A stretch of DNA of 64,000 nt from Acidimicrobiales bacterium (GTDB lineage: Bacteria; Actinomycetota; Acidimicrobiia; Acidimicrobiales; Bog-793): positions 481 through 64,480 of the forward strand of contig JBEKGS010000004.1 of the NCBI GenBank assembly GCA_050012675.1, written 5' to 3'. The position numbers and the translations under genes were made by a program. A model generated the notes under the pieces. That model was not told where the DNA came from. It saw nothing but the letters and a program-made list of their open reading frames with translations, and ran no database searches. Positions 1 through 64,000 of this stretch are shown here, one piece after another (positions within the stretch are counted from its first letter, which is position 1; the number at the start of each line of letters is the position of its first letter).

Positions 1-807
1 AAGAGCGATGCGCCCCACCCCAAAGCGCGCCTGGAGATCGGCCATCACCTCGGGCAAGGTCGCGCGATCGGCGGTGTTGCCGGAAAAGACATGGTGGGCG
101 ATCGGGATGCCGTCGGAGGTGACGAGGAGTCCGATCACGATCTGGGGCCGGTCTCCCCGGTGATCGCGGCTGTAGCCGAAGGCCTTGGCGGGGAAACGCT
201 CCGTGGTCTTCTCCTCACTTTCGAAGTAGGTAGAGGTGAGGTCGTAACAGACAAGGCGCAGGTCGAGGTTCGTAAGGTTGCACAGCTCGGTGAACAGGTG
301 CGCCTCGATGTCCTCCTTGGCATCGGCGACGGCGTCCAAAGCCCGATAAAGCCGGTCGAGCGACGGGGCCCTTCGAGCTTCCGGCAGGGCGGCGTCGGCC
401 CCGAGCCAGTCGGTGACACAGCGGCGCTTGGAAGATGGGTCCTGGAGCCGGTTGGCGACCATGGCGAACACGGCGTCGCAGAGACCAACCGAGCGCCGGC
501 GCCGGCCGATGACCTCGAAGAGCTCGTCCAACAACAACCGGGAAAAGTAGGCATCACAGGCGGCCATGGCGCCATAGGAGGGAGCGGATTCGGCGCTGAG
601 CTCGATGCTCGGTCCGCGTCCCAGTTGCACAGACAATGCCGCGACAATGCGCTCGAGCTCGCCCGAGCTCTTAAGATCCGAGACCTCGCCCAGCCGGGCG
701 ACGATCCGGTGCCGAGGCTGGCCCGACTCGTTTCGATAGGACTCGGCCAAGGTCAGATAACTGTAGACCTTCTTCCCGCTACGTACCCGGTCAATCTTCA
801 CGTACAC
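1..807 (-). CDS. IS1634/IS4-like DDE transposase, N-terminal 269 codons (3' part off-window)
   Basis: My own minus-strand translation from GTG (805-807) is open to position 1: 'VYVKIDRVRSGKKVYSYLTLAESYRNESGQPRHRIVARLGEV...LVCYDLTSTYFESEE...FGYSRDHRGDRPQIVIGLLVTSDGIPIAHHVFSGNTADRATLPEVM'. The 'YDxTSxYFE' and 'GxSxDxRxDxxQ...G.P......GNxxD' blocks are typical of IS1634/IS4 transposases. The listed + ORF 91..915 is its antisense shadow. Confidence 0.8.
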   Translation of the reverse strand, partial: MYVKIDRVRSGKKVYSYLTLAESYRNESGQPRHRIVARLGEVSDLKSSGELERIVAALSVQLGRGPSIELSAESAPSYGAMAACDAYFSRLLLDELFEVIGRRRRSVGLCDAVFAMVANRLQDPSSKRRCVTDWLGADAALPEARRAPSLDRLYRALDAVADAKEDIEAHLFTELCNLTNLDLRLVCYDLTSTYFESEEKTTERFPAKAFGYSRDHRGDRPQIVIGLLVTSDGIPIAHHVFSGNTADRATLPEVMADLQARFGVGRIAL

Positions 808-880
808 AAGAGAGAGATTAATGCCACAGGTCCGCTAGATCAAGCATCTATTTGTCGCTACATTTCACATCGCAAACCCG
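1..880 (-). mobile_element. One end of an IS1634-family (IS4 superfamily) insertion sequence; the element continues beyond the left window edge. The outer boundary (about 810-900) was not determined.
   Basis: Contains the 5' part of a DDE transposase gene (next feature). This is followed by a locally low-GC leader ('...GTAGCGACAAATAGATGCTTGATCTAGCGGACCTGTGGCATTAATCTCTCTCTT' on the minus strand). The terminal inverted repeat cannot be defined because the other end is off-window. Confidence 0.65.
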
Positions 881-903
881 ACTTTATCCACAGCTCGCCC
901 AGG

Positions 904-1155
904 TCAAAGGCGTGAGAGCCCAGAATCGTGGAGTTGAGCCGCCGAAGTCGGGTCAGTGAGATAGCCGTGTGCAATCGCCGCAGCAGGGCCATCGGTTCGC
1001 TTGAACTCGTCGAACGTGTGCAGCTGAACTGAGCAACCGAATACGTCACCGGAGAAGGTCAACGCCTCCCGAGCGGTGCCTGAAAAGTGGAGGTAAGGCG
1101 TGGGAGGTGTCGGCCTGTCATAATGCACCGCTCCTCGTCTCGTCGGGGCCGTCAT
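904..1155 (-). pseudogene. Possible 3'-truncated remnant of a PhnB/VOC (glyoxalase-fold) family gene abutting the IS end
   Basis: The 83-aa ORF contains '...TPYLHFSGTAREALTFSGDVFGCSVQLHTFDEF...', resembling the N-terminal 'PYLxFxGxAxEALxFYxxVFG' signature of PhnB-like VOC proteins. These are normally about 130-160 aa. The ORF stops about 25-90 bp from the presumed IS terminus. This is a weak, motif-only call. Confidence 0.3.
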
Positions 1156-1514
1156 CGTGTAGACGACGAGCTTGGCGGACTCTCATCGCACGTCGACGAT
1201 ACCGAACCGCGTCCCAGGTCGAGCGGCACCCGACGATGCCCCTTGTGTCACCGAACGCCTGATCGGGGGAAAGGCTGAGCGAAGAGGTCAACTAGTCGGA
1301 AGCTAGTGCTCATAAGGCGTGGACCTAAGTTTCGAGTCGGTGTGCGAGACCTCGAGGTGGCCCTGGGGTGGAACGGTGCTGTTCCGCTTCTAGGTCCGCC
1401 CGCAGGCGTCGCGAGTCCGGAACCGAGGGCGGCCTGAGCCTGCGGCCTGGCAAGGCCCGCGGAAGTGGCTTTCGACCCTATGCCAGGAAAACAGGACACC
1501 ATAGGCTCGACGGA

Positions 1515-2339
1515 GTGACGAGTGTTTGGCGGTATCGACGGCCACAGTCGCTCGAGCAAGCGCTCTCGTTTCTCGAGCGTCAGGGGGCAGTGATCATGGG
1601 TGGGGGCACCAGGCTAAATGCGGGCCTCGTGCAGATGTGTGCCAGAGCCGGGCAGTCGGAGGTCGGAGGTGTGGAGATCGTGGACTTGCAGGCCCTCGAT
1701 CTCGCCGGCATCGAGCGGCGCGACGACGCGGTGGTGCGGATCGGTGCCATGACGCGGTTGCAAGAGCTCGTCGATAGCCACGACGTGCCGTCCGTCGTAC
1801 GAGAAGCAGCACGCCATGAGCTGCCGAGCACCTTGCGCGCCCAGTCCACGATCGGCGGCTGCATTGCGAGCGGCGACCCCGACGGTGAGCTGCTGGCGAC
1901 CCTGCTCGTCCACGACGGGCAAGTTCACATCGCCCAGAGGTCGGGCAGCGTCGAGATCCCGCTAGACGAGCTGCTCGCTGAGCTGCCGCTCGCTTCGGGA
2001 AGGATCATCACGGCGGTCAGCATCGACGAGCGCGGCACGTCCTCGCTGATGGGCACCGGCAGGAGCGCTGCGGACAGGCCCATTGTCGCCGTCGTGGCGC
2101 GCCAGCTCGACGGGCGGCGCTGGGTGGCAATCACCGGCGTGGCAGCCACCCCGGTTCTCGTGAAGTCCACGGCCGTCGGCAGCAGCAGCCTTCTCCCATC
2201 TGGGGATGGCCCGGCGGCGAGCGATCCGCACGGGATTTCCCGACTCGAACCGATCGGCGATTTCCGCGGCTCGAGCGAGTACCGCCGAGCCCTGGCACGG
2301 ATCCTGGCCGCACGCGCCACGGAGGCGATTTCACGATGA
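1515..2339 (+). CDS. FAD-binding subunit of a xanthine-dehydrogenase-family molybdenum hydroxylase (CoxM/YgfM-like)
   Basis: Motifs: 'PQSLEQALSFLERQGAVIMGGGTRLNAG', 'STIGGCIASGDPDGELLATLLVHDG', and C-terminal 'GDFRGSSEYRRALARILAARA' (CO-dehydrogenase flavoprotein C-domain style). The start was moved to GTG 1515, preceded by GACGGAG; the track ORF starts at 1368. The stop overlaps the next start (ATGA at 2336-2339). Confidence 0.8.
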   Translation: MTSVWRYRRPQSLEQALSFLERQGAVIMGGGTRLNAGLVQMCARAGQSEVGGVEIVDLQALDLAGIERRDDAVVRIGAMTRLQELVDSHDVPSVVREAARHELPSTLRAQSTIGGCIASGDPDGELLATLLVHDGQVHIAQRSGSVEIPLDELLAELPLASGRIITAVSIDERGTSSLMGTGRSAADRPIVAVVARQLDGRRWVAITGVAATPVLVKSTAVGSSSLLPSGDGPAASDPHGISRLEPIGDFRGSSEYRRALARILAARATEAISR

Positions 2340-5300
2340 GCGAACTCACCGAGGACAAGTGCGCTCCGGACGGGGGGCCGACCCCTCCCCAGCAGCCCGT
2401 CATGCTCGAAGTGGACCTGACGATCAACGGTGACCGGTACCGCCTGACCTGCGAGCCCGGCGACACGTTGTTCACCGTCCTACGCCGCCTGGGGCTGTTC
2501 AGCGTCCGCTTCGGGTCGGGAACCGGCGAGTCCGGCGCCGCAGCCGTGCTGTTAGACGGCAGGCTCGTCTCCGCCGACGTCATGCTCGCTGGCCAGGCTA
2601 GCGGCCACAAGGTGACGACGGTCGAGTCTCTCGACGTCGCGACTGACGAGCTCGACCCTATCCAGCAGGCCTTCGTCGATATCGGGGCCCTGCAGTCCGG
2701 ATACTCGGCGGGCGCGATGGTGCTGGCTGCTAAGGCGCTGATCGATGCCAACCCCGACCCATCCGAGACAGAGATTCGCGACGCGTTGAGCGGGATACTC
2801 GACCGCGAGACGGGCTACGTGAAGGTCGTCGAGGCGATCCGGCGTGCCGCCGCGGTGTGTCGCGGTGAGAAGGTGCCGCCGGTCGAGCCGGTCGTGCTCG
2901 AGCCGCTCACCGGCCCAGGTTCGACGGAGCGACGTGTGCCCTCAGCGGAAGCCCTGCAGGCCCCGCTTGCCATGCCTCACGTCGTCCTGTCAAGCGACGT
3001 CGCCAGCACGGCTGTGGTCGGAAAGCCCGAGCCCAAGGTCGACGCCTTACGTCTCGCCAAGGGACGACCCGTCTTCACCGACGATATCGACCTGCGCCAC
3101 ATGCTGTATGCCAAGGTGCTGCGCAGCCCTCACGCACACGCTCGTATCCTGGCTATAGACGACAGCGAGGCAAGGGCGCTGGCCGGCGTGCACGCCGTGA
3201 TCCACTACGGCAACACGCCACGGGTGAAGTACGCCTCGGGCGGTCAGACCTGGCCGAATCCCCCGCCGTGGGACCAGGTCAGCTTCGACAACAAGGTCCG
3301 CTTCGTGGGCGACCGCGTGGCGGCCGTGGCGGCCGAGACGCCGGGGATCGCCGAAGAGGCCTGCCGGCGCATCAAGGTCACCTACGAGGTCCTCCCAGGT
3401 GTGTTCGACGAGGTCGAGGCGATCACGCCTGGTGCGCCGCTAGTCCACGACGAGACAGACACCGAGGGCATCTACGACGCCGCCCACAACAAGAGCCACC
3501 ACATCGAAGGTCAGACCGTGACCGACGAGGTGCTCGAGGCCGCGTTCGCCAGCGCCAAGCACGTCTTCCAGCAGACCTTCCATGTCCAGCAGCAGCAACA
3601 CGCCAACATCGAGCCTCACATCACCATCGGCTGGCTCGACGACGACGATCGCCTCGTGCTCCGTAGCTCGACGCAGGTTCCCTACCACGTCCGCCGCATG
3701 GTGGCGCCACTGCTCGGCCTTCCGGTCAAGCGCATCCGCGTGATCAAGCCCCGGATCGGGGGCGGCTTCGGGGGCAAGCAGGAGATGCTGATCGAGGACA
3801 TCGTGGGCTACCTCGTGCTCGCCACCCGTCGTCCGGTTCGCCTCGAGCTAACGCGGTCGGAGGAGTTTGCTTCCGCCAGGTGCCGGCATGCCATGACGCT
3901 GACCCTGCGCACGGGTGTCGACGACGACGGCCATCTGGTCGCCCAGGACATGTATGTCGTCTCGAACACCGGCGCCTACGGCACCCATGGTTTCACGGTC
4001 AGCACCGTTGGCGGCATGCACGGGATGTCGATATACAACTGCCCAGCCAAGCGCTTCCGATGCGACGTTGTTTACACGAACCGTCCCGTGTCGGGTGCCT
4101 TCCGCGGCTACGGGGCCCCTCAGAACTTCTTCGCGGTCGAGTCGCAGATGGACGATATCGCGCGCGCTCTTGGCATGGACCCCTACGAGCTGCGACGCAA
4201 GAACTGGGTGCGGGTCGGCGACCCCCTCGACATCGTCCCACGGCTCGGTGAGCGCGGCGATGTCGTCGAGATCCCACAAGAGGAGCTGCCGCACATCATG
4301 AGCTGCGGCCTCCAGGAGTGCGGAGCGCAAGGGACGCGCGCGATCGGCTGGGAACGTCGGAACGACCCGTCCTGGCGACAACCGGCGGACCGCCCGAACA
4401 TCAGGCGCGGCATCGGCATGGGTTCGGCCATCCAGGGCTCCGGGATTCCCTTCGTCGACATGGGGGCGTGCTCGCTCAAGATCAACGACGACGGCTCGTT
4501 CAACCTGCTCGTCGGGGCCACGGACGTGGGCGGGGGATCGGACACCGTGCTCGCCCAGATTGTCGCCGAGGTGCTCGGCGTCGAGCTCAACGACATCATC
4601 GTCTGCTCGTCTGACACCGACATCACTCCTTTCGACGTCGGCGCGTACGCCTCGAGCACGACCTACGTCTCGGGCGGAGCAGCTAAGAAGGCGGCCGAAG
4701 CCGCCCGGGCCCGCATCGTGACCCGCGCCGCGAGGCTGCTCGATCTCGACGATCCCGGTTCGGTCGAGCTGCACGACCGGCGGGCATGGGGTCCCGACGG
4801 GCGCTCGATCTCGCTCGGCGACCTCGCCCTCAACTCGCTGCACACCGAGGATCAGGAGCAGATAATGGGAACAGCGTCGCACTACGGGACGGTCGCGGCG
4901 CCTCCCTTCGCGGTCCAGCTTGCCGAGGTCGAAGTGGACGTCGAGACCGGTCAGGTGACCGTGAAGAAGCTAGTCACTGCCATCGACTGCGGGGTCCCGA
5001 TCAATCCGATCACTGCGAGCGGCCAGGTGGAGGGGGCGATGCTGCAGTCCCTCGGGTACGCGTTGACCGAGGATCTCGTTCTCGACCGTTCGGGCAAGCT
5101 GGTCAATGACCGCTTCGGACCGTACTGGATCTTCCGGGCGGACGACGCCCCAGTGTGCGAGGCGATCCTCGTGCAAACGATGGAGCCGTCGGGCCCGTTC
5201 GGGGCCAAGGCGGTCGGTGAGGTCCCCATGGACGGGATCGCACCGGCAGTGCGCAACGCCGTCCTCAACGCCACAGGAGTGAAGATCAACCAGCTCCCGT

Positions 5301-5353
5301 TGCTGCCCGAGCGAGTCTGGCGAGCCCTGAACAAGGTCCCGACCAGCGGTTGA
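2336..5353 (+). CDS. Fused small(2Fe-2S-like)/large(molybdopterin) subunit of a xanthine-dehydrogenase-family hydroxylase (XdhD-like architecture), 1005 aa; its FeS module lacks the cluster cysteines
   Basis: Large-subunit hallmarks: 'STQVPYHVRRMVAPLLGLPVKRIRVIKPRIGGGFGGKQE', 'GAFRGYGAPQNFFAVESQMD', and the C-terminal catalytic-Glu block 'GPFGAKAVGEVPMDGIAPAV'. The N-terminal ~175 aa align with Fer2/Fer2_2 modules. Translationally coupled to the FAD subunit. Confidence 0.9.
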   Translation: MSELTEDKCAPDGGPTPPQQPVMLEVDLTINGDRYRLTCEPGDTLFTVLRRLGLFSVRFGSGTGESGAAAVLLDGRLVSADVMLAGQASGHKVTTVESLDVATDELDPIQQAFVDIGALQSGYSAGAMVLAAKALIDANPDPSETEIRDALSGILDRETGYVKVVEAIRRAAAVCRGEKVPPVEPVVLEPLTGPGSTERRVPSAEALQAPLAMPHVVLSSDVASTAVVGKPEPKVDALRLAKGRPVFTDDIDLRHMLYAKVLRSPHAHARILAIDDSEARALAGVHAVIHYGNTPRVKYASGGQTWPNPPPWDQVSFDNKVRFVGDRVAAVAAETPGIAEEACRRIKVTYEVLPGVFDEVEAITPGAPLVHDETDTEGIYDAAHNKSHHIEGQTVTDEVLEAAFASAKHVFQQTFHVQQQQHANIEPHITIGWLDDDDRLVLRSSTQVPYHVRRMVAPLLGLPVKRIRVIKPRIGGGFGGKQEMLIEDIVGYLVLATRRPVRLELTRSEEFASARCRHAMTLTLRTGVDDDGHLVAQDMYVVSNTGAYGTHGFTVSTVGGMHGMSIYNCPAKRFRCDVVYTNRPVSGAFRGYGAPQNFFAVESQMDDIARALGMDPYELRRKNWVRVGDPLDIVPRLGERGDVVEIPQEELPHIMSCGLQECGAQGTRAIGWERRNDPSWRQPADRPNIRRGIGMGSAIQGSGIPFVDMGACSLKINDDGSFNLLVGATDVGGGSDTVLAQIVAEVLGVELNDIIVCSSDTDITPFDVGAYASSTTYVSGGAAKKAAEAARARIVTRAARLLDLDDPGSVELHDRRAWGPDGRSISLGDLALNSLHTEDQEQIMGTASHYGTVAAPPFAVQLAEVEVDVETGQVTVKKLVTAIDCGVPINPITASGQVEGAMLQSLGYALTEDLVLDRSGKLVNDRFGPYWIFRADDAPVCEAILVQTMEPSGPFGAKAVGEVPMDGIAPAVRNAVLNATGVKINQLPLLPERVWRALNKVPTSG
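2405..2860 (+). other. Degenerate 2Fe-2S module (both cluster-binding motifs present in outline, all eight Cys ligands substituted)
   Basis: 'FGSGTGESGAAAVLLDGRLVSADV' replaces the canonical 'GCxxGxCGxCxV...C'. 'QSGYSAGA' replaces 'QCGxCxPG'. 'GILDRETGY' replaces 'GNLCRCTGY'. The in-window paralogue at 43868.. has all eight: 'GCGEGACGSCTVLVDGLPVRAC', 'QCGYCTPG', 'GNLCRCGVY'. Confidence 0.75.
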
Positions 5354-5360
5354 CAAGACG

Positions 5361-5376
5361 GGCCCCGTACGGGGCC
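5361..5376 (+). terminator. GC-rich hairpin directly after the hydroxylase stop (terminator-like, no clear U-tract)
   Basis: 'GGCCCCGTACGGGGCC' forms a 6-bp G/C stem with a GTAC loop, 8 nt after the TGA at 5351-5353. It sits between convergent genes. Confidence 0.4.
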
Positions 5377-5626
5377 TGGTGCACTTAGGAAGTTCACCGA
5401 CTACCCATTGACAGGGGGCACCCTTTCCAGGGAGCGGCCTCGCTTTCATACGAACCCGTCGCCGTTGGTTGCTCAATGTGGCGCGGAAGAAGCGGCGCCC
5501 GTGCCAACCCGCTCCTTAGCGTGACCATCGGGCCGGGACGATCGACGACGGAAATGACGGCAAACCTAGGAGGGCTCCCAGCCGGCGAAGAGGGTTTTCT
5601 GCGCTTCGAGCCTTAGTCCATACCTG

Positions 5627-6460
5627 CTACCGCGCCAGCATGAGGATGGCTTCCAATACGCCGCCGCCGATTGCTCGGCTCTTGTCCGAGACGGTGAAGC
5701 AGTGCTCGCGACCGGCGCGTGGGTCCACGTCTCCTACCTTCATCCCGACATGGACCTGGAATTCAGGCCGGATCAGGCCCCGCAACACACCGTCGATCTC
5801 GGCTCGCAACAGGGTCTCGCCGCCGGCGTCCGCGACGCGCAGCACGGGCGTGCCGACCCGGACCAGGTCTCCGATGTCCGCAAGGTTCTCTGCCACACCC
5901 GCAACGGGCGAATGAAGGACCCTCTCGCTGCCTTTTCCCGCGATCTCGCCGGGAACGCCGGTGTTGGGTTCAGCGTGCCCCGTCAGGAAGATTCTGCCCA
6001 GATCATGGCCGCGATTCGTCTCTACTACGGCGTGGGCGTCCACGCCGGCCTCGAATCCCGGCCCGAGAGCCACGACGACCTGGGCCATGTCGATGTTGGT
6101 GCCGAGGTTGCGCTTGGCGATTATCGCGTCAACTAGGGCCAATGGCCTGAGGGCCCCCAGCGCCGAGCATCCCGGGTCTGCCAGCAGAGGCACAGGGCCC
6201 TCCGGTCCCCAGCGCTCCAAGAGTCCCCGCAGTTCGGCGAGCGTTCCCACGCGCATGGAACGCACTCCTTCCACCTGCGCCTCGCCTTCGTACATGGCCT
6301 CGGACAGGCACACGGTGCGCCGGATCGAGCTTGGCCTCGGTTGCTCAAGTGCGGCCACCCGAAACCCGGATCGTACGAGCCGGAGAATTGTGCCGGTAGC
6401 CAGATCCCCGGCCCCCCTCACGACAACCAGCTCTCCATTCACCAAGCCCATACTTTTCAT
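5627..6460 (-). CDS. Selenium-dependent molybdenum hydroxylase system protein, YqeB family (stand-alone C-terminal-type)
   Basis: 'GELVVVRGAGDLATGTILRLVRSGFRVAALEQPRPSSIRRTVCLSEAMYEGEAQVEGV' matches my memory of the EF2563/YqeB-family core ('GAGDLATG...IRRTV.FSEA.Y.G...VEG'). Genomic context: XdhC, YqeC and SelD. Confidence 0.75.
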   Translation of the reverse strand: MKSMGLVNGELVVVRGAGDLATGTILRLVRSGFRVAALEQPRPSSIRRTVCLSEAMYEGEAQVEGVRSMRVGTLAELRGLLERWGPEGPVPLLADPGCSALGALRPLALVDAIIAKRNLGTNIDMAQVVVALGPGFEAGVDAHAVVETNRGHDLGRIFLTGHAEPNTGVPGEIAGKGSERVLHSPVAGVAENLADIGDLVRVGTPVLRVADAGGETLLRAEIDGVLRGLIRPEFQVHVGMKVGDVDPRAGREHCFTVSDKSRAIGGGVLEAILMLAR

Positions 6461-6538
6461 TGTGCCCGGTACGGAAGGTCATCGAGCGCAAGATCCTGTT
6501 CGCTGGGCCGGCCCGAAGGGCGGGGGCTCGCCCGATCC

Positions 6539-7603
6539 TCAGATCACGGCGGCGGCCCGCCGAGCGGCGTGGGCCTGCTTCAAGGTGGCCACGGTCTTGG
6601 AGTTGTGCCGCACCGCGACGATCTCTGCCAAGATCGATACAGCCAGCTCTGGCGGAGTCTCGGCGTCAATATTCATGCCGACCGGGGTGAACAAGGCGTC
6701 TATCCGGGCCGGGTCGAATCCCTCCTGATGCAGTTGTTCGACCATCATCCGCGTCTTCCGGGCACTGCCCATCACTCCGACGTAACGGGACTTCCGCGGC
6801 AGCACAGCCCGGACGCAGGTCAGATCCAAGCCGTGGTTTCTCGTGACGATCACGATGTAGGTCGAAGTGTCTAGGGGCAGCTGCGCGATCACCTGGGTGA
6901 ACTCGCCGTGCATCCTGTCGACCTCAGGGGGGAAACGATCCGGACCGAGGAGTTCGGCCCGGTCGTCCACCACCGTGATCTGGAAGCCGAGCGGCGCTGC
7001 CGCGAAGGCCAGGGCCTGTCCCACGTGACCGGCGCCCAAGATCACTAGTTTCTCCTCGGGCACCAAGGGGTCGTAGAAGACGCCGGCATCGCGATCGAAC
7101 CTGGGTTCGCCGGTGAGGAAGGCACGGGCCGCCACGTCGGCTTTCCAGTCCCGGAAATCACCAGCGATCTGCCTGCCTCCTTCGTCCACCAGGGCGGTGA
7201 CGACTTCTAGGGACTCCTGTCCATCAAGGATCTTCTTGATCGAGAGAACCCGCTCTCCGCGCGCCAGCCGCTCCTGGATCTGGCGGTAGGTGCCGGGCTC
7301 AGTCACGCGCTCGATGAGGACCGTGCTCGTTCCGCCGCATACCCCGCCGGGGTCGAGGATGGTCGCGCCCCGGCTCTCGATGTGCAGCAGGGTCGGCTGG
7401 CCACTCGCGAAGCACTCCCAGCAAGCCGCCAGCGCCCGGGCTTCCGGATGTCCGCCTCCGATGCTGCCGGTCGAGCCGCCATCGGGAGTCACCAGCATCT
7501 TGGAGCCTGCATGGCGTGGGGCCGAGCCTCTGACGTCAAGGATGGTCGCCAGGACGAGGGGCGCCTGGGCTGTGGCGACAGCCTGGAGTAGATCCCCTCT
7601 CAC
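6539..7603 (-). CDS. xdhC: XdhC/CoxI-family molybdenum-cofactor insertion/sulfuration chaperone
   Basis: N-terminal XdhC_CoxI block 'LATILDVRGSAPRHAGSKMLVTPDGGSTGSIGGG'; Rossmann block 'LVILGAGHVGQALAFAA'; C-terminal 'GVMGSARKTRMMVEQL...GMNIDAETPPELAVSILAEIVAV'. GTG start with AGGAGA 5 nt upstream. Confidence 0.85.
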   Translation of the reverse strand: MRGDLLQAVATAQAPLVLATILDVRGSAPRHAGSKMLVTPDGGSTGSIGGGHPEARALAACWECFASGQPTLLHIESRGATILDPGGVCGGTSTVLIERVTEPGTYRQIQERLARGERVLSIKKILDGQESLEVVTALVDEGGRQIAGDFRDWKADVAARAFLTGEPRFDRDAGVFYDPLVPEEKLVILGAGHVGQALAFAAAPLGFQITVVDDRAELLGPDRFPPEVDRMHGEFTQVIAQLPLDTSTYIVIVTRNHGLDLTCVRAVLPRKSRYVGVMGSARKTRMMVEQLHQEGFDPARIDALFTPVGMNIDAETPPELAVSILAEIVAVRHNSKTVATLKQAHAARRAAAVI

Positions 7604-8366
7604 CGTGTCTCCTGGCGCTCGTCGAGCACCGCTGCGGCGGCGTCCTTCCGGAACGACCTCGGGTAGCGGCTACGCCGGCGCGGCTGGTCGGGGCAGGCGT
7701 CGTTGCCTGGTGCCATGACACTTTGCTGTTCGGAGTGTGCGGCATGAAACGAACGCATGAGAACACGATCAAGGCCCCTGCAGCCCGACCGGTGAGAAGC
7801 GTCACTACTGGGAATCATCAGGCCTCAGGTCGATCGGCTGCGTAAGAAGGCTTTAGCCTCATGGGGAAACGCTCGAGGGCGTAGCTTAGGGCGACAAGAC
7901 CGTTGAACAAAGGCGCTTCCGCACAGCTCAGGATAGACATAACGTGCGAGGTCGGGCGATGACGGATCAGAGAGGCGGCGTGAGTGAGTGCAGCCACCGC
8001 GCCGGAAGGCGCTTTGCCGCAGCGGCGTCGTCCCTCCTCTGCCGCCGGCCCGCCACCGGTGGAGAACTGCCAAGCGCCCTCGTAGCGTGAGGCCGGAGGT
8101 GGCGACTCGTCGGAGGTCGATCGCGGCGACGCGAGGCGAAAGTCCGAGCGCGCGCCGCTTCGCCTCGGAAAAGACCCCGGCGGGTCTTGCGGCGTCCGTT
8201 AGCCATAAGTATCGGGCGAAGGGACGGAGCGTCGCCTCTGGTAGCTTGGCAGGGCAAGCGGCGTGTGGAACCCGAGCTCGCCAACCGGCGAGCCGGGCCG
8301 GGGGGCTGCGAACCGGTCGAGGTGCTAGATGTCAGGTCCGCGGTCGTGAACCGCCCGGAGAGCCAC

Positions 8367-9131
8367 ATGAGCATTGGCGATGCCATCCACTTGCTCCTGC
8401 CTCTCTCTGGTGCCGTGGTCTCGATCGTGGGAGCGGGCGGCAAGACGACGGTCTTGTTCGAGTTGGGCGAGAGCCTTGCCAATCGCGGTTCGAACATACT
8501 CCTCACGACTACCACGAACATCTTCGACCCTCGCGTGGAGCCGGATCGGCAGTTCGATCACGTGCTGTTAGAGGCCGGTCTGGCTGAACCTTTCGAAGAG
8601 CCGGGACCGTTCCAAGAGCCGGGCGTAATCCCCCCCTTCCTTGAGCACGGAACTTCTCCTGAGACACGGGGACGGCTTATCGTCCTGGGCTCTCGCGAGG
8701 TGAAAGGTGCGGACAAGCTCCAAGGGATCCATCCCAGTTGGATGGCGAGGCTGAGTCGGGATTGGGCCTACGTGCTTGTGGAAGCAGACGGCGCCAAGGG
8801 CCGGTCCATCAAAGCCCCCGGAGATCATGAACCCGTCGTGCCGCCGTCGACAGGAGCCGTGATCGGCGTTGTCGGCTTGGATTGCCTGGGGCGCCCCATG
8901 GACGGGGCTACCGTCCACCGCCCGGAGCGCTTCCAGGCGGTGACCGGCCTGGCCGCCGGACCCCTGGAGACAGATCTGACCGCTGTCTGCTCGCACGAGG
9001 GATCAAATATTCCGGGACACGTCCTGATGCTCGCATTCGCTTCCGGCTTTGGGACAGGAGATTCGGCCGTGGGGCCAGGCATCGCCGAAGAGCCGCCCGG
9101 ATCCATGCTGAGGTTCGGGGCCTGCCGATGA
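8367..9131 (+). CDS. yqeC: Selenium-dependent hydroxylase accessory protein YqeC (P-loop protein)
   Basis: 'VVSIVGAGGKTTVLFELGESLANRGSNILLTTTTNIFDP' and 'YVLVEADGAKGRSIKAPGDHEPVVP' are YqeC-family signatures. I chose the ATG at 8367 inside track ORF 8187..9131. The stop overlaps the next start (ATGA 9128-9131). Confidence 0.8.
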   Translation: MSIGDAIHLLLPLSGAVVSIVGAGGKTTVLFELGESLANRGSNILLTTTTNIFDPRVEPDRQFDHVLLEAGLAEPFEEPGPFQEPGVIPPFLEHGTSPETRGRLIVLGSREVKGADKLQGIHPSWMARLSRDWAYVLVEADGAKGRSIKAPGDHEPVVPPSTGAVIGVVGLDCLGRPMDGATVHRPERFQAVTGLAAGPLETDLTAVCSHEGSNIPGHVLMLAFASGFGTGDSAVGPGIAEEPPGSMLRFGACR

Positions 9132-10261
9132 TCTACCTCGACAACGCGGCGACCAGCCATCCCAAGGCTCCGGGCGTGGCAGAGGCCATGGTGCGCTTCA
9201 TGACCGACACCGGAGCGAGCCCCGGCAGGGGCACCCATCCCCAGGCCCAGGCGGCGGACCGCCTACTTTTCGCGGTGCGGGAGCGCTGCGCCGCGTTCCT
9301 GGGGGTACCCGAACCCGAACGCCTCGTGTTCACCAAGAACGCCACGGAAGCCCTCAACCTGGTGCTCATGGGCCAGGTGCCTGCCGGAGGCTCGGTAATT
9401 CTGAGCTCGTTGGAGCACAACGCGGTCATGCGTCCTTTGCACTACCTGGAAGCCCACCGGGGCGTGCGGCTATCTCAGATCCCTTTCGACGCCTGTGGCC
9501 GCCCGGATCCCGAGTCCCTCCGCGTGGCGACGGCACGGCCGGCGGACCTCTTCGTCTTGACTGCCGCGAGCAACGTGACCGGCTGCATCACGCCCGTCGC
9601 AGAAGTCTCACGCCTCTGTAGACGGGCTGCGATCCCTCTTTGCGTCGACGCCAGCCAGGCTGTGGGCCATGTGACGCTGCCCATGGATGGAGTCAGCTTC
9701 CTGTGCTTCTCCGGCCACAAGGGGATGCTCGGGCCCGTTGGCACCGGAGGGCTGTACCTCGCGCCCGGATTTCATCCTGAGCCTCTCCTGCGCGGAGGGA
9801 CGGGGAGCCAATCCGAAAGCGAAGAGCAGCCCGACTTCCTGCCCGATCGTTACGAGGCTGGAACTCTCAACCTCGTAGGACTGGCGGGTCTGCTTGCGGC
9901 CCTGGACTTCCTCGAGGCCCGAGGTCCCGCCAGTATCCGCGAGCGGGAGGCGTCTTTGTGCAAGCGACTGCTCGGCGGCATGCTGGATCTTCCCGGCGTC
10001 TCTTCGCCAGGGCCCGAGCCCGGCGCAGCTCGCGTGCCCGTCGTTTCACTGTCGGTTGATGGCCAAGATTTGGGGGAGATTGGCCTTGAATTCAACCGGC
10101 GGGACATAGCAGTGCGCGTGGGTCTGCATTGTGCGGCCGCCGCCCATCGCAGCATCGGCACCTTCGGGGCGGGCGGAACCCTGCGGTTCTCACCGGGCTT
10201 CGCTACCAGTGAGGAAGAGATCGACGCGGCCATCGAGACCTTGGAGGCGATCCTTAGATGA
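9128..10261 (+). CDS. Class-V aminotransferase, cysteine desulfurase / selenocysteine lyase-like (EF2568-type member of selenium-hydroxylase loci)
   Basis: 'MIYLDNAATSHPKAPGV'; PLP-lysine block 'FSGHKGMLGPVGTGGLY'; active-site Cys block 'RVGLHCAAAAHRSIG'. Coupled on both sides by ATGA overlaps. Confidence 0.85.
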   Translation: MIYLDNAATSHPKAPGVAEAMVRFMTDTGASPGRGTHPQAQAADRLLFAVRERCAAFLGVPEPERLVFTKNATEALNLVLMGQVPAGGSVILSSLEHNAVMRPLHYLEAHRGVRLSQIPFDACGRPDPESLRVATARPADLFVLTAASNVTGCITPVAEVSRLCRRAAIPLCVDASQAVGHVTLPMDGVSFLCFSGHKGMLGPVGTGGLYLAPGFHPEPLLRGGTGSQSESEEQPDFLPDRYEAGTLNLVGLAGLLAALDFLEARGPASIREREASLCKRLLGGMLDLPGVSSPGPEPGAARVPVVSLSVDGQDLGEIGLEFNRRDIAVRVGLHCAAAAHRSIGTFGAGGTLRFSPGFATSEEEIDAAIETLEAILR

Positions 10262-11298
10262 GCGATTCTCCGGCGTTGACGACCTACACTCGCTTCTCCG
10301 GCTGCGGCGCGAAGCTCGGCCCAGGGGTGCTCGACGAGGCGCTGTGCGGACTTGAACAGCCCGCCTACCCGCAGCTTCTGGCTGGGTTCTCCAGCTTCGA
10401 GGACGCGGGGCTTTTCCTTTTGGACGACGGTCTCGCACTGGTGCAGACCGTGGACTTCTTCCCACCCATTGTGGACGACCCGTACATGTTCGGGCGCATC
10501 GCCGCCGCCAATGCTCTCTCGGACGTGTACGCCATGGGTGCACGTCCCCTCACAGCCCTCTGCCTCGTCTGTTTTCCCCTCAAGAGTCTGGGCCTGGACA
10601 GCTTGAAAGCCATGATGGAAGGTGGCCTGGACGCTCTGACCGAGGCTGGTTGCGCCTTGCTAGGGGGGCACAGCGTCGAGGATGCGGAACCGAAACTGGG
10701 CTACGCCGTGACCGGGCTGGTCGATCCCGAAAGAGCCTGGCGCAACAACACGCTTCGACCCGGAGCTGCCTTGATCCTCACCAAGCCTCTCGGCACAGGA
10801 CTCCTGAACATGGCGCTGAGAGCTGAGTGCGCGAGCGAGGAAGCTCTGAACCTCGCTCAGACGTCGATGGCCCTGCTCAACAAGCGAGCAGCGGAGATTC
10901 TGGCGGAGGGCGACGTCTGGGCATGCACAGATGTCACGGGCTTCGGCTTGGCCGGTCACGCCGCCGAGATGGTGGACGGCGCGCCTTGCGGGCTGAAGAT
11001 CCGGTACGCCGATCTGCCGCTGATCCCCGGTGTGGAGGAATGGGCCGCCATGGGACTCGTCCCCGAGGGCACCTTCCGGAACAAGCAGGGCCGCATACGC
11101 TGCATCGAGAACGTCGATGCCCTCGATCCGGTCATGCTCGACATCCTCTTCGACCCCCAGACTTCCGGAGGCCTGCTGGCTGCTGTTCCCGTCGATCGGG
11201 CGACGCAGCTGCAGAAGGACTTGAGAGCCGAGGGAGTGTCCGCAGCCCTGATCGGCGAGACTGGTGGGTTGCCGGGCACCGTGGAGATCCTCGTCTGA
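10258..11298 (+). CDS. selD: Selenide, water dikinase (selenophosphate synthetase), Cys-type
   Basis: N-terminal 'LTTYTRFSGCGAKLGPGVLDEAL' (active-site Cys-Gly-Ala-Lys; Cys, not an in-frame TGA). AIR-synthase-like blocks: 'DDPYMFGRIAAANALSDVYAMGARPL', 'LLGGHSVEDAEPKLGYAVTG', 'ACTDVTGFGLAGHAAEM'. Confidence 0.9.
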   Translation: MSDSPALTTYTRFSGCGAKLGPGVLDEALCGLEQPAYPQLLAGFSSFEDAGLFLLDDGLALVQTVDFFPPIVDDPYMFGRIAAANALSDVYAMGARPLTALCLVCFPLKSLGLDSLKAMMEGGLDALTEAGCALLGGHSVEDAEPKLGYAVTGLVDPERAWRNNTLRPGAALILTKPLGTGLLNMALRAECASEEALNLAQTSMALLNKRAAEILAEGDVWACTDVTGFGLAGHAAEMVDGAPCGLKIRYADLPLIPGVEEWAAMGLVPEGTFRNKQGRIRCIENVDALDPVMLDILFDPQTSGGLLAAVPVDRATQLQKDLRAEGVSAALIGETGGLPGTVEILV

Positions 11299-11570
11299 TG
11301 ATGGTTTTGGCGACTTTCCTGTCCACACACGCGGCTCTTCGAGCTGAACAGGAACTGACGGGGGAGTTATCCGTGGAGCTGATCCCCGTGCCTCGCCAAA
11401 TTCGCAGCGACTGTGGATTTGGTCTCCTTGTTGGCCCGCTGGACCCTCCCGGGGCTGGCCGCGCCGCGGAGATCCTCAAGGGTAAGGGCGCCACAGGCCT
11501 CTGGCGCGTCTTCGAACTGGATTCACCGACCTCGCGGCGCAAGGAGAAACGCTATGAGCTCATCCCGTAG
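11298..11570 (+). CDS. DUF3343-family small protein (putative Se/S carrier-like)
   Basis: 'MMVLATFLSTHAALRAEQEL...ELIPVPRQIRSDCGFGLLV' resembles the DUF3343 pattern (beta-alpha start and 'P.P..I...CG..I'). The ATG overlaps the selD stop (TGATG). The family commonly neighbours selD/yedF. Confidence 0.6.
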   Translation: MMVLATFLSTHAALRAEQELTGELSVELIPVPRQIRSDCGFGLLVGPLDPPGAGRAAEILKGKGATGLWRVFELDSPTSRRKEKRYELIP

Positions 11571-12180
11571 GGTCCTAGATGCTCGGGACCTCGCTTGCCC
11601 GCAGCCCGTGATTCTGACCCGCAAGGCCCTTGCCGAGGGCGGTTTCAGTGAGCTGGAGGTGATCGTGAACACCATCTCCGCAAGAGAGAACGTCGCTCGC
11701 TTCGCCGGCCATGCGGGCTGCACCATCGGCGGCATCGAAGAGTCCGGCGAGGAGACGCGGATCGTGATCCAGCCGGCCGCGGCCAACTGGTCCGACTCGA
11801 CCTCAACGGAATCCATCACCGACGCCACGGTGCCCCTCGTGGAACCCGGCATCCAGACCGTCTTCCTCTCCAGCCGGACCATCGGGAGAGGCGATGACGA
11901 ACTAGGCGCCCTGCTCATGCGGGCCTTCCTCTACACCCTTAGCGAGTCCGAAACTGTCCCTCAACGGGTGCTGCTCATGAACAGCGGAGTAACGCTGGCG
12001 GCCGAAGCCTCAGAGCATCTCGAGAACTTGCGGCGTCTTGCCGATCTTGGTGTCGAGATCTACGCCTGTGGCGCCTGTCTCGAGTTCTACAAGCTCACGG
12101 ATCAGCTGGCCGTGGGCCAAGTCTCGAACATGCAGGAGATCACTGAGTTTCTGCTCCAAGGCAAAGCCCTCTGTCTGTAG
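11554..12180 (+). CDS. yedF: Selenium metabolism protein YedF (TusA/SirA-like N-domain with CPxP motif plus DsrE-like C-domain)
   Basis: 'RVLDARDLACPQPVILTRKAL' is the TusA-type CPxP motif. C-terminal 'VFLSSRTIGRGDDELGALLMRAFLYTL...VLLMNSGVTL...LGVEIYACGACL' is DsrE/YedF-like. The ATG at 11554 overlaps the end of the DUF3343 gene by 17 nt. Confidence 0.75.
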   Translation: MSSSRRVLDARDLACPQPVILTRKALAEGGFSELEVIVNTISARENVARFAGHAGCTIGGIEESGEETRIVIQPAAANWSDSTSTESITDATVPLVEPGIQTVFLSSRTIGRGDDELGALLMRAFLYTLSESETVPQRVLLMNSGVTLAAEASEHLENLRRLADLGVEIYACGACLEFYKLTDQLAVGQVSNMQEITEFLLQGKALCL

Positions 12181-12606
12181 AGGCATAGACCTGAAGACGC
12201 GCCTCACCAATGAAGCGGCCAGGTCCCAGATCGTCTCGCGTGTCGTACGTGGGAAAGGCCCTTTCGACATGCTGCAGGTCTACGCGCCCGTAATGCCGGG
12301 AGCGCTGACTCCCAGGGGCACGCCGACCGAGGGTCCGAGAGTATTGGTTGGCACTCAGGACGTGCTTGAGACCTGAAGACGGCGAAGCCGCCGAGCGGAT
12401 CGAAACACCTACTGTGCCCGCCAACTAGCGAACTGGGATTCGACTGGGTGTCGGATGGGCGAACGCGTACTCACCGATCTCGAGGGTCGCTTGTGCGAAT
12501 CCCAGGCGTAACTCAGCGCGAGAACGAAGCGTCGACTTCAACGGGGTCGGTTCCAGCCGGCGACCCGCTCGAGCCGGACCCGGTTCGACGTAGCAGACTG
12601 GAGACC

Positions 12607-15081
12607 ATGGCTATCACCGCGGTCGACCCCTCAACTGGAGCGGGGCGCACATCTGCGGCGTCAGTTCCGGACGGTGGGGAGAGCGCCCATCTGCCTTTGC
12701 TGAAGGTGCGGGGCCTTTCCATGGCCTACGGCGACCTCCAGGTCCTGAGCGACGTCGACTTCGAGGTGGCGACCGGCGCGCTGGTCGCGCTGGCGGGCGA
12801 GAACGGTGCCGGCAAATCGACCCTTGTTCGTTGTATAGCCGGGGACACCATCCCCGATGCCGGGGAGGTGGCCCTAGACGGGGTGCGGGTCCGCTCCAAT
12901 GCCGCGGCCGCCTCCGCCGGACTGGCCGTGGTGTGGCAGGACGCTGCTCTGTGCGACAACCTGGACGTGGCCAGCAACCTGTTCCTGGGCCGCGAGCGGG
13001 GCCGGTGGTTCACCGCCGACGCCAAGAACACTCTCGCCACCAAGGCCATCCTCGCTTCGTACGGGATAAAGCTGGACAGCGGCCGCCGGGTTCGCTCGCT
13101 GTCCGCCGGCCAGCGCCAGTTGGTCGCCGTGGTCCGGGCCATCCAGGCGCGACCGCGGTTGCTGGTGCTGGACGAGCCCACGGCGTCGCTCGGCGTGCAG
13201 GAGGCGCGCCAGGTCGAAGAGCTCATAATGAAATTGAACGCCGAGGGCACCACCATCCTGTTGGTGTCCCATGATGTCGACCAGGTCTTTCACCTGGCTG
13301 ACCGCATCCTCGTACTCCACGGGGGGCGCATTGTCGCGGACCTGTCCCCCTCGCAGACCCACCCCGAAGACGTCGTGGCCATCATGTCGGGTCACACCCC
13401 CGACGCCAGCGCCCGCCGCCAGTTCAACCGTCTGCAGACCCTGGTCGACCAGCTCGCCTCGGCTACGCCCAACTCGACCCTGCCGTTGGTCCTGTCGGCG
13501 CTGGCTTCGGTGCTCAGCATCGAACAGCTCTGCCTCCACCTCTCCGAGGAACGCAGCCTGCGCCTGGTGGCCAGCGCCGGCCTGCCACCCCCGCTCGTGC
13601 GGGCCTGGGCGTCCGTGCCGATGGGCGCAGAGGGTGGCCCGATGGGCATGGTCGCCGAGAACAAGCGGGTTGTGGTCGTGGAGGACATCGACAGGAGTGA
13701 CTCCTGGGAGCGCTTCGCAGCTCTGGGGCGAGGCGCCGGCATTCGCAGCAGCTGGTCGGTGCCCCTGATTGGCGCGAGCGGACTTATCGGGGTGATAACC
13801 GGGTGCCAGCCGTTCGTGGGGCGGCCGCAGCGTGACCAGATGGACCTCGTGTCGCTGTACGCGGGCTACGCCGCCGGCGCCATCGAGCGTGACCGCCTGT
13901 TCGGCGAGGTGACGGCGCGCAACCGCGTGCTCGAGACCATCCGCGAGGTGCTAGAGACGCTGGCGGGTCCCGAACAAGTGTCCAAGGGCCTGGTCCTGGC
14001 CCTGCAATCTCTGCAGCGGGGGCTGCGCGCCACGGAGATCGAGCTGTGGTCGCGCGTTTCGGCCGGCCTTCCCCGCTGCACGGCCTGCGTCACTGCCGAC
14101 AACCTGGGGTACTGGGAACCGCCGCGGCGCGACGCCGCCGACGCCATACGCGCCTTTTCCGGCCCGGCACCCGTCTACAGCCCCCGTATCCTGCGCCCCG
14201 GGGCGACGGGTCAGGTGGTGGCCACCGCCTTTGACGTCCCGGGCGGCCGGGCTGCGCTCATTGCCCGATGGGAGGCTCCATTGCCCGACGATGCCCTCGC
14301 CCTGCTGGCCGACGGCGCCCACTCGGTGCGGTTGGCCCTGGAACGGGACGAGGCCGAACAGGCTCACCAGCAGACGGCGGCCTTGCGCCGGTCGAACCGG
14401 CTGCAGCGCGATTTCCTTTCCCGTCTGAGCCACGAGCTGCGCACGCCGCTCACGGCCATCCGCGGCTACGCCAGCACCCTGCTGGCGCCGGACGTGACCT
14501 GGGACGACGAGTCCAAGCTGCGTTTTTTGAGCCGCATCGCGAGCGAGTCGGCCCGCCTAGGCAGGCTGGTGGGCGACCTGCTCGACTTTTCGGCCATAGA
14601 GGCCGGACTGCTGCGCCTGCAGCCGGACTGGTGCGACCTCCACTTGGTGCTCGAAGCGGCCGTCTCATGCCTACCGCCCGGCCCGTCCCAAGCCGTCACC
14701 ATCGAGTGCCCACCGTCGATCGGCCCCGTCTGGGCTGACCATGACCGCCTCGAGCAGGTATTCGTAAACCTGCTGGACAATGCCGTGCGCCACAACGACA
14801 GCGACATCTGCATCAGGGTGACGGTATCCCCGGGCGGCAATGAGACGGTGGCGGTCCGGGTGGCCGACAACGGCCGCGGCCTGCCTCCGGAGCTGCGCGC
14901 CCGCCTGTTGGACTCTCAGGGGCACGGGGCCATCAGCGACGACGGCGCCGGGCTCGGCCTGTCGATCGCCCGCGGCATCGTGCGGGCGCACGGCGGTCAC
15001 CTAGGCCTGGAGAGGTCGGAACAAGGGACATGTTTCCTCATCGTGCTCCCCGTCGAGGGCCCCGGAGGATACCTCGCATGA
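12607..15081 (+). CDS. Soluble hybrid protein: ABC-transporter nucleotide-binding domain :: GAF x2 :: HisKA :: HATPase_c histidine kinase
   Basis: NBD motifs: 'GENGAGKST', 'VVWQD', 'LSAGQRQ', 'LLVLDEPTASL', 'LVSHD'. GAF-like segments: '...RLVASAGLPPPLV...VVVVEDIDRSD...SSWSVPLIGASGLIGVITG...'. H-box: 'FLSRLSHELRTPLTAIRGYAS'. N/G boxes: 'NLLDNAVRHN', 'VADNGRGLP', 'GAGLGLSIARGIVRAHGG'. No hydrophobic TM segment. The ATG at 12607 (GGAG 5 nt upstream) is preferred; the track start is 12448. Confidence 0.85.
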   Translation: MAITAVDPSTGAGRTSAASVPDGGESAHLPLLKVRGLSMAYGDLQVLSDVDFEVATGALVALAGENGAGKSTLVRCIAGDTIPDAGEVALDGVRVRSNAAAASAGLAVVWQDAALCDNLDVASNLFLGRERGRWFTADAKNTLATKAILASYGIKLDSGRRVRSLSAGQRQLVAVVRAIQARPRLLVLDEPTASLGVQEARQVEELIMKLNAEGTTILLVSHDVDQVFHLADRILVLHGGRIVADLSPSQTHPEDVVAIMSGHTPDASARRQFNRLQTLVDQLASATPNSTLPLVLSALASVLSIEQLCLHLSEERSLRLVASAGLPPPLVRAWASVPMGAEGGPMGMVAENKRVVVVEDIDRSDSWERFAALGRGAGIRSSWSVPLIGASGLIGVITGCQPFVGRPQRDQMDLVSLYAGYAAGAIERDRLFGEVTARNRVLETIREVLETLAGPEQVSKGLVLALQSLQRGLRATEIELWSRVSAGLPRCTACVTADNLGYWEPPRRDAADAIRAFSGPAPVYSPRILRPGATGQVVATAFDVPGGRAALIARWEAPLPDDALALLADGAHSVRLALERDEAEQAHQQTAALRRSNRLQRDFLSRLSHELRTPLTAIRGYASTLLAPDVTWDDESKLRFLSRIASESARLGRLVGDLLDFSAIEAGLLRLQPDWCDLHLVLEAAVSCLPPGPSQAVTIECPPSIGPVWADHDRLEQVFVNLLDNAVRHNDSDICIRVTVSPGGNETVAVRVADNGRGLPPELRARLLDSQGHGAISDDGAGLGLSIARGIVRAHGGHLGLERSEQGTCFLIVLPVEGPGGYLA

Positions 15082-15085
15082 AGCC

Positions 15086-15790
15086 ATGACTTCGACTACA
15101 AGACGCACCAAGGCTCTGCTGGTGGAGGACGACCCCAATATCGTCGATCTGATCCGTAGCAACCTCATCGTGCGTGGCTTCGACACCTGCGTCTCGCCCG
15201 ATGGGTCGCGCGCCCTGCAGATGCTCGAGACCGAGGCGCCCGACATCGTCCTGCTCGACTTGATGCTGCCCGATGCTGACGGCTTCGAGCTGTGCCGGCA
15301 GATGCGCGAGCGTTCGGGTGTGGGCATCATCGTCGTGTCCGCCCGGGGCGGCCAGCACGACAAGGTGGCCGCCTTGAACTTTGGCGCCGACGACTACTTG
15401 ACCAAGCCCTTCAGTATCGAGGAGCTGCTGGCCAGAATCACCGCCACCCTGCGGCGCACCCGTCCCGCCGAGCCGGTCGATGCGTCGCCGTTGTGCATCG
15501 AGGTCGGCGACCTCGTAGTCGACTTGGAGAAGCGCCTGGTTACACGGGGTGGCGAAGTCGTGCACTTGACCCCGACCGAATTCTCCCTGCTGCGTGAGCT
15601 CGCCGTCGATCGGGGCAAGCTGCTCAGTCACGCCGAGCTCTTGCGGCGGGTCTGGGGGCCGGGCTACGCCACCGAGACGGAGTACGTGCGCGTCTATGTG
15701 CGCCGCCTGCGGGCAAAACTGGAAAAAGGTGGTGGTCCTCCGGTGATCATCACCCAGCCCCGCGCCGGGTACCGGTTCGTGCCGGGATAA
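15086..15790 (+). CDS. OmpR/KdpE-type response regulator (receiver plus winged-helix)
   Basis: 'ALLVEDDPNIVDLI...PDIVLLDLMLPDADGFELC...GADDYLTKPFSIEELLARI' and C-terminal 'LTPTEFSLLRELA...VRVYVRRLRAKLE...GYRF'. Starts 4 nt after the kinase stop. Confidence 0.9.
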   Translation: MTSTTRRTKALLVEDDPNIVDLIRSNLIVRGFDTCVSPDGSRALQMLETEAPDIVLLDLMLPDADGFELCRQMRERSGVGIIVVSARGGQHDKVAALNFGADDYLTKPFSIEELLARITATLRRTRPAEPVDASPLCIEVGDLVVDLEKRLVTRGGEVVHLTPTEFSLLRELAVDRGKLLSHAELLRRVWGPGYATETEYVRVYVRRLRAKLEKGGGPPVIITQPRAGYRFVPG

Positions 15791-15798
15791 CTCAGAAT

Positions 15799-15857
15799 CG
15801 TTACGGATGTTCACGGTTTATTAATGCTCACTCCCTCACGTTCACGTTTCGTTAACA
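15799..15857 (+). promoter_or_regulatory. Candidate response-regulator binding / promoter region: clustered direct repeats of a (G)TTCACG/GTTACGG-type motif in a low-GC spacer
   Basis: 'CGTTACGGATGTTCACGGTTTATTAATGCTCACTCCCTCACGTTCACGTTTCGTTAAC'. GTTACGG and GTTCACGG lie about 10 bp apart. TCACGT occurs in tandem at 15836-15847, about 31 bp from the first TCACG. OmpR-family regulators typically bind direct repeats with helical periodicity. No experimental support. Confidence 0.3.
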
Positions 15858-16044
15858 ATTACCGGTCTATCTTCCCCTTGCCGGAGCGATTCGACATCAC
15901 TCCGGCCAGTTCGCAGGGCGCACGCTGTCACAGACGTGCGGCGGCTCCTCTCGGTGCAAGTGTCGAGGGAACCCGACCTGGGCGGACGCGGACCAATTTG
16001 GCAACCAACTCCACAACTTCTGAAGGAAGCAAAAGGGAGAGAGC

Positions 16045-17295
16045 ATGAAAATGTCACACAAGGGACGGGCGGTCGGCGCCGCGACGGTCACCCTGGCCGT
16101 GTTGCTCGGGGCCGCGGCCTTCGGCATCCAGCCCGCCTCGGCCCATGGTATGGGCGTCGCGTCCCAGAGCGCGGGCATCACGGCCACCAGCTTCAATCGC
16201 AACTTCAGCGCTATGTCGCTGCTCAAGGCCGTCGCGGCCAAGGGCACCGGTGGCGTCACGGCTATCCTTCCTGACACGGTCTCCTCGACCCGCTACGTCG
16301 AGTTCGACACGCCGTTCCTCATGGAAGCCATGGAGAAGGCCGGTTTGCCACCCACCGACACCTACGTCGAGGACGCCGATGGCAGCGACGCCACCGAGCT
16401 GTCGATGGACCAGGCGGCCGTCACCGCCGGTGACAAGGTCGTCATCATGGACCCGTTGGACTCAGGGGTCGGGGCCAAGATCGAGTCGTACAACGCCGCC
16501 CACGGTGTGGCGACCGTCGACTACGACCGCCTGACCCTTGGCGGCCAGCGCAAGTACTACGTCAGCTTCAACAACGAATACGTCGGCACGCTGCTCGGTG
16601 ATGGCCTCGTCAGCTGCATCTCGACCTGGAAGGTCGCCAAGCCGACTGTTCTGGTCATGCACGGCGCGCCCACTGACAACAACGCCACGTTGTTCGCCGA
16701 CGGTTACGACACCGTCCTCGCCCCGTACTTCAAGAGTGGCAAGTGGACCCTGGTTGGCAAGCTGGCCGCCATGGGAGGTCAGGGCGAAGTGCCCGCTGGC
16801 ACCTGGACGCCGAGCGTTGCCCTCACCGAGTTCGAGGGTGAGTTCACCGCGAACCCAAGCATCAATGCCGTGCTCATGCCCAATGACGAGAACGGCGCCC
16901 CGATCATCCACTGGCTGATCACTGCCAAGGGTCTCAAGCCGCGCACCATTCCTTTCACCGGCCAGGACGCGACCTTGACGGGTCTCGGCAACGTGCTCAA
17001 CGGGTACCAGTGCGGAACGGTGTACAAGCCGATCTACGAGGAGGCGCAAGCAGCAGTGGCCATCGCGCTGTACCTCCGTGCCGGCATGGCCCCGCCGGCC
17101 GCCCTGGCCAACGGCAAGACGCTGGACTCCGTAGAGCACAAGCAAGTCGACTCTGTGCTCCTCACGCCCGAGTGGGTGACCAGCAAGAACATGAAGTCGA
17201 CGGTCATCGCCGACCAGTTCGTGCCTCCGTCCAGCCTGTGCTCGTCGCCGTACTCGACCGTAGCGGCCTGCAAGGCAGCGGGCATCACGCCCTAG
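16045..17295 (+). CDS. Sugar ABC transporter substrate-binding protein (periplasmic-binding-protein type I, XylF/ChvE-like), secreted
   Basis: Signal peptide 'MKMSHKGRAVGAATVTLAVLLGAAAFGIQPASA'. PBP-I blocks: 'DKVVIMDPLDSGVGAKIE', 'VATVDYDRLTLGG..YYVSFNNEYVGTL', 'INAVLMPNDENGAPII', 'FTGQDATLTGLGNVLNGYQCGTVYKP'. RBS AAGGGAGAG upstream. Confidence 0.85.
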   Translation: MKMSHKGRAVGAATVTLAVLLGAAAFGIQPASAHGMGVASQSAGITATSFNRNFSAMSLLKAVAAKGTGGVTAILPDTVSSTRYVEFDTPFLMEAMEKAGLPPTDTYVEDADGSDATELSMDQAAVTAGDKVVIMDPLDSGVGAKIESYNAAHGVATVDYDRLTLGGQRKYYVSFNNEYVGTLLGDGLVSCISTWKVAKPTVLVMHGAPTDNNATLFADGYDTVLAPYFKSGKWTLVGKLAAMGGQGEVPAGTWTPSVALTEFEGEFTANPSINAVLMPNDENGAPIIHWLITAKGLKPRTIPFTGQDATLTGLGNVLNGYQCGTVYKPIYEEAQAAVAIALYLRAGMAPPAALANGKTLDSVEHKQVDSVLLTPEWVTSKNMKSTVIADQFVPPSSLCSSPYSTVAACKAAGITP

Positions 17296-17315
17296 CCGGT
17301 AGCCGCTGAGTCATC

Positions 17316-17376
17316 GCAACAACGCCTGGGCTGTTATTACCTGCAGCCCAGGCGCTTGCGTTGTTTGCAATTTTCC
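17316..17376 (+). terminator. Intercistronic stem-loop / partial terminator between the binding-protein and ATPase genes
   Basis: A perfect 11-bp stem, CGCCTGGGCTG (17323-17333) / CAGCCCAGGCG (17344-17354), with a 10-nt loop. It is extended by imperfect GCAACAA/TTGTTTGC pairing and followed by T-rich 'TTGTTTGCAATTTTCC'. This is a typical arrangement for over-expressing the binding protein relative to membrane components. Confidence 0.45.
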
Positions 17377-17506
17377 AGCGACCGTTCTACTTTCCGGGCA
17401 AACGGTCCTCGTTGCGAGGAGCGGCTGTCTCGCTCCTGGGTCGCCGCTGGCCGAGACGGGCGAGCCTGTGGCGAGGCGAGGTGCCGCGAGGAGGACAGAA
17501 ATCGGT

Positions 17507-18352
17507 ATGGCTGTTTCGATGCAAGAGGCTGGCCTCGGGGCTGGGGCCGAAGGGCTGTTGCCGCGTGGGCGGCCCCTTCTGGAATTGCGGGGCGTCCAGA
17601 AGAGCTTCGGCCCTGTCCGGGCCCTGGCCGGAGTCGACATCGTGGTGCCCGCCGGAGAGGTCACCGCGCTGTGCGGAGACAACGGCGCTGGCAAGAGCGT
17701 GACCATCAAGATCATTGCGGGCATCCACCCCGCCGACGGAGGGCAGATCCTTTGGCGCGGGCACCCGGTCTCCATCCGCACCCCCAAGGACTCCGCCGCT
17801 CTCGGCATCGCCACCGTGTACCAGGATCTCGCCTTATGCGACAACCTCGACATCGTCCAGAACATGTTCCTCGGTCGTGAGCCGACCAAGCTCGCTGTCC
17901 TGGATGAGGCGCCAATGGAATTAGCGGCCCGCAAGACTCTGGCCGACTTGCACGTGACGACGGTGCGTTCGATCCGCCAGCCCGTTTCGTCCCTGTCAGG
18001 GGGACAGCGCCAGTCCGTCGCGGTCGCCCGCGCTGTCCTGTGGAACTCGCAGCTCATGATCCTCGACGAACCGACCGCCGCCCTCGGGGTGGCTCAGACG
18101 GCGATGGTGCTCTCTCTCGTGAAGCGCCTGGCCCAGCAGGGCTACGCCGTGATCATCGTGTCCCACAATCTGAACGACCTGTTCGAGGTCGCCGACAACA
18201 TCGCCGTCCTGCGCCTGGGCCAGATGGTCGCTCAGGCCCCGGTTTCGCAGCTTGACCGCCAGAGCGTGGTCGAGCTGATGACCTCCGGCACGGTGGGAGG
18301 AAAGCCGTTCGTCGCAGCGCCGGCGGCGGGGCCTGGGGGGTCTCAGCCATAG
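17507..18352 (+). CDS. Sugar ABC transporter ATP-binding protein, single-cassette (FrcA-like), 281 aa
   Basis: 'LLELRGVQKSFGPVRALAGVDIVVPAGEVTALCGDNGAGKSV', 'TVYQD', 'LSGGQRQSVAVARA', 'LMILDEPTAALG', 'IIVSHNL'. ATG at 17507 with GAGGAGGA upstream. Confidence 0.9.
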   Translation: MAVSMQEAGLGAGAEGLLPRGRPLLELRGVQKSFGPVRALAGVDIVVPAGEVTALCGDNGAGKSVTIKIIAGIHPADGGQILWRGHPVSIRTPKDSAALGIATVYQDLALCDNLDIVQNMFLGREPTKLAVLDEAPMELAARKTLADLHVTTVRSIRQPVSSLSGGQRQSVAVARAVLWNSQLMILDEPTAALGVAQTAMVLSLVKRLAQQGYAVIIVSHNLNDLFEVADNIAVLRLGQMVAQAPVSQLDRQSVVELMTSGTVGGKPFVAAPAAGPGGSQP

Positions 18353-18540
18353 CAACACGTCAACCGCCTGCAGGCGGACCTCCTGTTCCAGGCTCGGGGG
18401 ACACTGTTCACAGCGGCCCCGCCGCTGCCGACGCCTCCAATGGCGATGACTTCGCCAGCTCACCGAGTGACCGATCCGACCTATCGATCTCGCCCCCTGA
18501 CGGCGCCCGCGCTCGCCTGGCGAACGCCGCCGCGGGTCCA

Positions 18541-19863
18541 ATGACTCCTCCCGGCTCGGGCGCGCCCGAGTTCGAAATCGAGCTCGAAAGAGAGGAGGGG
18601 GAGGAGGAGGTGCCGACGGAATCGGTCATCGTCGCGGCGCCCGAGGTAGTCGCGACCACCCTCGGCGAGTACGTGAGTGCCTGGTGGCGCAAGGCCCGCT
18701 CCGGCGACAGCGGCGTCCTTCCGGTTGTCGTAGCGCTGGTCTTGATAGTCGTCGTCTTCCAGATCCTCCGGCACAAGTTCCTCTCCGCCGGCAATCTCGT
18801 CGACCTGTTCAACCAAATGGTCGTTTTCGCCCTCTTCGCCATGGCCGAGGTCTTTGTCCTGCTGCTCGGCGAGATCGACTTGTCGGTCGTCTACAACGCC
18901 GGCATCGGTGCCGGCCTCATGGCCGCTTTGGTGGCGCCGCCTTACAACCTGCCTTGGTGGCTGTGCATCGTGATCGGCGTGGGCACATGTACCTTGATCG
19001 GCCTCGTCCTGGGCACACTCATCACGCGGCTACGGCTACCGGCGTTCATCGTCACGCTCGCCGCCTTCTTGGGCCTTGAGGGCGTGATGCTGTGGATGTT
19101 CGACCGCTTCAGCGTCGCCGTCGGTGGAGTGATCGAGGTTTCGAACCCGACACTCACCAACCTCGTGGCTGGCAACATCTCCGTGTTGGTCAGTTGGGTG
19201 GTCATGGCCGTACTGGTGCTGGCTTTCGGCGTGTACAGCGTGGTCCGCGACACGCGCCGCCGCGCCTCCGGGCTGGTTACCCCACCCCTGGGCTTCACGC
19301 TGCTCAAGTCGGCTGCCGTGGCCGGAGCGGGCGTGGTCGTGGTAGTTGTTTGCAGCTTCAACCGGGGCACGACGACATTCGTAGCGCGAGGCGTCCCCTG
19401 GTCGATACCGATCTTGCTGGCCATCTTCGCAGGGGCCACCCTGCTGCTGTCGCGCACTCGCTTTGGCCGTTATCTATACGCCATCGGCGGCAACACCGAG
19501 GCTGCCCGGCGCGCCGGTATCAACGTCACCCGGATCCGGACCATCGCCTTCGGGTTGACGGGGATGATGGCCGGCTTCGCAGGGATGATGTACCTGTCGT
19601 TGCTGGGGTCGATCGCCACCGACATCGACCCGAGCTACATGTTGTTCGCCGTCGCCGCCGCCGTCATCGGGGGCACCAGCCTCTACGGCGGCCGAGGCAA
19701 AGCGCTGCACGGCATCCTTGGTGGACTAGTCATCGCCACGGTCTACAACGGCATCTTCCTCATGGGATTCGGGGCGGATGTGGAGTACATGATCGTTGCC
19801 GTAGTGCTCCTGGCCGCCATTGCGGTGGACTCTTTGACCCGCGGTGGGCAGAGGGCGCGCTAA
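18541..19863 (+). CDS. Sugar ABC transporter permease (XylH/RbsC-type, CUT2)
   Basis: About 10 hydrophobic segments. Conserved C-terminal block: 'RFGRYLYAIGGNTEAARRAGINV...AVIGGTSLYGGRGKALHGILGGLVIATVYNG'. Acidic, disordered N-terminal tail. Confidence 0.85.
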   Translation: MTPPGSGAPEFEIELEREEGEEEVPTESVIVAAPEVVATTLGEYVSAWWRKARSGDSGVLPVVVALVLIVVVFQILRHKFLSAGNLVDLFNQMVVFALFAMAEVFVLLLGEIDLSVVYNAGIGAGLMAALVAPPYNLPWWLCIVIGVGTCTLIGLVLGTLITRLRLPAFIVTLAAFLGLEGVMLWMFDRFSVAVGGVIEVSNPTLTNLVAGNISVLVSWVVMAVLVLAFGVYSVVRDTRRRASGLVTPPLGFTLLKSAAVAGAGVVVVVVCSFNRGTTTFVARGVPWSIPILLAIFAGATLLLSRTRFGRYLYAIGGNTEAARRAGINVTRIRTIAFGLTGMMAGFAGMMYLSLLGSIATDIDPSYMLFAVAAAVIGGTSLYGGRGKALHGILGGLVIATVYNGIFLMGFGADVEYMIVAVVLLAAIAVDSLTRGGQRAR

Positions 19864-19870
19864 GGCTAGA

Positions 19871-19904
19871 GGTCCCGAATCGAAATGATTTCCGGACCAT
19901 TTTC
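19871..19904 (+). terminator. Terminator-like hairpin after the permease gene
   Basis: GGTCCCGAA (19871-19879) pairs with TTCCGGACC (19890-19898) with one C.C mismatch, followed by ATTTTC. It starts 8 nt after the stop codon. Confidence 0.35.
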
Positions 19905-20466
19905 GCAGGGTCAGGTCAGTGACTTCGTCAAGCAGGGTTGGCGCGACGCCGCGGCGCCTACGTCTGCAGCAGGGAGTCGGGCTCATGTTCGTCACAAGAG
20001 CGGCAGTCGCTGTTGGCAACACGTTGGCCAGGTACTCATGAGAAGGGCTACGGAGCGCGCAATGGCAGATGGGCCAGCCCGGGAGTCGCGAGTCCCGCTA
20101 TGGGTCGAGTGGCGGCGCGATCGGTAATCTCTTCGCCCCGCGGTGCACCGGTATTGGAAGCCACGACCGCCTCGGCGCCGCTTTATCGCAGGGCAGTAGG
20201 GATGAGATTGTCTCAAGCGAACCACAACACCTTCTGTACCCCAAGGGGTACAGCTGTTATCCGACACCGTCGAAGACGTCCGACTGCGGGACAGCGGTGA
20301 TGCTGTTGCGGCGTTTGCGCCCTTACCGAGTTCGACAAGCAGCGGGGGAGCGCACTCAAGAGCGGCGGGCGCCGCTCATCCTTATGTGCTCCGGCACCGC
20401 TTGCCCGGGCCGTTAAGGCCCCGCCATCGAAGGGCTGACCGACAACTCGGTTTCAATGACTGCCGT

Positions 20467-21693
20467 TTACGAACCTGTGAACGCGGACAACTCGACGCTC
20501 ACGTCCGCGAGACGCTGCGGGTCGACGACGTGGTCACAGGTCACGAGTGCGGCGATCTGATCGCCGACATCCCAAACGTTCACGTTCATGCCGGCGATCA
20601 CTCGGCCATGGTCGAGCCAGAAGACGATCAACTCGCGGCCCTCCAAGTTTCCTCGGTAGACGACTTGGTCCCAAGTTGGCGCGAAGCCCCTGTACTCGAG
20701 CCCGAGATCGTACTGATCGGAGAAGAAGTAAGGGATCTTCTCGTAGTTGAGGTTCCGGCCGAGCATGTTCTTTGCTGCCACCGGACCTTGGTTGAGTGCG
20801 GCCGACCAATGCTCGAGGCGGATACAGGTGTCGAGAACCGGGTGATAGGCGTTCGCGACATCTCCAGCAGCCCAGATCCCCGGCACGCTCGTGGCCAGGT
20901 GCTCGTCCACGAGGACGCCGTTGTCGAGGCGCAGCCCGTTTCCTTCGGCAAGCTCGGTCCTCGGACTTACGCCGACTCCCACCACGACGAGGTCAGCCGG
21001 AACGACGTTACCGTCTGCCAACACGACTTCCTCGACCGCGCTCGAACCTCGGAAGGCGGTAACGCCGACACCCATGTGCAGCTCGACGCCGTGGTCGGTG
21101 TGCAGGTCACGAAACATCGTCCCGACCTCCGTGCCAAGCACGCGTTCAAGGGGAACATGGGCGGCCTCTATCAGGGCCACCTCCTTACCGAGTTCGCGAA
21201 CCGACGCGGCCACCTCGGAGCCGATCCAACCCGCACCCACCACTGCGACCCGCGTCACTTTTGTCAGCGCGTCGCGGAGCGCGTCACAGCTCGAAATGCT
21301 CCGCAGGTAGCAAATCCCCTCAAGATCCGATCCCGGAATCGTCACGTGCTTCGGAATGGCCCCAGTGGCTAAGAGGAGCTGGTCATAGCCGAGCCGTCCT
21401 CCGGGATCGAGTGCGACCTGCTTGGCCGCGGGATCTATCGAGGTTACCGTGGTGGAGGTAAGTAGCTCGATCTCGTTCTCTTCGTAGAATCCTTCCGGAT
21501 GCACGGCCGCCTCCCCGAAACCGACCTCACCGCGTAAGTACGCTTTCGACAGCGGTGGACGTTCGTAGGGTCGAGCGGCTTCGTCGCCGACGAGCACCAC
21601 TCGTCCTTCGAACCCCTCCGTGCGGAGCGATTCGGCGGTTTTGGATCCCGCCAGACTGGCTCCGGCGATCACGAACGTCTGTTGTTTGCTCAT
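20467..21693 (-). CDS. FAD/NAD(P)H-dependent ferredoxin (rubredoxin/putidaredoxin-type) reductase
   Basis: 'MSKQQTFVIAGASLAGSKTAESLR..GRVVLVGDEAARPYERPPLSK', 'VAVVGAGWIGSEVAAS', 'IWAAGDVA', and a C-terminal reductase dimerisation domain. ATG 21693 preceded by a G-rich RBS. Confidence 0.85.
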   Translation of the reverse strand: MSKQQTFVIAGASLAGSKTAESLRTEGFEGRVVLVGDEAARPYERPPLSKAYLRGEVGFGEAAVHPEGFYEENEIELLTSTTVTSIDPAAKQVALDPGGRLGYDQLLLATGAIPKHVTIPGSDLEGICYLRSISSCDALRDALTKVTRVAVVGAGWIGSEVAASVRELGKEVALIEAAHVPLERVLGTEVGTMFRDLHTDHGVELHMGVGVTAFRGSSAVEEVVLADGNVVPADLVVVGVGVSPRTELAEGNGLRLDNGVLVDEHLATSVPGIWAAGDVANAYHPVLDTCIRLEHWSAALNQGPVAAKNMLGRNLNYEKIPYFFSDQYDLGLEYRGFAPTWDQVVYRGNLEGRELIVFWLDHGRVIAGMNVNVWDVGDQIAALVTCDHVVDPQRLADVSVELSAFTGS

Positions 21694-21983
21694 CTTTCGC
21701 CCCCCTCTTGTTGATTCCTGGTCCCGACTTCTAGCCATTCGCCGCGGTGCGCCTCAGGCGGCCACGGCCTTGGCAGGATCGCCCAGCTGTTGACACCTGG
21801 TGACGAGAGTGAAGAACTCGTCGCGCCTGGCCGCGAGAGACGTGCAGAAGCTGTCTCCTCCGGCCCAGCACCGGCGCCGTCAACCACTACTGACCTTAAG
21901 CCGCCCCGGGGGGGGAACCGAACGTGCGACCGGGCGGCAGGCAGATCACCCGGACCCGCGCGGGCGGTGCCGATGTCAGGATC

Positions 21984-22220
21984 TCAGGACAGGGCTCGCC
22001 GCCGCGGTCCGGTCAATGCCACCACGAATGCGACGATGACGAGCACGGCGCCGAACGCGATACCCGCGTAACCGCGATGCGTGTGCTTGCTTACCACGTG
22101 AGCCGCGTATCCGGGGAAGAACGTCGGCAGCGAGTGCGCCGGTTGCGTGAGGTACAGGACACCGGCCACGACCGCGGCGATTCCGACGATCAGCAGGACT
22201 AGCGCTAACACACGTCGCAC
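21984..22220 (-). CDS. Small two-TM membrane protein (78 aa), function unknown
   Basis: 'MRRVLALVLLIVGIAAVVAGVLYL...GYAGIAFGAVLVIVAFVVALTG' shows two clear hydrophobic helices with positive-inside residues and G/C-ending codons. No family recognised. Confidence 0.4.
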   Translation of the reverse strand: MRRVLALVLLIVGIAAVVAGVLYLTQPAHSLPTFFPGYAAHVVSKHTHRGYAGIAFGAVLVIVAFVVALTGPRRRALS

Positions 22221-22706
22221 GGGTCCACATTACTGGTCGATGGCACGCGCATCAGGCTCCTACCCGTGGATGACCACCACCGGCCGAGCCCCGACGGTGG
22301 TCGCGGCGGCGCGCAAAGACAGAGTCCTCGCCGACGGGGCGCTCTCACCTGGTTCTCGCAGTGCTGCAGCGCGTCGCCTTTCCGGAGGTCCATTGCTGTG
22401 CTGGGCCCGCCGGGCGGCACCGGCTGCTGTGGTTGAGACCGATCCAGCTCAGCTTTGCAGGGGAGGCTGGTCGCCGAACAAAGCTCGAATCGAGCTTCTG
22501 CCAGCTTGTGACCTCGCCTCGAGTCGCCGGTAATGGAGCTTGTGGACTCGCGCCTGTGACGGGCGAACATTTCTTGGTGCCGCGTCGCGCCATGACGTTC
22601 GAGGAGGTGTGCCCCTACGTCAGCTTCTCATCGGCGCTTCTGGCTCGCAGCGTCAAAGACGACACAACCGCAGTGACCTAGGGCGACCATGGCGACTCGT
22701 AGCCTG

Positions 22707-23402
22707 TCAGGTGACAAGCAACCCGCCGTCGACGACCAGATCGTGAGCGTTGACGCCCTTGTTGCGCAGGAGGAATTCCGTGGCGTCGGCGATCTCGGCC
22801 ATTGTCACGAGCCGCCCGATCGGCGTTCGGGGAATGTGGGGGTGGTTGGGCACGTCTCGCCACTTCGGACTGTCGCCGACGATGCCCGGGTGCAGGGCAT
22901 TGACGCGGTGGGGAGCGATCTCGACAGCCAGGGTTCTCACCAGGCCGCTCACACCTCCATTGAAGGTTGTGACCATCGTCGAGCCTGGATACGGGCGGTC
23001 CTTGGCGAGGCCGCCGAACAGGACGACGGACGCGTCTGCGGTGAATCGTGTGTGAAGGACGCGGACGACCTCGGTGTATCCGACCAGCTTGACGGTCACC
23101 GACCTGATCGCCTGGCCGATGTCAAAGTCGCGCAGACTGTTCACGGCCTGCTCGATAGCTGTGATGACGAGATTGTCCACCTCGCGAATGCCCTCGAGGG
23201 CATCTTCGATCGACTCGGGCTCCGACAGGTCCAGTGCAAGCCCGAGCGTGCCCGAACCGATCTGCTTTGCCACTGAGTCCGCCTTGGTCGCATCCCTACC
23301 GGTGATCACCACCTCGTCGCCCCGGATCGCGAAGCGCTGCGCTATCACCAGTCCAAGGCCGCTGCTGCCACCGACTACCACTGATCGAGCCATTTGTCTC
23401 AT
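22707..23402 (-). CDS. Short-chain dehydrogenase/reductase (SDR) family oxidoreductase
   Basis: 'VVVGGSSGLGLVIAQRFAIRGDEVVITGRD' (TGxxxGxG-type) and 'NALHPGIV' near the PG motif. The start ATG overlaps the upstream stop (ATGA at 23399-23402). Confidence 0.8.
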   Translation of the reverse strand: MRQMARSVVVGGSSGLGLVIAQRFAIRGDEVVITGRDATKADSVAKQIGSGTLGLALDLSEPESIEDALEGIREVDNLVITAIEQAVNSLRDFDIGQAIRSVTVKLVGYTEVVRVLHTRFTADASVVLFGGLAKDRPYPGSTMVTTFNGGVSGLVRTLAVEIAPHRVNALHPGIVGDSPKWRDVPNHPHIPRTPIGRLVTMAEIADATEFLLRNKGVNAHDLVVDGGLLVT

Positions 23403-24337
23403 CCTCTTCCCCTACTTGTGTCGACGATCTGGGTGTGACCGAGCCCTGCGTTCAGCCTTGCGATCTCGGCGAAGGCGCTCCAGTCCTTGTCGCCGAGACC
23501 TGTGGCGAGAGCGCTGAGTGTCCGGTCAAAGACGATCGAAGCGTACGGAAGCGGTGATCGCACCGCCGCGGCGGCAACAAGCATCAACTGCAGATCCTTG
23601 AGCCCGGTCGTCATTTCGAATCCAACCTCGTCGTAGGCGCGACCACCGATGCGTTCCAGGTAGCCGGCCACCCCTGGGTGGCCCTGGAGCTCTCGCAACA
23701 TCTGCATGGCGATCTCGTGGTCCACACCGGACTTCTCGGTGAAGGCGAGGAACTGGCCGAACAACTCGGCGGTCGCCGCCAGGTAGAAGTTGAAGGCGAG
23801 CTTCAGGCTGTTGGCAGTTCCCGGCACCGCCCCGACGTGAACGATGCGGGCGCTGTAGGCCGCTATGTAGGCACGTGCGCGGTCGAGCGCAGCAGTTTCA
23901 CCACCCACGAGGCTTACCAGCTCACCTGCCAGTGCAACGCTCGGACGACCTAGCACCGGCGCTGCGAGGAAGTGCTGGCCGCGCGAGCTGTGGAGCACGG
24001 CGAGCTCGGCGGAACATCCCGGGGAGACCGTGGATGTCGACACGTGCACCGTACCGGGGGCCATGGCTTCCAAGAGCCCGTCCTCGGACGAGACGACGGT
24101 GCGCAGGACGCCGTCGTCCAACAGACTCGTTATGACGACCGCCGCTTGGTCCGCGGCATGCGCTGGGCTGAGCGCGGCAGTCGCGCCGGCCGCGACCAGT
24201 CGAGCAACCTTCTCGGCCGTCCTGTTGTAGACACGAACCTGGCACCCGTCGCGTAGGAGGCTCTGGGCAATTCCCGCGCCTATCCGACCTAGCCCGATGA
24301 CCGCGACCGGCGCGTTGTTGGCATTGGCCACTGACAA
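23399..24337 (-). CDS. NAD(P)-dependent 6-phosphogluconate/3-hydroxyisobutyrate dehydrogenase-family oxidoreductase
   Basis: 'VAVIGLGRIGAGIAQSLLRDGCQVRVYNRTAEKV' is the N-terminal Rossmann fold of the HIBADH/6PGDH family. 'GTANSLKLAFNFYLA' is the family's central helix. Confidence 0.8.
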   Translation of the reverse strand: MSVANANNAPVAVIGLGRIGAGIAQSLLRDGCQVRVYNRTAEKVARLVAAGATAALSPAHAADQAAVVITSLLDDGVLRTVVSSEDGLLEAMAPGTVHVSTSTVSPGCSAELAVLHSSRGQHFLAAPVLGRPSVALAGELVSLVGGETAALDRARAYIAAYSARIVHVGAVPGTANSLKLAFNFYLAATAELFGQFLAFTEKSGVDHEIAMQMLRELQGHPGVAGYLERIGGRAYDEVGFEMTTGLKDLQLMLVAAAAVRSPLPYASIVFDRTLSALATGLGDKDWSAFAEIARLNAGLGHTQIVDTSRGRG

Positions 24338-24852
24338 CCTTGGCTCCTCTCGGTTTCCTGGGCGTTGCCGACCCTATCGGGCCGATGGACCGGTCGCGCG
24401 AGCGGCGGGACGACCACGCCGAACCCGGAACAGGTCCCGGCGCCGCTCTGGGGTGTCTGCCTCACGGCGTTCCCGACGGACTTGTTCCGACGCCGTCACC
24501 TCCCGGGGGACAAGTCGCCCTCAGGGTCAACGCGAAGCTGTGTGGTTGAGCTCTTCTCGCCCTGGATCCGAGGGACTTCGCATCAACGCCTGTGACCGTC
24601 CCGAGAAGTCACCTTTCGCCACCGCGGTTGTCACCACATAAGACCAACTATCCCGTCGTCTGGCACACGGCGACGAGGGCCGTCCGTTCGTCCGACAGCC
24701 AGGCCCGCGCTCGTGCGCCCCGAGCTCAGGTGCCGCGTGACAGCGCCAGCCAAGACGGAGATTGACCAGCCTCATCGGCCGGGTCATGAGCTAGACCCGA
24801 GCGGACCTGCTGGCGTCCTGGTCGTGGCGAACAAAGCGCGTGGTGAGCTGCC

Positions 24853-25650
24853 TCATCCAAGAGCAAAAGAGCCGTACCCCACCACCCGCGTTGGATTGCC
24901 GACCGTGTCGGCCGAGGTGCGCAGGTCCAACAGCTCGACTTTCAGGTCGTGCTTGGCAGCCACGCTCAAAAGGCCGCGCAGCGCGCAGGCCCCGCAGGCA
25001 TCGGCGGGGGACACCGCCTCCGGGTCACAGGCGACGATCGCCGCAGCGGTGCGGCTGTCCAGACGTCGAGTGGTCTCCCTGTCGTGGTAGTGACTCAAAT
25101 CGGTGCTCACGACCACCAAGGTCTCGGGACCACCCCAGACGCGGCCCAGCAGCTGTGACACAGCAGCTGTGGACACCGTTCCGATCAACAAAGGCAGCAC
25201 CTTCACAGAACCGAGGACGAACTGGATGAAGGGGAGCTGTACCTCGAGGCTGTGCTCGGCGAGGTGCGCCAGGTCGAAGACCGACACGAGTCCGTCCTTG
25301 AGGAGAGCATCTCGGCAGGTGGAGTCGACCTCGAGCACGCCAAAGGGCGTGGAGAAGCCATCCGCGCCTGACACGGCGGCACCCTCCAACGCGACCGTGT
25401 GGGCCGGGCCGAGTATCACCACTCGCTCGAGGAGTCCTCTGGCGGTCGCCACCCGCGCGTAAGCGCTTGCGGCCACCGGTCCGGAGTAGACGTAGCCCGC
25501 GTGAGGTACGACGATCGCTTTTGGGGCCGGTCCACAGGAGGCTTTGAAGCGGGCGGAGTTGAGCAGCCGACGGAGCGTCTCGGCGAGGATTGCCGCATCC
25601 TCGGGATAGAAGGTGCCGGCGACAGCAGGTGGACGAACGAGCGAGTTCAT
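24853..25650 (-). CDS. amrB: AmmeMemoRadiSam system protein B (MEMO1-family)
   Basis: 'PPAVAGTFYPEDAAIL', 'IVVPHAGYVYSGPVAASAY', 'VVILGPAH', 'VSTDLSHY'. The ATG at 25650 overlaps the stop of the radical SAM gene (ATGA). Confidence 0.8.
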   Translation of the reverse strand: MNSLVRPPAVAGTFYPEDAAILAETLRRLLNSARFKASCGPAPKAIVVPHAGYVYSGPVAASAYARVATARGLLERVVILGPAHTVALEGAAVSGADGFSTPFGVLEVDSTCRDALLKDGLVSVFDLAHLAEHSLEVQLPFIQFVLGSVKVLPLLIGTVSTAAVSQLLGRVWGGPETLVVVSTDLSHYHDRETTRRLDSRTAAAIVACDPEAVSPADACGACALRGLLSVAAKHDLKVELLDLRTSADTVGNPTRVVGYGSFALG

Positions 25651-26798
25651 GACGCGACCTGTGTCAGGCGCACTGCCAGCCGCCGGTCCCCCCAGGCCCC
25701 GGCGGCGCCATCGAAGACACCTGCAAGTTGCCTGCCACAGTTCGGGCAGCGGCCGGCACCAACGAGGCGATACTGCCGGACCTCGTACCGTTCGCGCTCG
25801 ACCAACAGCTGACCGCACCCGGCACAGTAAGTGCTCGAGCCCTCCAGGTCTCGAACATTGCCCGTGTAAACGTGGGACAACCCGGCCGCCAGGGCAATGT
25901 GGCGGGCGCGACGCAACGTGCCAACTGGCGTCGCTGGCACAGCCGCGAGCTTGTACTCCGGGTGGAAGGCCGTGAAGTGAACAGGCACTTCACGGTCCAG
26001 TTCGGAAACGATCCAGGACGCCAGCGCCTCCAACTCCCTGTCAGAGTCGTTGAGGCCGGGGATGAGCAACATCGTCACCTCCAACCAGACCGGCGTCTCC
26101 TGATGGACATAACGCAGAGTGTCCTTGACCGCTTCGAGATGACCGCCGCAGACCCGCCGGTAGAAGTCATCGCTGAAGGCCTTGAGATCGATGTTGGCCG
26201 CGTCGATGTGAGAGTAGAACTCGCGGCGGGGCTCGCTGCAGACGTAGCCTGCGCTGACCGCCACCGTCTTGATTCCTACCTCGTGACAGAGATCAGCCAC
26301 GTCAAGCGCGTACTCGTGGAAGACAACCGGATCGTTGTAGGTGAACGCGACGCTTCGGCACCCGAGCCGTCGCGCGGCTTCGGCGATCCGACTCGGTGAT
26401 GCGGAGTCGCTCAGCACGTCCGACGCTCTTGGTTTCGAGATGTCCCAGTTCTGGCAGAACCTGCAAGTGAGGTTGCAGCCAGCCGTGCCGAACGAGAGCA
26501 CGGGGCTGCCCGGCAGGAAATGGTTCAGTGGCTTCTTCTCTATCGGGTCGACACAGAACCCGCTCGAGCGCCCGTAGCTTGTGAGTACGACCTTGTCCTC
26601 CAACCGCCTGCGCAGCAAACACAGACCGTGTTGACCTTCGCGAAGCTTGCAGGCGCGTGGGCACATGTCGCACTGGACGCGTCCGTCGTCTGCGACGTGC
26701 CAATACTTCGTGGGAACCGTGGAGCCTTCCCGAGGCGGCGTTCGGTACCCACTTCCGGCCTCGACCCTGGCGCTCGATACGCCCGCGTGTAGCGCCAT
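25647..26798 (-). CDS. amrS: AmmeMemoRadiSam system radical SAM enzyme
   Basis: N-terminal Cys-rich lead-in 'DDGRVQCDMCPRACKLREGQHGLC'. Radical SAM cluster motif 'GCNLTCRFCQNW'. C-terminal 'CAGCGQLLVERERY...GRCPNCG'. The start is uncertain; the track ORF begins at 26873. Confidence 0.85.
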   Translation of the reverse strand: MALHAGVSSARVEAGSGYRTPPREGSTVPTKYWHVADDGRVQCDMCPRACKLREGQHGLCLLRRRLEDKVVLTSYGRSSGFCVDPIEKKPLNHFLPGSPVLSFGTAGCNLTCRFCQNWDISKPRASDVLSDSASPSRIAEAARRLGCRSVAFTYNDPVVFHEYALDVADLCHEVGIKTVAVSAGYVCSEPRREFYSHIDAANIDLKAFSDDFYRRVCGGHLEAVKDTLRYVHQETPVWLEVTMLLIPGLNDSDRELEALASWIVSELDREVPVHFTAFHPEYKLAAVPATPVGTLRRARHIALAAGLSHVYTGNVRDLEGSSTYCAGCGQLLVERERYEVRQYRLVGAGRCPNCGRQLAGVFDGAAGAWGDRRLAVRLTQVAS

Positions 26799-27383
26799 CG
26801 AGCCCCTCCTCACGATCTCAGGATTGACTGTCGACGAGCTTTCCGATTGGCCGCGTGCCCGAGTTGCAAGCACCTAGCCCCCGAACCAGCGAGCCTGCTG
26901 TCAGAAGTCTTACACCTTCCGGCGCTCTGAGAGCGGCTTGTGATCGCTCCTTGGTGTTCGCAGCTCTCGGATGAATGTTACCTCTGCGAGCTCTGAGGGA
27001 CGGTGACAAGAGACGACCGGCACGCTCGTTGCTGCCTGTTGACGTTGGGATGTCAAGGTCAGGACGGCATTGGTATCTTGTGCGTCCCCATTTGCGCCTC
27101 GGTGAGGCCCGGTGTGTCGCAGGCCGTCGAGCGTCCCTGAAGCCGGCTCAGAGGTCCTCCCCAACCGATCGCCTGCGTCAGCCGCGCGCTCGCCGAGGAC
27201 CAGGGCAACGAGCCGGCAGGGATGCGTGAGCCCGTGCCGGCACAGGGGGCACCTGGTCCGAGCAGTCACGGTAAAGACGACGGTCTGAGGCGCCGCTGCC
27301 CGGCTTCGGCGGGCGAGTCTCGACGTGGGTGCCACGGAGCGCCCCAGCCGCGACATTGGTTGATGAAGCCGTGCCGTGCTGGT

Positions 27384-28523
27384 ATGACTGCGCCCGTGAA
27401 GATGCCACGACTCCTCATCACGCGCAGAGCCGGCTCGGCATGCCGCGGCCTTGTCTGCCTAGTAGTCGCCGCGCTCCTGGTCGTTCCAACGGCGGGTACG
27501 GTCGCGGCGCAGTACAACAAGACACCGGTCGCGAGAGCCGCTCCTGCACTCGCGGTGCTTGTGGAGGGAAAGCTGGTGCTTGTCGAAGACGGCACGGTCG
27601 CGACGGTCGCGCCCGTTCGCGTGAGCCCTGTCGGCAGAACGATGACCGTGACTGACTTCGAGTGGTCTTCCGGCGGGCGTTTCCTCGGCTGGGAGCAGAG
27701 CGAGCTCAGCACCGGCAAAGCAGCGATCGGCTGGTACGACACACTCACACATCGGCGCGCCTGGTGGTCCGTGCAACTGCAGTTCGCCGAGGGCTTGTCC
27801 GTCACCAGCTCCGGGCTGGCGCTACTGGCGGCCGGCGAGGATCTCAACTCGCCCTCGACTCTCATCACCTACAGCGTCGGGAGGCACGTGAGCCACCGGT
27901 CGGTCGCCGTCCCGACGAGCGACAACGTCGTCGGCTACTCGGGAGGTTTCATCCTCGGGCCGGACATCAAGACCGGCACGCAGCTCTGGCGTGTCAGTGT
28001 CAGAGGTGTGGTGACCAAGCTGAAGGCGCTGCCGGAACCTGCCCGCAACGGGCCTCCCTACGAGGTGACGGCCGTCTCGCCGGACGGCAAGGTTTTCGCG
28101 GCCGAGCTCGGTGACCACACCGACGGATGCGGCGTCGGGCCGGCGTCGCGGATCTTCCTGGTCAACGAGTCGACGGGCACCGTGAGGCAGGCCCTACTGC
28201 CCGCAGGACCGCGGTGGCGGGTGCAGCAGCTTGTCTTCGACCCGACCGACACCCTGGATGCCACGATGGTCGACTGCACTGGCAAGGCCACGATGCGCAC
28301 GGCGGTGCTCTGGGTGTCACCAAAGGGAGTGTTGACAGCCGACAGGAACGGTGCGCTCGTAGCTACCTCGGCGAACGGCGATCTCGCCTATCAGGCAGGG
28401 CACATCAAAGTGGGCGGGACCGAGGCTCCCATTTTGGAGGAGGTCGCCTCGGGGCCGCTTGTGGTGAACGGCAAACCGATCGATACGGCGAGGTCGGCGA
28501 CGACCGCGTCATGGGCGCCCTGA
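27384..28523 (+). CDS. Secreted/anchored hypothetical protein, probably beta-propeller-like
   Basis: N-terminal 'MTAPVKMPRLLITRRAGSACRGLVCLVVAALLVVPTAGTVAAQ' (signal/anchor). The remainder is beta-rich, with TolB/WD-like strings such as 'VTAVSPDGKVFAAELGD'. The start is uncertain (27363/27384/27402). Confidence 0.5.
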   Translation: MTAPVKMPRLLITRRAGSACRGLVCLVVAALLVVPTAGTVAAQYNKTPVARAAPALAVLVEGKLVLVEDGTVATVAPVRVSPVGRTMTVTDFEWSSGGRFLGWEQSELSTGKAAIGWYDTLTHRRAWWSVQLQFAEGLSVTSSGLALLAAGEDLNSPSTLITYSVGRHVSHRSVAVPTSDNVVGYSGGFILGPDIKTGTQLWRVSVRGVVTKLKALPEPARNGPPYEVTAVSPDGKVFAAELGDHTDGCGVGPASRIFLVNESTGTVRQALLPAGPRWRVQQLVFDPTDTLDATMVDCTGKATMRTAVLWVSPKGVLTADRNGALVATSANGDLAYQAGHIKVGGTEAPILEEVASGPLVVNGKPIDTARSATTASWAP

Positions 28524-28603
28524 GCCCACGGCCCGGTCAAGGCGCCTTCACCTGAGTAGCTGCCCTACACGGGACGATCTGGCGCCGAGCGCCGGGGATA
28601 GGT

Positions 28604-28780
28604 CACAACAGCTGAAGGCCGCCCAGGATAATTCCGAGGACCACCAGCACGACGCCAAGAAGTATGCCGCGCCGGACCATCGAAACCACTCCGGCGACGA
28701 TAAGCACCAGGCCGACAATCCAGATCAGCGGGACGGCCGCGCCGCTGTGAAACAAGACCGCGAGTGACTGGGCTCTCATA
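28604..28780 (-). CDS. Possible 58-aa two-TM membrane peptide (below the ORF-track length cut-off)
   Basis: My own translation: 'MRAQSLAVLFHSGAAVPLIWIVGLVLIVAGVVSMVRRGILLGVVLVVLGIILGGLQLL*'. Strong G/C third-position bias and two hydrophobic helices. No homology evidence. Confidence 0.3.
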
Positions 28781-28938
28781 GCACTTCATCCTTTTCGAGT
28801 CGGAAGTGCGTGGCTCTATACCCGGTCGGCCCCCCTCGGCAAACCAACGAGTTGGCAGCCTTGTGGACAAATCGCGGCAGTTCGACGCGCAATAGGGACA
28901 CCGGTCCTGAGAGGCATCTGCGGGTCGCCGTCATACGG

Positions 28939-29892
28939 CTAACTGTTCAACAAGGCCTCCGGGCGCTCTGCCAGCCAGTCCTCGAGCGTCGCGACGCGCT
29001 CTGGATACAGGTGACTGCGGGCAAGGAAACCGGCTCCGTACTGGGGCATCGGGTCCTGGTTTGTCGGCTGGTAGCGCAGGTCCACGCTCCAGCGGACGTG
29101 GTCAGAGTTGTTCGGCGTCGAGGAGTGGATGAGCCGGTCGTTGAAGAGCACGGCTGTCCCGGCTTTGACCGGCAGCGGGAGCACACGACGTTTGAGCGTC
29201 TGATTCATGTGGCGGTCCTCGACCTCGAGGTAACCGGTCCCCGAGTACGTCTCGGCGCCGAAGGTGAGCAACCTCTTGTGCTGAGTCCGCGGGATCATGT
29301 GAAGGCAGCCGTTCTCCAAGGTGGCATCGACGAGCGAGATCCAAACGGTTATCACCGGGTTCGAGTTCGCGTCGGGCCAGTACGACTTGTCCTGGTGCCA
29401 TGGCACGGCACCGGCCGCGACACGGGGTACCTTCGGGCGCACGTTGTAGACCGGGTTTGAGAAGATCTCGGGCCCGATGAGGCTCTCGACCGCGTCGAGG
29501 ATCTTCGGGTTGGCCATCAATACGTAGTAGCCGGGCAGGCGGTCGCGCCAGCTACGCCCGTAGGCGAGGAACTCCGCTTCACCGAGCCCCTCGAAAAGCC
29601 GCGCGAGACGGGTGCGGAAAGGCTCATCGACGAGGGGATCGGTGATCAGGCCGGCAGCGAGGAGGTCGGCGGCGATCTGGTCGACCTTCTGCGTCATTGC
29701 TTCTTGCGCGGGAGCGAGGTCCTCGTCGTTGAGGAAATCGGGCAGAACGAGGTAGCCCTCGGTGTCGTAGGCGGCAACCTGGGCAGGGGTGAGGCTCCCT
29801 CCGCGCGTGGGCCTGTGTGCCGAGGGCCCTGCAGAGCCTCTTGTCATGGCCGGTCCCGTGTCACCGACAGCCGAAGCCGCGGAAACATCCAT
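28939..29892 (-). CDS. Phytanoyl-CoA dioxygenase (PhyH) family Fe(II)/2-oxoglutarate oxygenase
   Basis: 'LTPAQVAAYDTEGYLVLPDFL', 'VPWHQDKSYWP' (HxD facial-triad region), 'GTAVLFNDRLIHSSTPN'. The ATG at 29892 has AAAGGAG 7 nt upstream. Confidence 0.8.
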   Translation of the reverse strand: MDVSAASAVGDTGPAMTRGSAGPSAHRPTRGGSLTPAQVAAYDTEGYLVLPDFLNDEDLAPAQEAMTQKVDQIAADLLAAGLITDPLVDEPFRTRLARLFEGLGEAEFLAYGRSWRDRLPGYYVLMANPKILDAVESLIGPEIFSNPVYNVRPKVPRVAAGAVPWHQDKSYWPDANSNPVITVWISLVDATLENGCLHMIPRTQHKRLLTFGAETYSGTGYLEVEDRHMNQTLKRRVLPLPVKAGTAVLFNDRLIHSSTPNNSDHVRWSVDLRYQPTNQDPMPQYGAGFLARSHLYPERVATLEDWLAERPEALLNS

Positions 29893-30128
29893 CCTGGTTC
29901 TCCTTTCCCCGCCGAAACGACCGGAGGTGCATGACGCGCCCCCACCCTCCACGAAATCAGTAACCGTTTACTCTAGGGATATCACGGGTCGTCGGCGAGG
30001 TCAATCCGGGCCGTCGTCGAAGTACCAAGCAAGGTCCGAGACGGTCTTGGACGAGCCGGGCGGAGTCCGCCTCGGGCGCCCACAGACCGGCCGCCGCAGG
30101 CGATGGACGTGAGGCGGGGGATCTCCAC

Positions 30129-30680
30129 GTGGGCCCCTTGGAACGAATGCACGCGGCGTACGGTTCAATGGTGGCCGTGACCATGCGGGTGCGCCTCGAA
30201 TCGGCACTCTCGGAGACCGGTACGACGGTGACAGCGTTCCTCGAGGCGCTGGTAGGTGAGCCGATCGACGCACACCAACGCAGGCACGGGACGGTCGTTG
30301 CAGGCACGGCCAACCTCTTGGGCGTGGAAGCGGGCCATCTGTTGGTCGAGCGATCGGCCGTGCTTCAGGGCAGAAGGTCGGCGCAGACATTCGTGAACGC
30401 CGAGACCCTGCTTGTCCCGAGCCGCCTCCCCACGGCGTTCTGCCGCAGGCTTTGGACCAGTGCTGACCCGATCGGGCGAATCATGGCCGAGGAGGGGATC
30501 GACTTCACTCGCTCTCGGCCATGGAGCCCCGAGGGTCGACGACCAACGGCATCGGACGGGTTTGAAGCGCCGGATGAATACCTTCTCGCGCGGACATACC
30601 TGATTGAGATCGACGGGTCACCGGTCATGGAGATCACGGAGTGGTTCCTTCCCAGCCTCGAGCTGTTTCTGCGCGCTTGA
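30129..30680 (+). CDS. Chorismate pyruvate-lyase-like (DUF98/UbiC-fold) protein
   Basis: Co-linear by eye with mycobacterial Rv2949c-type proteins: 'TGTTVTAFLEALVGEPI', 'RSAVLQGRRSAQTFVNAETLLVPSRLP', 'DPIGRIMAEEGIDFTRS', 'RTYLIEIDGSPVMEITEWFL'. The start codon is uncertain. Confidence 0.55.
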   Translation: MGPLERMHAAYGSMVAVTMRVRLESALSETGTTVTAFLEALVGEPIDAHQRRHGTVVAGTANLLGVEAGHLLVERSAVLQGRRSAQTFVNAETLLVPSRLPTAFCRRLWTSADPIGRIMAEEGIDFTRSRPWSPEGRRPTASDGFEAPDEYLLARTYLIEIDGSPVMEITEWFLPSLELFLRA

Positions 30681-30760
30681 CTGCCGGTTGGTAGGCGTGT
30701 CGTCTCACCTGCGGACCCGACGCGCAGGTCAAGCGCGACGAGTTTCCAGGTCGGCCTGCG

Positions 30761-31192
30761 CTATGTCGTGTTGACGATGAGCACCGCGCAGGGGGCGGAA
30801 TGGGCGACGGCGTTCGGCACGCTGCCGAGTGCGCGTTTCAGTCCTCGCATCCCCTTGTTCCCGACGACGATCAGGTCCACTCCTTCGTCCTTGGCGATGG
30901 AGACGATTCGTTCCGCCACGAAGCCGGTCACGACGTGGGTCTTGGTCGGCACGCCCTCGGCCCGCGCCTGGGCTGCCATTGACTCGGTCTGGCTCGTCGC
31001 TACGCCGGCCGGGTCGAGTTCCTCTCGGTAGGCGACTTTGGTGTCCGACCACGCCCTGGCGCTCACTTCGGGGCGGTGAACAGTCGTGATGTGCAGCGTT
31101 GCACCGATTGCCTTGGCGAGGTCGATTGCCACCCGGACGGCTTCGGCCGCGGTCTCTGAACCGTCGGTTGCCACAAGCAACGATCTGTACAT
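30761..31192 (-). CDS. Universal stress protein (UspA family)
   Basis: 'MYRSLLVATDGSETAAEAV', 'DLIVVGNKGMRGLKRALGSVPNAVAHSAPCAVLIV'. GGGAG RBS upstream of the ATG at 31192. Confidence 0.85.
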   Translation of the reverse strand: MYRSLLVATDGSETAAEAVRVAIDLAKAIGATLHITTVHRPEVSARAWSDTKVAYREELDPAGVATSQTESMAAQARAEGVPTKTHVVTGFVAERIVSIAKDEGVDLIVVGNKGMRGLKRALGSVPNAVAHSAPCAVLIVNTT

Positions 31193-31375
31193 TTCGCGCT
31201 CCCAGCGTCGATCGTGCGAAGACTGTACCGGCAGGCCGTAGGCCACGGGGCACCTCAACGGTCGAGCTCGAGCGCCGGCAGTTGGCTTCATGACGCACTG
31301 GGCGCAGGCGACTATCGCAGCTCAGGGGAGCCGCGGCGTTCAGCAGGTAGGAAGCACCCGGCCTGGCAGCTTTGG

Positions 31376-32590
31376 CTACGCCATCCCTGCCCCGGCGAGC
31401 TGTGCGTCGAGGTACTGGCGGATCTGGATCAATGCGGCGGCTCCCTCTCCAACAGCGGAGGCGAGCTGTTTGGTCGATCCAGCCCGGACGTCGCCGGCGG
31501 CGAAGACCCCCGGCATTGAAGTCATGAAGCTTGCGTCGGTCACTATGAAGCCGCCTTCATCGAGGTCGACTTGGCCCTTCAAGAAGGCGGTGTTGGGGTC
31601 CAGGCCGATGAACACGAAACAACCGGCAGGGTGGTGCTCTTCGGTCTTGAGTGTCGTTCGGTCCTCCAAGATGACAGCACCGAGCTTGCCGCTGCCGTCA
31701 GGCTTGGGCCGGAACTCCTTCACGCTGCGGTTCAGCAAGACCTCCATCTTGGGGTGCGCCATTACCTTGTCCTGCAAGAGCTGGTGGGCCGCAAGCTTGT
31801 CGTTGCGCTCGACGATTGTCACTTTGTCGACGAAGCTTGTGAGGAACAGGCCTTCCTCGAGACCGCTGTTCCCTCCGCCGAGCACCATCAGCTCCGGGGC
31901 ACCTTTGTAGAACGGCCCGTCGCAGGTCGCGCAAAAGTGTATGCCCGCGCCGATCAAGTCCTGCTCACCAAGTGCGCCGGTGCGTCGGTAGCTCGAGCCG
32001 GTCGCCACTAGCACAGCTCGGGCATGGTAGTGGTCGCCGTTGGCAGTGAGGACCTCGAGGCGGTCCCCGTCCGGCGAGATCCTTTCGACCGAAAGGGCCT
32101 GGATCATCTCGACTCCGTATCGCCGAGCCTGCGTGACGATACGCTCGGCCAGCTCGGCCCCGCCAATACCCTCGGGGAAGCCCGGGTAGTTGTCAAGGCG
32201 CTCAGTGACTCCGGCCTGGCCACCGAGGCCCTTCGAGTCGATGATCAGCGAGGAAAGGTTTTCCCGGGCGGCGTAGATGCTCGTGGTCAGTGCCGCGGGG
32301 CCGCCGCCGACAAGAACGATGTCGTAGACGTGCATCATGGCCTTGCGGTCGAGGCCGATCTTGTCCGCGAGCTGTTCGTTGGACGGCTCCGAGAGGCTGG
32401 TGCCGTCAGGGAAGATGATCGTGGGGATCACGTTGTTCCCGTTGTTGCGCTCGTGCACGACCTCTAGGCCCTGTGGATCCTGCTCGATGTCGTGCCATTC
32501 GAACGCGATCCGCTGATCGGAGAGGAACTGCTTTGCGCGTTTGCAGTCGGTGCACCAGTTGGCGCCATAGACCTTGATCCTCTGGCCCAT
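31376..32590 (-). CDS. Glutaredoxin/NrdH-like domain fused to a low-Mr thioredoxin-reductase-type flavoprotein disulfide reductase
   Basis: N-terminal 'IKVYGANWCTDCKRAKQFL' (CxxC, thioredoxin fold, about 80 aa). Then 'YDIVLVGGGPAALTTSIYAAR', redox-active 'HFCATCDG', 'LMVLGGGNSGLEEGLFL', 'GVFAAGDV'. Confidence 0.85.
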   Translation of the reverse strand: MGQRIKVYGANWCTDCKRAKQFLSDQRIAFEWHDIEQDPQGLEVVHERNNGNNVIPTIIFPDGTSLSEPSNEQLADKIGLDRKAMMHVYDIVLVGGGPAALTTSIYAARENLSSLIIDSKGLGGQAGVTERLDNYPGFPEGIGGAELAERIVTQARRYGVEMIQALSVERISPDGDRLEVLTANGDHYHARAVLVATGSSYRRTGALGEQDLIGAGIHFCATCDGPFYKGAPELMVLGGGNSGLEEGLFLTSFVDKVTIVERNDKLAAHQLLQDKVMAHPKMEVLLNRSVKEFRPKPDGSGKLGAVILEDRTTLKTEEHHPAGCFVFIGLDPNTAFLKGQVDLDEGGFIVTDASFMTSMPGVFAAGDVRAGSTKQLASAVGEGAAALIQIRQYLDAQLAGAGMA

Positions 32591-32747
32591 CTGCGAACTC
32601 CCTCCGGCCGGACGTGTGGGAACACACCTCCAGTCCCACCTCTCGCCGCGACGTTACAAAAGGCATGCCCCGGCGGTCGTCTGTTTGCTCGGAGGTCTTG
32701 TCTACGAGCGAGACCGGCCACGTCGTCGGACTAGTCGTGCCGGTGGG

Positions 32748-34004
32748 TCAAGCTGTCATCGGCGGCTCCGGTCCAGCCAGCGGAGGTTCTGGTGGGGCAG
32801 AGACCGCGGGGGAGTCGTCGCCGGTGTTCGGAACACCCGCGGTGGAAGGAGAAGTGACGGGCTCGAGCGAAGGCGGTGCCATGACCGCTGTGATCGTCAC
32901 AACTGCCAGTGCGAGGAGGAACAAGCAGTAGATCCAGAAGGCCAGTGTGAGACCCGAGGTGATCGTGAGCCCCACGCGCGCCGCCTCCGCCGGGGTGATC
33001 CCGAACATGGAAGGAGAGGTGTGCTCTCCAACCTGGATCACCGCCGACGCCGCTTGAGCGACCATCGGGACTATGGCGCCGACCAGCAGGAGGCTCCCGT
33101 GAAGGACTGGTCGCCACAGGGCAGCGACGACTGCGACTGCGACCAACGCGACGATGGCGGCGAGGTTTCCGGCGATCACAGGAGCTGGGTTCGAGAAGAC
33201 ATTCCCGGCCGTGAACGACTGCGTCGTTCCGGCCGTGGTCTGAAGTACGTAACTGTCCCAGGACGGGGCGAAGGCGGCTGCAGTGCCGAGCGCGGCGAGC
33301 AGGAAGGCCAAGAAGGGGAGGAGCGCCGGACCCCGCGGCGGGCCGAATGCGACGGCGTCGTGGCGCATGAACAAAGCGACGGCCGATCCGGCAGAGCAGG
33401 CGAGCCAGCCCACGAGCCCGAGCACGAGGCCAGCGCCCATTACATGCGCGCCTGCGGAGATGGCCGTGCCCGCGTCCGCGAAGAACAGGCCGAAAGTGAC
33501 GACGCTGGTCCCCGTCGCGAGGAGCGCTCCCACCCGCGAGCTACCTCGTCCGCGCAGCAAGAGCAGAGCGCTCGCGCTCCAGACGGCGAAGTAGATCGCG
33601 TGAGGAACCAGTTGGTACGTCTGCTGGGAGAGGCTCTCGCCGTTCAGATAGTCAGGGAAAAGTCCCGCGATCCCACAGGCAACGCCGACAGCGAGAAGTG
33701 TGGCGGCAAGAGCCGCCCTTTGGGGTGGTGCTGCAGCTTGGCTAGCAGTCGCGGGGGCTTGCCCCACCACGGGGGCGCCCACTCCCGGGGCCTGGCCGTA
33801 ATCCTGAGCGACCGGCGCGATAGTTTCCGGCCGCTCTATCGCAATGAACCGCGACCAGGCGGCGTACCAGCCCTCGGACGTGTCGGGCCACCACTCCAGT
33901 GGCTGGGACCACGTCTGTCCGACACCCCAGATCCCGTAGAACGCGGGCCCGCGCCCGATCTCGTAGCTGGCTCCCCGGTAGGAAATGGTCACTTCTTCAC
34001 GCAC
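32748..34004 (-). CDS. Polytopic integral membrane protein, function unknown, with a small soluble N-domain and a Pro-rich C-tail
   Basis: N-terminal 'MREEVTISYRGASYEIGRGPAFYGIWG...', followed by about 10 hydrophobic helices. C-terminal 'PSLEPVTSPSTAGVPNTGDDSPAVSAPPEPPLAGPEPP'. The + ORF 32574..34118 is its antisense shadow. Confidence 0.6.
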   Translation of the reverse strand: MREEVTISYRGASYEIGRGPAFYGIWGVGQTWSQPLEWWPDTSEGWYAAWSRFIAIERPETIAPVAQDYGQAPGVGAPVVGQAPATASQAAAPPQRAALAATLLAVGVACGIAGLFPDYLNGESLSQQTYQLVPHAIYFAVWSASALLLLRGRGSSRVGALLATGTSVVTFGLFFADAGTAISAGAHVMGAGLVLGLVGWLACSAGSAVALFMRHDAVAFGPPRGPALLPFLAFLLAALGTAAAFAPSWDSYVLQTTAGTTQSFTAGNVFSNPAPVIAGNLAAIVALVAVAVVAALWRPVLHGSLLLVGAIVPMVAQAASAVIQVGEHTSPSMFGITPAEAARVGLTITSGLTLAFWIYCLFLLALAVVTITAVMAPPSLEPVTSPSTAGVPNTGDDSPAVSAPPEPPLAGPEPPMTA

Positions 34005-34296
34005 GGCCCGACCCTTCCTCCTCTAACTCGTCCCATGGTGCCCAGGGCTCAGCCTAGGAAACTGAGCTGTGTGTTAGCTGAGCGGAGCCTGAGAAGATGC
34101 TCGCGTGTCGTGTCGTGAGCGTCACGTCGCGAGCAGGAGTACACGAGAAGGGCGCGTTGCTCCGACAAGAGACCGAAGCTGTGCGCGACGGGACTCGGTG
34201 CCGGCGAGACACGACTGCGCCGTAGGACAGTCCTCGGCTGGGCGGCGGTTAGCGTTCCTTGGCGCCGCTCTTTGACACAAGCAAAGCCGCCTCCAG

Positions 34297-36468
34297 CTAC
34301 GTGGACGCCAAGGCGTTGCGGAGTGTGACCGACGACGGCCTGCGGGCGCTGCTCGCAGACGCCGTGCCGTCGAGATCCTCTATCGGAAGGGGGTAAGCGT
34401 GGAAGAAGCCCTGACCCTGGTCGCAACGGAACCTTGCCAGCGCTTCGGCCTGAGACGCCGTCTCGATTCCTTCGGCGGTCACCCTCAAGTGCAAGGAGTG
34501 GGCGAGGTCGATGACGCCTCGGATCAAGCTGGCGCCGGCCTCCTCTGTGACTCGGTCGGTGAATGTCTTGTCGATCTTGACGCGGTCGACGGGTAACTCG
34601 TGGAGGTAGCTCAGCGATGAGTAGCCGGTTCCGAAGTCGTCGATGGCGATTGTCACCCCGAGCGCCTTTAGTCCTGCAATAGAGGAGCGAGCGAGGGCAA
34701 AGTTGGTTATGAGGGCTGTTTCGGTGATCTCGAGTTCTAGCAGGGACGCTGGAAAGCCTGTGGCCGAGAGGACGCTTGAGACGTCGTTTGCCAGTCGTGG
34801 ACGGGCGAGCTCGACCGCAGAGAGGTTCACGGCGATGCTGAGCGGTGTCTCGCGCTGCGAGAGCAGATTGGCGCCGTCGCTGCAGGCTCTTTCCAGCACC
34901 CATCGCGAGATGGGAGTGATCGCGCCGTTGCGTTCGGCGAGAGGGATGAACTTGCCCGGCGGGATCAAGCCGTCAGCGGGATGTTGCCAGCGCACCAGCG
35001 CCTCCAGGCCCCAGATCGTGCCGTCGTCGACATTGACGATCGGCTGATAGTGCAACCGGAGCTCGCCCCGTTCGGCGGCAAAGGAGACTTCGGCGCTGAG
35101 ACGGTCCCGTCTCGCCGCCTCCTGTTCGATCGACTCCTCCCACCACCTGGTCCGATTGCACCCCTCTGACTTGGCGAGGTACATCGCAGCATCGGCTCGG
35201 CGGATGAGCTCTTCGGCGTCGGCGTGTTCCGCCGCGGGCTCGCTGTTGCGGAACTCGTCGGCAGAGGCGATGCCCACGCTGCAGCTGATCCTGACATGCA
35301 GCCCGTCGATGACGATCTCTTCCAGTGCTTGGTGAATCCGCGAGGCAAACGCTGAGGCATCAGTGTGGCTTCGCAGTTGTTCGAGCAGGATGACGAACTC
35401 GTCCCCACCCATCCTCGCGACAGTGTCTCCAGCTCTGGTCTGAGCTTGAAGGACCGCCCCGACGGCTTGAAGGACGGCGTCTCCACTGGCATGCCCCCAG
35501 CCGTCATTGACCTTCTTGAAGCCGTCGAGGTCGATGTACAAGAGGGCCACGGAGTCCCCGGACCGACTCGCGGCAGCCAGGGCGTGCGTGACTCGGTCCT
35601 GCAGGAGCACACGGTTTGCCAGGCCCGTCAGCCCGTCGTGCAGGGCAAGGTGGCGCAACTTCTGCTCGAACGCATGATGCTCGCTGATGTCCCGATAGGT
35701 GAGCACCAGGCCGCCTATGCCCGCGTGCGAGCGCTGATCGGTTACGGCAATTGCGATCAGCAAGTAACCGCCCGTGGCACCGCGCAGCCGTACTTCGTCC
35801 CTGAAGGTCGTGTGGGGGTGGTGGCGCGCCTCCAACAGGAGCCTTTGCACAGTTGCCCAGTCGTCCAGGTGGACGTTGTCCAGACAGCTCCGGCCCATAG
35901 GGTCAGCAGCCTGATACCAACCCACCTCCCGGCCCGAGGAACTGGTGTAGTGGATGATCCCGGCCTCATCGACAACGAGGATGGCTTCACTCACGTTCTG
36001 TAGCAGAGCCTCCAGGCGTCCCGCCTGTTCGGTTTGAGCCCGTGCCAGTTGGGCGAGGAGGGTTGAGGTGGAGATCGTCATCGCAGCGCGACCTCCAGTC
36101 ACGAGGAGGTCGTCGTTGCTAGATATCTCCTCTGCCATCAGCTGCATGGCGGCTTCAACCGCGAGCATGTCCGCCTGAACGGTGAGACTGGCAGGAGCCG
36201 GTAACAATGCCGCCGGCTCTCTTGCGTACAGGGCCCAACCAAAGCCCATAGGACCGAGCAGAGTCTGGTAAAAAGCGGAACGATTTATCAGCTTCGTTGA
36301 ACCATCCGGACGTTTCAACACGACGCTGCGTCGTTCGTTGTCCTGGCGGAACCACTCATCTACTTCGCGGCATGCCAAGGTGTCCGACAAGGCCTGCCTC
36401 TGTGTCGCGAGCGTGCCGACGGTCACCGATGCCGCGAAGCCACTCTGCATGCCCTGGGTAATCGGCAA
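34297..36468 (-). CDS. PAS-GGDEF-EAL signalling protein (diguanylate cyclase/c-di-GMP phosphodiesterase)
   Basis: 'LTGLANRVLL', 'VALLYIDLDGFKKVNDGWGHASGD', 'ARMGGDEFVILL'. EAL domain: 'LHYQPIV...LEALVRW', 'SIAVNLS', 'ELEITE', 'IAIDDFGTGYSSLSYL', 'KIDKTF', 'AEGIET..Q'. The first codon in the track is TTG; ATG 36450 is an alternative. Confidence 0.9.
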   Translation of the reverse strand: MPITQGMQSGFAASVTVGTLATQRQALSDTLACREVDEWFRQDNERRSVVLKRPDGSTKLINRSAFYQTLLGPMGFGWALYAREPAALLPAPASLTVQADMLAVEAAMQLMAEEISSNDDLLVTGGRAAMTISTSTLLAQLARAQTEQAGRLEALLQNVSEAILVVDEAGIIHYTSSSGREVGWYQAADPMGRSCLDNVHLDDWATVQRLLLEARHHPHTTFRDEVRLRGATGGYLLIAIAVTDQRSHAGIGGLVLTYRDISEHHAFEQKLRHLALHDGLTGLANRVLLQDRVTHALAAASRSGDSVALLYIDLDGFKKVNDGWGHASGDAVLQAVGAVLQAQTRAGDTVARMGGDEFVILLEQLRSHTDASAFASRIHQALEEIVIDGLHVRISCSVGIASADEFRNSEPAAEHADAEELIRRADAAMYLAKSEGCNRTRWWEESIEQEAARRDRLSAEVSFAAERGELRLHYQPIVNVDDGTIWGLEALVRWQHPADGLIPPGKFIPLAERNGAITPISRWVLERACSDGANLLSQRETPLSIAVNLSAVELARPRLANDVSSVLSATGFPASLLELEITETALITNFALARSSIAGLKALGVTIAIDDFGTGYSSLSYLHELPVDRVKIDKTFTDRVTEEAGASLIRGVIDLAHSLHLRVTAEGIETASQAEALARFRCDQGQGFFHAYPLPIEDLDGTASASSARRPSSVTLRNALAST

Positions 36469-36961
36469 TTAGCGACACCATCTTGAGAGTAAGGCCGAAA
36501 TGTGAACCAATGGTTACCTGGCGTTCACCTGGGGAGGGTCTGTCGGCTCGCTGGCTCGGCGGCGAGCAGAGGATGAGCTGGGCCTGCCTGCCTGTAGCTG
36601 CACGAACGCACCTCAGGCGGTGTGGGACGCACGGACGTGCGTTTGTTATGGGCGTACAAGGTTTCGAAAGAGGAATGTACCGATACCGGTTGGCAATGAG
36701 TGCTTGCACATTCGTCGGTCACAAGCCGAGCCTCGAAAGCGCTGTTCTGCAGCAAGCAAGGACGTGGGAATCGCGAGGTCGATTCCTCTGCTTACAAGTT
36801 CAATCTAGAGTGTACAAAAGTGCGCGGGAAGGGCCTCAAGCTGTCGCGGGCACAGGGCACGAACCGTGAACGTGCAAGCATGTTGCCGCTTCGGCCTTGG
36901 GACAAAAGAGCGACAGTGTTAGTACGAACCTCCAGTGAATCAGGGATGCGAGAACGCGGCG

Positions 36962-38467
36962 TCACCGCTGTGTCGGCAAGTTTCTCGGCGGAGTGAGGGC
37001 CGGCGGGCCTCCCCTTGTCGGCGCTGGCCCGGTTCTCGACGCTGGTGGTGGCGTGTAGAAGCCGTTTGGGGCTTTGGTGCCGGACCCGGACGGATTCGGC
37101 CCCGAGCCTCCATTGCCTCCCGGAGGCCCTCCCGGGAGCCCGCCGATTCCATTGGGCCCGACCGCCGCCGCCGCCGTGAGACTCCGGAAGGATGCGAATC
37201 CTCCAATAGCGACCACGATGAGCACCGCGGCAGGGACCCATTTCGGAACTTGCGTCAGCAACCAGGCGCCGAGCAGGGCGATGAGGCCGATGGAGGGGAG
37301 ATAGAAGCGGATGAGGTGGATGCCGCCTCCGCCGCCAGCGCCGAGGCCGCCGCCTGCTGAGCCGGTTTGGGCGGTCCAGGTGTAGGCCGAATAGAGTCCC
37401 CAGAGCCCGAGCCATCCGGCGGCGAGCACCAGGCCGATGATGGCGTCGCGTCGGAACTTGGTCCTGGAGCCCGGATCGACGATAGGCGAGCGGCTCCGCA
37501 CCACCCTGACGGCCATCCAGACCAGGGCCGCCAGTCCCAACACGAGTGCGGGCATCGCCTTGACCAGGTTCGGCGGCATGATCTTGAGGTTGGGGATGAT
37601 CGCTCGAAGGGCGAAGGTGATCTCGCCTGCGCCGTAGCCAGTCTTGAGGGCTCCTCCATAGAAGGCCTCGTCGAAAGTCATCACGCCGCCGGCGAAGGCC
37701 ACGACCGAGCCGAGCCACCACGCCATCGACCGGGGCGAGATCCGAGCCTTCTTGAACGTGAGCACTGCCGCGACCACCGCCACCAGGAGCATCACTAGAT
37801 CGGTGTAACGGATGAAGACCGCTGCCTCGAGAGAGACGAAACCTAGGAAGCCGAAGAAGCTCCGGCGTCGCGGCGAGGCGTCGTCGGCCAGGAAGGTCCA
37901 CAGGAGTGCCCCGGCACCGGCAGCGACCAGGGCGGCATCGGTGAACGAAGGCATTGTCGGGCGCCACGCGAAGGAAATCGCCGCCCCCGAGGAGACGAAC
38001 AGGACGACGGCGAAGGTGCCGCCCCAGTTCCCTAGCCAGCGACGGCCGGCGACAAACAGGCTCGTCGACGCCAGGGCACCTGCGAACAGCGGTGCCGCCC
38101 GCAAGATCCCCAAAATCTGGAACAGTGCTGAGTAAAAGGGGTAGCCCGGGTTCTTCTCGCTCATCCAACGACCGTTGGACAGGTGGATCCACTGCATGAT
38201 CCCCGTGCCGTCACGAGCGCTCAGTTGTGCCGAGAGAGCGTCGTACTGCGCGGTCGACAAAGTGATGTGGCCGTGGGTGAGCGCGATGATCGACGCCAGG
38301 TAGGCGGAATCGTCCGGCTCCAGCAGCTTGGTCGCCTTTGCGAGCACAGCTATGCAAAACAGCACGAAGGCGCCGACGGCCACGGCGACCTCCGCAGTCG
38401 GAAAGCGCCGTGGCGCGTCCCGGTGGGCGGGGGTCAACTCTTCGGCGACAAGGGTGTCAGCGCGCAC
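36962..38467 (-). CDS. Polytopic membrane protein, possibly a GT-C-fold glycosyltransferase (PMT/ArnT-like), with a Gly/Pro-rich C-terminal tail
   Basis: More than 10 hydrophobic helices. The first-loop acidic motif 'LLEPDDSAYL' sits where GT-C enzymes carry their catalytic Asp/Glu. The tail is '...GGLPGGPPGGNGGSGPNPSGSGTKAPNGFYTPPPASRTGPAPTRGGPP'. The functional call is weak. Confidence 0.55.
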   Translation of the reverse strand: MRADTLVAEELTPAHRDAPRRFPTAEVAVAVGAFVLFCIAVLAKATKLLEPDDSAYLASIIALTHGHITLSTAQYDALSAQLSARDGTGIMQWIHLSNGRWMSEKNPGYPFYSALFQILGILRAAPLFAGALASTSLFVAGRRWLGNWGGTFAVVLFVSSGAAISFAWRPTMPSFTDAALVAAGAGALLWTFLADDASPRRRSFFGFLGFVSLEAAVFIRYTDLVMLLVAVVAAVLTFKKARISPRSMAWWLGSVVAFAGGVMTFDEAFYGGALKTGYGAGEITFALRAIIPNLKIMPPNLVKAMPALVLGLAALVWMAVRVVRSRSPIVDPGSRTKFRRDAIIGLVLAAGWLGLWGLYSAYTWTAQTGSAGGGLGAGGGGGIHLIRFYLPSIGLIALLGAWLLTQVPKWVPAAVLIVVAIGGFASFRSLTAAAAVGPNGIGGLPGGPPGGNGGSGPNPSGSGTKAPNGFYTPPPASRTGPAPTRGGPPALTPPRNLPTQR

Positions 38468-38579
38468 GGCTCTGCTTTCCGGGGTCCGGTCTGAGCATGC
38501 CGCTAAAGCTGACAGGCAATCCTGGGAACCGGCTGGGCGGTCGGACAGGGCTTGCTGTGACCGGCCGGCAGTGCCGTGC

Positions 38580-39470
38580 TCAGCGAGGAGGCCCGGCTGC
38601 CACGACCGCCTCGACCTCCGCCGCCGGCGGTTCGCCGCGGCCGAACGATTCGAGCCACCACGTCATGCCGGCCTCAGCGAGCACCGCGAACCGCGACGTG
38701 AGCTCGTGAGCGGGCACGCGACGGGACGTGCCCCGACAGATGATGTCGATGCCAGTCGGGCCTTTCTCGGCGACGAGCTTGGCCCGCACGGCCGCCACCT
38801 GCTCGGGCTCGGGCAAGCCCGGCATCTGACTGCGTGCGTCATCGAACAGCGGGAAGCAGCCCTGGTTGCGCGCCGCCCGGGCGAGGGGACGACGGTTAGG
38901 CCACCGGCAGGCAACCCAGACTGGCAGGGGCTGTTGTACGGGTCTCGGGAGAAACGCGGTGCTGTTCACCCAGATCCGTTCCCCTTCGTACTCGACCGGC
39001 TCTCCGGACCACAGACGCCTCAAGATCTCGAGAGAGTCGTCGAGGAAGGACGCTCTTTCCACCGCGTCGACGATTTCGCCGGAGAACGAGCTGAACTCCT
39101 TGTGTCCGTCGTGGCCGAGTCCGACACCGACGTCGAGCCGGCCCCCCGACAGCCGGTCGAGCGTGGCGGCCTGCCGGGCGAACACCCATGGCCGACGGCG
39201 GGCGAGAGGAGTGACCATCATGCCGAGGCGGATGCGCTCGGTCGCCTGGGCGATGGCAGCCGCCATCACGAACGAGTCGGCCACGGCCATCACTGGGGTC
39301 GTCAATATGTGGTCCCACAGGTACAAGCCGTCCCATCCGGCCGCTTCCGCGGATTGCGCGAGCGCGACGAGTCGCTTCGGCTCTGCGAATTCGTCGAACG
39401 GGGGGAGGAAGACTCCGTAGGAGAGGGGCTTGTTTCCCGGGCTGTGCCCGCGAGGTTCTTGGTTCGCCAT
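38580..39470 (-). CDS. Luciferase-like monooxygenase (LLM) class flavin/F420-dependent oxidoreductase
   Basis: 'YGVFLPPFDEFAEPKRLVALAQSAEAAGWDGLYLWDHI', 'SGGRLDVGVGLG'. TIM-barrel LLM pattern. Confidence 0.8.
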   Translation of the reverse strand: MANQEPRGHSPGNKPLSYGVFLPPFDEFAEPKRLVALAQSAEAAGWDGLYLWDHILTTPVMAVADSFVMAAAIAQATERIRLGMMVTPLARRRPWVFARQAATLDRLSGGRLDVGVGLGHDGHKEFSSFSGEIVDAVERASFLDDSLEILRRLWSGEPVEYEGERIWVNSTAFLPRPVQQPLPVWVACRWPNRRPLARAARNQGCFPLFDDARSQMPGLPEPEQVAAVRAKLVAEKGPTGIDIICRGTSRRVPAHELTSRFAVLAEAGMTWWLESFGRGEPPAAEVEAVVAAGPPR

Positions 39471-39593
39471 TAGGCCGGGACGGTACTCGATGCGGCGCGG
39501 GCGCGCTGTCTAGGTTGCGTGTTCGAGAGACTGTGCCCTGGACATCCGTCCTCGACTTGGGCGAGCCTTCCGCGCCGGGCAACTCGGGACCGG

Positions 39594-40610
39594 TTAGCTG
39601 CCATCCGCCGAAACCGCCACCTGTGTAGGACCATGGCCCAACCATGTGAGGGCGATGCCGGCAAGCGCCCAAACCCCCAGCACGAGCAGCGGTGCGGACG
39701 CCTTGGCGCCATCGAAGAAGGCGACTGACCTAAGCCCCGTGTTGGTTGCCCCGACCGGCAGGTACTGGGCGAGATGACCCCACGGGGCCGGCATGAGCTG
39801 CCAGGCCGTCGTGGCGCCCGAGAAGGCGAAACCGAAGAACCACGCCACAAGGAGCGTGAGAAGGATGCCCGCGATGCCGGCGAGAGCGGCCAGTCCGCAG
39901 GTGACGGCCGCGATCGACCCGGCGCCGAGGGTGACCACGAGCTCGTTGGAGAAAAAGGCGCCGGTCAAGCCGCCGATGAAGCCTTGGAGGGCCAAAGTCA
40001 CGAGCACACCTGCGAGGACGGCATAACCGGTCAGTGCTGCGAGTTGTCTGCGCCTGTCACCCAACCGGAGGCCAATGACGGCACCTGCTGCGATCGAGGT
40101 CATCGTAAGGGGGATAAGCGCCGTCGGGATCGAGGTCCCCTTGGGGTCGTCCACAGGGTTCGGGGCCAGGTCGACCGTGACCACGGTGGTATCCGGGCGC
40201 AGGTGGGCAATTGCCGCGGGCAGGGCTTGGCTCAATAGCTGCGCGACACTCGGGCTTGCCTCCGAGGCCGTGTAGAGCGTCGCACCGTGGCTCGAAAGTG
40301 AGACTGCTCCGTAGACACGTCTGTTGATGACCGCGCCGCGCGCCGCCGCGTCGTTGCTGAGCATCATGACTCTGAAGGCACCCGGCTGCGCGTGCTCCAG
40401 ACCGCGGGCCAGTGCTCCGGCGGCCTGGGTGGGACCGGACACGGCGAGCGGGAGGTTGCGCGGGGCCGCTCGCGAGGACGACCAGGCGAACATGAGAACC
40501 AGAAGGAACTGCGCCGCAACGATCGCGCTCACGGCGATGAGGACCACGAAGGTCGGCCGACGCCCTCCATCGCGCGGTCGCTGGACACCGGGGTGAGAGA
40601 TATCTGACAT
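39594..40610 (-). CDS. ABC-2/YhgE-Pip-like membrane protein (N-terminal TM, extracytoplasmic domain, C-terminal TM bundle)
   Basis: The topology reads TM ('FVVLIAVSAIVAAQFLLVLMFAW'), then about 150 aa soluble ('NLPLAVSGPTQAAGALARGLE...'), then five TMs. This is typical of DUF3533/YhgE-type permease-like proteins. No partner ATPase is adjacent. Confidence 0.5.
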   Translation of the reverse strand: MSDISHPGVQRPRDGGRRPTFVVLIAVSAIVAAQFLLVLMFAWSSSRAAPRNLPLAVSGPTQAAGALARGLEHAQPGAFRVMMLSNDAAARGAVINRRVYGAVSLSSHGATLYTASEASPSVAQLLSQALPAAIAHLRPDTTVVTVDLAPNPVDDPKGTSIPTALIPLTMTSIAAGAVIGLRLGDRRRQLAALTGYAVLAGVLVTLALQGFIGGLTGAFFSNELVVTLGAGSIAAVTCGLAALAGIAGILLTLLVAWFFGFAFSGATTAWQLMPAPWGHLAQYLPVGATNTGLRSVAFFDGAKASAPLLVLGVWALAGIALTWLGHGPTQVAVSADGS

Positions 40611-40781
40611 GACCCTCCAATACCGAACGGTCTTTTGTCATGGCGTCTGTATCTGCGCGACACCCTAGGTTCCAAGCCCACCCGCGCACCTAATCGGACC
40701 ACGCCCTAGCCAGCCCGGGCGCCCCTCGTGCCGTCCAGGGTGGCTAGGTTGGCCTCATCGACTGGACTACGGGAGGTATTG

Positions 40782-41102
40782 ATGCTGATCTCGACGATGA
40801 ACGACCTGCCGGGCAGTGAGGTCACGGAGGTCCTGGGCGAGGTTTTCGGACTGACGGTGCGCAGCCGCAACATAGGGTCCCAACTCGGGGCCGGTTTCAA
40901 GTCGCTGGCTGGTGGCGAGCTCAAAGGCATGACGAAGAACCTGATCGCCAGTCGCCAGGAAGTGACACAGCGCATGGTGGACGAGGCAGAAGCCAAGGGC
41001 GCCGACGCCATCTTGGCCATGCGCTTCGACACCTCGGAGATGGGTGGCAACTGGACCGAGATCTGCGCTTACGGCACGGCTGTGAAACTCCGGAAGATCT
41101 AG
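40782..41102 (+). CDS. ybjQ: YbjQ-family (UPF0145) protein
   Basis: 'MLISTMNDLPGSEVTEVLGEVFGLTVRSRNIG...GGE...ASRQEVTQRMVDEAEAKGADAILAMRFDTSEM...EICAYGTAVKL' matches the YbjQ pattern. GGGAGG RBS 5 nt upstream of the ATG at 40782. Confidence 0.8.
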   Translation: MLISTMNDLPGSEVTEVLGEVFGLTVRSRNIGSQLGAGFKSLAGGELKGMTKNLIASRQEVTQRMVDEAEAKGADAILAMRFDTSEMGGNWTEICAYGTAVKLRKI

Positions 41103-41163
41103 TCGCTTGCGACGGGCGCGGGCGTCCCGGTTGGCGGTCTGCGTCAGGTAGGGTCCGCCGAGC

Positions 41164-43707
41164 TCATTCCGCCCGAAGCACGAGGGCGGTCGGCGTCCGG
41201 GCAGCCATACGACCGGGGACGGCGGCCACGAGGTTCGCCAGCACCAATGCCGCGACGCCGACCACGAAGACCTGCAGGACCGGCACCGATGGCTCCGGCA
41301 CGGCGTTGATGTCGCGGGCGAACAGGACCCAGAGCCACCGGCCGAGAGCGATCCCGACTGGCACGCCGATGACGATCCCGACGATCGCCGCCACCGACGC
41401 CTGCCAGGCGACTGTGACCGCCAGTTGGCGGCGCGTGAACCCGAACGTCTTGAGCAGGGCAAGATCGCGACGTCGGCGGCGAACAGAAGCCGCGAGCGTG
41501 ATCGAGAGGGCCACAACCGCTCCAGCAGCGAGCGCGGCGGCCAACAGACCGGGTGTGTCGCCGGTCGACTCGTAGTTGACGATCTCGGCGGGACGCTGGA
41601 CACCAAGGACGTTGAAGGTGCTGCCTGCTGTCTCCGGGTCGTTGGCGATCACCTTGTCGGTCGCTTCGACCACCTTTTGCAGGGACGCCAGCGCGGCGGC
41701 GGCGGGGACACCGGCGCGTGTCCGTACCACAACGACAGCCGGGCCGTTCTCGTTGGGGTCGGGCTGGGTCAGGGCCCGTCTGAGCGCCGGTGGCTCAATG
41801 CCCTGAGCGATCACAGCTCCCGTGCCCATCGAGGGGTGAAGGGCCCCGCTGGTCCCGACAGCCGGCATCGTGGCGGTGCCCACTACCACGAGGTTTGTCG
41901 GCGGCAAATACACCGGGGCATCGTTGGGCGACCCATAGCTGGCGACGACCTTGTCCCCGATCTTCGCGTGCAATTGGGCGAGGGTGGCCGCTCCGAGGAC
42001 TATCTGGTTCTTCGCGCGGATGGCGTGGCCCGACAGGATCGGCGGGCCCACCTTTGCGTTCGCCGAGGCCATGAGGGCCGGAACGGTCTGGCCGTCGATC
42101 TGGATGTTCGCGAAACCGAAGCCGGACCATGACGCCACGTCCGGGTCGCGGTCTAGTAGTTGCCGAGTTATGGGAGGCACATTGTTTCCGCCGGGCGAGT
42201 CGATGGCGTAATTCCAGTTCCAACCATAGAGAGCAGGGTGCGACACCAAGGTGCTGAGCCCGCTCCCGAAGGTGACGGTCGCCACTACGACCACCACCGC
42301 CAGCACGCCCCCGACCAGGGCAGAACGAACCGGTACCGCCGTTCTGCCGCGTCCCCGCTCGAGAGAGAATCGCAGGCCGGCCACAGCCGGGGCTGACAGG
42401 CCCGTGCGCGCGGCAAGATTGGCGACTCCCGAGCGTCGTTCGACTGGTTCGATCCGTTCGCCGGGGCGCCTGCGCATTGCCCTTTGGTAGCTGAGAGCAA
42501 CTGTGAGGGCTCCGAGGCCCGCGACTAGTACGCAAAACCCCGTGCCGAGGACCACCCAGTCGAAGGCGACGCCTGGTGCGGGGTCGACCTGACGGGGAGG
42601 CCCGACCGGTGCCAGGGGAGACAGCGCCAGTGCCACGCCGACAGACAACAGTGCCCCGAGGACAACTGCACCAAGAGGCCCGAGCATCGCTCCCCGTCTC
42701 AGTGTCGACGGGTCGGCGCCGAGCGCCCGCAGGACCTCGAGGTCTTGAGCGTCCTGCCAAAGGCCGCGGCTGATGGCGAGGCCGCCTATCAAAAGGGCGA
42801 CGAGGCTGGCGATGGCCCCGAAGACACCGAGCGCGATCGCCTCGGGCTTGCTGGCCCGCTCCACTTGTCCTTCGGTGACAGATGTGACGTGGAAGCTGTA
42901 GACGCTTCCGCTCGGGAGGAGCCGGATGACCTCTCTTTCCACGGCCGCGACGTCGGCGCTGCCGTGCTCGAGCCTGAGCCCGTAGGACGGGTACGCCAGG
43001 CTCGCGCGGAGTCGATCCGTGAGCGCCGGTGTCATGAGAACGTAGGTCGGGTAACGGTCGACGTCGTCGTTGATGATCTGGCTCGGGAACACGACGACTC
43101 CGACGAGCTTGGCTGAGAACCGCGTCGCCGGCTCGGCGGTCAGCGGGTCGGCTCCGCCTGCGATCTGCGCCACGCTGAAAGCACCGAAGCGGACGGTCTG
43201 ACCGAGGTGCCAGCCCGACATACGTGCCGCCGTGGCCGTGGCCACCATCTCGTCCGGACTCGCCGGGTCGGCCATCCGGCCCTTGGCCACGGTCAGGCGG
43301 TCCTGAGTGAAGTACTCGCCGCCTACGCTGCCGATCGCCGAGACGAAGTCGTCATTCACGGCGGAGGCAAGTGGCTTGCCGTCCCGGCCGAGTGGCACGA
43401 CGAGAAGGTTCGGGGCGCTCGCCACAGCTTTGACGAGAGGGAGGCGGGCGAGCTTCTCGGTCAAGCTCCCACCTCCGATGCCGTCGAGAACCGTGATGTC
43501 GTAGGTCTGGACACGCAGGTCCGAGGCGTCCGTGGCGGCCAGGTATGCCGGAAAGGCGGACTGCGTGCGACGGGCACCTGCTATCGCGGCCATCCCGAGG
43601 CCGGCCACGAGCCCCAGGAGCAGGACCAAGGCGACATAGCCGCTCCAGCGTCGGTGCAAAGTGGCGCAAAAGCGGTACCAGGCGACGCGCCATGCCCGGC
43701 CGCTCAT
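41164..43707 (-). CDS. FtsX-family ABC transporter permease with duplicated FtsX domains (MacB/DevC-like, 847 aa), no adjacent ATPase gene
   Basis: N-terminal 'AWYRFCATLHRRWSGYVALVLLLGLVAGLGMAAIAGARR', large extracytoplasmic regions, and two 'LRALGA../LKTFGFTRRQL' FtsX blocks each followed by three TMs. ATG 43707 chosen; the track ORF extends to 44070. Confidence 0.8.
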   Translation of the reverse strand: MSGRAWRVAWYRFCATLHRRWSGYVALVLLLGLVAGLGMAAIAGARRTQSAFPAYLAATDASDLRVQTYDITVLDGIGGGSLTEKLARLPLVKAVASAPNLLVVPLGRDGKPLASAVNDDFVSAIGSVGGEYFTQDRLTVAKGRMADPASPDEMVATATAARMSGWHLGQTVRFGAFSVAQIAGGADPLTAEPATRFSAKLVGVVVFPSQIINDDVDRYPTYVLMTPALTDRLRASLAYPSYGLRLEHGSADVAAVEREVIRLLPSGSVYSFHVTSVTEGQVERASKPEAIALGVFGAIASLVALLIGGLAISRGLWQDAQDLEVLRALGADPSTLRRGAMLGPLGAVVLGALLSVGVALALSPLAPVGPPRQVDPAPGVAFDWVVLGTGFCVLVAGLGALTVALSYQRAMRRRPGERIEPVERRSGVANLAARTGLSAPAVAGLRFSLERGRGRTAVPVRSALVGGVLAVVVVVATVTFGSGLSTLVSHPALYGWNWNYAIDSPGGNNVPPITRQLLDRDPDVASWSGFGFANIQIDGQTVPALMASANAKVGPPILSGHAIRAKNQIVLGAATLAQLHAKIGDKVVASYGSPNDAPVYLPPTNLVVVGTATMPAVGTSGALHPSMGTGAVIAQGIEPPALRRALTQPDPNENGPAVVVVRTRAGVPAAAALASLQKVVEATDKVIANDPETAGSTFNVLGVQRPAEIVNYESTGDTPGLLAAALAAGAVVALSITLAASVRRRRRDLALLKTFGFTRRQLAVTVAWQASVAAIVGIVIGVPVGIALGRWLWVLFARDINAVPEPSVPVLQVFVVGVAALVLANLVAAVPGRMAARTPTALVLRAE

Positions 43708-43867
43708 TACGACGTTCGAGTTGGTCACCTGCGCGTTACCCCCTGCGCCGACGGCACCGATTCCCCCTCGCCAGATCATGGGCGCGCACGTGCTCAAGGT
43801 GGAGGTGGCCAGCGCCTTCGGCCATGTCGTGCTAGCACCACTGGCCGGGACCCGGCAGGATGGGGTC

Positions 43868-46444
43868 ATGTCCAGCACCGGGGAAAGCCGTAAGCAGGGC
43901 CAGCCACAAGGTCTTGACGCCGCGAATGGGGCCGCAGAAGTGACGCTCGTAGTCAACGGGATCGAGCGCCCCGTGCACAAAGGAGCGCCGCTGTTGTCGG
44001 TGCTGCGTGGCGAGCTCGGCCTGACGGGCGCCAAGCCGGGCTGCGGGGAGGGCGCGTGCGGATCGTGCACGGTGCTCGTCGACGGCCTGCCGGTACGCGC
44101 TTGTCAGCAGAAGGTGGACGATATTGCGGGGGCGAGCGTCACGACCATCGAAGGCCTCGCGACTGGAGGCCGACTCCACCCGGTCCAGCAGGCTTTCGTC
44201 GAGGTCGGTGCCGCCCAGTGCGGCTACTGCACTCCCGGCATGGTCCTGTCGGTGGTCGCCCTCTTGGCCCGCGAGCCGCATCCGGACGACGGTGCGGTGG
44301 ACGAGGCGTTGTCGGGCAATCTCTGCCGCTGTGGCGTTTACACGCGCGTCCGCAAGGCGGTGCACCGGGCCGTTGAGCTGGCGGCAGAGCCAGATGCCGC
44401 AGGCCGCCTGGCGGCAACGGCGAGCACCGATGACTGGAGACAGCCCGAGCCGTGCAAGCCCGGTTACAGGCCTGCGCGGCCTTGGGACATGACAGAGCCG
44501 AGGGAGCGTGATTGGTTCGGGGTTTTCGGCGACGGCCTGGTAGTGGTGCTGCCGCCCGACGAGCCAGCAGCGGGCACTTGGTCGACCAGCGGCGGTGCCT
44601 GGCTGCACGTGGCAACCGACGGGACCGTTACGGCCTTCACGGGCAAGGTGGACGTGGGCCAGGACAACCGCACGGCCTTGCGCATGCTTGTTGCCGAGGA
44701 GCTTCGCGTTCGCCTCGAGACCGTCCGCCTCGTGATGGGGGACACCGATCTGTGCCCCTACGACATGGGGACTTTCGGGAGCCGGTCGATGCCCGATGCC
44801 GGAAGCGCGCTCAGCCGGGTCGCCGCCTTTGCTCGCAACTTGTTGCCTGTGGCGCCCGGGGAACGAAGAATCGAGGTCGTCCGCGGCGAGGTTGAGGTCA
44901 CCCGATCCTCACAATGGCAGATCGCCGGTTCGCCGCGCACACCGTCCGGTGCAATCGACATCGTCACGGGCCGCCTGCATTACGCCTCGGACTTGAGCGC
45001 GCCGGGCCTTTGGCACGGATCCATGTTGCGACCACCTGTGTTCAGGTCAGTGCTCAGTCACCTCGACACGAGTGCCCTGGACGGGCGCAGTGACGTCGTG
45101 GTGGTGCAAACCCCTGTAGGCGTGGGAGTTGTTGCCCGTGACAGGATGGCGGCCCGGATGGCCCTTACTTGTTTGAAGGCAACCTGGCAGCTCCCAGACG
45201 CGCCGTCAGACGACGACCTCGAGGAGTTCCTGCGCTCGCATCCCGAGGTCAAAGACGATGGTTGGAATGGTCCTTTCCACCAGGAACATGGCGACCCCGC
45301 CGACGCGCTCGAGACCGCCGCTGTCCGCGTGGAGGCCAGCTACACGACGGCGTTTGTCGCTCCCGCACCTATCGAGACGAGAGTCGCGCTAGCCGTCTTT
45401 GCAGGGGGACGCCTGACGGTCTTTACGGGGACCCAGACCCCATTCCCGGTCCGGGCGGAGGTTGCGGCGGCGCTCGACCTCGACGAGCGGGATGTGCGCG
45501 TCATCGTGCCGCCGACGGGCGGCGGGTTCGGTGGTAAGCACGCGGGCGGTGTCGCCACCGAGGCGGCGCTGCTTGCCCGCGAGATCGGTGAACCGGTGCG
45601 GGTCGGCTGGACGCGCCGCGAGGAGTTCAGCGTCGGCTCCCTCCGGCCTGCCGCGGTGATGGACGTGCAGGCCGGAGCCACGGGCAAGGGCCAGATTTCG
45701 GCTTGGACCTTCACCAACATCAATTCAGGTCGAGCCGGCCTTGCCACGCCCTACCGGGTGGCCGACCAGCGCATCGAGTACCGGCCCGCTCAGAGCCCGC
45801 TCGCCCAGGCCTCCTTCCGGGCTCTGGCGGCCACGGCCAACAACTTCGCCCGGGAGTCCCATATGGACGAAGTGGCTCACCGGCTCGGTCGCGATCCGCT
45901 CGAGTTTCGCCTCGCCAACCTCGCCGACGAACGGCTCGCTCTCGTGCTGCGCGCTGCTGGGGAGCGTTTCGGGTGGTCGGACGCCCCGGAAGGAAGCGGG
46001 AGGGGCATCGCATGCGGACTCGAGAAAGAAGGGAGGGTTGCCACGGCCGCCCGGGTCGAGATGAGCAGCGATGGTGTCTTGCGAGTGCTCCGCATCGTCA
46101 CCGCGTACGAGTGCGGCGCTGTCGTCAATCCCGACAACGTCGTCAACCAGATCGAGGGCGCCACGGTCGTGGCGCTGGGCGGGGCGCTGTTCGAGGCCGT
46201 TCACTTCGACGCCGGGGTCATCACCAACGGGTCGTTCTCCGACTATCGGATTCCTCGCATCTCAGACGTTCCACCGATCGAGGTCGTCTTGTTGCACCGT
46301 GCTGATCTGCCCTCCGCAGGTGCCGGCGAGACACCGATGATCGCCGTAGCCCCGGCGATCGCCAATGCCGTCTTCGACGCGACCGGGTTCCGCCTGCGGT
46401 CGCTTCCTTTGACGACAGATGGTCATTTGAACCTCGACGGCTGA
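43868..46444 (+). CDS. Fused (2Fe-2S)-binding plus molybdopterin-binding oxidoreductase of the aldehyde oxidase/isoquinoline oxidoreductase (IorA-IorB-like) type, 858 aa
   Basis: Canonical FeS motifs: 'GCGEGACGSCTVLVDGLPVRAC', 'QCGYCTPG', 'GNLCRCGVY'. IorB-like body: 'WLHVATDGTVTAFTGKVDVGQDNRTALRMLVAEEL', 'PPTGGGFGGK', 'AGAGETPMIAVAPAIANAVFDATG'. No FAD subunit is adjacent. Confidence 0.9.
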   Translation: MSSTGESRKQGQPQGLDAANGAAEVTLVVNGIERPVHKGAPLLSVLRGELGLTGAKPGCGEGACGSCTVLVDGLPVRACQQKVDDIAGASVTTIEGLATGGRLHPVQQAFVEVGAAQCGYCTPGMVLSVVALLAREPHPDDGAVDEALSGNLCRCGVYTRVRKAVHRAVELAAEPDAAGRLAATASTDDWRQPEPCKPGYRPARPWDMTEPRERDWFGVFGDGLVVVLPPDEPAAGTWSTSGGAWLHVATDGTVTAFTGKVDVGQDNRTALRMLVAEELRVRLETVRLVMGDTDLCPYDMGTFGSRSMPDAGSALSRVAAFARNLLPVAPGERRIEVVRGEVEVTRSSQWQIAGSPRTPSGAIDIVTGRLHYASDLSAPGLWHGSMLRPPVFRSVLSHLDTSALDGRSDVVVVQTPVGVGVVARDRMAARMALTCLKATWQLPDAPSDDDLEEFLRSHPEVKDDGWNGPFHQEHGDPADALETAAVRVEASYTTAFVAPAPIETRVALAVFAGGRLTVFTGTQTPFPVRAEVAAALDLDERDVRVIVPPTGGGFGGKHAGGVATEAALLAREIGEPVRVGWTRREEFSVGSLRPAAVMDVQAGATGKGQISAWTFTNINSGRAGLATPYRVADQRIEYRPAQSPLAQASFRALAATANNFARESHMDEVAHRLGRDPLEFRLANLADERLALVLRAAGERFGWSDAPEGSGRGIACGLEKEGRVATAARVEMSSDGVLRVLRIVTAYECGAVVNPDNVVNQIEGATVVALGGALFEAVHFDAGVITNGSFSDYRIPRISDVPPIEVVLLHRADLPSAGAGETPMIAVAPAIANAVFDATGFRLRSLPLTTDGHLNLDG

Positions 46445-46504
46445 CAAGCTTCAGGACCGCCCCCTCCCACGACGTGGGGTCGAGTCCGTGAGTTCGACGG
46501 ACAG

Positions 46505-48100
46505 TTACGAGAGCCACATGTTCTTGAAGCCGTAAGCCCCGAGGGGAAGGCCCGTCTTGCTCGAGACCACGCCGTTGACCCGCGATCCATAGCCGTCGAT
46601 GACTGGGTTGAAGAACGGGATGATGTAGCCGCTCGCCGCGCCGGAGTACTCCATCTGCTGCATCTCGTGGGCGATCTCCACCTTCTCGGTCTCCTGCACT
46701 GTGGCCAGCGCCTTTCGGTAGAGCTTCGTGTAGGCGCCGTTGTCCGTGTGGCACTCGTTGAACGGGGCGTGGGCGACGGTGGCCTGAAGGACGTTGGCGA
46801 AGTATGGGTAGTACATCCAATGGTCCTGGGCGAAAGTCCAGTTCAGGTAGTTCGCTCCGAAGAACTCCGAAGGCGTGACCTTCCTGAGTTTCACTGTCAC
46901 ACCGGCTTGTGCCGCCTGCTGTTGCAGGACCTGGGCGGCCTCGACGGTTCCCGACGCGATGGCACTGGTCACGAGGGTGACTTTGAGCTCGGAGTGCCCG
47001 GCCTTGGCGAGCAGGCTCCTCGCCTGGTCGAGATCCTGGACTCGCTGGGGCAGGTCCGAGTCGTACACGACGTCGCGCAGCCCGAACACGTCGTTGCCGA
47101 TCCGGCCGTTTCCGTTGAAGACGATGTCCAGCATGCCTTGGCGGTCGCACATGAGACGGAATGCCTGGCGGACCCTCACGTCCTCGAACGGCGGGCGGTC
47201 GACACGCATCGTAAAGGGTGTGTAACCACCGCCCCAGGTAATGATGGCGTTGTTGCCGCCCGAAACTACGGCCACGATCGAGTACGCGGAGATGAGGTCG
47301 ATCACGTCGACGCTGCCGCTGCCCAACGCGTTGACCTGGCTGACCTCACCTGGAAGGTCGCTGATGACGAGCTGGTCGATATAGGGGAGGCCTGTCTCCC
47401 AGTAGTGCTCGTTCTTCACGAAGGTGCTCTCGTGGCCGGGGATGAACGACTCGTACTTGAAAGGGCCGGTGCCCACGGGGTGCCTTAAGTCGAAGCCCTC
47501 GGGCACGACGAAGAAGCGGTACGAGGCCAGGACGTCTTTCAGGATGGAGAAAGGTGTGAAGCACGGGATCTGGACGGTGTACTTGTCCAGCGTCTTGGCG
47601 TTGGCGATGTCGAGGGCCCTCAGTGACACCGCACCTAGCGCCGGGCTCGTCGGGTCGAGGATCCGTCGGAACGTGAACAGGACGTCTTCGGCGCCGAGAG
47701 TCCTACCGTTGTGGAACTCGATGTCGGGTTGGACCCGAACGGTCCAGTTCATGGCGTCGTGACTCGGTTCGAGCTCGTCGGCGAGGCTCTTCACGGTATG
47801 GCCGTCGAGGTCGAAATCGATCAGGGGGTTGAACAGGGAGTACACGCGGGCCGCGTCGACGAGGTTCACCCAATTGTGCGGATCGAGCGTGTCCCGACTG
47901 CTGCCGCCGCTCAAACCGGCGCGAAGGATTCCCCCGGGACGGGGGAGCGGTGTCGCCGTCGACCCCGAGGTTTTCGTGGTCGTGGGTTCTGAGCCTGAGC
48001 TGCACGCTGCAAAAAGGCCCCCAGTGCCGAGGAGCGCCGCGCCCTTCGCGACGTAGCCGAGCAGGTCCCTCCTGCTCAATTCGAAGGCGCGCTCACTCAT
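46505..48100 (-). CDS. ABC transporter substrate-binding lipoprotein, family 5 (peptide/nickel/opine type), Tat-signal-like leader
   Basis: 'MSERAFELSRRDLLGYVAKGAALLGTGGLFAACSSG' combines a twin-Arg-like motif with a lipobox Cys. The family-5 body includes 'YWETGLPYIDQLVI'. No permease or ATPase genes are adjacent. Confidence 0.85.
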   Translation of the reverse strand: MSERAFELSRRDLLGYVAKGAALLGTGGLFAACSSGSEPTTTKTSGSTATPLPRPGGILRAGLSGGSSRDTLDPHNWVNLVDAARVYSLFNPLIDFDLDGHTVKSLADELEPSHDAMNWTVRVQPDIEFHNGRTLGAEDVLFTFRRILDPTSPALGAVSLRALDIANAKTLDKYTVQIPCFTPFSILKDVLASYRFFVVPEGFDLRHPVGTGPFKYESFIPGHESTFVKNEHYWETGLPYIDQLVISDLPGEVSQVNALGSGSVDVIDLISAYSIVAVVSGGNNAIITWGGGYTPFTMRVDRPPFEDVRVRQAFRLMCDRQGMLDIVFNGNGRIGNDVFGLRDVVYDSDLPQRVQDLDQARSLLAKAGHSELKVTLVTSAIASGTVEAAQVLQQQAAQAGVTVKLRKVTPSEFFGANYLNWTFAQDHWMYYPYFANVLQATVAHAPFNECHTDNGAYTKLYRKALATVQETEKVEIAHEMQQMEYSGAASGYIIPFFNPVIDGYGSRVNGVVSSKTGLPLGAYGFKNMWLS

Positions 48101-48325
48101 GGCCGCTTCCTATCCTTCACCAGTGAGTCAGGGTAACGGCGCATGGGCGGGGCTGTTTTCGCGGTCGGGGCGAACCAGGCCGAAGAGCGTTCCAGGGCTT
48201 GAAGGGCGCGCCAGGCCGAGCCGACGCTCCGAAGGACGCGCGTGTCCTAAGGGCTGGCGCCGGGCTCGGGCACCCGACCCCGGCCTCACGAAGCCTTCGG
48301 TTGCTGTGCCCGCGCGTCGAAGCCT

Positions 48326-49771
48326 TTAGGCCAAGGGCGTCATGACGTGCTTGATTTGCGTGTAGTCCTCGAGGGAGTACATGGACATGTCCTTGCCGTA
48401 ACCGCTCTGCTTGTAACCGCCGTGCGGCATCTCCGGTGTGAGCCAGAAATGGGTGTTGACCCAGACGGCGCCGTACTGCAGACGACGGGCGACCCGCATG
48501 GCGCGCGAGATGTCTCGGGTCCATACCGAGGACGCCAATCCGTACTCGACGTCGTTGGCCCAGGCGACGGCCTGGTCCTCGTCGGAGAAGCGCTGCACAG
48601 TGACGACCGGCCCGAAGACCTCCCTCTGCACGATCTCGGCCTTCTGGTCGACGTCGGTGACCACGGTCGGGGTGTAGTAGAAGCCCGGTCCTGAGATCTC
48701 CTCGCCGCCGGTGAGGACTTTGGCCCCGGCGCCCTGCGCCCTCTCGACGAAGCCCTTGACGCTTTCTCTCTGTTTTGCGGAGACCAGCGGCCCGACCTCG
48801 ACCTCTGTGTCGGTGATGTCTCCGACCTTGATCGACTCGACGGCAGGCACGAGCCCGGAAAGCAGGTCGTCGTAGATCTTCGGACCGGCGACTACGCGGC
48901 ATGACGCCGTGCAGTCCTGTCCGGTGTTGGCATAGCCGGCGAACTTGAGCGTCGCGACCAGGGCCTCCACGTCGGCATCGTCGAAGACCACGACCGGGGC
49001 CTTGCCGCCGAGCTCGAGGTGGGCTCGCTTGACAGTCTCGGCGCAGGCGGCGGCGATGACCTTGCCGGTGGCAGTGTCGCCGGTGACAGATACGAGGCGG
49101 ACCGCTGGGTGCCGGGTGAGCGCGTCGCCGATGACGGCGCCCCGGCCGGTCACGACGTTGAACACACCCGCCGGGACGATGTCCGCGGCGAGTTCGGCCA
49201 ACCGCAGTGTCGTGAGCGGTGTGATCTGAGCTGGCTTGATGATCGAGGTGTTGCCTGCCGCGAGCGCGGGACCGAGCTTCCAGACGGCCATCATCAACGG
49301 ATAGTTCCATGGGCAGATGCCGACGGTGACTCCGAGCGGCTCCCGGCGGATCATGCTCGTGAAGCCCCTCTCGTACTCTCCGGTGGACTTGCCTTCCTGG
49401 CAGCGGGCGGCGCCGGCAAAAAAGCGCAGGCTGTCGGATATGAACGGGATGTCAGCCTTGGAGACCGTTATCGGTTTGCCGACATCGATGGACTCGAGCC
49501 GGGCGAGCTCGGCTGCGTCGGCGTCGATGGCATCTGCGAGCTTGAGGAGAATCGTGCTGCGTTCTTTCGGCGGGGTGTCGAACCAGACCTCGTCGTAGGC
49601 CTTCTGCGCCGCGGTCACTGCGCGCTCGATGTCCTGCTTGCCGGCGACCGCCACCTTGGCGATGGTCTGGCCGGTCGCAGGGTTGACGTCGTCGTCCGTC
49701 TCGCCATCGGCGGGAGTCACCCATTCGCCGCCGATGAACAACGGGCGGTACTTCTCCACGTTCTCCTCCAT
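48326..49771 (-). CDS. patD: Gamma-aminobutyraldehyde dehydrogenase-like aldehyde dehydrogenase
   Basis: Co-linear over essentially the full length with E. coli PatD/YdcW as I recall it: '[10 protein letters not shown]...[15 protein letters not shown]...[19 protein letters not shown]', 'ELGGKAP', 'GQDCTA.CR', '[26 protein letters not shown]', '[31 protein letters not shown]...HVM'. ATG 49771 with GGAAAGGAGAA upstream. Confidence 0.9.
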
Positions 49772-50056
49772 GGCACTGTTCTCCTTTCCGAAATCGTGCC
49801 CTTCGCCGTAAATGGTCTTGGTGCCCAGCGGGCCGTTCTGCAGGGCCGTTCGGCGTCCTACCTGTCCCGAGTCTCGTTCGGCGATCGTCTGGGTGGCGGC
49901 GCCACTGCGTCGCGGGGGATGACCATCCACATGGTCTTGCCCTGGTTGCACCGTAGCCCTAGCGACGCCATCCGCCCAGGGCCGAAGGTCCCGCCCGCCT
50001 GCAGCGTGAGCGACAGCGCTTAGGCATGCGCCGCTCTCGCTCGAAACTCGGAAGCG

Positions 50057-50527
50057 TCAGGTGGCGAGCCCGAAGGTCTCGCTTTCGTGCTTGCCTCCCA
50101 CCGAGTAGGAGAACGTGGCCTTGGAGTAAAGAGGGCCGAACTTCTTGGTGTTGGTCACCGCCGACAGGACCACCTTGGCGGCGTAGCTGCGGAAGCGTCC
50201 CGACACGCAGTTGGGCTGGCAATCGTTCTGGTAGAGGTCGCCCGTGCCGAGGGCGGTCTTGAGGCCCCAGTTCTCCCACCGGACGTTCTTCCAAGAGGCA
50301 TTGGCGTCCGCACAGGACATGAGGTAGTTCGCCGGTCTCACTTCGGGCACATTGAGGCATGAGAGCACCCTGGCGCCGGCCTTGAGGCCAACGCTGAGCC
50401 CCGAGGCGACTCCAGTACTACGCAGGGTCGCCGGCGCCGGACCGAGAGCCGCGTTTGCTCCGCAGGTTGGCAGCAACACCGCAACGGCCACGGTGATGCT
50501 GAAGATCGCCATGCCAATGCGTCGCAA
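50057..50527 (-). CDS. Secreted hypothetical protein (Cys-containing, 156 aa)
   Basis: Signal peptide 'MRRIGMAIFSITVAVAVLLPTCGANAA'. The mature part has four further Cys, 'C..NVPEV...MSCADANASW...NDCQPNC'. No family recognised. Confidence 0.5.
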   Translation of the reverse strand: MRRIGMAIFSITVAVAVLLPTCGANAALGPAPATLRSTGVASGLSVGLKAGARVLSCLNVPEVRPANYLMSCADANASWKNVRWENWGLKTALGTGDLYQNDCQPNCVSGRFRSYAAKVVLSAVTNTKKFGPLYSKATFSYSVGGKHESETFGLAT

Positions 50528-50739
50528 GTTCCACCTCTATCTCTTGGTCTGTAGGTCGTTCGGGCGCCGGCACCTAGACAGTAGCGAGCCATTACACCCG
50601 TCGGGTATCGCCTGCCGAAAGCCGGATGCACTGCAGGGCTCGACAGGAAAGACAGGTCCTCTCTTCGGCTGCCGCGGAAAATCAAGCCCACCCCGGCACC
50701 CGTCCACTGCTCGCCGAGCCCGATGTTCAGGCCGCTGAA

Positions 50740-52356
50740 TTAGTCTCCGTGCTGCCCGTCCTGGGCTCCTGGGACTGTCGGTACTAAAGGCAACACCGCG
50801 CCCTCGGGAACGAGCGTGGGTGTCGAGCGGTTGAGGGTCTCCCCGCGGAAGAAGGCTGGTCCCGCGAACCGCCAGATCACCGCACAGATGAGACCCACGA
50901 TCGCGCTCAAGAGGAAGATCAGGAAAACTCCCCCTATGTCCCAGTGGGGGCCGAACGGCAGTCTCCATGACGTGTAGCTCTGGTTGCTGGAGTAGAACCA
51001 GTCCTGCTGGAGGCTCCAAGCCCCGGCTCCGTACATGATCAGGCCTCCGAGCCCCGGCAGGATTCCCCTCATGAACAGGTCCCGAGTGCTTCGCGTCAAC
51101 GTCTTGCGGTAGTACCACAGACAGGTCCAACCAGTGAGGCCGTAGTAGAAGGCAATCCATACGCCGATGGACGTGATGGCATCCAGGATCATGTACCCAC
51201 CGGACATGTAGTTCATGGCCGCGTACATCACGATCGAGATGCCTCCCATCGCCAGGGTGGCGACGGTTGGGGTCAGGTACCGCTTGTGCATGTGACCGAA
51301 CGCGTCCGGTATCGCCTTGTACACGCTCATCGAGAGCACCGTACGGGCCGTGGGCAGGATGGTCGTCTGCGTAGAAGCGACAGCCGAGGAGAACACCATG
51401 AGCAAGAGCAGGTGCGAGAAGACCGAGCCGATCCAGCTCGAACCGAAGACTGCTGCCCCTTGCACTGACAACACGTCGGTGAGGTGCGCCGGGTTCGTCA
51501 GGCCTATGCCCGTCGAGCCGATGCCGGCGAAGGCCTGTGCGGCGATGATGACGAGCCCATACGTGGCCAGCAGCAGCACCGTGGCGGTGATCCCGGCCAG
51601 TCCCGGGAGCCTGTCCTTGTCACTCGTCTCTTCGTTGACCGAGAGCGAGGTGTCCCAGCCCCAGTAGATGAACAGCATCAGGACGAGACCGTCGATGAGT
51701 TTTGTGGGTGACACCGTCGTCGGGTTGAACCATGACAAGCTCGGCACCATGTGGCCTGGTGGGGCGTGACCCACGGCCACCCTGACGATCGCCACGAGCG
51801 CGTACACAGCCATCATGACGAGCTCGATCGCCAAGAGAACGAACTGGATCCTCGCCGAGATCTCGATGCCGCGGTAGCAGACGTAGGTCAGAACGACGAT
51901 GAAGAGCACTCCGACGAGGAGCACCCAGACGCTGCTCGGCTCGTTCCCGATGCCCTTGGCATTGAAGAGCAGGAAGAGGTACTGGCCGGAGATCTCAGCG
52001 AGGCTCGCCATGCAGAGCACGTCCGAGGCGAGGATCCCCCAGCCGCCAGCCCAGCCCGTTTTTGGCCCGAACGCACGCGTGGCCCAAGTGAAGGTCGTTC
52101 CGCAGTCGGGGTCGGCCTTGTTGAGCTCGCTGTAGCCGATCGAGATGAGCAGCATCGGTATGAACGCGCCAATCGCCACGAGTGGCGCGTGAAACCCGAC
52201 GTCGACAGCGATCAGGCCGAGAGTCGCAGCGAGGCTGAAGGCGGGGGCAGTGGACGCGGTCCCGATGACCACGCTCGAGACGAGCCCGATTGCCCCCGAC
52301 TTCAGCCCTTTGTCGACCCCTTCCTCCGAATGCAGCAAGGCGGGGTCGGTCGACAT
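50740..52356 (-). CDS. APC-superfamily amino acid/polyamine permease
   Basis: 12-14 hydrophobic helices. N-terminal 'GLKSGAIGLVSSVVIGTASTAPAFSLAATLG' (APC GSG-like helix-1 region). The start overlaps the gdhA stop by 1 nt (TGATG). Confidence 0.85.
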   Translation of the reverse strand: MSTDPALLHSEEGVDKGLKSGAIGLVSSVVIGTASTAPAFSLAATLGLIAVDVGFHAPLVAIGAFIPMLLISIGYSELNKADPDCGTTFTWATRAFGPKTGWAGGWGILASDVLCMASLAEISGQYLFLLFNAKGIGNEPSSVWVLLVGVLFIVVLTYVCYRGIEISARIQFVLLAIELVMMAVYALVAIVRVAVGHAPPGHMVPSLSWFNPTTVSPTKLIDGLVLMLFIYWGWDTSLSVNEETSDKDRLPGLAGITATVLLLATYGLVIIAAQAFAGIGSTGIGLTNPAHLTDVLSVQGAAVFGSSWIGSVFSHLLLLMVFSSAVASTQTTILPTARTVLSMSVYKAIPDAFGHMHKRYLTPTVATLAMGGISIVMYAAMNYMSGGYMILDAITSIGVWIAFYYGLTGWTCLWYYRKTLTRSTRDLFMRGILPGLGGLIMYGAGAWSLQQDWFYSSNQSYTSWRLPFGPHWDIGGVFLIFLLSAIVGLICAVIWRFAGPAFFRGETLNRSTPTLVPEGAVLPLVPTVPGAQDGQHGD

Positions 52357-53747
52357 CAGACGGTGCTCTCGTCCACCATGGCGTCTGCCACCTTGACGAA
52401 TCCGGCGATGTTGGCGCCCATGACGTAGTCGCCGGGGCGCCCGTACTCTTCGGCAGCGGCGCGCACGTTGGTGTGGATCGCACGCATGATCTGCTTCAGC
52501 TTGTTGTCAACCTGCTCGCGGGTCCAAGAGAGGTGCTCTATGTCCTGGGTCATCTCCAGTCCGGAGACGGCCACGCCGCCGGCATTGGCGGCCTTGCCGG
52601 GACCGTAGAGAATCTTGGCCTCGAGGAACCGGTCGACACCCTCGGGCGTCGTCGGCATGTTCGCACCCTCGGCGACGACCGTGACGCCGTTGGCCACGAG
52701 GTTGCGGGCGTCGGTGCCGTTGATCTCGTTTTGGGTCGCGCTCGGGAAGGCACACTCCGCCGGGACCGCCCACAGCGGGTTGAAGCCCTCGTCCTTCGCC
52801 GGCGTGAAGGTTGCCGTCGGGAAGCGCTCGGCGTACTCGCGGATCCGTCCGCGCCGAACGTTCTTGAGCTCCATGACGAAGTGGAGCTTCTCGGTGTTGA
52901 TCCCGTCGGGGTCGTAGATGAACCCGTCCGAGTCCGAGACAGTGAGGGGCTTGCCACCGAGCTCGATGAGCTTTTCGACGGTGTACTGAGCGACATTGCC
53001 GCTGCCGGAGACGAGACACTTCTTGCCCTCGAAGTTCTCCGAGCGCGTGGCGAGCATCTCTTGGGCGAAGTAGACCGCACCGTAACCGGTGGCTTCCGGC
53101 CGGATCTCCGATCCTCCCCAGTTGAGGCCCTTTCCGGTGAGCACACCAGTGAACTGGTTGGCGATCCTCTTGTAGTGGCCGAACAGGTAGCCGATCTCCC
53201 GGCCACCGACGCCGATGTCGCCAGCCGGCACGTCTGTGAACTGTCCGATGTGACGGTACAGCTCTGTCATGAACGCCTGGCAGAAACGACGGACCTCTCC
53301 GTCGCTCTTGCCCTTCGGGTCGAAGTCGGCCCCGCCCTTTGCGCCACCCATGGGCAAGGTTGTGAGGGAGTTCTTGATGACCTGCTCGAAGGCGAGAAAC
53401 TTGAGCAGTCCTAGATAGACAGACGGGTGGAACCTGAGCCCGCCCTTGTATGGCCCGATGGCGCTGTTCATCTGGACCCGGTAGCCGCGGTTGACCTGGA
53501 TCTCACCCTTGTCGTCGACCCAGCTGACCCGGAACATGATCACCCGCTCCGGCTCGACGAGCCGCTCGAGGACCTTCATCTCCTGGTACTTGGGGTACCG
53601 GTCAACTACGGGCTCGAGGGAGGTCAGTACCTCACTCACTGCCTGCAGGAACTCCGGCTCGCCTGCGTTGCGCACCGCGAGGTCGTTCAAGATGGACTTG
53701 ACGTTGTTGCTCACTTCAGTTGCCTCCCTGTGCACTCCGTTGTGCAC
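52356..53747 (-). CDS. gdhA: NADP-specific glutamate dehydrogenase
   Basis: Near-continuous identity blocks with E. coli GdhA: 'LERLVEPERVIMFRVSWVDDKGEIQVNRGYRVQMNSAIGPYKGGLRFHPSV', 'LPMGGAKGGADFDPKGKSDGEV', 'DVPAGDIGVGGREIGY', 'SGSGNVAQY', 'VAEGANMPTT', 'GPGKAANAGGVAVSGLEM', 'GANIAGFVKVADAM'. The exact start is uncertain (ATG 53747 or the downstream GTG giving 'VSNNVKS'). Confidence 0.95.
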   Translation of the reverse strand: MHNGVHREATEVSNNVKSILNDLAVRNAGEPEFLQAVSEVLTSLEPVVDRYPKYQEMKVLERLVEPERVIMFRVSWVDDKGEIQVNRGYRVQMNSAIGPYKGGLRFHPSVYLGLLKFLAFEQVIKNSLTTLPMGGAKGGADFDPKGKSDGEVRRFCQAFMTELYRHIGQFTDVPAGDIGVGGREIGYLFGHYKRIANQFTGVLTGKGLNWGGSEIRPEATGYGAVYFAQEMLATRSENFEGKKCLVSGSGNVAQYTVEKLIELGGKPLTVSDSDGFIYDPDGINTEKLHFVMELKNVRRGRIREYAERFPTATFTPAKDEGFNPLWAVPAECAFPSATQNEINGTDARNLVANGVTVVAEGANMPTTPEGVDRFLEAKILYGPGKAANAGGVAVSGLEMTQDIEHLSWTREQVDNKLKQIMRAIHTNVRAAAEEYGRPGDYVMGANIAGFVKVADAMVDESTV

Positions 53748-54029
53748 ATCTGGCTCTTGGTTTGCTCGGCCTTCGTGTGCCGCGCTCTTCGCCCTCGGTT
53801 GCTGGTCCTAGACCGTCGAAATCACTTTCCGACCCAGTGCCGTCCTTCCTGCCCAACGCTGAGGGCTCTATATCAATTGTCGCACCGGCAACCGGGCCTG
53901 AATAGGGACTTTCGGCCTATGGAGAATTGCCACACCTCCTCTAGACTAAATACGCGCATGTCCGCAGTTGCATTTTATTGCGCTGCCTCCTGTTGATCTT
54001 CGGTGGAATTGCCGAGAAAGGACAGTCTT

Positions 54030-55247
54030 ATGCGAGTACTCGTGGTAGGAGCCGGTGGAGTTGGAAGTGCCTTTGCCCATATAGCGGCGCGACGGGGCAG
54101 CTTCGAGAAGGTCGTGATGGCCGACTACGACACTGAGCGCGCGAAGAAGGCGGCGTCTGTCTCGGACCGCTTTTCGGGCTTCAAGCTCGACGCCTCCGAC
54201 GAGTCGGCGATCACCGAGCTCATCCGGGCGGAGAACTGCGACGTGGTCCTCAACGCCGTCGACCCGCGCTTTGTCATGCCGATCTACCGCGCGGCTCTTG
54301 CCGCGGGAGTCAACTACATGGACATGGCCATGTCCCTCTCGCACCCGAACGCCGAGGAGCCCTACTCCAAGACTGGGGTGAAGCTCGGAGACGAGCAGTT
54401 CGAGCTCGCCCCGAGGTGGGAGGAGCGCGGTCTGCTCGCCCTTGCCGGCATGGGAGTCGAGCCGGGGCTGTCCGACGTGTTCGGTCGCTACGCCGTGGAC
54501 AATCTCTTCAGCTCCGTCGACGAGCTCGGCGTGAGGGACGGCGCAAACCTCGTCATCGAGGGTTACGACTTCTGTCCGAGCTTCTCGATCTGGACGACGA
54601 TCGAGGAGTGCTTGAACCCTCCCGTCATCTGGGAAAAGGGACGGGGATGGTTCACCACCGAGCCGTTCAGCGAGCCGGAGACGTTCGTCTTTCCCGCCGG
54701 CATCGGCCCGGTCGAATGTGTGAACGTGGAACATGAAGAGGTCCTTCTCATGCCGCGTTGGCTGGACGCGAAGCGGGTCACATTCAAGTATGGCCTCGGG
54801 GACGACTTCATCGGCGTACTGAAGACCCTCCACATGCTCGGCCTCGACTCGACCAAGAAGGTCTCGGTTGGCGCCGAGAAGGTCGCGCCTCGCGACGTGG
54901 TCGCGGCATGCCTTCCCGACCCGGCCACGATCGGGCACCTCATGCACGGCGTCACCTGTGCGGGAACCTGGGTGACGGGCACCGGTAAGGACGGCTCTCC
55001 GCGCGAGGTCTACCTGTATCACGCTGTCGACAACGACTGGTGCATGTCGCTGGATGACTCGCAGGCTGTTGTCTGGCAGACCGCCATCAATCCGATAGTG
55101 GCCCTAGAGCTCCTCGACTCGGGAGCTTGGTCGGGCGTCGGGCTGCTCGGTCCGGAGGCACTTGCGGCCGAGCCGTTCCTTGAGCTGTTGAACGACAGCG
55201 GCGCGCCCTGGGGCATGGACGAGAGAACACCCAAGGCAGCTTCGTAA
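54030..55247 (+). CDS. Saccharopine dehydrogenase-family NAD(P) oxidoreductase
   Basis: 'MRVLVVGAGGVGSAFAHIAARR', 'VVLNAVDPRFVMPIYRAALAAGVNYMDMA', 'GMGVEPGLSDVF'. Divergent from gdhA across a 282-bp lower-GC spacer. Confidence 0.8.
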   Translation: MRVLVVGAGGVGSAFAHIAARRGSFEKVVMADYDTERAKKAASVSDRFSGFKLDASDESAITELIRAENCDVVLNAVDPRFVMPIYRAALAAGVNYMDMAMSLSHPNAEEPYSKTGVKLGDEQFELAPRWEERGLLALAGMGVEPGLSDVFGRYAVDNLFSSVDELGVRDGANLVIEGYDFCPSFSIWTTIEECLNPPVIWEKGRGWFTTEPFSEPETFVFPAGIGPVECVNVEHEEVLLMPRWLDAKRVTFKYGLGDDFIGVLKTLHMLGLDSTKKVSVGAEKVAPRDVVAACLPDPATIGHLMHGVTCAGTWVTGTGKDGSPREVYLYHAVDNDWCMSLDDSQAVVWQTAINPIVALELLDSGAWSGVGLLGPEALAAEPFLELLNDSGAPWGMDERTPKAAS

Positions 55248-55568
55248 CGGGCCCATCGGCCCTGAGTCCGGGGGCCACGAGCCGGGGCGGTTTGCCCGGT
55301 GTGGGGGATCTGGGCCTTGTGTTCATCGGCTGACATAGCCTGACCCCAATGTGGGCCGTCCATCGGATGTCAAAGCGCTCCTAAGCATCCGGCGCCCGTC
55401 ACATAGCCATGCGATGCGTAGCATCGCAATGCGGTGCGCCGGAGCCTCGGACGCCTCTGCCCAGGCTCGCCTGCACCCCCGAGGCAAGGTCGGGCGTGCG
55501 ACCGAGTGAGCAGCTCGCGACCAGCCCGTCGGGCAGCCGAAGCGTCATCGACGCACGGACAAAGAAAA

Positions 55569-55600
55569 GCCCGGGCCACGACAACTGTCGTGGCCCGGGT
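55569..55600 (-). terminator. Rho-independent terminator for the minus-strand binding-protein gene
   Basis: A 12-13-bp perfect stem, GCCCGGGCCACGA / TCGTGGCCCGGG(T), with a 6-nt loop. On the minus strand it is followed by 'CTTTTCTTTG'. It lies 45 nt downstream of the stop at 55645. Confidence 0.65.
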
Positions 55601-55644
55601 GCTACCAGCCGTCGGTCCCCTAGAGGGTTACCGCGGCCTGATCG

Positions 55645-57627
55645 TTACTTGACTGCCTTGCAGAAGTACCAGTTTTCGGCAGGCCAGCTGAGCAGAACGT
55701 TCTGGGGGACGACGCCGCAGACGTTCTTGCCGACTTCGCCGAACCCGGCTGCCGGGTTCGGTTGCCAGATGACGGGCAACTGCTGCGCCAGGAAGTTCTG
55801 GTAGGTGTAGAGGGCCGACAACGAGGACGACTTGTTGGTCGCCACGATCAGCTGGTCGGCGGTGGCGTCGGAGTAACCGCCACTGTTGGATCCGGCGCCA
55901 GTGGCGAAGATCTCCTCACCGGTCGGGTAGTAGTCAGGCGAGTAGTCCCATCCACCTCCCCAGTTGGCGATCTCCCAGGGACATGCCTTGCCCGCTGCGC
56001 ACGGCAGTGCAACCCCGATGACGTCGGGGAAGGCCTTGCCCTCGAGCTGCAGCTTGATGCCGGCCTGCTCCCAGCTGGACGCCATCTCTTCGATCTGGGA
56101 GTTAAAGGACACGGCGCCGTTGTAGTAGAGGTAGCTGAAGCTGAGCTGCGCACCCTTGGGGATGTGGGCCCCGCACTCGTCGGCAGCGGTTCCCGGTTTC
56201 GCACAAGTGCTGATGCCGTTCGGTACGACGTTCCAGCCGTGCGAGGTCAGCAGCGCCTTGGCGTGTGACGGGCTGTACGGGTACGGGTTGGCGGTCTCCT
56301 GCGGGGAGGCGAAGTCCGTCGGCGGGAGCACGGGCACCGGACCATAGGTCGGGACACCGTAGCCGGCATCGTAGAGCTGGATCCACAGGGACTGGTTCAT
56401 CAGCGACTGCATCGCCTGGCGGATGTAGAGCTGGTCGAAGATCGGACCTACCGTCGGGTTGGTGAAGTTCAAGGGGAAGTAGTTGACCGTCCAGCCGTAG
56501 ACGGGCGCCAGGGTGTAGTTGGCGGCGAGCTGAGCGTTGTTCGCGCCAGCGAGCGGACCGTTCGGGCCGAAGGCCTTGCCTTTGTAGGTGGGCAGGTCCT
56601 GCGGTGGGACGTAGCCGATGTTGAGGGTCTTGCCGTTCTCGAGCACGTTGAACTCTGCCGAGTCGGTCGTGAACGGAGCCATCACGAGCTTGTCGATCGA
56701 CGGCTTGAGGGGCCCCGAGTAGGACTTGTTCGGTATGAGTGTCGCGCCGCCGTCGGTCGCGTCGTAGGAGGTCAGGCGGAACGGCCCGTCCACGATCTGC
56801 CAGAGCGGGTTGGTGGCGTAGGTCCCGAGGTCGCCTGCTTCGGTCTTGCCCGAGAGGAAGGCGAACACAGCCGCGCAGGCCTTTGCCGACGCCGAGACGT
56901 CAGTGAGCGTGCCGGTGGTCGCAGAGATTGGGGCAACAACTGACGTGTACGCGGCGCTCGAACAGTGACCCGAGCCCGGCTTTGCGCCTGCAGAAGTGAC
57001 GTCCCAGGCGAGCGGCAGAGGCGATATCTGGCTCAAGTCGTTGTAGGTGAACCAGTACGAGCTGTAGGCGGCGTCCAGAGTGATCGTGACCGTGTCGGTG
57101 GCGTTGTCGGCCACGACGTTGGTGACGTTGCCGGGGTACTGGCCCGGTCCGGGTGCGTAACCGGCCCAGGAAGTTGCGTTCGCCTTGACCATGTTCATCC
57201 AGAAGACGACGTCCTGAGCGTCGACGGTTTCACCGTTGGACCACTTATAGCCCTTCATCTTGATGGTGACGGTCCTGCCGTTGTTCGTGTACACCGGTGG
57301 ATAGGCGACCGATAACCCGGTATTGAGGGCGGTGGTGTTGCCGACGCCGAAGTAGTACAAGGGACGGAACAGGTTGTAGATCAGCTGGAAGTTCGAAACG
57401 CTGAAGTACTCGAGTCCCATCATCGGGAAAAGGTAGTTGGGTGCCGCGGCGGCTCCTTCGGCGACCGTCAACGTGCCACCGGGGACCTTGACCATGTGGG
57501 TGACCTGAGCTGCCGGCGCCTTGGACGTGGTCGCGAAACTGGACGCACCAAGGGCTAAGACAAACACGGCGGATACCACCGCCGTTCCCACAACAGCGAG
57601 CTTGGTCAGCTTTCGTTTTCTGATCAT
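55645..57627 (-). CDS. ABC transporter substrate-binding protein, family 5 (peptide/oligosaccharide type), secreted
   Basis: Signal/anchor 'MIRKRKLTKLAVVGTAVVSAVFVLALGASSFA'. The large family-5 body includes 'MKGYKWSNGETVDAQDVVFWMNM'. The AGGAGG upstream supports the ATG at 57627 rather than the TTG at 57654. No permease or ATPase is adjacent. Confidence 0.85.
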   Translation of the reverse strand: MIRKRKLTKLAVVGTAVVSAVFVLALGASSFATTSKAPAAQVTHMVKVPGGTLTVAEGAAAAPNYLFPMMGLEYFSVSNFQLIYNLFRPLYYFGVGNTTALNTGLSVAYPPVYTNNGRTVTIKMKGYKWSNGETVDAQDVVFWMNMVKANATSWAGYAPGPGQYPGNVTNVVADNATDTVTITLDAAYSSYWFTYNDLSQISPLPLAWDVTSAGAKPGSGHCSSAAYTSVVAPISATTGTLTDVSASAKACAAVFAFLSGKTEAGDLGTYATNPLWQIVDGPFRLTSYDATDGGATLIPNKSYSGPLKPSIDKLVMAPFTTDSAEFNVLENGKTLNIGYVPPQDLPTYKGKAFGPNGPLAGANNAQLAANYTLAPVYGWTVNYFPLNFTNPTVGPIFDQLYIRQAMQSLMNQSLWIQLYDAGYGVPTYGPVPVLPPTDFASPQETANPYPYSPSHAKALLTSHGWNVVPNGISTCAKPGTAADECGAHIPKGAQLSFSYLYYNGAVSFNSQIEEMASSWEQAGIKLQLEGKAFPDVIGVALPCAAGKACPWEIANWGGGWDYSPDYYPTGEEIFATGAGSNSGGYSDATADQLIVATNKSSSLSALYTYQNFLAQQLPVIWQPNPAAGFGEVGKNVCGVVPQNVLLSWPAENWYFCKAVK

Positions 57628-57833
57628 GACCGTGTCTGACCTCCTGTAACTCAAACCGCGTTATTGGCTAAATCAATGATACGCACATTACGGGTTAGCC
57701 GGAAGTGACACTCCTGTCGGGACGAGGTGAAAACCTGTAAAAGAGCTATTGGGGCGACCTGTACTGAGGTCAAGGCGGACCTGTATCAGGTCGATCAAGT
57801 GCTGGTCAAACGCGCAAATACGACCGGAAGAGC

Positions 57834-58403
57834 TCATAAGCGTTCGGGAAGGTGCTGCAGCTTCTCAGCCAGCGACTCGCATCGCTGGACGAGGAAGCTC
57901 TGAGTGGCGCCCCCGTGAAGGGTGAGCTCGAGGGAGCCGGCGACAGGGGCTGTTGAGATCGGAGAGAGCCTGACGTTGGCCATCTCACCCCAAGCGATCG
58001 TGAGGGGCGGCCCTTGCGTGGCTCGCCGAGGCGTGAAGGACAGGCCCCGCCCGTCGAGCACGAGTTCGCCGGCCACTGGGCGGTTCCCAACTGCTCCCGG
58101 CAGATTCTCCGCCCGCGCCGGACCTGCATAGATGGGATCACCGGGAAGGGCCTTTAGCCGGTTCTCCTCGAGCCTATGCCACCGCCGATGCAACAGTGGC
58201 ACTTGGGCGGCGGCGATGAGGATCACGACAGAGAGAAAGACGATGGCCGCGATGACGGTCTTGGAAGAACGGTCCAGCCCAACGGCCATTATGAATCCCA
58301 ACGCGGCCACCGCCAAGACACGCGTCATGACGAAACGCCAGAGGCCTTTAGGTGGTACGACTTCGCGAGTGGGGAGCCTTTGCTTTGGTGGCTCTTTGGT
58401 CAC
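57834..58403 (-). CDS. Membrane protein with two N-terminal TMs and a cytoplasmic PH/GRAM-like C-domain, function unknown
   Basis: 'LWRFVMTRVLAVAALGFIMAVGL...VIAAIVFLSVVILIAAAQV', then 'GELVLDGRGLSFTPRR...IAWGEMANVRLSP...LELTLHGGATQSFLV'. Confidence 0.5.
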   Translation of the reverse strand: MTKEPPKQRLPTREVVPPKGLWRFVMTRVLAVAALGFIMAVGLDRSSKTVIAAIVFLSVVILIAAAQVPLLHRRWHRLEENRLKALPGDPIYAGPARAENLPGAVGNRPVAGELVLDGRGLSFTPRRATQGPPLTIAWGEMANVRLSPISTAPVAGSLELTLHGGATQSFLVQRCESLAEKLQHLPERL

Positions 58404-58528
58404 AAGGGCAGGCTAGCTTCGGTTGTGGTGCCAAGCGCATTTCGGAACATCTTGGCTTCAACTCGAAGGGCGCGTCATGACGAACTCGTGCGCCGCCGTC
58501 CTGGTGTCCGCCCGGACGGGGACCAGGC

Positions 58529-59266
58529 TCAGAGTGCGCCGGGCAGGCTTCTGGGCTCGATCCGCTCTTCTACCGCCCGGTCGCCATCCCGGCGCACGAC
58601 ATAGGCACCTTTGCCCCTTATCTCGGTGACCGCTTCGACAAAGTCGGTACCGCGGTATACCAGGCCAACCCCGTCGTCAGAGGCGTACCCGTCGGGTAGT
58701 ACGCCGTCGGCGATGAGCCGCTGGAACAGCGGGCGGCGCTGGGGTTCGGAGTCGTAGTGGACTCCATTGGCGTAGGGGAGCAGACCGAGACCGTTGGTCA
58801 CGGGGCGCAGATCCGGCCCGAAGGAATCGGTCGTGCCGCCGACGTGCCAGCACAGAGAGCCGGCGGACACCCCGGCGAGCACCACGCCCGCGCGCCAAAC
58901 TTCGACAAATATCCGGTCGAGACCGTGAAGCCGCCAGATCGAGAGCAGGTTGGCAACGCTGCCGCCGCCGACCCAAACCACATCCTGGTCGAGCAGGAAG
59001 CCCGCCACGTCCTCGACGTTGGGCATCGGGAACAGGGTCAAGTGCACGACGTCTATCCCTGCCGCATGCCCGGCCTCGTCCCACAGCGCATTCCACGAGC
59101 GCTGATCGCCGTGCGCGGTTCCCACATGGCATAACCGGGGGCGCCGGGAATCCACACCGGCCAGTTCGATGGCGTGAAGGATCAACGGAGCGAACGCGAT
59201 GTCGGTGCGAGACCCGCGCTTAAGTCCACCCGAAGTCGCAAGGATCGTCGGCAGATCGGCAGGCAT
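58529..59266 (-). CDS. Peptidase S51 (dipeptidase E / cyanophycinase-like) family protein
   Basis: 'ILATSGG', 'DVVWVGGGSVANLLSIWRLHGLDRIF', 'GVVLAGVSAGSLCW' (nucleophile Ser in the GxSAG context), 'NGVHYDSE'. Confidence 0.75.
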   Translation of the reverse strand: MPADLPTILATSGGLKRGSRTDIAFAPLILHAIELAGVDSRRPRLCHVGTAHGDQRSWNALWDEAGHAAGIDVVHLTLFPMPNVEDVAGFLLDQDVVWVGGGSVANLLSIWRLHGLDRIFVEVWRAGVVLAGVSAGSLCWHVGGTTDSFGPDLRPVTNGLGLLPYANGVHYDSEPQRRPLFQRLIADGVLPDGYASDDGVGLVYRGTDFVEAVTEIRGKGAYVVRRDGDRAVEERIEPRSLPGAL

Positions 59267-59413
59267 GCCGCGATCGTAACGAGCTGTGGCGCTGTGATGA
59301 CTGCGTCAGTGAACGATGGTCGGCGGAGCTACCCCCGCTGTCCGTGACAGCACCCGGTTGCGTGCGAGCCAACCGGATTTTCTCTCAGGGCCGTCCAGTT
59401 GAGTGCTTGATAC

Positions 59414-61063
59414 TCAATCCTGCCCCGACAGGGCGGCGGTTGATTCCCGACCTTCGTCTAGGGGGGGACGGGCACTCCGGTTCGGCAACACGAAGAGCAC
59501 GATGACTCCTGCCGTGCCGACAACGAACGCTGCCACGGTGACGGAAAGGTCCATGCCGCTCACGAATGACCGCCGCGCGAAGCTGGCGAGCTCTGGGCCC
59601 AGTGCACCGCCGATCTGCTGGCTTACGGCGAGAGCACCGCCGAGTGAGCCGGTGATCAGGTGAAGGACCGACGCTGGCATCTTGTAGTGGGCGAGCACCG
59701 GCGCCAGTCTGTCCTGGTAACGCGTGTTGAGCAGGCTGCCGAGAACACCGACACCCAGGGCTCCACCGGTTTGCAACGAGGCTCCATTGGTCGCCGAGCC
59801 CACGCCGGCCTGGTCGAGCGGCAGGGAACCCATCACTGACTCGGTACAAGGGGCAAACGCGAGACCGGTGCCGAGCCCAAGCACCAAGAACGCGGGGAGC
59901 ACGTCCATGTAGGTGTCGTGGACAGTTACTCGCGTGAGCAGCCCGAAGCCGAGTGCGAGGAGGGCCATCCCTGTGAAGACAACCGGCTTGGTTCCGACAA
60001 TGTGATCAATGACACTCGAGAGAGGAGCGACCACCAGCAGCACGCCGGCGATGGGCGCGATTCGTAGCCCAGTCTCGAAAGCTGTGTAGCCAAGGCTGAA
60101 CTGCAGGTACTGAGTGAGGAGGAACAGCCCTCCCATCAACGCGAACATGACAAGCCCCATGGTTCCTATAGCTGCCGAGAACCGTCGCGACCTGAAGAAG
60201 GAAACCTGGAGCATCGGATGGGAGGACCGGCGTTCCCAGACCATGAACATGGCGAGCACCGCTATGGCGGCGGCTATGGCGCCGAGAATGAGCGGGGATG
60301 TCCACGAGCGGTTCGGTGCTTCGATGATCCCCCACAACAACAGTCCCATGCCCACGATGGACAGGCCGGCACCGATCGGGTCAGGAGGCTTGCTGGCGGA
60401 ATTCTTCGAGTTCGGCACCAGCCAGGTGGTCGCGAGCAACCCCAACAACGCGATGGGGACGTTGACGAGGAAGACCGACCCCCACCAGAAGTGAGCGAGC
60501 AGCCACCCGCCCGCCACCGGTCCTACGGCCACGCCAAGCCCGGTCGTGCCCGACCAGATTCCGATGGCGCGCGCTCGTTCACGAGACTCAGTGAAGGTGT
60601 TCGTGAGAATGGACAGGGTCGAGGGCATTATGGCCGCTCCACCGATCCCCATGAAGGCGCGTGCCGCGATGAGGCGGTCGGCCGTTCCGGAGAAAGCAGA
60701 CACCGCCGAGCCGGCCGCGAAAATGGCCAGTCCAGCCATGAATACCCACTTTCGGCCCAGGCGGTCACCGAGGCTGCCAGCGACGAGAAGCAATCCGGCG
60801 AAGACGATCGCATAGGAGTCGACGATCCACTGCAATGAACTCGACGAGGCGTGGAGGGTACGCACGATGACCGGCAGCGCCACGTTCAAGATCGTGTTGT
60901 CGAGACTCACGATGAGGAGGCTCACGCACAGTACGGCGAGAATGAAGCGACGATCCCGGACGCGGGCCGCCGGCGCCTCAGAGAGCTTCGAGCGGAGGGC
61001 CGAATCTGCTGACTCCGGTCGTGATGTGCCGGGAGGCTCAGGACCGGAGACCGAGGTGCTCAT
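59414..61063 (-). CDS. MFS transporter, DHA2 (EmrB/QacA, 14-TMS) drug:H+ antiporter family
   Basis: 'LDNTILNVALPVIVRTLHASSSSLQWIVDSYAIVFAGLLLVAGSLGDRLGRKW' (DHA2 motifs D2/A), 14 hydrophobic segments. The start is uncertain (61063 or 61114). Confidence 0.85.
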   Translation of the reverse strand: MSTSVSGPEPPGTSRPESADSALRSKLSEAPAARVRDRRFILAVLCVSLLIVSLDNTILNVALPVIVRTLHASSSSLQWIVDSYAIVFAGLLLVAGSLGDRLGRKWVFMAGLAIFAAGSAVSAFSGTADRLIAARAFMGIGGAAIMPSTLSILTNTFTESRERARAIGIWSGTTGLGVAVGPVAGGWLLAHFWWGSVFLVNVPIALLGLLATTWLVPNSKNSASKPPDPIGAGLSIVGMGLLLWGIIEAPNRSWTSPLILGAIAAAIAVLAMFMVWERRSSHPMLQVSFFRSRRFSAAIGTMGLVMFALMGGLFLLTQYLQFSLGYTAFETGLRIAPIAGVLLVVAPLSSVIDHIVGTKPVVFTGMALLALGFGLLTRVTVHDTYMDVLPAFLVLGLGTGLAFAPCTESVMGSLPLDQAGVGSATNGASLQTGGALGVGVLGSLLNTRYQDRLAPVLAHYKMPASVLHLITGSLGGALAVSQQIGGALGPELASFARRSFVSGMDLSVTVAAFVVGTAGVIVLFVLPNRSARPPLDEGRESTAALSGQD

Positions 61064-61454
61064 CGAGCGGCGAACGATCCTTGTTCCGGAGAGGTCCGCG
61101 GGTCGCACCCCCATTTCGTCGCTCTCTTGTCAAGATGATCGGTGCCGCGCATCTGTTTCGGACGGGTAGCTCCTGGCACAGCGGACGTGCTTGACACGGT
61201 TGTCCCTTGCTTGCGGGCTGTGTGCTACGAGAAATGTGCCAGTGCCGCTCCGCGGACTCGGGCACAACACTGTCCACTTTATCCATCTGCACCCGGTCTC
61301 TTCGAAGCGCCCGCCCAGGTAGGCGCTTGTTGCGCGTCGACGCCCGCGCCTCTCAGTAATTGCCTAGGTGCAACTCAGGAAATCCTCAGGTACGCGCGAT
61401 GTACTGAATGCGACCGGTTGAAGGCGCGCTACCGTCCCTGAGGAGGAAAGGGCG

Positions 61455-63077
61455 ATGGACGACGAGCACGAGATCGAGGGGCCTACGGAGGAACCGGTCG
61501 ACGGCGTCGCGTCGCCGCAGCCGGTGAGCCCGAGCGAGCCTGAAGTCATCGCCGCGGAATCTGCAAAGAGCGACCCATTCGCTCCAGGCTGGACGCCTCC
61601 TCCGCCACCTCCCGGCTCCGGCGGCTGGACGCCTCCTCCGCCACCTCCTGGCGCCTGGACGACTCCACCACCGCCTCCCGGCTCCGGCGGCTGGACGCCT
61701 CCTCCGCCACCTCCTCCGTTTGCCGGTGCTGGCGCCTGGACGACTCCACCACCGCCTCCTCCGTTTCCCGGCGCTGCTGGCTGGATGCCCCCTCCTCCTC
61801 CAGCCAGTCCGCCGGGAGGAGCGGGCAGTGGCGCGCACTGGGTCGGCTTCCCGGGGGGCTACTGGGCCGCGTCGTCGGCACCGCCACCCAGGAGTCGTCA
61901 ACCCACGACCGTGTGGTTGGTCGTGGCGCTGCTTGTGATCGGTCTTGCCGCAGGATTCGGCATCGGCCGTGTTGCCTGGCAGTCGACGTCCACGTCTCCG
62001 TCGGGGAGTTCGCCCAGTTCCCCATTCGGCTCCGGGACATCGCCCTTCGGGTCTGGGACGTCTCCGTTCGGCTCCGGGAGCTTCCCGTTCGGCTCCGGCT
62101 CTTCGGGGTCCGTCTCGTCTGCGGCGGGAGGCCCTTCGAACCCGGCAGCGATCGCCTCGCGGGTCGACCCTGCCATCGTGGACGTTGTCAGCCCCCTCAG
62201 CTACGAGGATGAGGAAGCGGCCGGAACCGGGATCGTGCTCACGTCCAACGGTGTCGTGCTCACCAACAATCACGTGATAGACGGCGCCACGAGCATCAAA
62301 GTGACCGATCTCGGAAACAACCAGGTGTACACGGCTGTAGTTCTGGGTTATGACCGTTCTCGTGACATCGCCGTGCTGAAGTTGGACGGGGCATCCGGCC
62401 TCAAGGTCGCGTCGCTCGGTGACTCGTCGACGGTTCGGGTAGGCGAGCCGGTCGTGGGTATCGGCAATGTGGGCGGCCTGGGTGGAACGCCCAGCGTAGC
62501 GGGAGGCTCAGTCACCGCACTCGGCCAGTCGATAACCGCCACCGAACAAGACGGCGGCAATCCGGAGAACCTGACGGGTCTTATCGAGACCAACGCAGAC
62601 ATCCAGGCCGGGGACTCGGGCGGACCGCTCGTCAACACTTCCGGCAAGGTTGTCGGGATGGACACGGCCGCGTCCGCCGGTTTCCTGTTCCAGACGAACG
62701 GCGCCCAGGGCTACGCCATCCCGATCAACTCCGCGTTGGCGATCGCCAAGCGGATCGAGTCCGGTTCAGGCTCGGCGAGCGTGCACATCGGGCACACGGC
62801 GTTCCTCGGCGTGGAGGTGTACTCCACTCAAAGCGGGTCCTCTCCGTCCGGCGCGGTCGTGAACGAAGTTCTGAGTGGCTCTCCGGCCGCATCGGTCGGA
62901 CTGGCCGTGGGTGACGTCATAACTTCGCTCGGTGGCAAAGCGGTCCATTCCGCGCAGGCCCTCACGACATTGATTCAGCTTTACCACCCCGGCGACCACG
63001 TGCAGATCGGCTGGACAGACTCCACAGGCTCCCACCACAGCGCGACCCTGCAGTTCGCCACCGGCCCTGCCGCCTGA
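61455..63077 (+). CDS. Membrane-anchored HtrA/PepD-like S1C serine protease with a PDZ domain and a long Pro-rich repeat N-terminus
   Basis: Catalytic triad contexts: 'TNNHVIDGA', 'RDIAVLKL', 'GDSGGPLV'. PDZ: 'GAVVNEVLSGSPAASVGLAVGDVITSLGG'. TM: 'TVWLVVALLVIGLAAGFGIG'. AGGAGG RBS upstream. Confidence 0.9.
   Translation: MDDEHEIEGPTEEPVDGVASPQPVSPSEPEVIAAESAKSDPFAPGWTPPPPPPGSGGWTPPPPPPGAWTTPPPPPGSGGWTPPPPPPPFAGAGAWTTPPPPPPFPGAAGWMPPPPPASPPGGAGSGAHWVGFPGGYWAASSAPPPRSRQPTTVWLVVALLVIGLAAGFGIGRVAWQSTSTSPSGSSPSSPFGSGTSPFGSGTSPFGSGSFPFGSGSSGSVSSAAGGPSNPAAIASRVDPAIVDVVSPLSYEDEEAAGTGIVLTSNGVVLTNNHVIDGATSIKVTDLGNNQVYTAVVLGYDRSRDIAVLKLDGASGLKVASLGDSSTVRVGEPVVGIGNVGGLGGTPSVAGGSVTALGQSITATEQDGGNPENLTGLIETNADIQAGDSGGPLVNTSGKVVGMDTAASAGFLFQTNGAQGYAIPINSALAIAKRIESGSGSASVHIGHTAFLGVEVYSTQSGSSPSGAVVNEVLSGSPAASVGLAVGDVITSLGGKAVHSAQALTTLIQLYHPGDHVQIGWTDSTGSHHSATLQFATGPAA
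61587..61806 (+). repeat. Imperfect tandem DNA repeat (about 36-60 bp units) encoding 'GWTPPPPPPG(SG)' / 'AWTTPPPPP...' repeats
   Basis: 'GGCTGGACGCCTCCTCCGCCACCTCC' occurs three times and 'GCCTGGACGACTCCACCACCGCCTCC' twice, interleaved. The protein reads GWTPPPPPPGSG-GWTPPPPPPGA-WTTPPPPPGSG-GWTPPPPPPPFAGAGA-WTTPPPPPPFPGAAGWMPPPPP. Confidence 0.8.
62016..62108 (+). repeat. Tandem 21-bp repeat encoding (S/T)(S/F)PFGSG x4
   Basis: Protein 'SSPFGSGTSPFGSGTSPFGSGSFPFGSGSSGS'. The DNA has four successive 'CC(A/C/G)TTCGG(C/G)TC(C/T)GG' units. Confidence 0.7.
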
Positions 63078-63221
63078 GCACGGTTCGATATTTGTTTCGA
63101 GCTGCTCGAGGAGTCGAGCGCGATCCACCTCGGGCTAAGGCGCTCGTCCGGTTGCCCGTGGTCTGCACGCCAACCGGAGAAACGGCCCTCGGCGCTGGAT
63201 CGGCAGGCGGACGAGTTTCGT

Positions 63222-64000
63222 CTAAGACGGAGGTCCCGGTTCCAAAGAGCCGAGAGGCTCGAGCCCGGACTTTGCTCGGCGTCGCCGCCTTGGCAGGAAC
63301 AGAAGCAAGACCAGCGCGAGCACGCCGACCCCACTGGCTATGATGCCGAGCTTGGCCAGTTTGGCTTTGTATACCCAGGTCACGGTGAACCTGCCCGCCG
63401 GGATCGAGACCGCCTGAAGTATCCCTAGCTGTCGAACCTGCACGGTCACGGTCGAACCCCCACCGACGGGCGTGAGCCGGGCAACCCAGCCCTTGTCATA
63501 GGCCTCGCTTCGGACGAGCACCGCCGGCTCGGGCGTCGAGACTTCCGTCACAGGGTTCTGCCACGCCCGGACGGGCGGCGTCACCGAGTGGGCGAGCGGG
63601 AGTTGCGGAGCCAGAGGTGTCGTCGATCCCGCGGCCTCGACCCACGAGGCTCCCCGCGTGAGCGTGTTGGTGAACACGGGCAGCCCTCCGATCTCGGTCT
63701 GGTAGTGCCATTTCGGTGGCTCGAGCACGCCTTGGAGGACCTGGTTGAGAACGAGACGATGTGTGCGTGGACCTGAGTCGACCGCTGTCGCCTCCACTGT
63801 GGTCACCTCAATTGCGCCGACGGCGACCGAGGCGCCCCTCGGAGCTCCGACCTGGATCCCGTACGCCACCCGCCCGTTCAGCGCGACTCGGGCTTCTGCG
63901 TCGCTGACAGACACGCGACGGTCGCTGACTATCTGGCCGCGGGCATCGAGGATGCCGATCGAGACCGTGCCCGGGATCTTGCCCTTGTAGGGCAGGACCA
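63222..64000 (-). CDS. C-terminal part of a larger extracytoplasmic protein ending in a single TM anchor and a basic tail; the gene continues beyond the right edge
   Basis: The reading frame stays open upstream of the track's GTG (63914) to position 64000 ('..VLPYKGKIPGTVSIGILDARGQIVSDRR|VSVSDAEARV..'). The C-terminus is 'LGIIASGVGVLALVLLLFLPRRRRR'. The function is unrecognised; it may be the tail of a YfhO/GT-C-like membrane protein. Confidence 0.5.
   Translation of the reverse strand, partial: VLPYKGKIPGTVSIGILDARGQIVSDRRVSVSDAEARVALNGRVAYGIQVGAPRGASVAVGAIEVTTVEATAVDSGPRTHRLVLNQVLQGVLEPPKWHYQTEIGGLPVFTNTLTRGASWVEAAGSTTPLAPQLPLAHSVTPPVRAWQNPVTEVSTPEPAVLVRSEAYDKGWVARLTPVGGGSTVTVQVRQLGILQAVSIPAGRFTVTWVYKAKLAKLGIIASGVGVLALVLLLFLPRRRRRAKSGLEPLGSLEPGPPS

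Follow-up and report, generated by a model that had tools for sequence, protein, structure and literature searches.

The window, by which we mean the whole 64-kb stretch of DNA analysed, derives from an uncultured peat-bog member of the Acidimicrobiaceae. Close to its start, the gene for an FAD-binding subunit runs through an ATGA overlap into the gene for a fused FeS-like/molybdopterin-binding subunit, and a set of selenium-related genes follows (Table 1). The operon from yqeC to yedF is translationally coupled, all of its junctions being overlaps (ATGA at 9128–9131 and 10258–10261, TGATG at 11296–11300, and 17 nt at 11554–11570). Gene calling and reading of the sequence bore out the genes, coordinates and overlapping junctions of an earlier sequence-only reading, together with its description of XdhC and YqeB as separate genes, which are fused in E. 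coli and Haloarcula marismortui. The xdhC-family gene shares 41% identity with E. coli YqeB, and the two window genes together are the split equivalent of that fused protein.

Table 1. Features of the hydroxylase and selenium locus (window positions; scores are profile bits vs. cut-off)
Feature	Position	Strand	Remarks
IS1634-family transposase, N-terminal part, cut by window edge	1..834	-	NCBIfam NF033559, 173 vs. 100
Block A: hydroxylase and Se-maturation cassette	1430..12200	.	nucleotide similarity to close relatives limited to these edges
FAD-binding subunit, YgfM-like	1515..2339	+	alternative GTG start at 1522
Fused FeS-like/molybdopterin-binding subunit, XdhD-like, 1005 aa	2336..5353	+	
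Degenerate 2x[2Fe-2S] domain, aa 24–178 of fused subunit	2405..2869	+	
yqeB, stand-alone domain	5627..6460	-	TIGR03309, 329 vs. 220
xdhC-family Moco chaperone, directly upstream of same-strand yqeB	6539..7603	-	Pfam XdhC_CoxI and XdhC_C
yqeC with in-frame 159-bp (53-codon) internal deletion between 8947 and 8948	8367..9131	+	TIGR03172, ~139–140 vs. 73
Class-V aminotransferase, EF2568/SclA (selenocysteine lyase) type	9128..10261	+	Pfam Aminotran_5, 240; TIGR01977, 357.9 vs. 377; NF040779, 289 vs. 525
selD, Cys-type selenophosphate synthetase	10258..11298	+	TIGR00476, 358 vs. 125; N-terminal SGCGAK motif
DUF3343 / putative Se/S carrier protein, 90 aa	11298..11570	+	Pfam Se_S_carrier PF11823, 44 vs. 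25
yedF, TusA-like and DsrE-like domains	11554..12180	+	TIGR03527, 188 vs. 110; Pfam TusA and DsrE
Block B, possibly associated	12448..19863	+	Pfam and NCBIfam

In blastn comparisons of the window with four close relatives (L007, L008, L010 and L048), matches start at 1428–1454 and end at 12184–12257, delimiting a 10.8-kb block A that is set in different flanks in these relatives; terminal repeats of the block were looked for and none were found. The synteny comparison suggested by the sequence-only reading shows a block that is kept while its flanks vary between genomes. The predicted IS1634-type element about 700 bp away was confirmed, the match covering model positions 1–211 of 483 and the ORF ending 680 bp before the FAD gene begins; as the window does not reach the DDE domain, the ORF has no Pfam match. 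This element had been taken as a hint of mobility. It does adjoin the block; what speaks for mobility, though, is that the block has different surroundings in relatives, not the IS. Block B encodes an ABC-ATPase/GAF/histidine-kinase fusion, an OmpR-type regulator, a xylose-type binding protein, an ABC ATPase and a permease. In L048 it lies at the opposite end of block A, and in L007, L008 and L010 it is not beside block A at all, so the link between the two is weak.

Marker genes were scored against NCBIfam trusted cut-offs and Pfam. Failure of the proposed yqeB, yqeC and yedF genes had been named beforehand as a possible refutation, and all three pass, as does SelD; the fifth marker, the aminotransferase, just misses the EF2568-type model and lies further below the SclA model. 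The DUF3343 gene passes its Pfam model, and the xdhC-family gene passes both Pfam domains with both NCBIfam equivalogs below cut-off. A sequence search found no solved structure for YqeB. The SelD protein occurs in identical copy on 22 metagenome or MAG contigs. The marker set is, as had been claimed, that of Haft and Self (PMC2276186), and EF2568 itself has been characterised as a selenocysteine lyase (bioRxiv 10.1101/2020.02.07.939272).

The locus had also been called complete. All of its genes are present, but yqeC lacks 53 conserved codons that all relatives have. The deletion is seen only in the window and in none of eight close relatives, including L001–L003 (99.5–99.8% identity), L007, L008, L010 and L048. 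It removes model positions ~156–193 of TIGR03172 (140 bits vs. 176.5 for the intact L001 copy), and the YqeC proteins of E. coli and H. marismortui have conserved sequence that aligns with the missing segment. With this deletion and an adjacent IS, the module may be decaying in this strain.

Both hydroxylase subunits pass Pfam domain models (FAD_binding_5 at 72 bits for the FAD subunit; Fer2_2, Ald_Xan_dh_C, MoCoBD_1 and MoCoBD_2 for the fused subunit) and fail all NCBIfam equivalogs. The FAD subunit is closest to TIGR03312, the YgfM family (78 bits vs. 241), is 33% identical to E. coli YgfM and retains the GGT.LN and T[IL]GG motifs; it has only two cysteines and thus no 4Fe-4S insert. The Mo subunit scores 649 bits vs. 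1102 with TIGR03313 and 670 vs. 780 with the XdhA model NF043082, and is 35% identical to XdhD and equally to XdhA. These scores, far under the XdhD and YgfM cut-offs, count against an XdhD-YgfM assignment. The Mo subunit has GGGFGGKQE, TQVPY and FRGYGAPQ as Mo-site motifs and GAKAVGE around the catalytic Glu; the Mo-site motifs and this Glu are strictly conserved across the enzyme family, and XdhD Glu606 aligns with an LGERG motif whose Glu is conserved in the family. Among PDB entries, 1rm6_A, 4-hydroxybenzoyl-CoA reductase alpha, matches the Mo domain best by sequence (351 bits).

The FeS-like domain, aligned end-to-end to 8uem_C, 3hrd_D, 4zoh_C and 1dgj_A, keeps none of the eight cluster cysteines, whose positions are taken by S61, S66, A69, D81, S121, S124, D156 and E158, and neither subunit contains an alternative cluster motif. 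The cysteine-free pattern recurs in 53 related loci, with replacement residues that are conserved without drift; E. coli XdhD is also cysteine-free here, whereas E. coli XdhC and the H. marismortui FeS subunits retain cluster cysteines. From these alignments, the domain is unable to bind [2Fe-2S] clusters. With its eight ligands gone, the canonical Mo – FeS I – FeS II – FAD electron route is missing, and reduction and re-oxidation of the Mo centre would have to bypass it.

The sequence-only reading had proposed this hydroxylase as the client of the selenium cofactor, and gene neighbourhoods across the family support the proposal. The five closest orthologues (L007–L010 and L048; 91–96% identity) keep the full arrangement, and in 17 loci at 59–69% identity xdhC-yqeB lies within ~10 kb of the FAD-Mo pair, joined by yqeC in 16 of the 17. 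Altogether yqeB is nearby in 22 family loci spread over deep branches. It is absent within 10 kb in another 27, which include the whole sister clade (74–76%), most loci at 67–71% and Chloroflexota-type loci. In the sister clade and other clades, the neighbours of the pair include ssnA (36–40% identity to E. coli), hyuA (41–43%; 476 bits vs. 393 with the D-hydantoinase model), carbamoyltransferases and LLM reductases of the F420 type. Reduction of uric acid by XdhD-YgfM, which yields 2,8-dioxopurine, belongs to a pathway published in 2025; the same study describes a version of this pathway in Chloroflexota that uses an F420-type (luciferase-family) reductase, and reports SsnA in Actinomycetota too (PMC12507026). 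With ssnA, hyuA, genes for F420-type reductases and/or xdhC-yqeB-yqeC beside relatives at 59–76% identity, the family is linked to both the reductive uric-acid pathway and selenium. Beside the window enzyme itself there is no ssnA, hyuA, ygfK or F420 reductase, and the closest LLM gene lies 26 kb off. In a neighbour-joining tree, the family as a whole has E. coli XdhD as its sister lineage.

Taken together, block A is probably a self-contained module that both produces an XdhD-YgfM-type selenium-dependent molybdenum hydroxylase and supports it. From what is known of these protein families, the EF2568/SclA-type lyase would take selenium out of selenocysteine, DUF3343 and YedF, a TusA-DsrE protein, would carry it, and the Cys-type SelD would convert it to selenophosphate. 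XdhC would hold the molybdenum cofactor, and YqeB, with the P-loop protein YqeC as its helper, would install the labile selenium ligand and pass the loaded cofactor to the enzyme of the neighbouring genes. Since YqeC lacks 53 conserved residues, maturation in this genome would either proceed without it or be impaired. No residue signature distinguishes Se- from S-dependent hydroxylases, so selenium use is read from neighbourhood only; we infer both the selenium dependence and the substrate of the window enzyme. Elsewhere, a clostridial 2,8-dioxopurine dehydrogenase purified from a selD mutant was inactive (bioRxiv 10.1101/2025.04.24.650524), and growth of C. difficile on xanthine and urate requires yqeB and selD (PMC11448449). 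The cited literature contains no demonstration of selenium dependence for E. coli XdhD-YgfM.

More than one selenium trait is found in most selD genomes (PMC2276186; PMC5029168), and selD might here act mainly in selenocysteine or selenouridine synthesis, making the hydroxylase link secondary and the genome not an 'orphan SelD' one. We regard this as possible though somewhat unlikely: selD is translationally coupled to the selenocysteine-lyase-type gene, DUF3343 and yedF, divergent from xdhC-yqeB, and Sec/SeU genes and tRNA-Sec are absent from the 64 kb. As the sequence-only reading had it, the scanned window ORFs contain no SelA, SelB or SelU domains, and the window holds no tRNA gene or Rfam match. 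Such a role for selD is compatible with the main explanation, not opposed to it. It is rather doubtful that the module is degenerating in this strain and may, unlike that of sister populations, no longer yield a selenium enzyme. The yqeC deletion, unique among the eight close relatives and removing conserved sequence, and the confirmed IS1634 transposase copy ~600 bp from block A would fit such decay; yet the deletion is in frame, every other gene is intact and 99–100% identical to other contigs, the IS leaves all genes within the window uninterrupted, and yqeC deletion had no growth phenotype in C. difficile (PMC11448449).

The selenium genes could also serve other molybdenum hydroxylases, with a sulfido-type enzyme adjacent merely through island packaging. 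A second XOR-family gene, an FeS-Mo fusion with all eight cysteines at ~44.0–46.4 kb, is one candidate client, and the rest of the genome may hold further ones. In E. coli, a role as chaperone common to several enzymes has been proposed for YqeB (PMC2997495), and the 27 loci without yqeB inside 10 kb point the same way. Chance packaging, however, hardly explains yqeB adjacency in 22 loci across deep branches, and the second hydroxylase is 32 kb off, outside the conserved block; we consider this account improbable. Least credible is that the fused protein, having lost all eight cluster ligands and lacking an alternative motif in either subunit, does not work as a redox enzyme and serves instead as a cofactor store, scaffold or sensor. 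The Mo-site motifs and catalytic Glu are strictly conserved family-wide, the cysteine-replacing residues do not drift, and E. coli XdhD-YgfM, by sequence also cysteine-free in this domain, is reported to be active with NADH and required for urate degradation in vivo (PMC12507026).

A selenium-dependent hydroxylase module of this general type is already known; to the sequence-only reading, the analysis adds the cysteine-free FeS-like domain, the yqeC deletion and the differing contexts of the block. The likeness to E. coli ygfM-xdhD (TIGR03312/TIGR03313) runs deeper than the sequence-only reading had claimed. In both, the FAD gene lies immediately 5' of and overlaps the fused FeS-like/Mo gene, the FeS-like domain lacks cluster cysteines, yqeB and yqeC are in the neighbourhood, and Glu606 of XdhD aligns with the window Glu in an insertion missing from XdhA. 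E. coli xdhD and the relatives of the window enzyme both have ssnA and hyuA, the place of YgfK being taken by an F420-type LLM reductase in the relatives. In contrast, identity is only ~35%, with the window far below the equivalog cut-offs, and the cysteine replacements differ (SSADSSDE in the window, DADSSNSD in XdhD). The E. coli locus has ygfK, ssnA and hyuA, none of which is in the window, and a fused YqeB, which is split in the window, whereas selD and the selenium carriers share a block with the enzyme in the window and not in E. coli.

E. faecalis EF2563–EF2570 and H. marismortui pNG700 (Haft and Self 2008) have the window's marker set around a Mo hydroxylase: selD, yqeB, yqeC and a TusA/YedF-type carrier, with the EF2568 lyase in E. 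faecalis. The H. marismortui Mo subunits are 42–44% identical to that of the window, but the hydroxylases have separate FeS subunits retaining 7–8 of 8 cluster cysteines, where the FeS-like domain of the window enzyme is fused and free of them. In H. marismortui, moreover, XdhC and YqeB form one fusion protein, and the 31-kb stretch viewed has no annotated gene for an FAD subunit. While the selenium-cofactor trait favours host-associated organisms (Peng et al., PMC5029168), the window host is a free-living peat Acidimicrobiaceae. C. sporogenes XdhAC/DOPDH and Eubacterium barkeri nicotinate dehydrogenase (PDB 3HRD) have the XOR-family Mo site in common with the window enzyme. Dependence on selenium or SelD is experimentally shown for these clostridial hydroxylases and is predicted for the window enzyme. 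The 3HRD subunits match the window protein, but the 3HRD FeS subunit retains all aligned cysteines; clostridial DOPDH is described with iron-sulfur domains and without an FAD domain, whereas the window has an FAD subunit. Finally, the solved structure nearest the window Mo domain by sequence is that of 4-hydroxybenzoyl-CoA reductase (PDB 1rm6). That enzyme also performs a reductive dehydroxylation; it has both [2Fe-2S] clusters and, in the FAD subunit, a further [4Fe-4S] cluster, whereas the window FAD subunit contains two cysteines altogether, and the gene context of the window enzyme's family points to purines and not to aromatic-CoA compounds.

Six-frame ORF calling and direct reading of the sequence reproduced every gene and junction that the sequence-only reading had listed for a selenium-dependent molybdenum hydroxylase (SDMH) locus, including the successive overlaps in the divergent operon (ATGA, ATGA, TGATG and 17 nt). 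The proposed yqeB, yqeC, yedF and selD genes all scored above the NCBIfam trusted cut-offs, and the SGCGAK motif confirmed SelD as the Cys-type. The class-V aminotransferase matched the EF2568-type model that had been proposed for it, but stayed below the cut-off of that model. Pfam matches in the hydroxylase pair comprised FAD_binding_5, Fer2_2, the hammerhead domain and both MoCoBD domains; the Mo-site motifs and catalytic Glu are conserved and the Mo site is intact. Of the SDMH markers, YqeB, a co-localised selD and an adjoining XOR-family hydroxylase with an intact Mo site are present; YqeC passes its model but lacks 53 conserved residues. The 763-bp gap between the divergent xdhC and yqeC genes (7604-8366) presumably holds the promoters of both; it has no Rfam match, and its part at ~7613-7888 is not kept at the nucleotide level in L007, one of the closest orthologue loci. 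A promoter and terminator scan of 800-12600 gave signals at or below shuffle expectation and is uninformative for this organism.

Features of the hydroxylase/selenium locus and its flanks (window positions; scores in bits against the model cut-off)
Feature	Position	Strand	Evidence and remarks
IS1634-family transposase, N-terminal half	1-834	-	NF033559, 173 vs 100; cut by left edge
FAD subunit gene	1515-2339	+	ORF; ATGA overlap with fused-subunit gene
Fused FeS-like/Mo subunit gene	2336-5353	+	1005 aa
yqeB	5627-6460	-	TIGR03309, 329 vs 220; convergent with hydroxylase genes
xdhC	6539-7603	-	Pfam XdhC_CoxI and XdhC_C; convergent with hydroxylase genes
yqeC	8367-9131	+	TIGR03172, 139-140 vs 73; first gene of divergent operon
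Class-V aminotransferase, EF2568-type	9128-10261	+	TIGR01977, 357.9, under cut-off 377
selD	10258-11298	+	TIGR00476, 358 vs 125; divergent operon
DUF3343 gene	11298-11570	+	Pfam Se_S_carrier
yedF	11554-12180	+	TIGR03527, 188 vs 110
ABC-ATPase/GAF/HisKA-HATPase_c fusion (block B)	12448-15081	+	Single ORF
OmpR-type regulator (block B)	15086-15790		Follows kinase fusion
Xylose-type ABC uptake system (block B)	16024-19863		

The absence of visible selA, selB, tRNA-Sec and selU from the window was borne out: no SelA, SelB or SelU domain occurred among the ~55 window ORFs scanned, and tRNA and Rfam scans of the 64 kb returned no tRNA gene and no Rfam match, hence no tRNA-Sec, SECIS element or Moco riboswitch. 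For the window this would fit a possible 'orphan SelD' genome. We considered a selenoneine-type use of SelD and rejected it because SelD passed its equivalog model, yqeB and yqeC accompany it, and block A (the hydroxylase pair and selenium-maturation cassette) holds no other biosynthetic genes. PDB sequence searches with YqeB, YqeC, YedF and the DUF3343 protein gave zero matches. No sequence signature is known that separates selenium- from sulfur-dependent hydroxylases (bioRxiv 10.1101/2025.04.24.650524).

The fused subunit passed none of the NCBIfam models, scoring best with XdhA (NF043082, 670 vs 780 bits) and XdhD (TIGR03313, 649 vs 1102 bits), and the best model for the FAD subunit, YgfM (TIGR03312), reached 78 bits, under its cut-off of 241. 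Among solved structures, 4-hydroxybenzoyl-CoA reductase is nearest in sequence, and the PDB ranking suggested this enzyme or CO dehydrogenase as the identity; both were ruled out by gene context. The selenium arrangement is whole in all five loci at 91-96% identity, and at 17 loci of 59-69% identity xdhC-yqeB lies within ~10 kb of the FAD-Mo pair, accompanied by yqeC in 16 (these counts cover 10 kb around each locus, and genes missing there may sit elsewhere in the genome). In the sister clade (74-76%) the order is ssnA, deaminase, hyuA, FAD, Mo, with the hyuA-like gene matching a D-hydantoinase model (476 vs 393 bits). Combinations of SsnA (405 bits with a partial query sequence; cut-off 444), mer-like F420 LLM reductases and carbamoyltransferases occur in other clades. 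In the window none of ssnA, hyuA, ygfK or an F420 reductase gene clusters with the enzyme; genes of this set do so in the sister and other clades.

These neighbours in relatives belong to the reductive uric-acid pathway published in 2025. There, XdhD-YgfM of E. coli carries out the reduction of urate to 2,8-dioxopurine, a Chloroflexota variant uses an F420-type (luciferase-family) reductase, and SsnA is reported in Actinomycetota also (PMC12507026). The clostridial counterpart of XdhD-YgfM needs SelD (bioRxiv 10.1101/2025.04.24.650524). In a small NJ tree, quickly built and without support values, E. coli XdhD branches as sister of the entire enzyme family, within which the window clade pairs with the clade linked to ssnA-hyuA. 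The residue to which urate orientation has been ascribed, Glu606 of XdhD (proposed in PMC12507026), lies in a segment IGEGK that aligns with LGERG in the window enzyme (family consensus LGE(R/G)) and that XdhA lacks; this alignment falls in an insertion and is of moderate certainty. From the gene context in relatives, the tree and the Glu606 alignment, we therefore read the window enzyme as a probable XdhD-YgfM-type purine hydroxylase/dehydroxylase, XdhD-like in design and not an NCBIfam equivalog. As in E. coli ygfM-xdhD, a separate FAD gene stands immediately upstream of the fused FeS-like/Mo gene.

Two further observations concern other XOR-family genes. In two sister-clade loci (L014 at ~13133 and L036 at ~13071), an FeS-subunit-like gene of canonical type, 39-40% identical to E. 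coli XdhC, stands directly downstream of the Cys-free Mo subunit and may belong to a second hydroxylase. Within the window, a second XOR-family gene at ~44040-46444 (+) encodes an FeS-Mo fusion in which none of the eight cluster cysteines is lost. Among NCBIfam models the selenium-dependent XDH model scores best, far under its cut-off (256 vs 830 bits). The gene is another possible client of the selenium machinery; the long ORF called for it runs into a gene for an FtsX-type permease (41164-44103) encoded on the other strand.

The label 'FeS-like' given to the N-terminal domain of the fused subunit proved apt. Over their full length, residues 24-178 can be aligned with the canonical 2x[2Fe-2S] subunits 8uem_C, 3hrd_D, 4zoh_C and 1dgj_A (E ~1e-29), and all eight cluster cysteines are replaced (S61, S66, A69, D81, S121, S124, D156 and E158). 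The replacement pattern S-[ST]-[AGS]-[DE]-S-[SAGN]-D-E recurs in 53/53 related loci with an extractable domain. E. coli K-12 XdhD (NC_000913.3, 21317-24187 of the extracted locus) likewise has zero cysteines in its first ~185 residues, with the pattern DADSSNSD at the ligand positions, a likeness read from sequence for which there is no published criterion. E. coli XdhC, in contrast, keeps all eight, and of the H. marismortui FeS subunits one has 8/8 cysteines and the other 7 at aligned positions, unlike the window enzyme. The Cys-free domain characterises the wider family, E. coli XdhD among its members, rather than the window alone. E. coli XdhD is annotated as 'Fe-S binding' despite its Cys-free N-terminal domain, and the missing cysteines go unmentioned in those papers on XdhD, from the open full-text literature on XdhD with YgfM or 2Fe-2S, that were read (subscription literature fell outside the search).

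The cysteines were tallied in the query and the 150 top-ranking representatives out of 1.84 billion proteins. All eight were kept in 95/151 sequences; none was found at covered positions in 28/151, which comprise the window enzyme family and an XdhD-like group and of which some are fragments; and another 28/151 kept only some, among them full-length forms without one cluster's ligands (such as DSDG-CCCC or CCCC-SSDE). Such one-cluster losses suggest that clusters decayed stepwise and repeatedly in the enzyme superfamily. Among relatives of the FeS-like domain, first-cluster-only losses also read DTDA-CCCC or STDG-CCCC, and second-cluster-only losses also CCCC-SESE. On whether XdhD and the window family lost their cysteines once or independently, rough NJ trees of the domain and of the full-length proteins disagree.

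Elsewhere in the enzyme, FAD motifs are retained in the FAD subunit, whose cysteines number only two, and the Mo subunit has 13 scattered cysteines and no cluster motif. Because the eight ligands are gone and neither subunit carries a cluster motif, the canonical Mo-FeS-FeS-FAD wire, as far as sequence can tell, cannot exist in the window enzyme. To our knowledge, every member of the xanthine oxidase family is held to have two [2Fe-2S] clusters. We rejected a functional FeS domain with alternative ligands, since all eight positions are devoid of cysteine and we know of no all-oxygen-ligated [2Fe-2S] site. It is conceivable, if on balance doubtful, that XdhD-type hydroxylases, the window enzyme and E. 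coli XdhD among them, work without both clusters, retaining the FAD subunit and an empty, conserved FeS-like scaffold and passing electrons to Mo/Se by an undescribed route. Turnover with NADH has been reported for XdhD-YgfM of E. coli (PMC12507026). For such a cluster-free enzyme, possible routes include another quaternary arrangement, direct reaction at Mo, or a cofactor bound without cysteine by the Ser/Thr/Asp/Glu residues that are conserved in place of the ligands. Cluster loss may be tied to the reductive reaction direction with selenium.

The window yqeC carries an in-frame deletion of 159 bp between 8947 and 8948, removing 53 residues (…LLLNKAD…). The segment is present in the near-identical contigs L001-L003 (99.5-99.8%) and in relatives at 80-92% nucleotide identity there, and the lost residues align with conserved E. 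coli and H. marismortui YqeC sequence; TIGR03172 scores 176.5 bits for the intact protein vs 140 in the window, with model positions ~156-193 missing. From its Walker A (VGAGGKTT) and EADG motifs, we read YqeC as a likely P-loop NTPase. In C. difficile, yqeC deletion has no growth phenotype and yqeB and selD mutants have one (PMC11448449), so by analogy the deletion may be tolerated in the window genome.

Similarity of block A to its relatives begins at 1428-1454 and ends at 12184-12257 (blastn). Block B, the sensor-kinase/ABC-transporter genes, follows it in the window, L001 and L002 and lies upstream of it in L048, another close orthologue locus. In L007 a segment from window ~21.9 kb stands upstream; the flanks are unrelated in L008 (FAD-oxidase/4Fe-4S, phosphotriesterase-family, SBP_bac_5 and GGDEF-EAL proteins) and in L010 (FtsH). 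These differing flanks fit an accessory, relocatable block A, in keeping with the accessory or mobile status earlier suggested by a nearby IS1634-type element. The transposase passed its model, but the window holds only its N-terminal half, the element ends are undefined, no integrase was found, and a search for direct or inverted terminal repeats bounding block A or the IS gave only short, chance-level matches. G+C stays at ~65% across the window and does not shift at the hydroxylase/selenium locus. Contigs L001, L002, L003 and L005 end at window 2092-2894, within the region of the FeS-like domain or the last part of the FAD gene; a local feature, either a repeat or strain variation, breaks the assemblies of these four independent, near-identical contigs. 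The ATPase-sensor kinase fusion of block B is unusual. Unrelated to the selenium locus, an AmmeMemoRadiSam system lies at 24853-26873 (-), with a radical SAM enzyme (TIGR04337, 605 bits) and an adjoining Memo-like gene.

An exact look-up found an identical SelD on 22 public contigs, which come from MAG GCA_964587825.1 and from metagenomes of peat and bog; the same look-up with YqeB returned no identical record, probably owing to a differing start call. With the Mo subunit as query, a scan of a single genome for each GTDB species gave 57 loci, the closest (91-96% identity) from uncultured Acidimicrobiaceae/Acidimicrobiales of the Stordalen, SPRUCE and Danish peat samples and the remoter ones from other Actinomycetota and Caldilineales/Chloroflexota. 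MAG SPRUCE 132 has two paralogues of the enzyme (L009 and L060): the 91% copy has the complete selenium operon beside it, and the 69% copy, on another contig, is without selenium genes nearby.

The genes are coupled in the window, the linkage with xdhC-yqeB-yqeC and uricolysis genes is conserved, and the FeS ligands are absent. SelD makes selenophosphate. EF2568/SclA is a selenocysteine lyase (bioRxiv 10.1101/2020.02.07.939272), XdhC-type proteins hold and insert Moco (PMC2997495), and Se-dependent purine use needs selD and yqeB (PMC11448449; bioRxiv 10.1101/2025.04.24.650524). Selenium would then pass from the lyase through the DUF3343/YedF carriers to SelD, and from there through YqeB (with YqeC) and XdhC to the apo-enzyme. 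It would serve as the terminal Mo ligand of the 1515-5353 enzyme, whose substrate would be of the purine or urate type. Rival readings are that the selenium genes have other clients, that the module is decaying in this strain, that the fused protein has a non-redox role, and that SelD is not an orphan.

With this locus, a Se-cofactor trait that has so far been studied in clostridia and gut organisms would reach high-GC Acidimicrobiaceae living free in peat bogs. The locus also ties an actinobacterial/Chloroflexota enzyme family to selenium maturation genes and to the new reductive urate pathway. The 10.8-kb block A brings together Se mobilisation, carriers, SelD, XdhC, YqeB, YqeC and the probable client enzyme, and is a natural candidate for rebuilding Se-cofactor maturation in a foreign host, with the natural yqeC deletion variant as a ready-made test of YqeC necessity. 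The Cys-free domain, common to E. coli XdhD, contradicts current 'Fe-S binding' annotations and raises a testable electron-transfer question in that characterised enzyme.

Compared with known systems, the locus carries the marker set of Haft and Self (PMC2276186) around an XdhD-YgfM-type enzyme and belongs to a kind already known. What sets it apart from the examples in E. coli, E. faecalis and haloarchaea is that pathway genes are missing locally, everything is packed into one block, YqeB is separate from XdhC, and the host is a free-living peat Acidimicrobiaceae. The Cys-free FeS-like domain is the one feature that a specialist might find surprising.

Follow-up and report, generated by a model that had tools for sequence, protein, structure and literature searches.

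A molybdenum hydroxylase encoded in a selenium-cofactor locus belongs to a clade whose two-domain FeS module has lost all eight [2Fe-2S] ligands

The chain running from the Mo center through the FeS I and FeS II clusters to FAD is treated in textbooks as an invariant design of the xanthine oxidase (XO) family. The aldehyde oxidoreductases of D. gigas and D. desulfuricans (MOP; 1sij/1vlb, 1dgj) combine the Mo domains with a 2x[2Fe-2S] module at the N-terminus of the same chain. 4-Hydroxybenzoyl-CoA reductase of Thauera aromatica is a reductive dehydroxylase of the family, operating in the reaction direction proposed for XdhD-type enzymes; its canonical FeS subunit is separate, and its FAD subunit holds an extra [4Fe-4S] cluster, giving it more redox centers rather than fewer. 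The Se-dependent Mo hydroxylases include the clostridial Se-XDH (TIGR03311) and Eubacterium barkeri nicotinate dehydrogenase (3hrd), the closest solved Se-dependent example, whose clusters are housed in a separate small FeS subunit (3hrd_D); their genomic signature, yqeB + yqeC + selD (+ yedF and a Sec-lyase-like gene), was defined by Haft & Self 2008 (PMC2276186).

E. coli XdhD-YgfM (b2881/b2880; TIGR03313/TIGR03312) displays yet another architecture, in which the Mo subunit carries a fused FeS-like module and its gene is overlapped by that of a short CoxM-like FAD subunit just upstream. The purified enzyme was reported to catalyze the NADH-dependent reduction of urate to 2,8-dioxopurine, in an assay using 10 uM enzyme and with no kinetics given; in the same study XdhD co-purified only with a ~30-kDa protein, E606 was proposed to orient urate, and a delta-xdhA strain consumed no xanthine in glucose medium, where urate degradation is repressed (PMC12507026, 2025). 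We observed that XdhD of E. coli K-12 is devoid of Cys at all eight cluster-ligand columns, as are 120/120 of its relatives. The missing clusters go unmentioned in that paper, and full-text searches of the openly accessible literature gave no mention of missing FeS cysteines in XdhD/YgfN. Databases still label XdhD a 'Mo/Fe-S-binding subunit'.

Here we analyze a gene pair of like architecture (1515-2339/2336-5353) in a 64-kb window, that is, the whole stretch of DNA examined, from an Acidimicrobiales bacterium (Table 1). An earlier note made on this DNA had claimed that the FeS module of its Mo hydroxylase has lost every cluster ligand, and had offered three possibilities: a different electron path, a purely structural or regulatory module, or a non-redox paralogue. 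It had also described the upstream FAD subunit as translationally coupled, and we confirm that the stop codon of this gene overlaps the start of the Mo-subunit gene (ATGA, 2336-2339).

Table 1. Features of the window, with former cluster ligands C1 to C8 given as the residues now found at their columns
Feature	Coordinates	Strand	Basis or remark
FAD-binding subunit, YgfM/CoxM-like, 274 aa	1515..2339	+	probable start GTG 1515
Mo-pterin subunit with fused N-terminal FeS-like module (XdhD-type architecture)	2336..5353	+	1005 aa
Domain 1 of module, plant-ferredoxin-like, residues 24-94	2405..2617	+	former FeS II ligands S61, S66, A69, D81
Ligand C1 -> S61	2516-2518
Ligand C2 -> S66	2531-2533
Ligand C3 -> A69	2540-2542
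Ligand C4 -> D81	2576-2578
Domain 2 of module, Fer2_2 helical, residues 95-175	2618..2860	+	former FeS I ligands S121, S124, D156, E158
Ligand C5 -> S121	2696-2698
Ligand C6 -> S124	2705-2707
Ligand C7 -> D156	2801-2803
Ligand C8 -> E158	2807-2809
Linker between module and Mo domains, residues 176-225, poorly conserved	2861..3010	+	dN/dS
Catalytic part: a/b hammerhead 243-354, MoCoBD_1 387-623, MoCoBD_2 668-939 (residues)	3062..5152	+	Pfam
YqeB, selenium-dependent Mo-cofactor biosynthesis	5627..6460	-	TIGR03309 329 bits vs cut-off 220
XdhC-family Moco insertion/maturation factor	6539..7603	-	Pfam XdhC_CoxI, XdhC_C
YqeC, selenium cofactor biosynthesis	8187..9131	+	TIGR03172 139 bits vs 73; Pfam YqeC
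Class-V aminotransferase, cysteine desulfurase/selenocysteine-lyase-like	9128..10261	+	Pfam Aminotran_5
SelD, selenophosphate synthetase	10258..11298	+	TIGR00476 357.8 bits vs cut-off 125
YedF-type selenium metabolism protein (TusA + DsrE-like)	11413..12180	+	TIGR03527 187.8 bits vs 110

The region in question, 2405-2860, corresponds to residues 24-175 of the 1005-aa Mo subunit, and both of its halves are homologous to FeS subunits, with PDB matches to 8uem_C (4e-28) and 3hrd_D (7e-28). Residues 95-169 match Pfam Fer2_2 at 67.6 bits against a cut-off of 30.3, and the Mo subunit gave no match to Pfam Fer2 (PF00111) at E<=0.01. The Mo domains are recognized by PF01315 (94 bits), PF02738 (267 bits) and PF20256 (234 bits), and PDB matches of the subunit reach E 1e-103, the best-scoring solved Mo subunit being the alpha subunit of 4-hydroxybenzoyl-CoA reductase (1rm6; E=1.5e-103). 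Among full-length matches that include the module, MOP (1sij, 1dgj) ranks first by both sequence and fold; these FeS-Mo aldehyde oxidoreductases were the top Foldseek matches of an AF2 single-chain model of moderate quality (pLDDT 67.5), in which pLDDT drops below 50 at residues 55-69 of domain 1 and at 121-123 and 155-160 of domain 2.

We assigned the ligand columns by HMMER alignment to the D. gigas and D. desulfuricans enzymes (1sij/1dgj), and also by MAFFT and by hmmalign anchored on the canonical hydroxylase of the window itself. Every ligand column is occupied by a residue other than Cys, and the principal claim of the earlier note is upheld. As it had further stated, the only cysteines in residues 1-225 (C9, C39 and C175) lie off the ligand positions, and the second hydroxylase of the window serves as a built-in control, with 8/8 Cys in its module (43925-44410). 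Misalignment is ruled out by the agreement of the three independent alignments (HMMER to PDB, MAFFT and anchored hmmalign). The fold of the 2x[2Fe-2S] unit, with its two domains, is retained in the module, but judging from the side chains neither cluster can be bound. Whereas MOP binds both clusters and lacks an FAD subunit, the window protein has an FAD subunit and no cluster ligands, and its sequence departs from the xanthine oxidase/aldehyde oxidase family trait of two [2Fe-2S] clusters with four Cys ligands apiece.

The replacements follow a pattern, S[T/S][A/G/S][D/E][S/G][S/A/N]DE, seen in 120/120 closest homologues (69-96% identity), with S61, D156 and E158 invariant in all 120, S121 in 118/120 and S124 in 119/120. 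We also surveyed 57 related loci from Acidimicrobiia, Actinomycetes and Chloroflexota; the module was recovered in 55 of these, and every orthologue recovered shows this pattern (55/57). The loss is therefore conserved clade-wide and not peculiar to the window gene. In close pairs dN/dS is 0.12-0.22 for the module versus 0.09-0.12 for the Mo domain, while across all pairs the medians stand at 0.26 and 0.22, respectively, and at 0.56 for the linker 176-225, which is also longer than its counterpart in E. coli XdhD. Both of these tests had been suggested in the earlier note, and the substitution rates show a module held under purifying selection. One might nevertheless invoke a non-catalytic or decaying paralogue, a pseudogene or an assembly error, given the lack of a Pfam Fer2 match and the relaxed constraint on the FAD subunit detailed below. 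Such an explanation is scarcely credible and conflicts with the conservation seen here: the ORF runs unbroken over 1005 codons (GC3 0.85), dN/dS is ~0.1-0.2, the gene is conserved in 55/57 loci and in at least 120 protein clusters drawn from independent assemblies, the active site is preserved and maturation genes adjoin. A pseudogene or sequencing error, in particular, is ruled out by the conservation and dN/dS values.

With respect to catalysis, the GGGFGGK, FRGYGAPQ and AVGEVP motifs of the Mo subunit and the GGGTRL and TIGG motifs of the FAD subunit are all present, as had been noted earlier. Alignment with E. coli XdhD, XdhA and outgroups indicates that the active site retains Q482, R590 and the catalytic E962, and these three residues along with F478 align and are conserved within the window clade. 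E639, in an 'LGE' loop, is invariant in the clade and aligns with XdhD E606, a residue absent from XdhA. On the other hand, the window Mo subunit is only 34.5% identical to XdhD over its full length and scores 648.6 bits against the TIGR03313 cut-off of 1101.9; XdhD also has Q557 in place of R590, and hence the specificity may differ.

The neighboring genes bear out the earlier description of a selenium-cofactor locus around the Mo gene: YqeB, YqeC, SelD and YedF all score above NCBIfam curated cut-offs, completing the yqeB + yqeC + selD signature of the Se-dependent hydroxylases. A selenocysteine-lyase-like gene accompanies them (9128..10261), falling below its own cut-off (TIGR01977, 357.9 bits vs 377; SclA, 288.7 bits). 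The true start of YqeC is probably near 8415 (tblastn match 8415-9095), and that of the YedF-type ORF (11413..12180; Pfam TusA + DsrE) is uncertain. The XdhC-family factor is a separate gene here but is fused to YqeB in E. coli, and a tblastn match with E. coli YqeB covers both ORFs. We considered a Sec codon or a fusion at the in-frame TGA 6539-6541 between the two and rejected it, as a second in-frame TGA precedes the ATG, which indicates two genes. An Rfam search of the window gave no match to a riboswitch or other RNA. We posit that the Mo hydroxylase 2336-5353 is most likely selenium-dependent. The earlier note had also asked whether the Cys-less state is always linked to yqeB/yqeC/selD, and such linkage holds in part: yqeB/yqeC, also linked to XdhD, occur within 10 kb in 17-20/57 related loci, and selD/yedF linkage is confined to the closest relatives (5-6/57).

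Unlike the E. coli locus, the window contains none of the uricolysis genes ssnA, ygfK, hyuA, ygeW/X/Y and yqeA, so that its assignment to purine or urate metabolism draws on the orthologues and on the one shared active-site loop. SsnA/GuaD-like genes are present in 28/57 related loci. The neighbors of one orthologue with 76% identity (L009) include SsnA-like, D-hydantoinase and PALP enzymes, an NCS1 transporter, an adenine deaminase and a Se-dependent XDH, a TIGR03311-type protein with all eight Cys; SsnA and hydantoinase are likewise neighbors of XdhD. By analogy, the window enzyme is most likely a urate-type reductive dehydroxylase/hydroxylase acting on the purine ring. The non-redox paralogue raised in the earlier note is disfavored by the intact catalytic Glu/Arg/Gln, the adjoining Moco/Se maturation genes and the placement of orthologues in purine-catabolic clusters.

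Taking these observations together, we favor, with moderate confidence, the proposal that 1515-2339/2336-5353 encodes an XdhD/YgfM-type Se-dependent hydroxylase/dehydroxylase of purines (urate-type), in which the FeS module persists as a scaffold free of clusters. Such a module would dock the FAD subunit onto the Mo subunit and pack against the pterin, with the cavities left by the clusters taken up by carboxylate- and hydroxyl-bearing side chains (S/T/A/D and S/S/D/E); catalysis at the Se/Mo center would be intact, and the canonical FAD -> FeS II -> FeS I -> Mo wire is predicted not to exist. The purifying selection, the near-invariant replacement residues and the inability to bind a cluster lend support to the structural module envisaged earlier. 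If the wire is missing, redox exchange between FAD and Mo would have to be slow and long-range or gated by domain movement, or else FAD would take no part in steady-state turnover. However, the NADH-driven activity reported for XdhD-YgfM calls for some route from FAD to Mo, which a pure scaffold does not explain; the different electron path thus stays in contention, and in a sharper form, given that this enzyme is reported active despite being Cys-less.

One candidate for such a path is a different cofactor or metal held at the former cluster sites by the conserved Ser/Thr/Asp/Glu residues, where it would relay electrons or regulate the enzyme. This would account for the near-invariance of the replacements, the presence of at least one carboxylate per site in both Cys-less clades, and C39 and H91, which are invariants specific to the window clade. 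Nevertheless, we regard it as very unlikely: the replacement sets are dissimilar in the two clades (STAD/SSDE in the window clade vs DADS/SNSD in that of XdhD), with the window protein and XdhD differing at 7/8 positions, and in XdhD the position of C39 is occupied by V and the whole module is devoid of Cys. Nor have aromatic, His or Cys residues been gained convergently; a search of both clades for shared gained residues of these types, as for a 'hopping' wire, found none, and the only non-ligand changes common to them are K58R, G98S, G127A and E149D. A redox relay of this type, ligated entirely by oxygen, is not known from the XO family. As for the history of the loss, a canonical 8-Cys protein (P0121) is sister to the window clade in an NJ tree of the Mo domain (83/100), with XdhD placed elsewhere; since this closest outgroup keeps all eight Cys, the loss in the window clade was probably independent of that in XdhD. 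Trees of the module alone, conversely, group the window clade with that of XdhD in 49-52% of replicates, or 20% upon removal of the cluster-proximal columns, so that the trees disagree on whether there was one loss event or two. Proteins of a further, P0124-like type have lost FeS II and retained FeS I.

The FAD subunit presents a distinct evolutionary picture. It contains a Pfam FAD_binding_5 domain (PF00941; E=5.5e-20), shows a CoxM-like alignment to 8uem_B and is 32.6% identical to E. coli YgfM, its best NCBIfam match being TIGR03312 at 78.2 bits, below the 241.5 cut-off. Its gene adjoins that of the Mo subunit in 54/57 related loci, and its GGT, TxGG and RGSxEYR motifs are at least 90% conserved across 55 orthologues; the rest evolves fast (dN/dS ~0.40-0.47; 35-56% identity among most orthologues), which could point to a changed or waning role. 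These features, a subunit kept yet under relaxed constraint, would be explained if XdhD-type enzymes, the window clade among them, were wire-less, redox-neutral Mo/Se purine transhydroxylases with both half-reactions at the Se/Mo site, for example xanthine C8 hydroxylation coupled to urate C6 dehydroxylation (xanthine + urate -> urate + 2,8-dioxopurine). As hydroxylation would re-reduce the Mo center that dehydroxylates, no steady-state wire would be needed and both [2Fe-2S] clusters would become dispensable, with the FAD subunit merely priming or re-poising the Mo redox state or serving as a structural accessory. Cluster loss in at least two lineages, probably by more than one event, would likewise be accounted for; in E. 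coli the pathway's net conversion of xanthine to 2,8-dioxopurine amounts to an isomerization; the gene directly downstream in four related loci is a Se-dependent XDH; and the E. coli assay, with its high enzyme input and lack of kinetics, is compatible with slow priming by NADH. Against this stands the failure of the E. coli delta-xdhA strain to consume xanthine, albeit under repressing conditions, and the only transhydroxylase precedent known to us, pyrogallol transhydroxylase, comes from a different Mo family. We therefore hold such a transhydroxylase to be improbable in comparison with the cluster-free scaffold enzyme.

Canonical FeS-Mo genes that lack a dedicated FAD subunit lie directly downstream in L007, L009, L031 and L057, and within 10 kb in ~13 loci. 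They bear on whether a separate redox protein supplies the missing centers, either in a hetero-complex or as a donor of electrons; candidates are the canonical FeS-Mo hydroxylase of the window (43661-46444) or a ferredoxin or flavodoxin docking near the pterin. The window hydroxylase similarly has no FAD subunit of its own, and we found no second FAD subunit, and no other (stand-alone) FeS subunit, in the whole 64-kb window. There is additionally a ferredoxin-reductase-like gene at 20467-21738. The linkage is, however, inconsistent: in ~44/57 loci there is no second FeS domain within 10 kb. Moreover, no ferredoxin-like ORF occurs in the first 22 kb, the part of the window that covers the locus, E. 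coli XdhD brought down only the ~30-kDa protein, and the place of an FeS module in the complex is already taken by the Cys-less one. We accordingly give such a partner little credence.

In conclusion, we present a widespread clade of Mo hydroxylases from Acidimicrobiia, Actinomycetes and Chloroflexota in which the wire has been deleted at the level of its ligands while the FAD subunit and the Mo site are intact. The trait is a general one, as it is shared by E. coli XdhD, whose activity with NADH was recently reported and whose complex with YgfM can already be purified. If confirmed biochemically, it would imply an unprecedented long-range or conformationally gated transfer between FAD and Mo, wire-free chemistry, or an unrecognized partner. 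These findings are relevant to the automated annotation of Fe-S proteins and also to the reductive uric-acid pathway recently described in gut bacteria.

The 1005-aa Mo subunit couples the a/b-hammerhead and both Moco-binding domains (Pfam) to an N-terminal FeS-like module devoid of cluster ligands. Residues 95-169 are recognized as Fer2_2 (67.6 bits against a cut-off of 30.3), and Pfam finds no Fer2 domain in the protein. In HMMER comparisons with PDB sequences, residues 24-180 align to the FeS part of Desulfovibrio aldehyde oxidoreductases and also match stand-alone small subunits (8uem_C, 4e-28; 3hrd_D, 7e-28). These alignments, with MAFFT and hmmalign alignments anchored on the eight-Cys module of the window's canonical hydroxylase, place the ligand columns at S61, S66, A69, D81, S121, S124, D156 and E158; the only cysteines within residues 1-225 are C9, C39 and C175. 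As the ligands are absent, so are the [2Fe-2S] clusters. The earlier note's claim of a Mo hydroxylase lacking every one of the eight cluster cysteines is confirmed by all three methods; its coordinates, quoted motifs and eight-Cys control are likewise correct. The catalytic E962, R590 and Q482 are conserved, as is GGGFGGK, and a single-chain AF2 model (pLDDT 67.5, pTM 0.70) matches FeS-Mo aldehyde oxidoreductases over their full length, its confidence being lowest in the very loops of the former clusters (55-69, 121-123, 155-160). The Cys-less protein has kept its fold, interfaces and active site.

Cysteine is absent from the eight columns in all of the best 120 homologues (69-96% identity) from a 5.8-billion-protein collection. 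The replacements recur among them: S61, D156 and E158 in 120/120, S124 in 119/120, S121 and T66 (S66 in the query itself) in 118/120, D81 in 114/120 and A69 in 112/120. Scanning a single genome for each species recovered 57 related loci, among them one from an Acidimicrobiaceae bog MAG (96% match to the window) and others from Acidimicrobiia, Actinomycetes (Jatrophihabitans), Ilumatobacteraceae, Ferrithrix and the Chloroflexota (Caldilineales, Chloroflexia), with Nocardioides added by the protein collection. Each orthologue recovered from these loci displays S[T/S][A/G/S][D/E][S/G][S/A/N]DE. Against the four closest orthologues, dN/dS (Nei-Gojobori) spans 0.12-0.22 in the module and 0.09-0.12 in the Mo domains; the medians over 1120 pairs are 0.26 and 0.22, against 0.56 for the linker (176-225). 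Selection on the module is therefore nearly as strong as on the catalytic part. Two questions raised by the earlier note are thus answered: the Cys-less state is clade-wide, and the module is under purifying selection near that on the Mo domains. An artefact is ruled out by the state of all 120 homologues and all recovered orthologues and by the low dN/dS; by these comparisons, the Cys-less module is a real, conserved and selected feature.

E. coli K-12 XdhD (b2881) is fused in the same manner, and its gene lies just behind ygfM and close to yqeB/yqeC. None of its eight columns holds Cys either (they read D, A, D, S / S, N / S, D), nor does any other position in its first 180 residues. Its best 120 relatives are Cys-less without exception, 113 of them with exactly DADS/SNSD, and are nevertheless named 'Mo/Fe-S-binding subunit' by NCBI. 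The query shares 34.5% identity with XdhD and falls under the TIGR03313 cut-off, and hence is no member of that equivalog; the replacements differ at 7/8 positions, and K58R, G98S and G127A are common to both clades. In a 2025 study, affinity-purified XdhD brought down a ~30-kDa partner, and purified XdhD-YgfM converted urate to 2,8-dioxopurine with NADH (10 uM enzyme, 1 mM substrates; kinetics are absent from the report) (PMC12507026). The complex was modelled on R. capsulatus XDH; '2Fe-2S' and 'cysteine' are absent from the main text, and iron-sulfur in the supplement concerns YgfK only (PMC12507026). A commentary gives an AF3 ipTM of 0.94 for the heterodimer, and the missing ligands go unaddressed in the other XdhD/YgfN literature checked, which did not extend to subscription reviews. 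A called E. coli protein of 1215 aa (P0277, 43 member sequences) joins YgfM (PF00941) and XdhD domains in a single chain; it may reflect a frameshift/fusion allele or, alternatively, an artefact of gene calling.

Among 1.84 billion representatives clustered at 50% identity, the query's nearest, P0121 (54% identity), has eight Cys and an overlapping YgfM-like gene upstream; P0145 and P0210 are XdhD-like and Cys-less. When 729 columns of the Mo domains are put into an NJ tree with bootstrap, the query clade (100/100) is sister to P0121 (83/100) and XdhD+P0145 (100/100) are placed elsewhere, with deeper nodes weak. Module identities (51% to P0121 vs 36% to XdhD) agree with this sister placement. 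A module-only tree without the ligand columns joins the two Cys-less clades in ~50% of replicates, dropping to 20% upon removal of columns <=5 residues from the ligands, as it should if these clades are drawn together by convergent relaxation around the empty sites. We lean towards independent losses in the query and XdhD clades. The 943-aa P0124 presents a half-way state, in which the FeS II ligands alone are lost (DGDG-CCCC) and the four FeS I ligands and Mo motifs are intact. The representative P0125 (977 aa) shows the opposite degeneration, retaining eight FeS Cys with its Mo active-site motifs gone (SGSAGGR for GGGFGGK, Cys for Arg, Thr for the catalytic Glu).

The FAD subunit most likely starts at the GTG at 1515, and its gene shares an ATGA overlap with the Mo gene. 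CoxM-type flavoproteins align along its length, and across 55 orthologues its GGT, TxGG and RGSxEYR motifs show >=90% conservation; with only two Cys, it has no cluster itself. Its dN/dS is about 0.40-0.47 (about 0.42 where set against the about 0.1-0.2 of the Mo partner), and its identity 35-56% in most orthologues against 60-76%; it thus evolves several-fold faster with its FAD-binding motifs still kept. Downstream of the Mo gene lie YqeB, an XdhC-family factor, YqeC, a Sec-lyase-like desulfurase, SelD and YedF, the gene set that marks the labile-selenium Mo-hydroxylase trait (PMC2276186). The XdhC-family factor is encoded apart from YqeB, in the same frame but with two in-frame TGA in between, in contrast to the single 541-aa YqeB fusion of E. 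coli. No Rfam element was found in the window.

Features of the window and of one related locus
Feature	Position	Strand	Remark
FAD subunit	1515-2339
Cys-less Mo subunit	2336..5353	+
FeS-like module	2405-2860	+	residues 24-175
XdhC-family factor and YqeB	5627-7603	-
877-aa ABC-ATPase/GAF/HisKA/HATPase_c ORF together with the response regulator gene after it	12448-15790
OmpR-type response regulator	15086-15790		after 877-aa ORF
ABC transporter binding protein	16045-17295
ABC transporter ATPase	17468-18352
ABC transporter permease	18541-19863
Ferredoxin-reductase-like flavoprotein (Pyr_redox_2 + Reductase_C)	20467-21738	-
Radical-SAM protein	25647-26873	-
968-aa ORF	41164-44070	-	overlaps 5' end of canonical hydroxylase
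Canonical FeS-Mo hydroxylase	43661-46444	+	true start probably near 43868
Its eight-Cys module	43925-44410	+	alignment anchor
Se-XDH (TIGR03311-type)	L009:13043-15697		follows Cys-less gene

The ABC-transporter ATPase/sensor histidine kinase fusion is an unusual architecture, kept in the 92% relative L043. Downstream of the selenium locus, at a distance of 8-14 kb, are the ferredoxin-reductase-like and radical-SAM genes. The canonical hydroxylase has no FAD or small subunit nearby; in four loci (L011, L017, L020, L044), its orthologues (module 73-80%) precede the Cys-less gene by ~9.5 kb.

As to function, the counterpart of E639 in XdhD is E606, a residue proposed to orient urate for C6 dehydroxylation (PMC12507026); it lies in an 'LGE' loop missing from XdhA. 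The 64-kb window has no ssnA, ygfK, hyuA or ygeWXY; the orthologue in locus L009 (76% identity) sits in a cluster mirroring the E. coli reductive uricolysis cluster. Besides the FAD and Cys-less Mo subunits, it encodes a D-hydantoinase whose 473 bits exceed the cut-off of 393, an SsnA-like protein that scores below its own (399 bits against 444), two PALP enzymes, an NCS1 nucleobase transporter, an 8-oxoguanine-deaminase-like protein, an eight-Cys TIGR03311-type Se-XDH, adenine deaminase and MoaA. Of the 57 loci, 54 have the FAD subunit next to the Mo subunit, 28 carry SsnA/GuaD-like genes and 11 carry HyuA-like genes. The linkage to yqeB/yqeC/selD raised by the earlier note holds in part: YqeB/XdhC/YqeC occur in 17-20/57 loci, not always, and SelD/YedF in just the 5 closest. 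Given the E639/E606 alignment and the orthologue clusters, a purine-ring substrate, probably urate-type, is the best inference; R590 stands in place of XdhD Q557, and specificity may differ. In L007, L009, L031 and L057, the Se-XDH gene follows within ~100-150 nt of the Cys-less gene on the same strand, with canonical Cys and without its own FAD subunit; hence, these operons comprise two Mo subunits and one FAD subunit.

In solved family members (bovine XDH, CODH), Mo-FeS I, FeS I-FeS II and FeS II-FAD are separated by ~15, ~12 and ~8 A. These distances would imply a flavin-pterin gap >20 A, past the ~14 A limit reportedly set by Page and Dutton for catalytically useful tunnelling. We posit that the module would bridge the FAD subunit and Mo/pterin as a scaffold without clusters. 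Transfer from FAD to Mo might then be slow or conformationally gated, which fits the NADH activity reported for XdhD-YgfM. Alternatively, electrons might pass via a separate partner; neither a second FAD subunit nor a stand-alone FeS subunit was found within 64 kb, nor any small ORF resembling a ferredoxin in the first 22 kb, the part that contains the locus. A transhydroxylase, with both half-reactions at Mo, would fit the relaxed constraint on the FAD subunit as well as a cluster loss that probably occurred more than once.

The query represents a new, selenium-cofactor-linked Cys-less lineage of XdhD/YgfM-kind enzymes of the XO family, probably independent in origin. The anomaly is a general one, present already in E. 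coli, and undiscussed in the literature checked; the mechanistic question it raises is directly testable with existing reagents.

Follow-up and report, generated by a model that had tools for sequence, protein, structure and literature searches.

Histidine kinases that read ABC transporters are known, as in the BceAB-BceS and PstSCAB-PhoU-PhoR systems (PMC8534201, PMC6978683). The module described here, found in a 64-kb stretch of DNA (the window), is a putative variant of such transporter-coupled two-component sensing in which the kinase carries its own ABC nucleotide-binding domain (NBD). The fusion architecture turned out to be common, being present in more than 120 protein clusters (54-91% identity), and the species-level genomes encoding it number at least 487, but no paper describing a kinase with its own NBD or its function was found in the searchable literature, in keeping with what an earlier note on this DNA had supposed. 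Among the genomes shown, the architecture is nevertheless restricted to uncultured Actinomycetota: the best-matching 80 genomes all belong to this group and all the members shown come from uncultured organisms. About 25-30 full-length representatives were obtained at the 50%-identity level, down to 39% identity, and the fusion kinases tied to a CUT2 transporter span three actinobacterial classes. The features of the locus are collected in Table 1.

Table 1. Features of the kinase-transporter module, with positions in the window
Feature	Coordinates	Strand	Support
Histidine kinase gene, NBD-GAF-sensor-HisKA-HATPase_c, soluble, 824 aa	12607..15081	+	ORF, Pfam, database identity
Complete ABC NBD, aa 30-260	12694..13386	+	Pfam ABC_tran 1.7e-28
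Q-loop cleft segment, aa 106-130, AVVWQDAALCDNLDVASNLFLGRE	12922..12996	+	Column invariance
Conserved NBD-GAF linker helix, aa 268-285, SARRQFNRLQTLVDQLAS	13408..13461	+	Column invariance, AlphaFold
GAF domain, aa 286-427	13462..13887	+	Pfam GAF_2 9e-13, GAF 2e-7; AlphaFold secondary structure
Second sensor-type domain, predicted alpha/beta, aa 458-555	13978..14271	+	AlphaFold
Transmitter: HisKA/DHp aa 600-667 (H609 in HELRT) and HATPase_c aa 711-817	14404..15057	+	Pfam
OmpR/PhoB-family response regulator, 234 aa, acceptor Asp in VLLDLML	15086..15790	+	Response_reg and Trans_reg_C
Operator-like tandem direct repeat 1, GTTCAC-N5-ATTAAT	15809..15825	+	
Operator-like tandem direct repeat 2, GTTCACGTTTCGTTAAC, 31 nt past repeat 1	15840..15856	+	
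Sugar-type substrate-binding protein, 416 aa, signal peptide	16045..17295	+	Peripla_BP_4
Strong hairpin with T-rich tail, between binding-protein and ATPase genes	17312..17363	+	RNAfold -33 kcal/mol
Single-cassette CUT2-type ABC ATPase, 281 aa	17507..18352	+	Pfam ABC_tran 3.5e-27
CUT2 permease, 440 aa	18541..19863	+	BPD_transp_2, GguB-like

The kinase is encoded by a single unbroken ORF on the + strand, as had been claimed. The form beginning at ATG 12607 is 100% identical to the database protein P0001 (824 aa) and agrees with the N-termini of the homologues; a GTG further upstream in the same frame (12448) is less likely to be the start. The motifs GENGAGKST (aa 64, nt 12796), VVWQD (aa 108), LSAGQRQ (aa 165), LLVLDEPTASL (aa 185) and LVSHD (aa 219) were all found at the places given for them, as was the H-box SHELRTPLTAIRGYAS (aa 608). 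Pfam matches were obtained to ABC_tran (residues 47-193), GAF_2, HisKA (5e-19) and HATPase_c (7e-23), the latter domain carrying the N, G1 and G2 boxes, and residues H609, N721, D754 and G756 are invariant. The solved sequence closest to the transmitter is KdpD (6lgq, 8.7e-32), and HELRT is a motif that suits a bifunctional kinase of the HisKA type.

Of the two GAF-like segments proposed between NBD and transmitter, the first was recognized by Pfam, whereas the second (aa 458-555) has no Pfam match. AlphaFold predicts for this second segment an alpha/beta fold of sensor type, with a helix (458-473) and six strands, which by position and topology would be GAF/PHY-like; it is poorly conserved (10% of columns invariant) and is preceded by a long predicted helix connecting it to the GAF domain (aa 409-453). 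The C-terminal ~680 columns of the kinase model align to the bacteriophytochrome kinases 8upk/9eut, and the best superpositions of the modelled part from the GAF domain through the second domain to DHp-CA were likewise with GAF-PHY-kinase bacteriophytochromes. Everything behind the NBD models as a GAF-PHY-kinase-like helical spine, in a prediction whose inter-domain arrangement is unreliable (pTM 0.40). No transmembrane helix is present, the 19-residue hydropathy maximum (1.82) falling within the first GAF helix; therefore, a partner would be needed for sensing anything extracellular.

The window is part of a metagenome-assembled genome, and frameshift-like splits occur inside the kinase gene of three relatives (L013, L015 and L016), so it had to be considered that faulty sequencing or assembly, or read-through in gene calling, had joined an ATPase gene to a kinase gene. 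These splits lie elsewhere in the gene, away from the NBD-GAF junction, whereas an open frame and a highly conserved linker are found at the junction itself in over 100 assemblies that stem independently from numerous studies and sequencing platforms, with identities down to 39%. In the linker region (aa 266-286), 10 of the 21 columns are at least 95% invariant, a helix is predicted across it with low pLDDT at its ends (267-271 and 282-289), and it is kept even in members at 39-44% identity. The fusion is at the C-terminus of the NBD in every case. An artefact is thus so improbable that it was rejected, and the fusion is genuine and maintained by selection.

The kinase NBD contains all the elements expected of an ABC ATPase: the A-loop (Y41), Walker A (64-72), Q-loop (Q111), signature (165-171), Walker B with E190, D-loop (SLGV) and H-loop (H222). 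Its top NCBIfam matches, to the N-halves of CUT2 ATPases (YtfR/AraG/XylG), assign it to the CUT2 sugar-importer type, and its model (pLDDT ~90) superimposes on isolated NBDs with a Foldseek TM of 0.83. The catalytic residues are intact, as the earlier note had read them: the 13 residues of NBD catalysis and of the kinase that were correctly indexed are kept in 105 of the 108 members, the A-loop aromatic having been checked by eye, so that the domain is apparently functional as an ATPase. To judge from the median identity between orthologues (65%, vs. 70% for the true ATPase), it is under nearly the same constraint as that ATPase. Its co-linearity with the neighbouring ATPase up to the end of the NBD was reproduced by BLASTP (41% identity over 240 aa, E 9e-55; kinase residues 30-264 against residues 36-275 of 294). 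The statement that it duplicates that ATPase was overstated: the two share 36-48% identity in every genome, whereas orthologues share at least 50-62%. The kinase NBD is just marginally closer to the adjacent ATPase (42%) than to the N-terminal halves found in tandem CUT2 ATPases (37%), and a neighbour-joining bootstrap phylogeny of the NBDs did not resolve the two as sisters (12/100). On these identities, they are ancient paralogues and not recent duplicates.

The Q-loop cleft of ABC transporters receives the coupling helix of the permease. In the kinase NBD, 13 of the 25 columns of the cleft segment (52%) are at least 95% invariant among 108 relatives, compared with 32% over the NBD as a whole and 7% over what remains of the helical subdomain, which makes this cleft its best-conserved non-catalytic surface. 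Furthermore, the kinase NBD shares the cleft residues QDLALCDNLD..N..LG.E with its cognate ATPase in over 90% of 60 genomes, and the EAA-type coupling-helix motif of the permease (YAIGGNTEAARRAGINV, aa 313-329) is almost invariant over at least 60 loci, so that both sides of the putative contact are nearly invariant. However, the part ..N.FLGRE is conserved across CUT2 ATPases generally, and the conservation of the cleft may therefore partly mirror ancestry and ATPase mechanics instead of a retained interface.

Downstream of the kinase gene, a response regulator gene follows directly in all 75 loci, and genes for a binding protein, an ATPase and a permease lie on the same strand in 59 of 60; a transporter also accompanies the kinase in members that have as little as 39-44% identity. 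Linkage to a CUT2 transporter is thus near-obligate, and the five genes together make up a self-contained unit of regulation and transport; around the kinase, no further gene family recurs in more than 14 of 80 loci. This linkage outlasts changes in gene order and even in ATPase type, as in a divergent member (L083) that adjoins a classical transporter with a 501-aa tandem-NBD ATPase. In another locus (L040), kinase and regulator were found with no transporter within 10 kb. Pfam and NCBIfam supported the proposed CUT2 identity of the transporter in the window. Its binding protein is XylF/ChvE-like, the closest solved structures being the E. coli xylose-binding protein (3m9w, 5e-33) and ChvE (3urm), and its ATPase, with top NCBIfam matches to the N-halves of YtfR/XylG/RbsA, may start at ATG 17507, which has a GGAGGA ribosome-binding site, or at GTG 17468 (294 aa). 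Every complete module retains such a free ATPase, so the kinase NBD is dispensable as a motor and would have to compete for the permease.

A kinase that has an ABC motor domain as its input and nearly always adjoins a sugar importer probably reads the transporter directly. In our best reading, which we put at somewhat under an even chance, it docks on the permease and closure of its NBDs controls its output. The kinase would be a soluble parallel dimer, as in other HisKA kinases, with a helical spine of the bacteriophytochrome type, and its two N-terminal, catalytically competent NBDs would sit on the coupling helices of the neighbouring permease, replacing the free ATPase or competing with it. 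Once binding protein loaded with sugar engages the permease, the NBD pair would close on ATP in the manner of an ordinary transport cycle, and this closure, transmitted through the conserved linker helix, the GAF domain and the connecting helices to the DHp, would shift the balance between kinase and phosphatase activities. In MalK-type NBDs with C-terminal regulatory domains, the end corresponding to the fusion point faces away from the membrane (e.g. 2r6g). ATP hydrolysis could also gate autophosphorylation, and the GAF domain might add a metabolite input.

The same NBD could instead pair with the free cognate ATPase in an ATP-sandwich heterodimer, on or off the membrane, without docking on the permease by itself, and the kinase would then gauge idle vs. 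engaged ATPase as a read-out of transport demand. Both domains have the canonical Walker A, signature and D-loop (LGV) needed for head-to-tail dimers, they are closest to each other by identity, and the ATPase is single-cassette in most modules, unlike typical tandem CUT2 ATPases. We consider this unlikely, as in L083 the two cassettes of the tandem ATPase pair together and fill both NBD sites, a dimeric kinase brings its own two NBDs together and favours their homodimeric closure, and the strongest shared conservation is in the permease-facing cleft, not specifically in the dimer interface.

Rather improbable also is an NBD acting without transporter contact, as an autonomous cytoplasmic ATP-dependent dimerization switch or ATP/ADP energy-state sensor through which the module would tune sugar-uptake capacity to energy status and/or a GAF-bound metabolite. 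A fully soluble kinase with a GAF domain, and the absence of an adjacent transporter in L040, would suit such a role, and ABC NBDs function without membrane partners in ABC-F and SMC/Rad50 proteins. It leaves unexplained, however, why the NBD is of CUT2 importer type, why the cleft mirroring the cognate ATPase is its most conserved surface and why the linkage extends across three classes; moreover, NBD affinities for ATP usually lie far below cellular ATP, making them poor energy gauges. The flow could even be reversed, the kinase NBD being a plug or brake on the permease that modulates transport post-translationally besides the transcriptional control, but this seems the more doubtful because sensor kinases are usually far less abundant than transporter subunits, so stoichiometric inhibition is hardly expected, intact catalytic residues would be superfluous for a plug, and the kinase has no KdpD_N or Usp domain in Pfam. 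Such a plug would be analogous to KdpD, to which the kinase core is closest, acting on KdpFABC: the N-terminal ATP-binding domain of KdpD inhibits its cognate pump post-translationally (PMC11018627). That kinase NBD and free ATPase have a cleft in common and would compete for the permease also fits this possibility.

Regarding the output, the response regulator starts 4 nt past the kinase stop (TGA AGCC ATG), as the earlier note had it, and scores below every NCBIfam equivalog cut-off (MtrA, RpaB, PhoB, KdpE). The spacer behind it (15791-16044) does measure 254 bp, but its low GC is only modest (0.60 vs. 0.65-0.70), the first ~70 nt being AT-rich. Of its operator-like repeats, the second is the sole exact match in the window, and a -10-like hexamer (TATCTT, 15868) lies 11 nt 3' of it. 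PHO-box-like GTT(C/A)AC direct repeats of 11-12 nt were found in 52 of 71 spacers between regulator and binding-protein genes, at 2.3 per kb vs. 0.0004 per kb elsewhere in the loci (~5000-fold enrichment), whereas shuffles gave ~0.05 loci; upstream of the kinase gene, none of 79 regions had two or more GTT(C/A)A(C/A) half-sites. The repeats are thus module-specific and operator-like. The Streptomyces PhoP box has the core GTTCACC, and the module repeats resemble it, so they could be bound by a PhoP-type regulator of global range instead of the local one. Their grammar agrees with PhoB/PhoP operators (PMC4415409). In the permease-docking reading, the phosphorylated local regulator would bind these repeats before the binding-protein gene and switch the transporter operon on. 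Within that operon, the hairpin behind the binding-protein gene is predicted to be probably an intra-operon attenuator or partial terminator.

The kinase gene is a single uninterrupted ORF, as had been claimed, which can be read from a GTG or from an ATG start; the 824-aa ATG form is identical to the database protein P0001 and the N-termini of the homologues agree with the ATG start. The ABC and kinase domain content proposed earlier was recovered by Pfam above all curated cut-offs (ABC_tran at aa 47-193, 1.7e-28; HisKA at 600-667; HATPase_c at 711-817). The ABC nucleotide-binding domain (NBD) reached 100.4 bits with PF00005, for which the cut-off is 25, and carries the motifs in canonical order (Walker A, Q-loop, signature, Walker B with the catalytic Glu, D-loop and H-loop), whereas the sensor-kinase part gave 68.4 bits for HisKA and 81.7 bits for HATPase_c. 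The motifs read from the sequence were found where they had been placed (GENGAGKST at aa 64, VVWQD at aa 108, LSAGQRQ at aa 165, LLVLDEPT at aa 185 and LVSHD at aa 219), together with the H-box at aa 608, and residues H609, N721, N725, D754, G756, G758 and G784 were invariant in 108 sequences of the kinase family. The protein has no TM helix, the maximum 19-residue hydropathy being 1.82, within the first GAF helix. The first of the two GAF-like segments described was matched by Pfam GAF_2 (286-427), whereas the second, aa 458-555 (domain 2), had no Pfam match; in the AlphaFold model (mean pLDDT 82) it is predicted as an alpha/beta sensor-type domain between two long helices. By structure comparison, the N-terminus of the kinase had a TM score of 0.83 to isolated solved ABC NBDs, and the part comprising GAF, domain 2, DHp and CA was best superposed on full-length bacteriophytochrome kinases. 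A search of the GAF and domain 2 sequence against the PDB matched nothing beyond the transmitter, and none of the NCBIfam models attained its cut-off over the whole kinase.

Coordinates of the features in the window (nt)
Feature	Position	Strand	Remark
Xanthine-dehydrogenase-family molybdoenzyme	2336-5353	+	
XdhC	6539-7603	-	
Class-V aminotransferase	9131-10261	+	
SelD-like AIRS-family protein	10258-11298	+	
TusA-DsrE fusion protein	11554-12180	+	
Kinase	12448 (GTG) or 12607 (ATG) to 15081	+	
Domain 2 of the kinase	13978-14271		
Spacer, regulator to binding-protein gene	15791-16044		
Operator-like repeat pairs	15809-15825, 15840-15856		TATCTT hexamer 11 nt downstream
Signal-peptide region of the binding protein	16045-16200		
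Hairpin with T-rich tail	17312-17363		-33 kcal/mol
Single-cassette ATPase	from 17507 (ATG)		281 aa; GGAGGA ribosome-binding site

The fusion of NBD and kinase is genuine and not a junction artefact, as at least 120 protein clusters match it at 54-100% identity, nearly all with the full Pfam set, those without it among the clusters listed being short entries. The names of these relatives are automatic only, e.g. 'ATP-binding cassette domain-containing protein [Acidimicrobiales bacterium]', so that what is annotated merely by its cassette is a large family of signalling proteins. A scan with one genome per species revealed a kinase relative in at least 487 species, and the best 80 of these genomes are all metagenome-assembled Actinomycetota (Acidimicrobiales, 'Streptosporangiaceae' MAGs and Solirubrobacterales). 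An exhaustive HMMER search over 1.8 billion 50%-identity representatives returned about 25-30 full-length fused representatives, down to 39% identity, below which the ranking contained nothing but fragments, giant kinases without relation to the family and the usual ~500-aa tandem sugar ATPases. The catalytic residues of the NBD are intact, as proposed: all 13 key residues of NBD and kinase (Walker A Lys and Ser/Thr, Q-loop Gln, three signature positions, Walker B Asp, catalytic Glu, H-loop His, H-box His, and the N and G1 boxes) were present in 105 of the 108 aligned members. The A-loop aromatic Y41 was Y or F by inspection of an 18-sequence alignment, and family members at 39-44% identity retained the motifs and the NBD-GAF linker.

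Three of the 108 members (the database proteins P0054, P0059 and P0119) have a degenerate signature or H-loop, for example LSSVELK and H222R in P0054, and may be drifting to a non-hydrolysing NBD. An NBD-less kinase was considered as a distinct architecture and rejected, given that the shorter hits among the representatives start anywhere between 146 and 449 and have the appearance of fragments cut off at contig edges. In three loci of relatives, L013, L016 and L015 (10787-12467, the closest relative, with 92% identity), the kinase gene was found as two overlapping HSPs in different frames, with breaks that do not fall at the NBD-GAF junction, and the proteins P0070 and P0073 are the halves of a split kinase gene. 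The splits in L013, L015 and L016 reflect either frameshift errors in long-read MAGs or pseudogenisation.

The OmpR-type regulator starts 4 nt past the kinase stop in the window, as described, and lies directly 3' of the kinase gene in all 75 loci with sufficient sequence among the best 80. Linkage of the homologues to a transporter, on which the earlier note had made its reading depend, was detected in 59 of 60 loci as same-strand genes for a binding protein, an ATPase and a permease. The sole exception, L040 (12567-22469), has a kinase-regulator pair with no transporter in the next 10 kb, its neighbours being an Ig-like-domain protein, an aldehyde dehydrogenase and a sigma factor; in one locus of the 80 the transporter is inverted. 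Among distant members, P0153 (39% identity) keeps the same five-gene order, and in the divergent P0144 the regulator and the binding protein come next. P0157 (41% identity; locus L083, 3860-10668) is followed by regulator, permease, binding protein and a classical 501-aa tandem-NBD ATPase, so that this variant, the only one with a tandem ATPase, differs from the main group in gene order and in ATPase type. Apart from the five module genes, every gene family is confined to at most 14 of the 80 loci; therefore, the five-gene unit is self-contained and its neighbourhood offers no catabolic hint to the sugar. The earlier note was aware of no characterised kinase with an NBD of its own, and searches of the full-text literature available without subscription likewise found no description of an ABC-NBD histidine kinase. 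The architecture is real, widespread, strongly constrained, tightly linked to a transporter and uncharacterised.

At least six loci (L027, L037, L047, L049, L050 and L072, at about 13.7-18.8 kb in each) have two permease genes and one single-cassette ATPase, and the binding protein of this subgroup is more divergent (~43% identity). The two permease genes would encode a heterodimeric membrane part, and the subgroup may have a different substrate specificity.

The assignment of the transporter to the CUT2 type held, with a Peripla_BP_4 binding protein, a single-cassette ATPase and a BPD_transp_2 permease. The binding protein is nearest to the xylose-binding protein and ChvE (XylF/ChvE-like) and the permease is GguB-like. 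The best NCBIfam matches of the kinase NBD are likewise N-terminal halves of CUT2 ATPases, namely YtfR (7e-57), AraG, XylG, GguA, LsrA and RbsA, although it stays under the CUT2 equivalog cut-offs because it has a single cassette only. Instead of the two cassettes in ~500 aa that characterise CUT2 ATPases, one cassette each was found in the kinase and in the 281-aa ATPase. Among the NBD matches there also surfaced two proteins, P0249 and P0255, which join a CUT2 permease and a tandem ATPase in one polypeptide, in either order, and are unrelated to the kinase family. At its N-terminus, the binding protein carries a signal peptide, but no lipobox cysteine is present within the first 50 residues; actinobacterial binding proteins are usually lipoproteins. 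Between the genes for the binding protein and the ATPase there is a strong hairpin, followed by a T-rich tail, which is probably an intra-operon attenuator or partial terminator, giving an excess of binding protein and setting the subunit stoichiometry; a simple terminator scan did not pick it up.

The cassette of the kinase was described as co-linear with the neighbouring ATPase to its very end, and this was confirmed over 240 residues (41% identity, E 9e-55). To say that it duplicates that ATPase was nevertheless too strong: the median identity between kinase NBD and ATPase, in any genome, is 42% (range 36-48%), compared to 65% among the orthologues of the kinase NBD and 70% among those of the cognate ATPase. 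Against tandem CUT2 ATPases, the medians are 37% for either protein with the N-cassettes, and 30% for the kinase NBD and 28% for the ATPase with the C-cassettes. Dating of the duplication by an NJ phylogeny with tandem CUT2 ATPases as comparators succeeded only in part, as the ATPase clade was recovered (98/100) but the kinase NBD and the ATPase were sisters in just 12/100; for their relationship only the identity ranking (42% vs. 37% vs. 30%) is usable, not the tree. By this ranking, no known protein is closer to the kinase NBD than the adjacent ATPase, and the split between the two is ancient; it would predate the divergence of three actinobacterial classes.

The regulator belongs to the OmpR/PhoB family (Response_reg 96.5 bits, Trans_reg_C 73.8 bits), and the acidic pocket, the acceptor Asp and the conserved Lys are visible in its sequence. 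The spacer between its gene and that of the binding protein, which is 254 bp long as reported, contains direct repeats of GTT(C/A)AC in tandem, their period being 11-12 nt. They frequently form two pairs at a distance of 31 or 42 nt from each other, and in the 64-kb window the second pair is the sole exact match. On the sense strand, this repeat grammar was present in 52 of 71 equivalent spacers (2.3 per kb) and only once in all the remaining locus sequence (0.0004 per kb); from shuffles, ~0.05 loci would be expected. Two or more GTT(C/A)A(C/A) half-sites were found upstream of the kinase gene in none of 79 regions. Thus, regulation is likely to act on the transporter operon, and autoregulation of the kinase-regulator pair via this motif is improbable. 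The layout is that of PhoB/PhoP operators, which are pairs of 11-nt repeat units with the core GTTCACC in Streptomyces (PMC4415409), and the candidate binder is either the local regulator or a PhoP-like global one. An Rfam E-value scan of positions 12000-20200 gave no credible riboswitch or known RNA, and no sigma-70 consensus promoters were found, which is uninformative in an actinobacterium of 65% GC.

In ABC transporters, the coupling helix of the permease fits into a groove lined by the NBD segment that runs from the Q-loop to 'LGRE'. The lack of such a conserved groove had been named as a finding that would speak against permease docking, and the groove was found: aa 106-130 of the kinase (the cleft) are the most conserved non-catalytic part of its NBD, with 52% invariant columns in 108 sequences compared to 32% for the whole NBD and 7% for the rest of the helical subdomain. 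The pattern QDLALCDNLD..N..LG.E is common to the cleft of the kinase and the cognate ATPase in more than 90% of the genomes. On the permease side, the EAA-type motif YAIGGNxEAARRAGI/V is almost invariant across 60 loci, the helix in the window being NTEAARRAGINV. No signal of covariation between cleft and coupling helix was detected across the 60 loci because both are nearly invariant. The shared cleft residues are compatible with a common docking partner, although part of the motif is general to CUT2 ATPases. [quoted passage not shown] Invariant columns amount to 48% in the linker helix, which leads into a helical spine, and to 63% in the connecting helix and 60% in DHp, where the spine is conserved best; domain 2 is the least conserved part (10%), its flanking helices being among the most conserved, and it may serve as a structural spacer or hold a lineage-specific ligand site.

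In our judgement, the five genes are likely to constitute a dedicated module for regulation and transport in which the NBD provides the input, and a soluble kinase is blind to extracellular sugar unless it borrows the transporter. The best explanation is that the NBDs of the kinase would dock on the CUT2 permease, that their substrate-gated, ATP-dependent closure would be relayed via the helical spine to a bifunctional HisKA transmitter, and that the regulator would then induce the transporter operon; as a whole this sequence of steps is plausible and unproven, and we put it just short of an even chance. The kinase could go further and be a genuine alternative subunit of the importer, two NBDs binding the permease and the cycle of substrate-gated ATP binding and hydrolysis mechanically driving the kinase switch through the phytochrome-like spine. 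This last proposal is tentative and leans to the doubtful side; if true, it would be the first case of a transporter motor domain serving as a two-component input domain, a 'sensor version' of a sugar transporter by which extracellular substrate is reported although no segment of the kinase spans the membrane or lies outside the cell.

Docking of kinase NBDs on the permease competes with other uses of the same domain. The kinase NBD could heterodimerise with the free ATPase, which we regard as unlikely: the idea is weakened by the L083 variant, where a tandem ATPase accompanies the kinase, arguing against a kinase that merely supplies a 'missing' second cassette. An NBD acting as an autonomous ATP or energy switch is improbable to a similar degree, since it would leave unexplained both the conservation of the cleft and the near-constant transporter linkage. 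As the N-terminal domain of KdpD acts directly on its cognate transporter (PMC11018627), the kinase might also be a post-translational brake on the transporter, a role to which we give a low probability. An assembly or sequencing artefact is ruled out by the conservation of the fusion and carries next to no weight.

The module resembles several known systems, although the kinase module is a member of none of the Bce, Pho, Kdp or transporter-fused kinase families. In the BceAB-BceS flux-sensing modules of Firmicutes, a kinase without its own sensing domain reads the activity of an ABC transporter and steers its operon via an OmpR-type regulator, with adjacent genes (PMC8534201, PMC6978683). Transporter-coupled two-component sensing, gene adjacency and regulator type are shared with that system, but BceS is a separate, membrane-embedded kinase touching the permease BceB and Bce transporters are peptide-antibiotic resistance pumps, whereas here the kinase is soluble with a covalent NBD and its partner is a CUT2 sugar importer with a binding protein. 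Neither the two-TM kinase nor the FtsX-type permease with a large extracellular domain is present, the kinase having no TM segment and the permease being BPD_transp_2. In PstSCAB-PhoU-PhoR, a kinase without an extracytoplasmic sensor gets the state of an ABC importer at the level of the NBD PstB (PMC6978683), and the operator grammar of 11-nt direct-repeat pairs is alike (PMC4415409). However, the contact of PhoR is indirect, via PhoU and the PhoR PAS domain, and PhoR is membrane-anchored, whereas here the NBD is in cis and of CUT2, not PstB, type; kinase and regulator scored 122 and 190 bits, compared to the 334 of TIGR02966 and the 296 of TIGR02154 for PhoR and PhoB.

KdpD is the closest solved kinase core (6lgq, 8.7e-32), a likeness limited to the transmitter. 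KdpD/KdpE also has an N-terminal nucleotide-binding domain and a GAF before DHp, and an OmpR-type regulator that controls the adjacent transporter operon, but its partner is a P-type ATPase, and the kinase described here has no KdpD_N or Usp by Pfam and no four TM helices, starting instead with a bona fide ABC NBD. Covalent recruitment of a transporter part as kinase input is known from KsAmt5 (an Amt-kinase) and the SLC5/STAC kinases CbrA/CrbS (PMC8534201, PMC9100948). These fuse a solute-binding membrane permease domain, whereas here it is a cytoplasmic ATPase domain that is fused, and the kinase has no membrane segment.

In MalK, which works with MalT and EIIA-Glc, a C-terminal extension is suspended beneath the importer's NBD dimer and links the state of the transporter to gene regulation. 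The order is the same here, NBD first and extension at the C-terminus, but in MalK the extension is just a small regulatory domain, which acts by sequestering a separate activator, and here it is a whole GAF-sensor-kinase transmitter. The best whole-chain structural match is to bacteriophytochromes (8upk and 9eut), with tandem GAF-fold domains, long helices, DHp-CA and a parallel-dimer spine; this likeness is structural only (~16% identity), neither PAS nor PHY is matched by Pfam, and the kinase differs in its poorly conserved domain 2 and in the ABC NBD at the N-terminal position. As in the CUT2 systems (TC 3.A.1.2) RbsABC, XylFGH and GguAB/ChvE, the kinase NBD and the ATPase score best with the N-terminal cassettes of YtfR, AraG, XylG and RbsA, but the typical CUT2 ATPase is a ~500-aa tandem and most modules here have a single ~280-aa cassette, with a third cassette on the kinase. 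What appears to be new is a soluble kinase that has, as its covalent input module, an ABC importer's cytoplasmic motor domain in which the catalytic residues are intact.

Signalling from transporter to kinase is an open mechanistic question; the known cases BceAB-BceS, PstSCAB-PhoU-PhoR and DctA-DcuS use non-covalent contacts that are hard to trap. In the family described here, evolution has covalently joined a conformationally cycling part of an ABC importer to a kinase, and hundreds of actinobacterial species from soil have kept the arrangement beside the matching transporter and with the catalytic residues intact. Should the NBD dock on the permease, the module would be a tractable system for the conversion of NBD closure into kinase output and a new entry among two-component input domains, with a possible use in designing synthetic sensors for the substrate of any importer that depends on a binding protein.

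The module is flanked in the window by an unrelated selenium/molybdenum-hydroxylase cluster and by oxidoreductases. Judging from its gene content, the set from the molybdoenzyme to the TusA-DsrE fusion looks like a maturation cluster for a selenium-dependent molybdenum hydroxylase.
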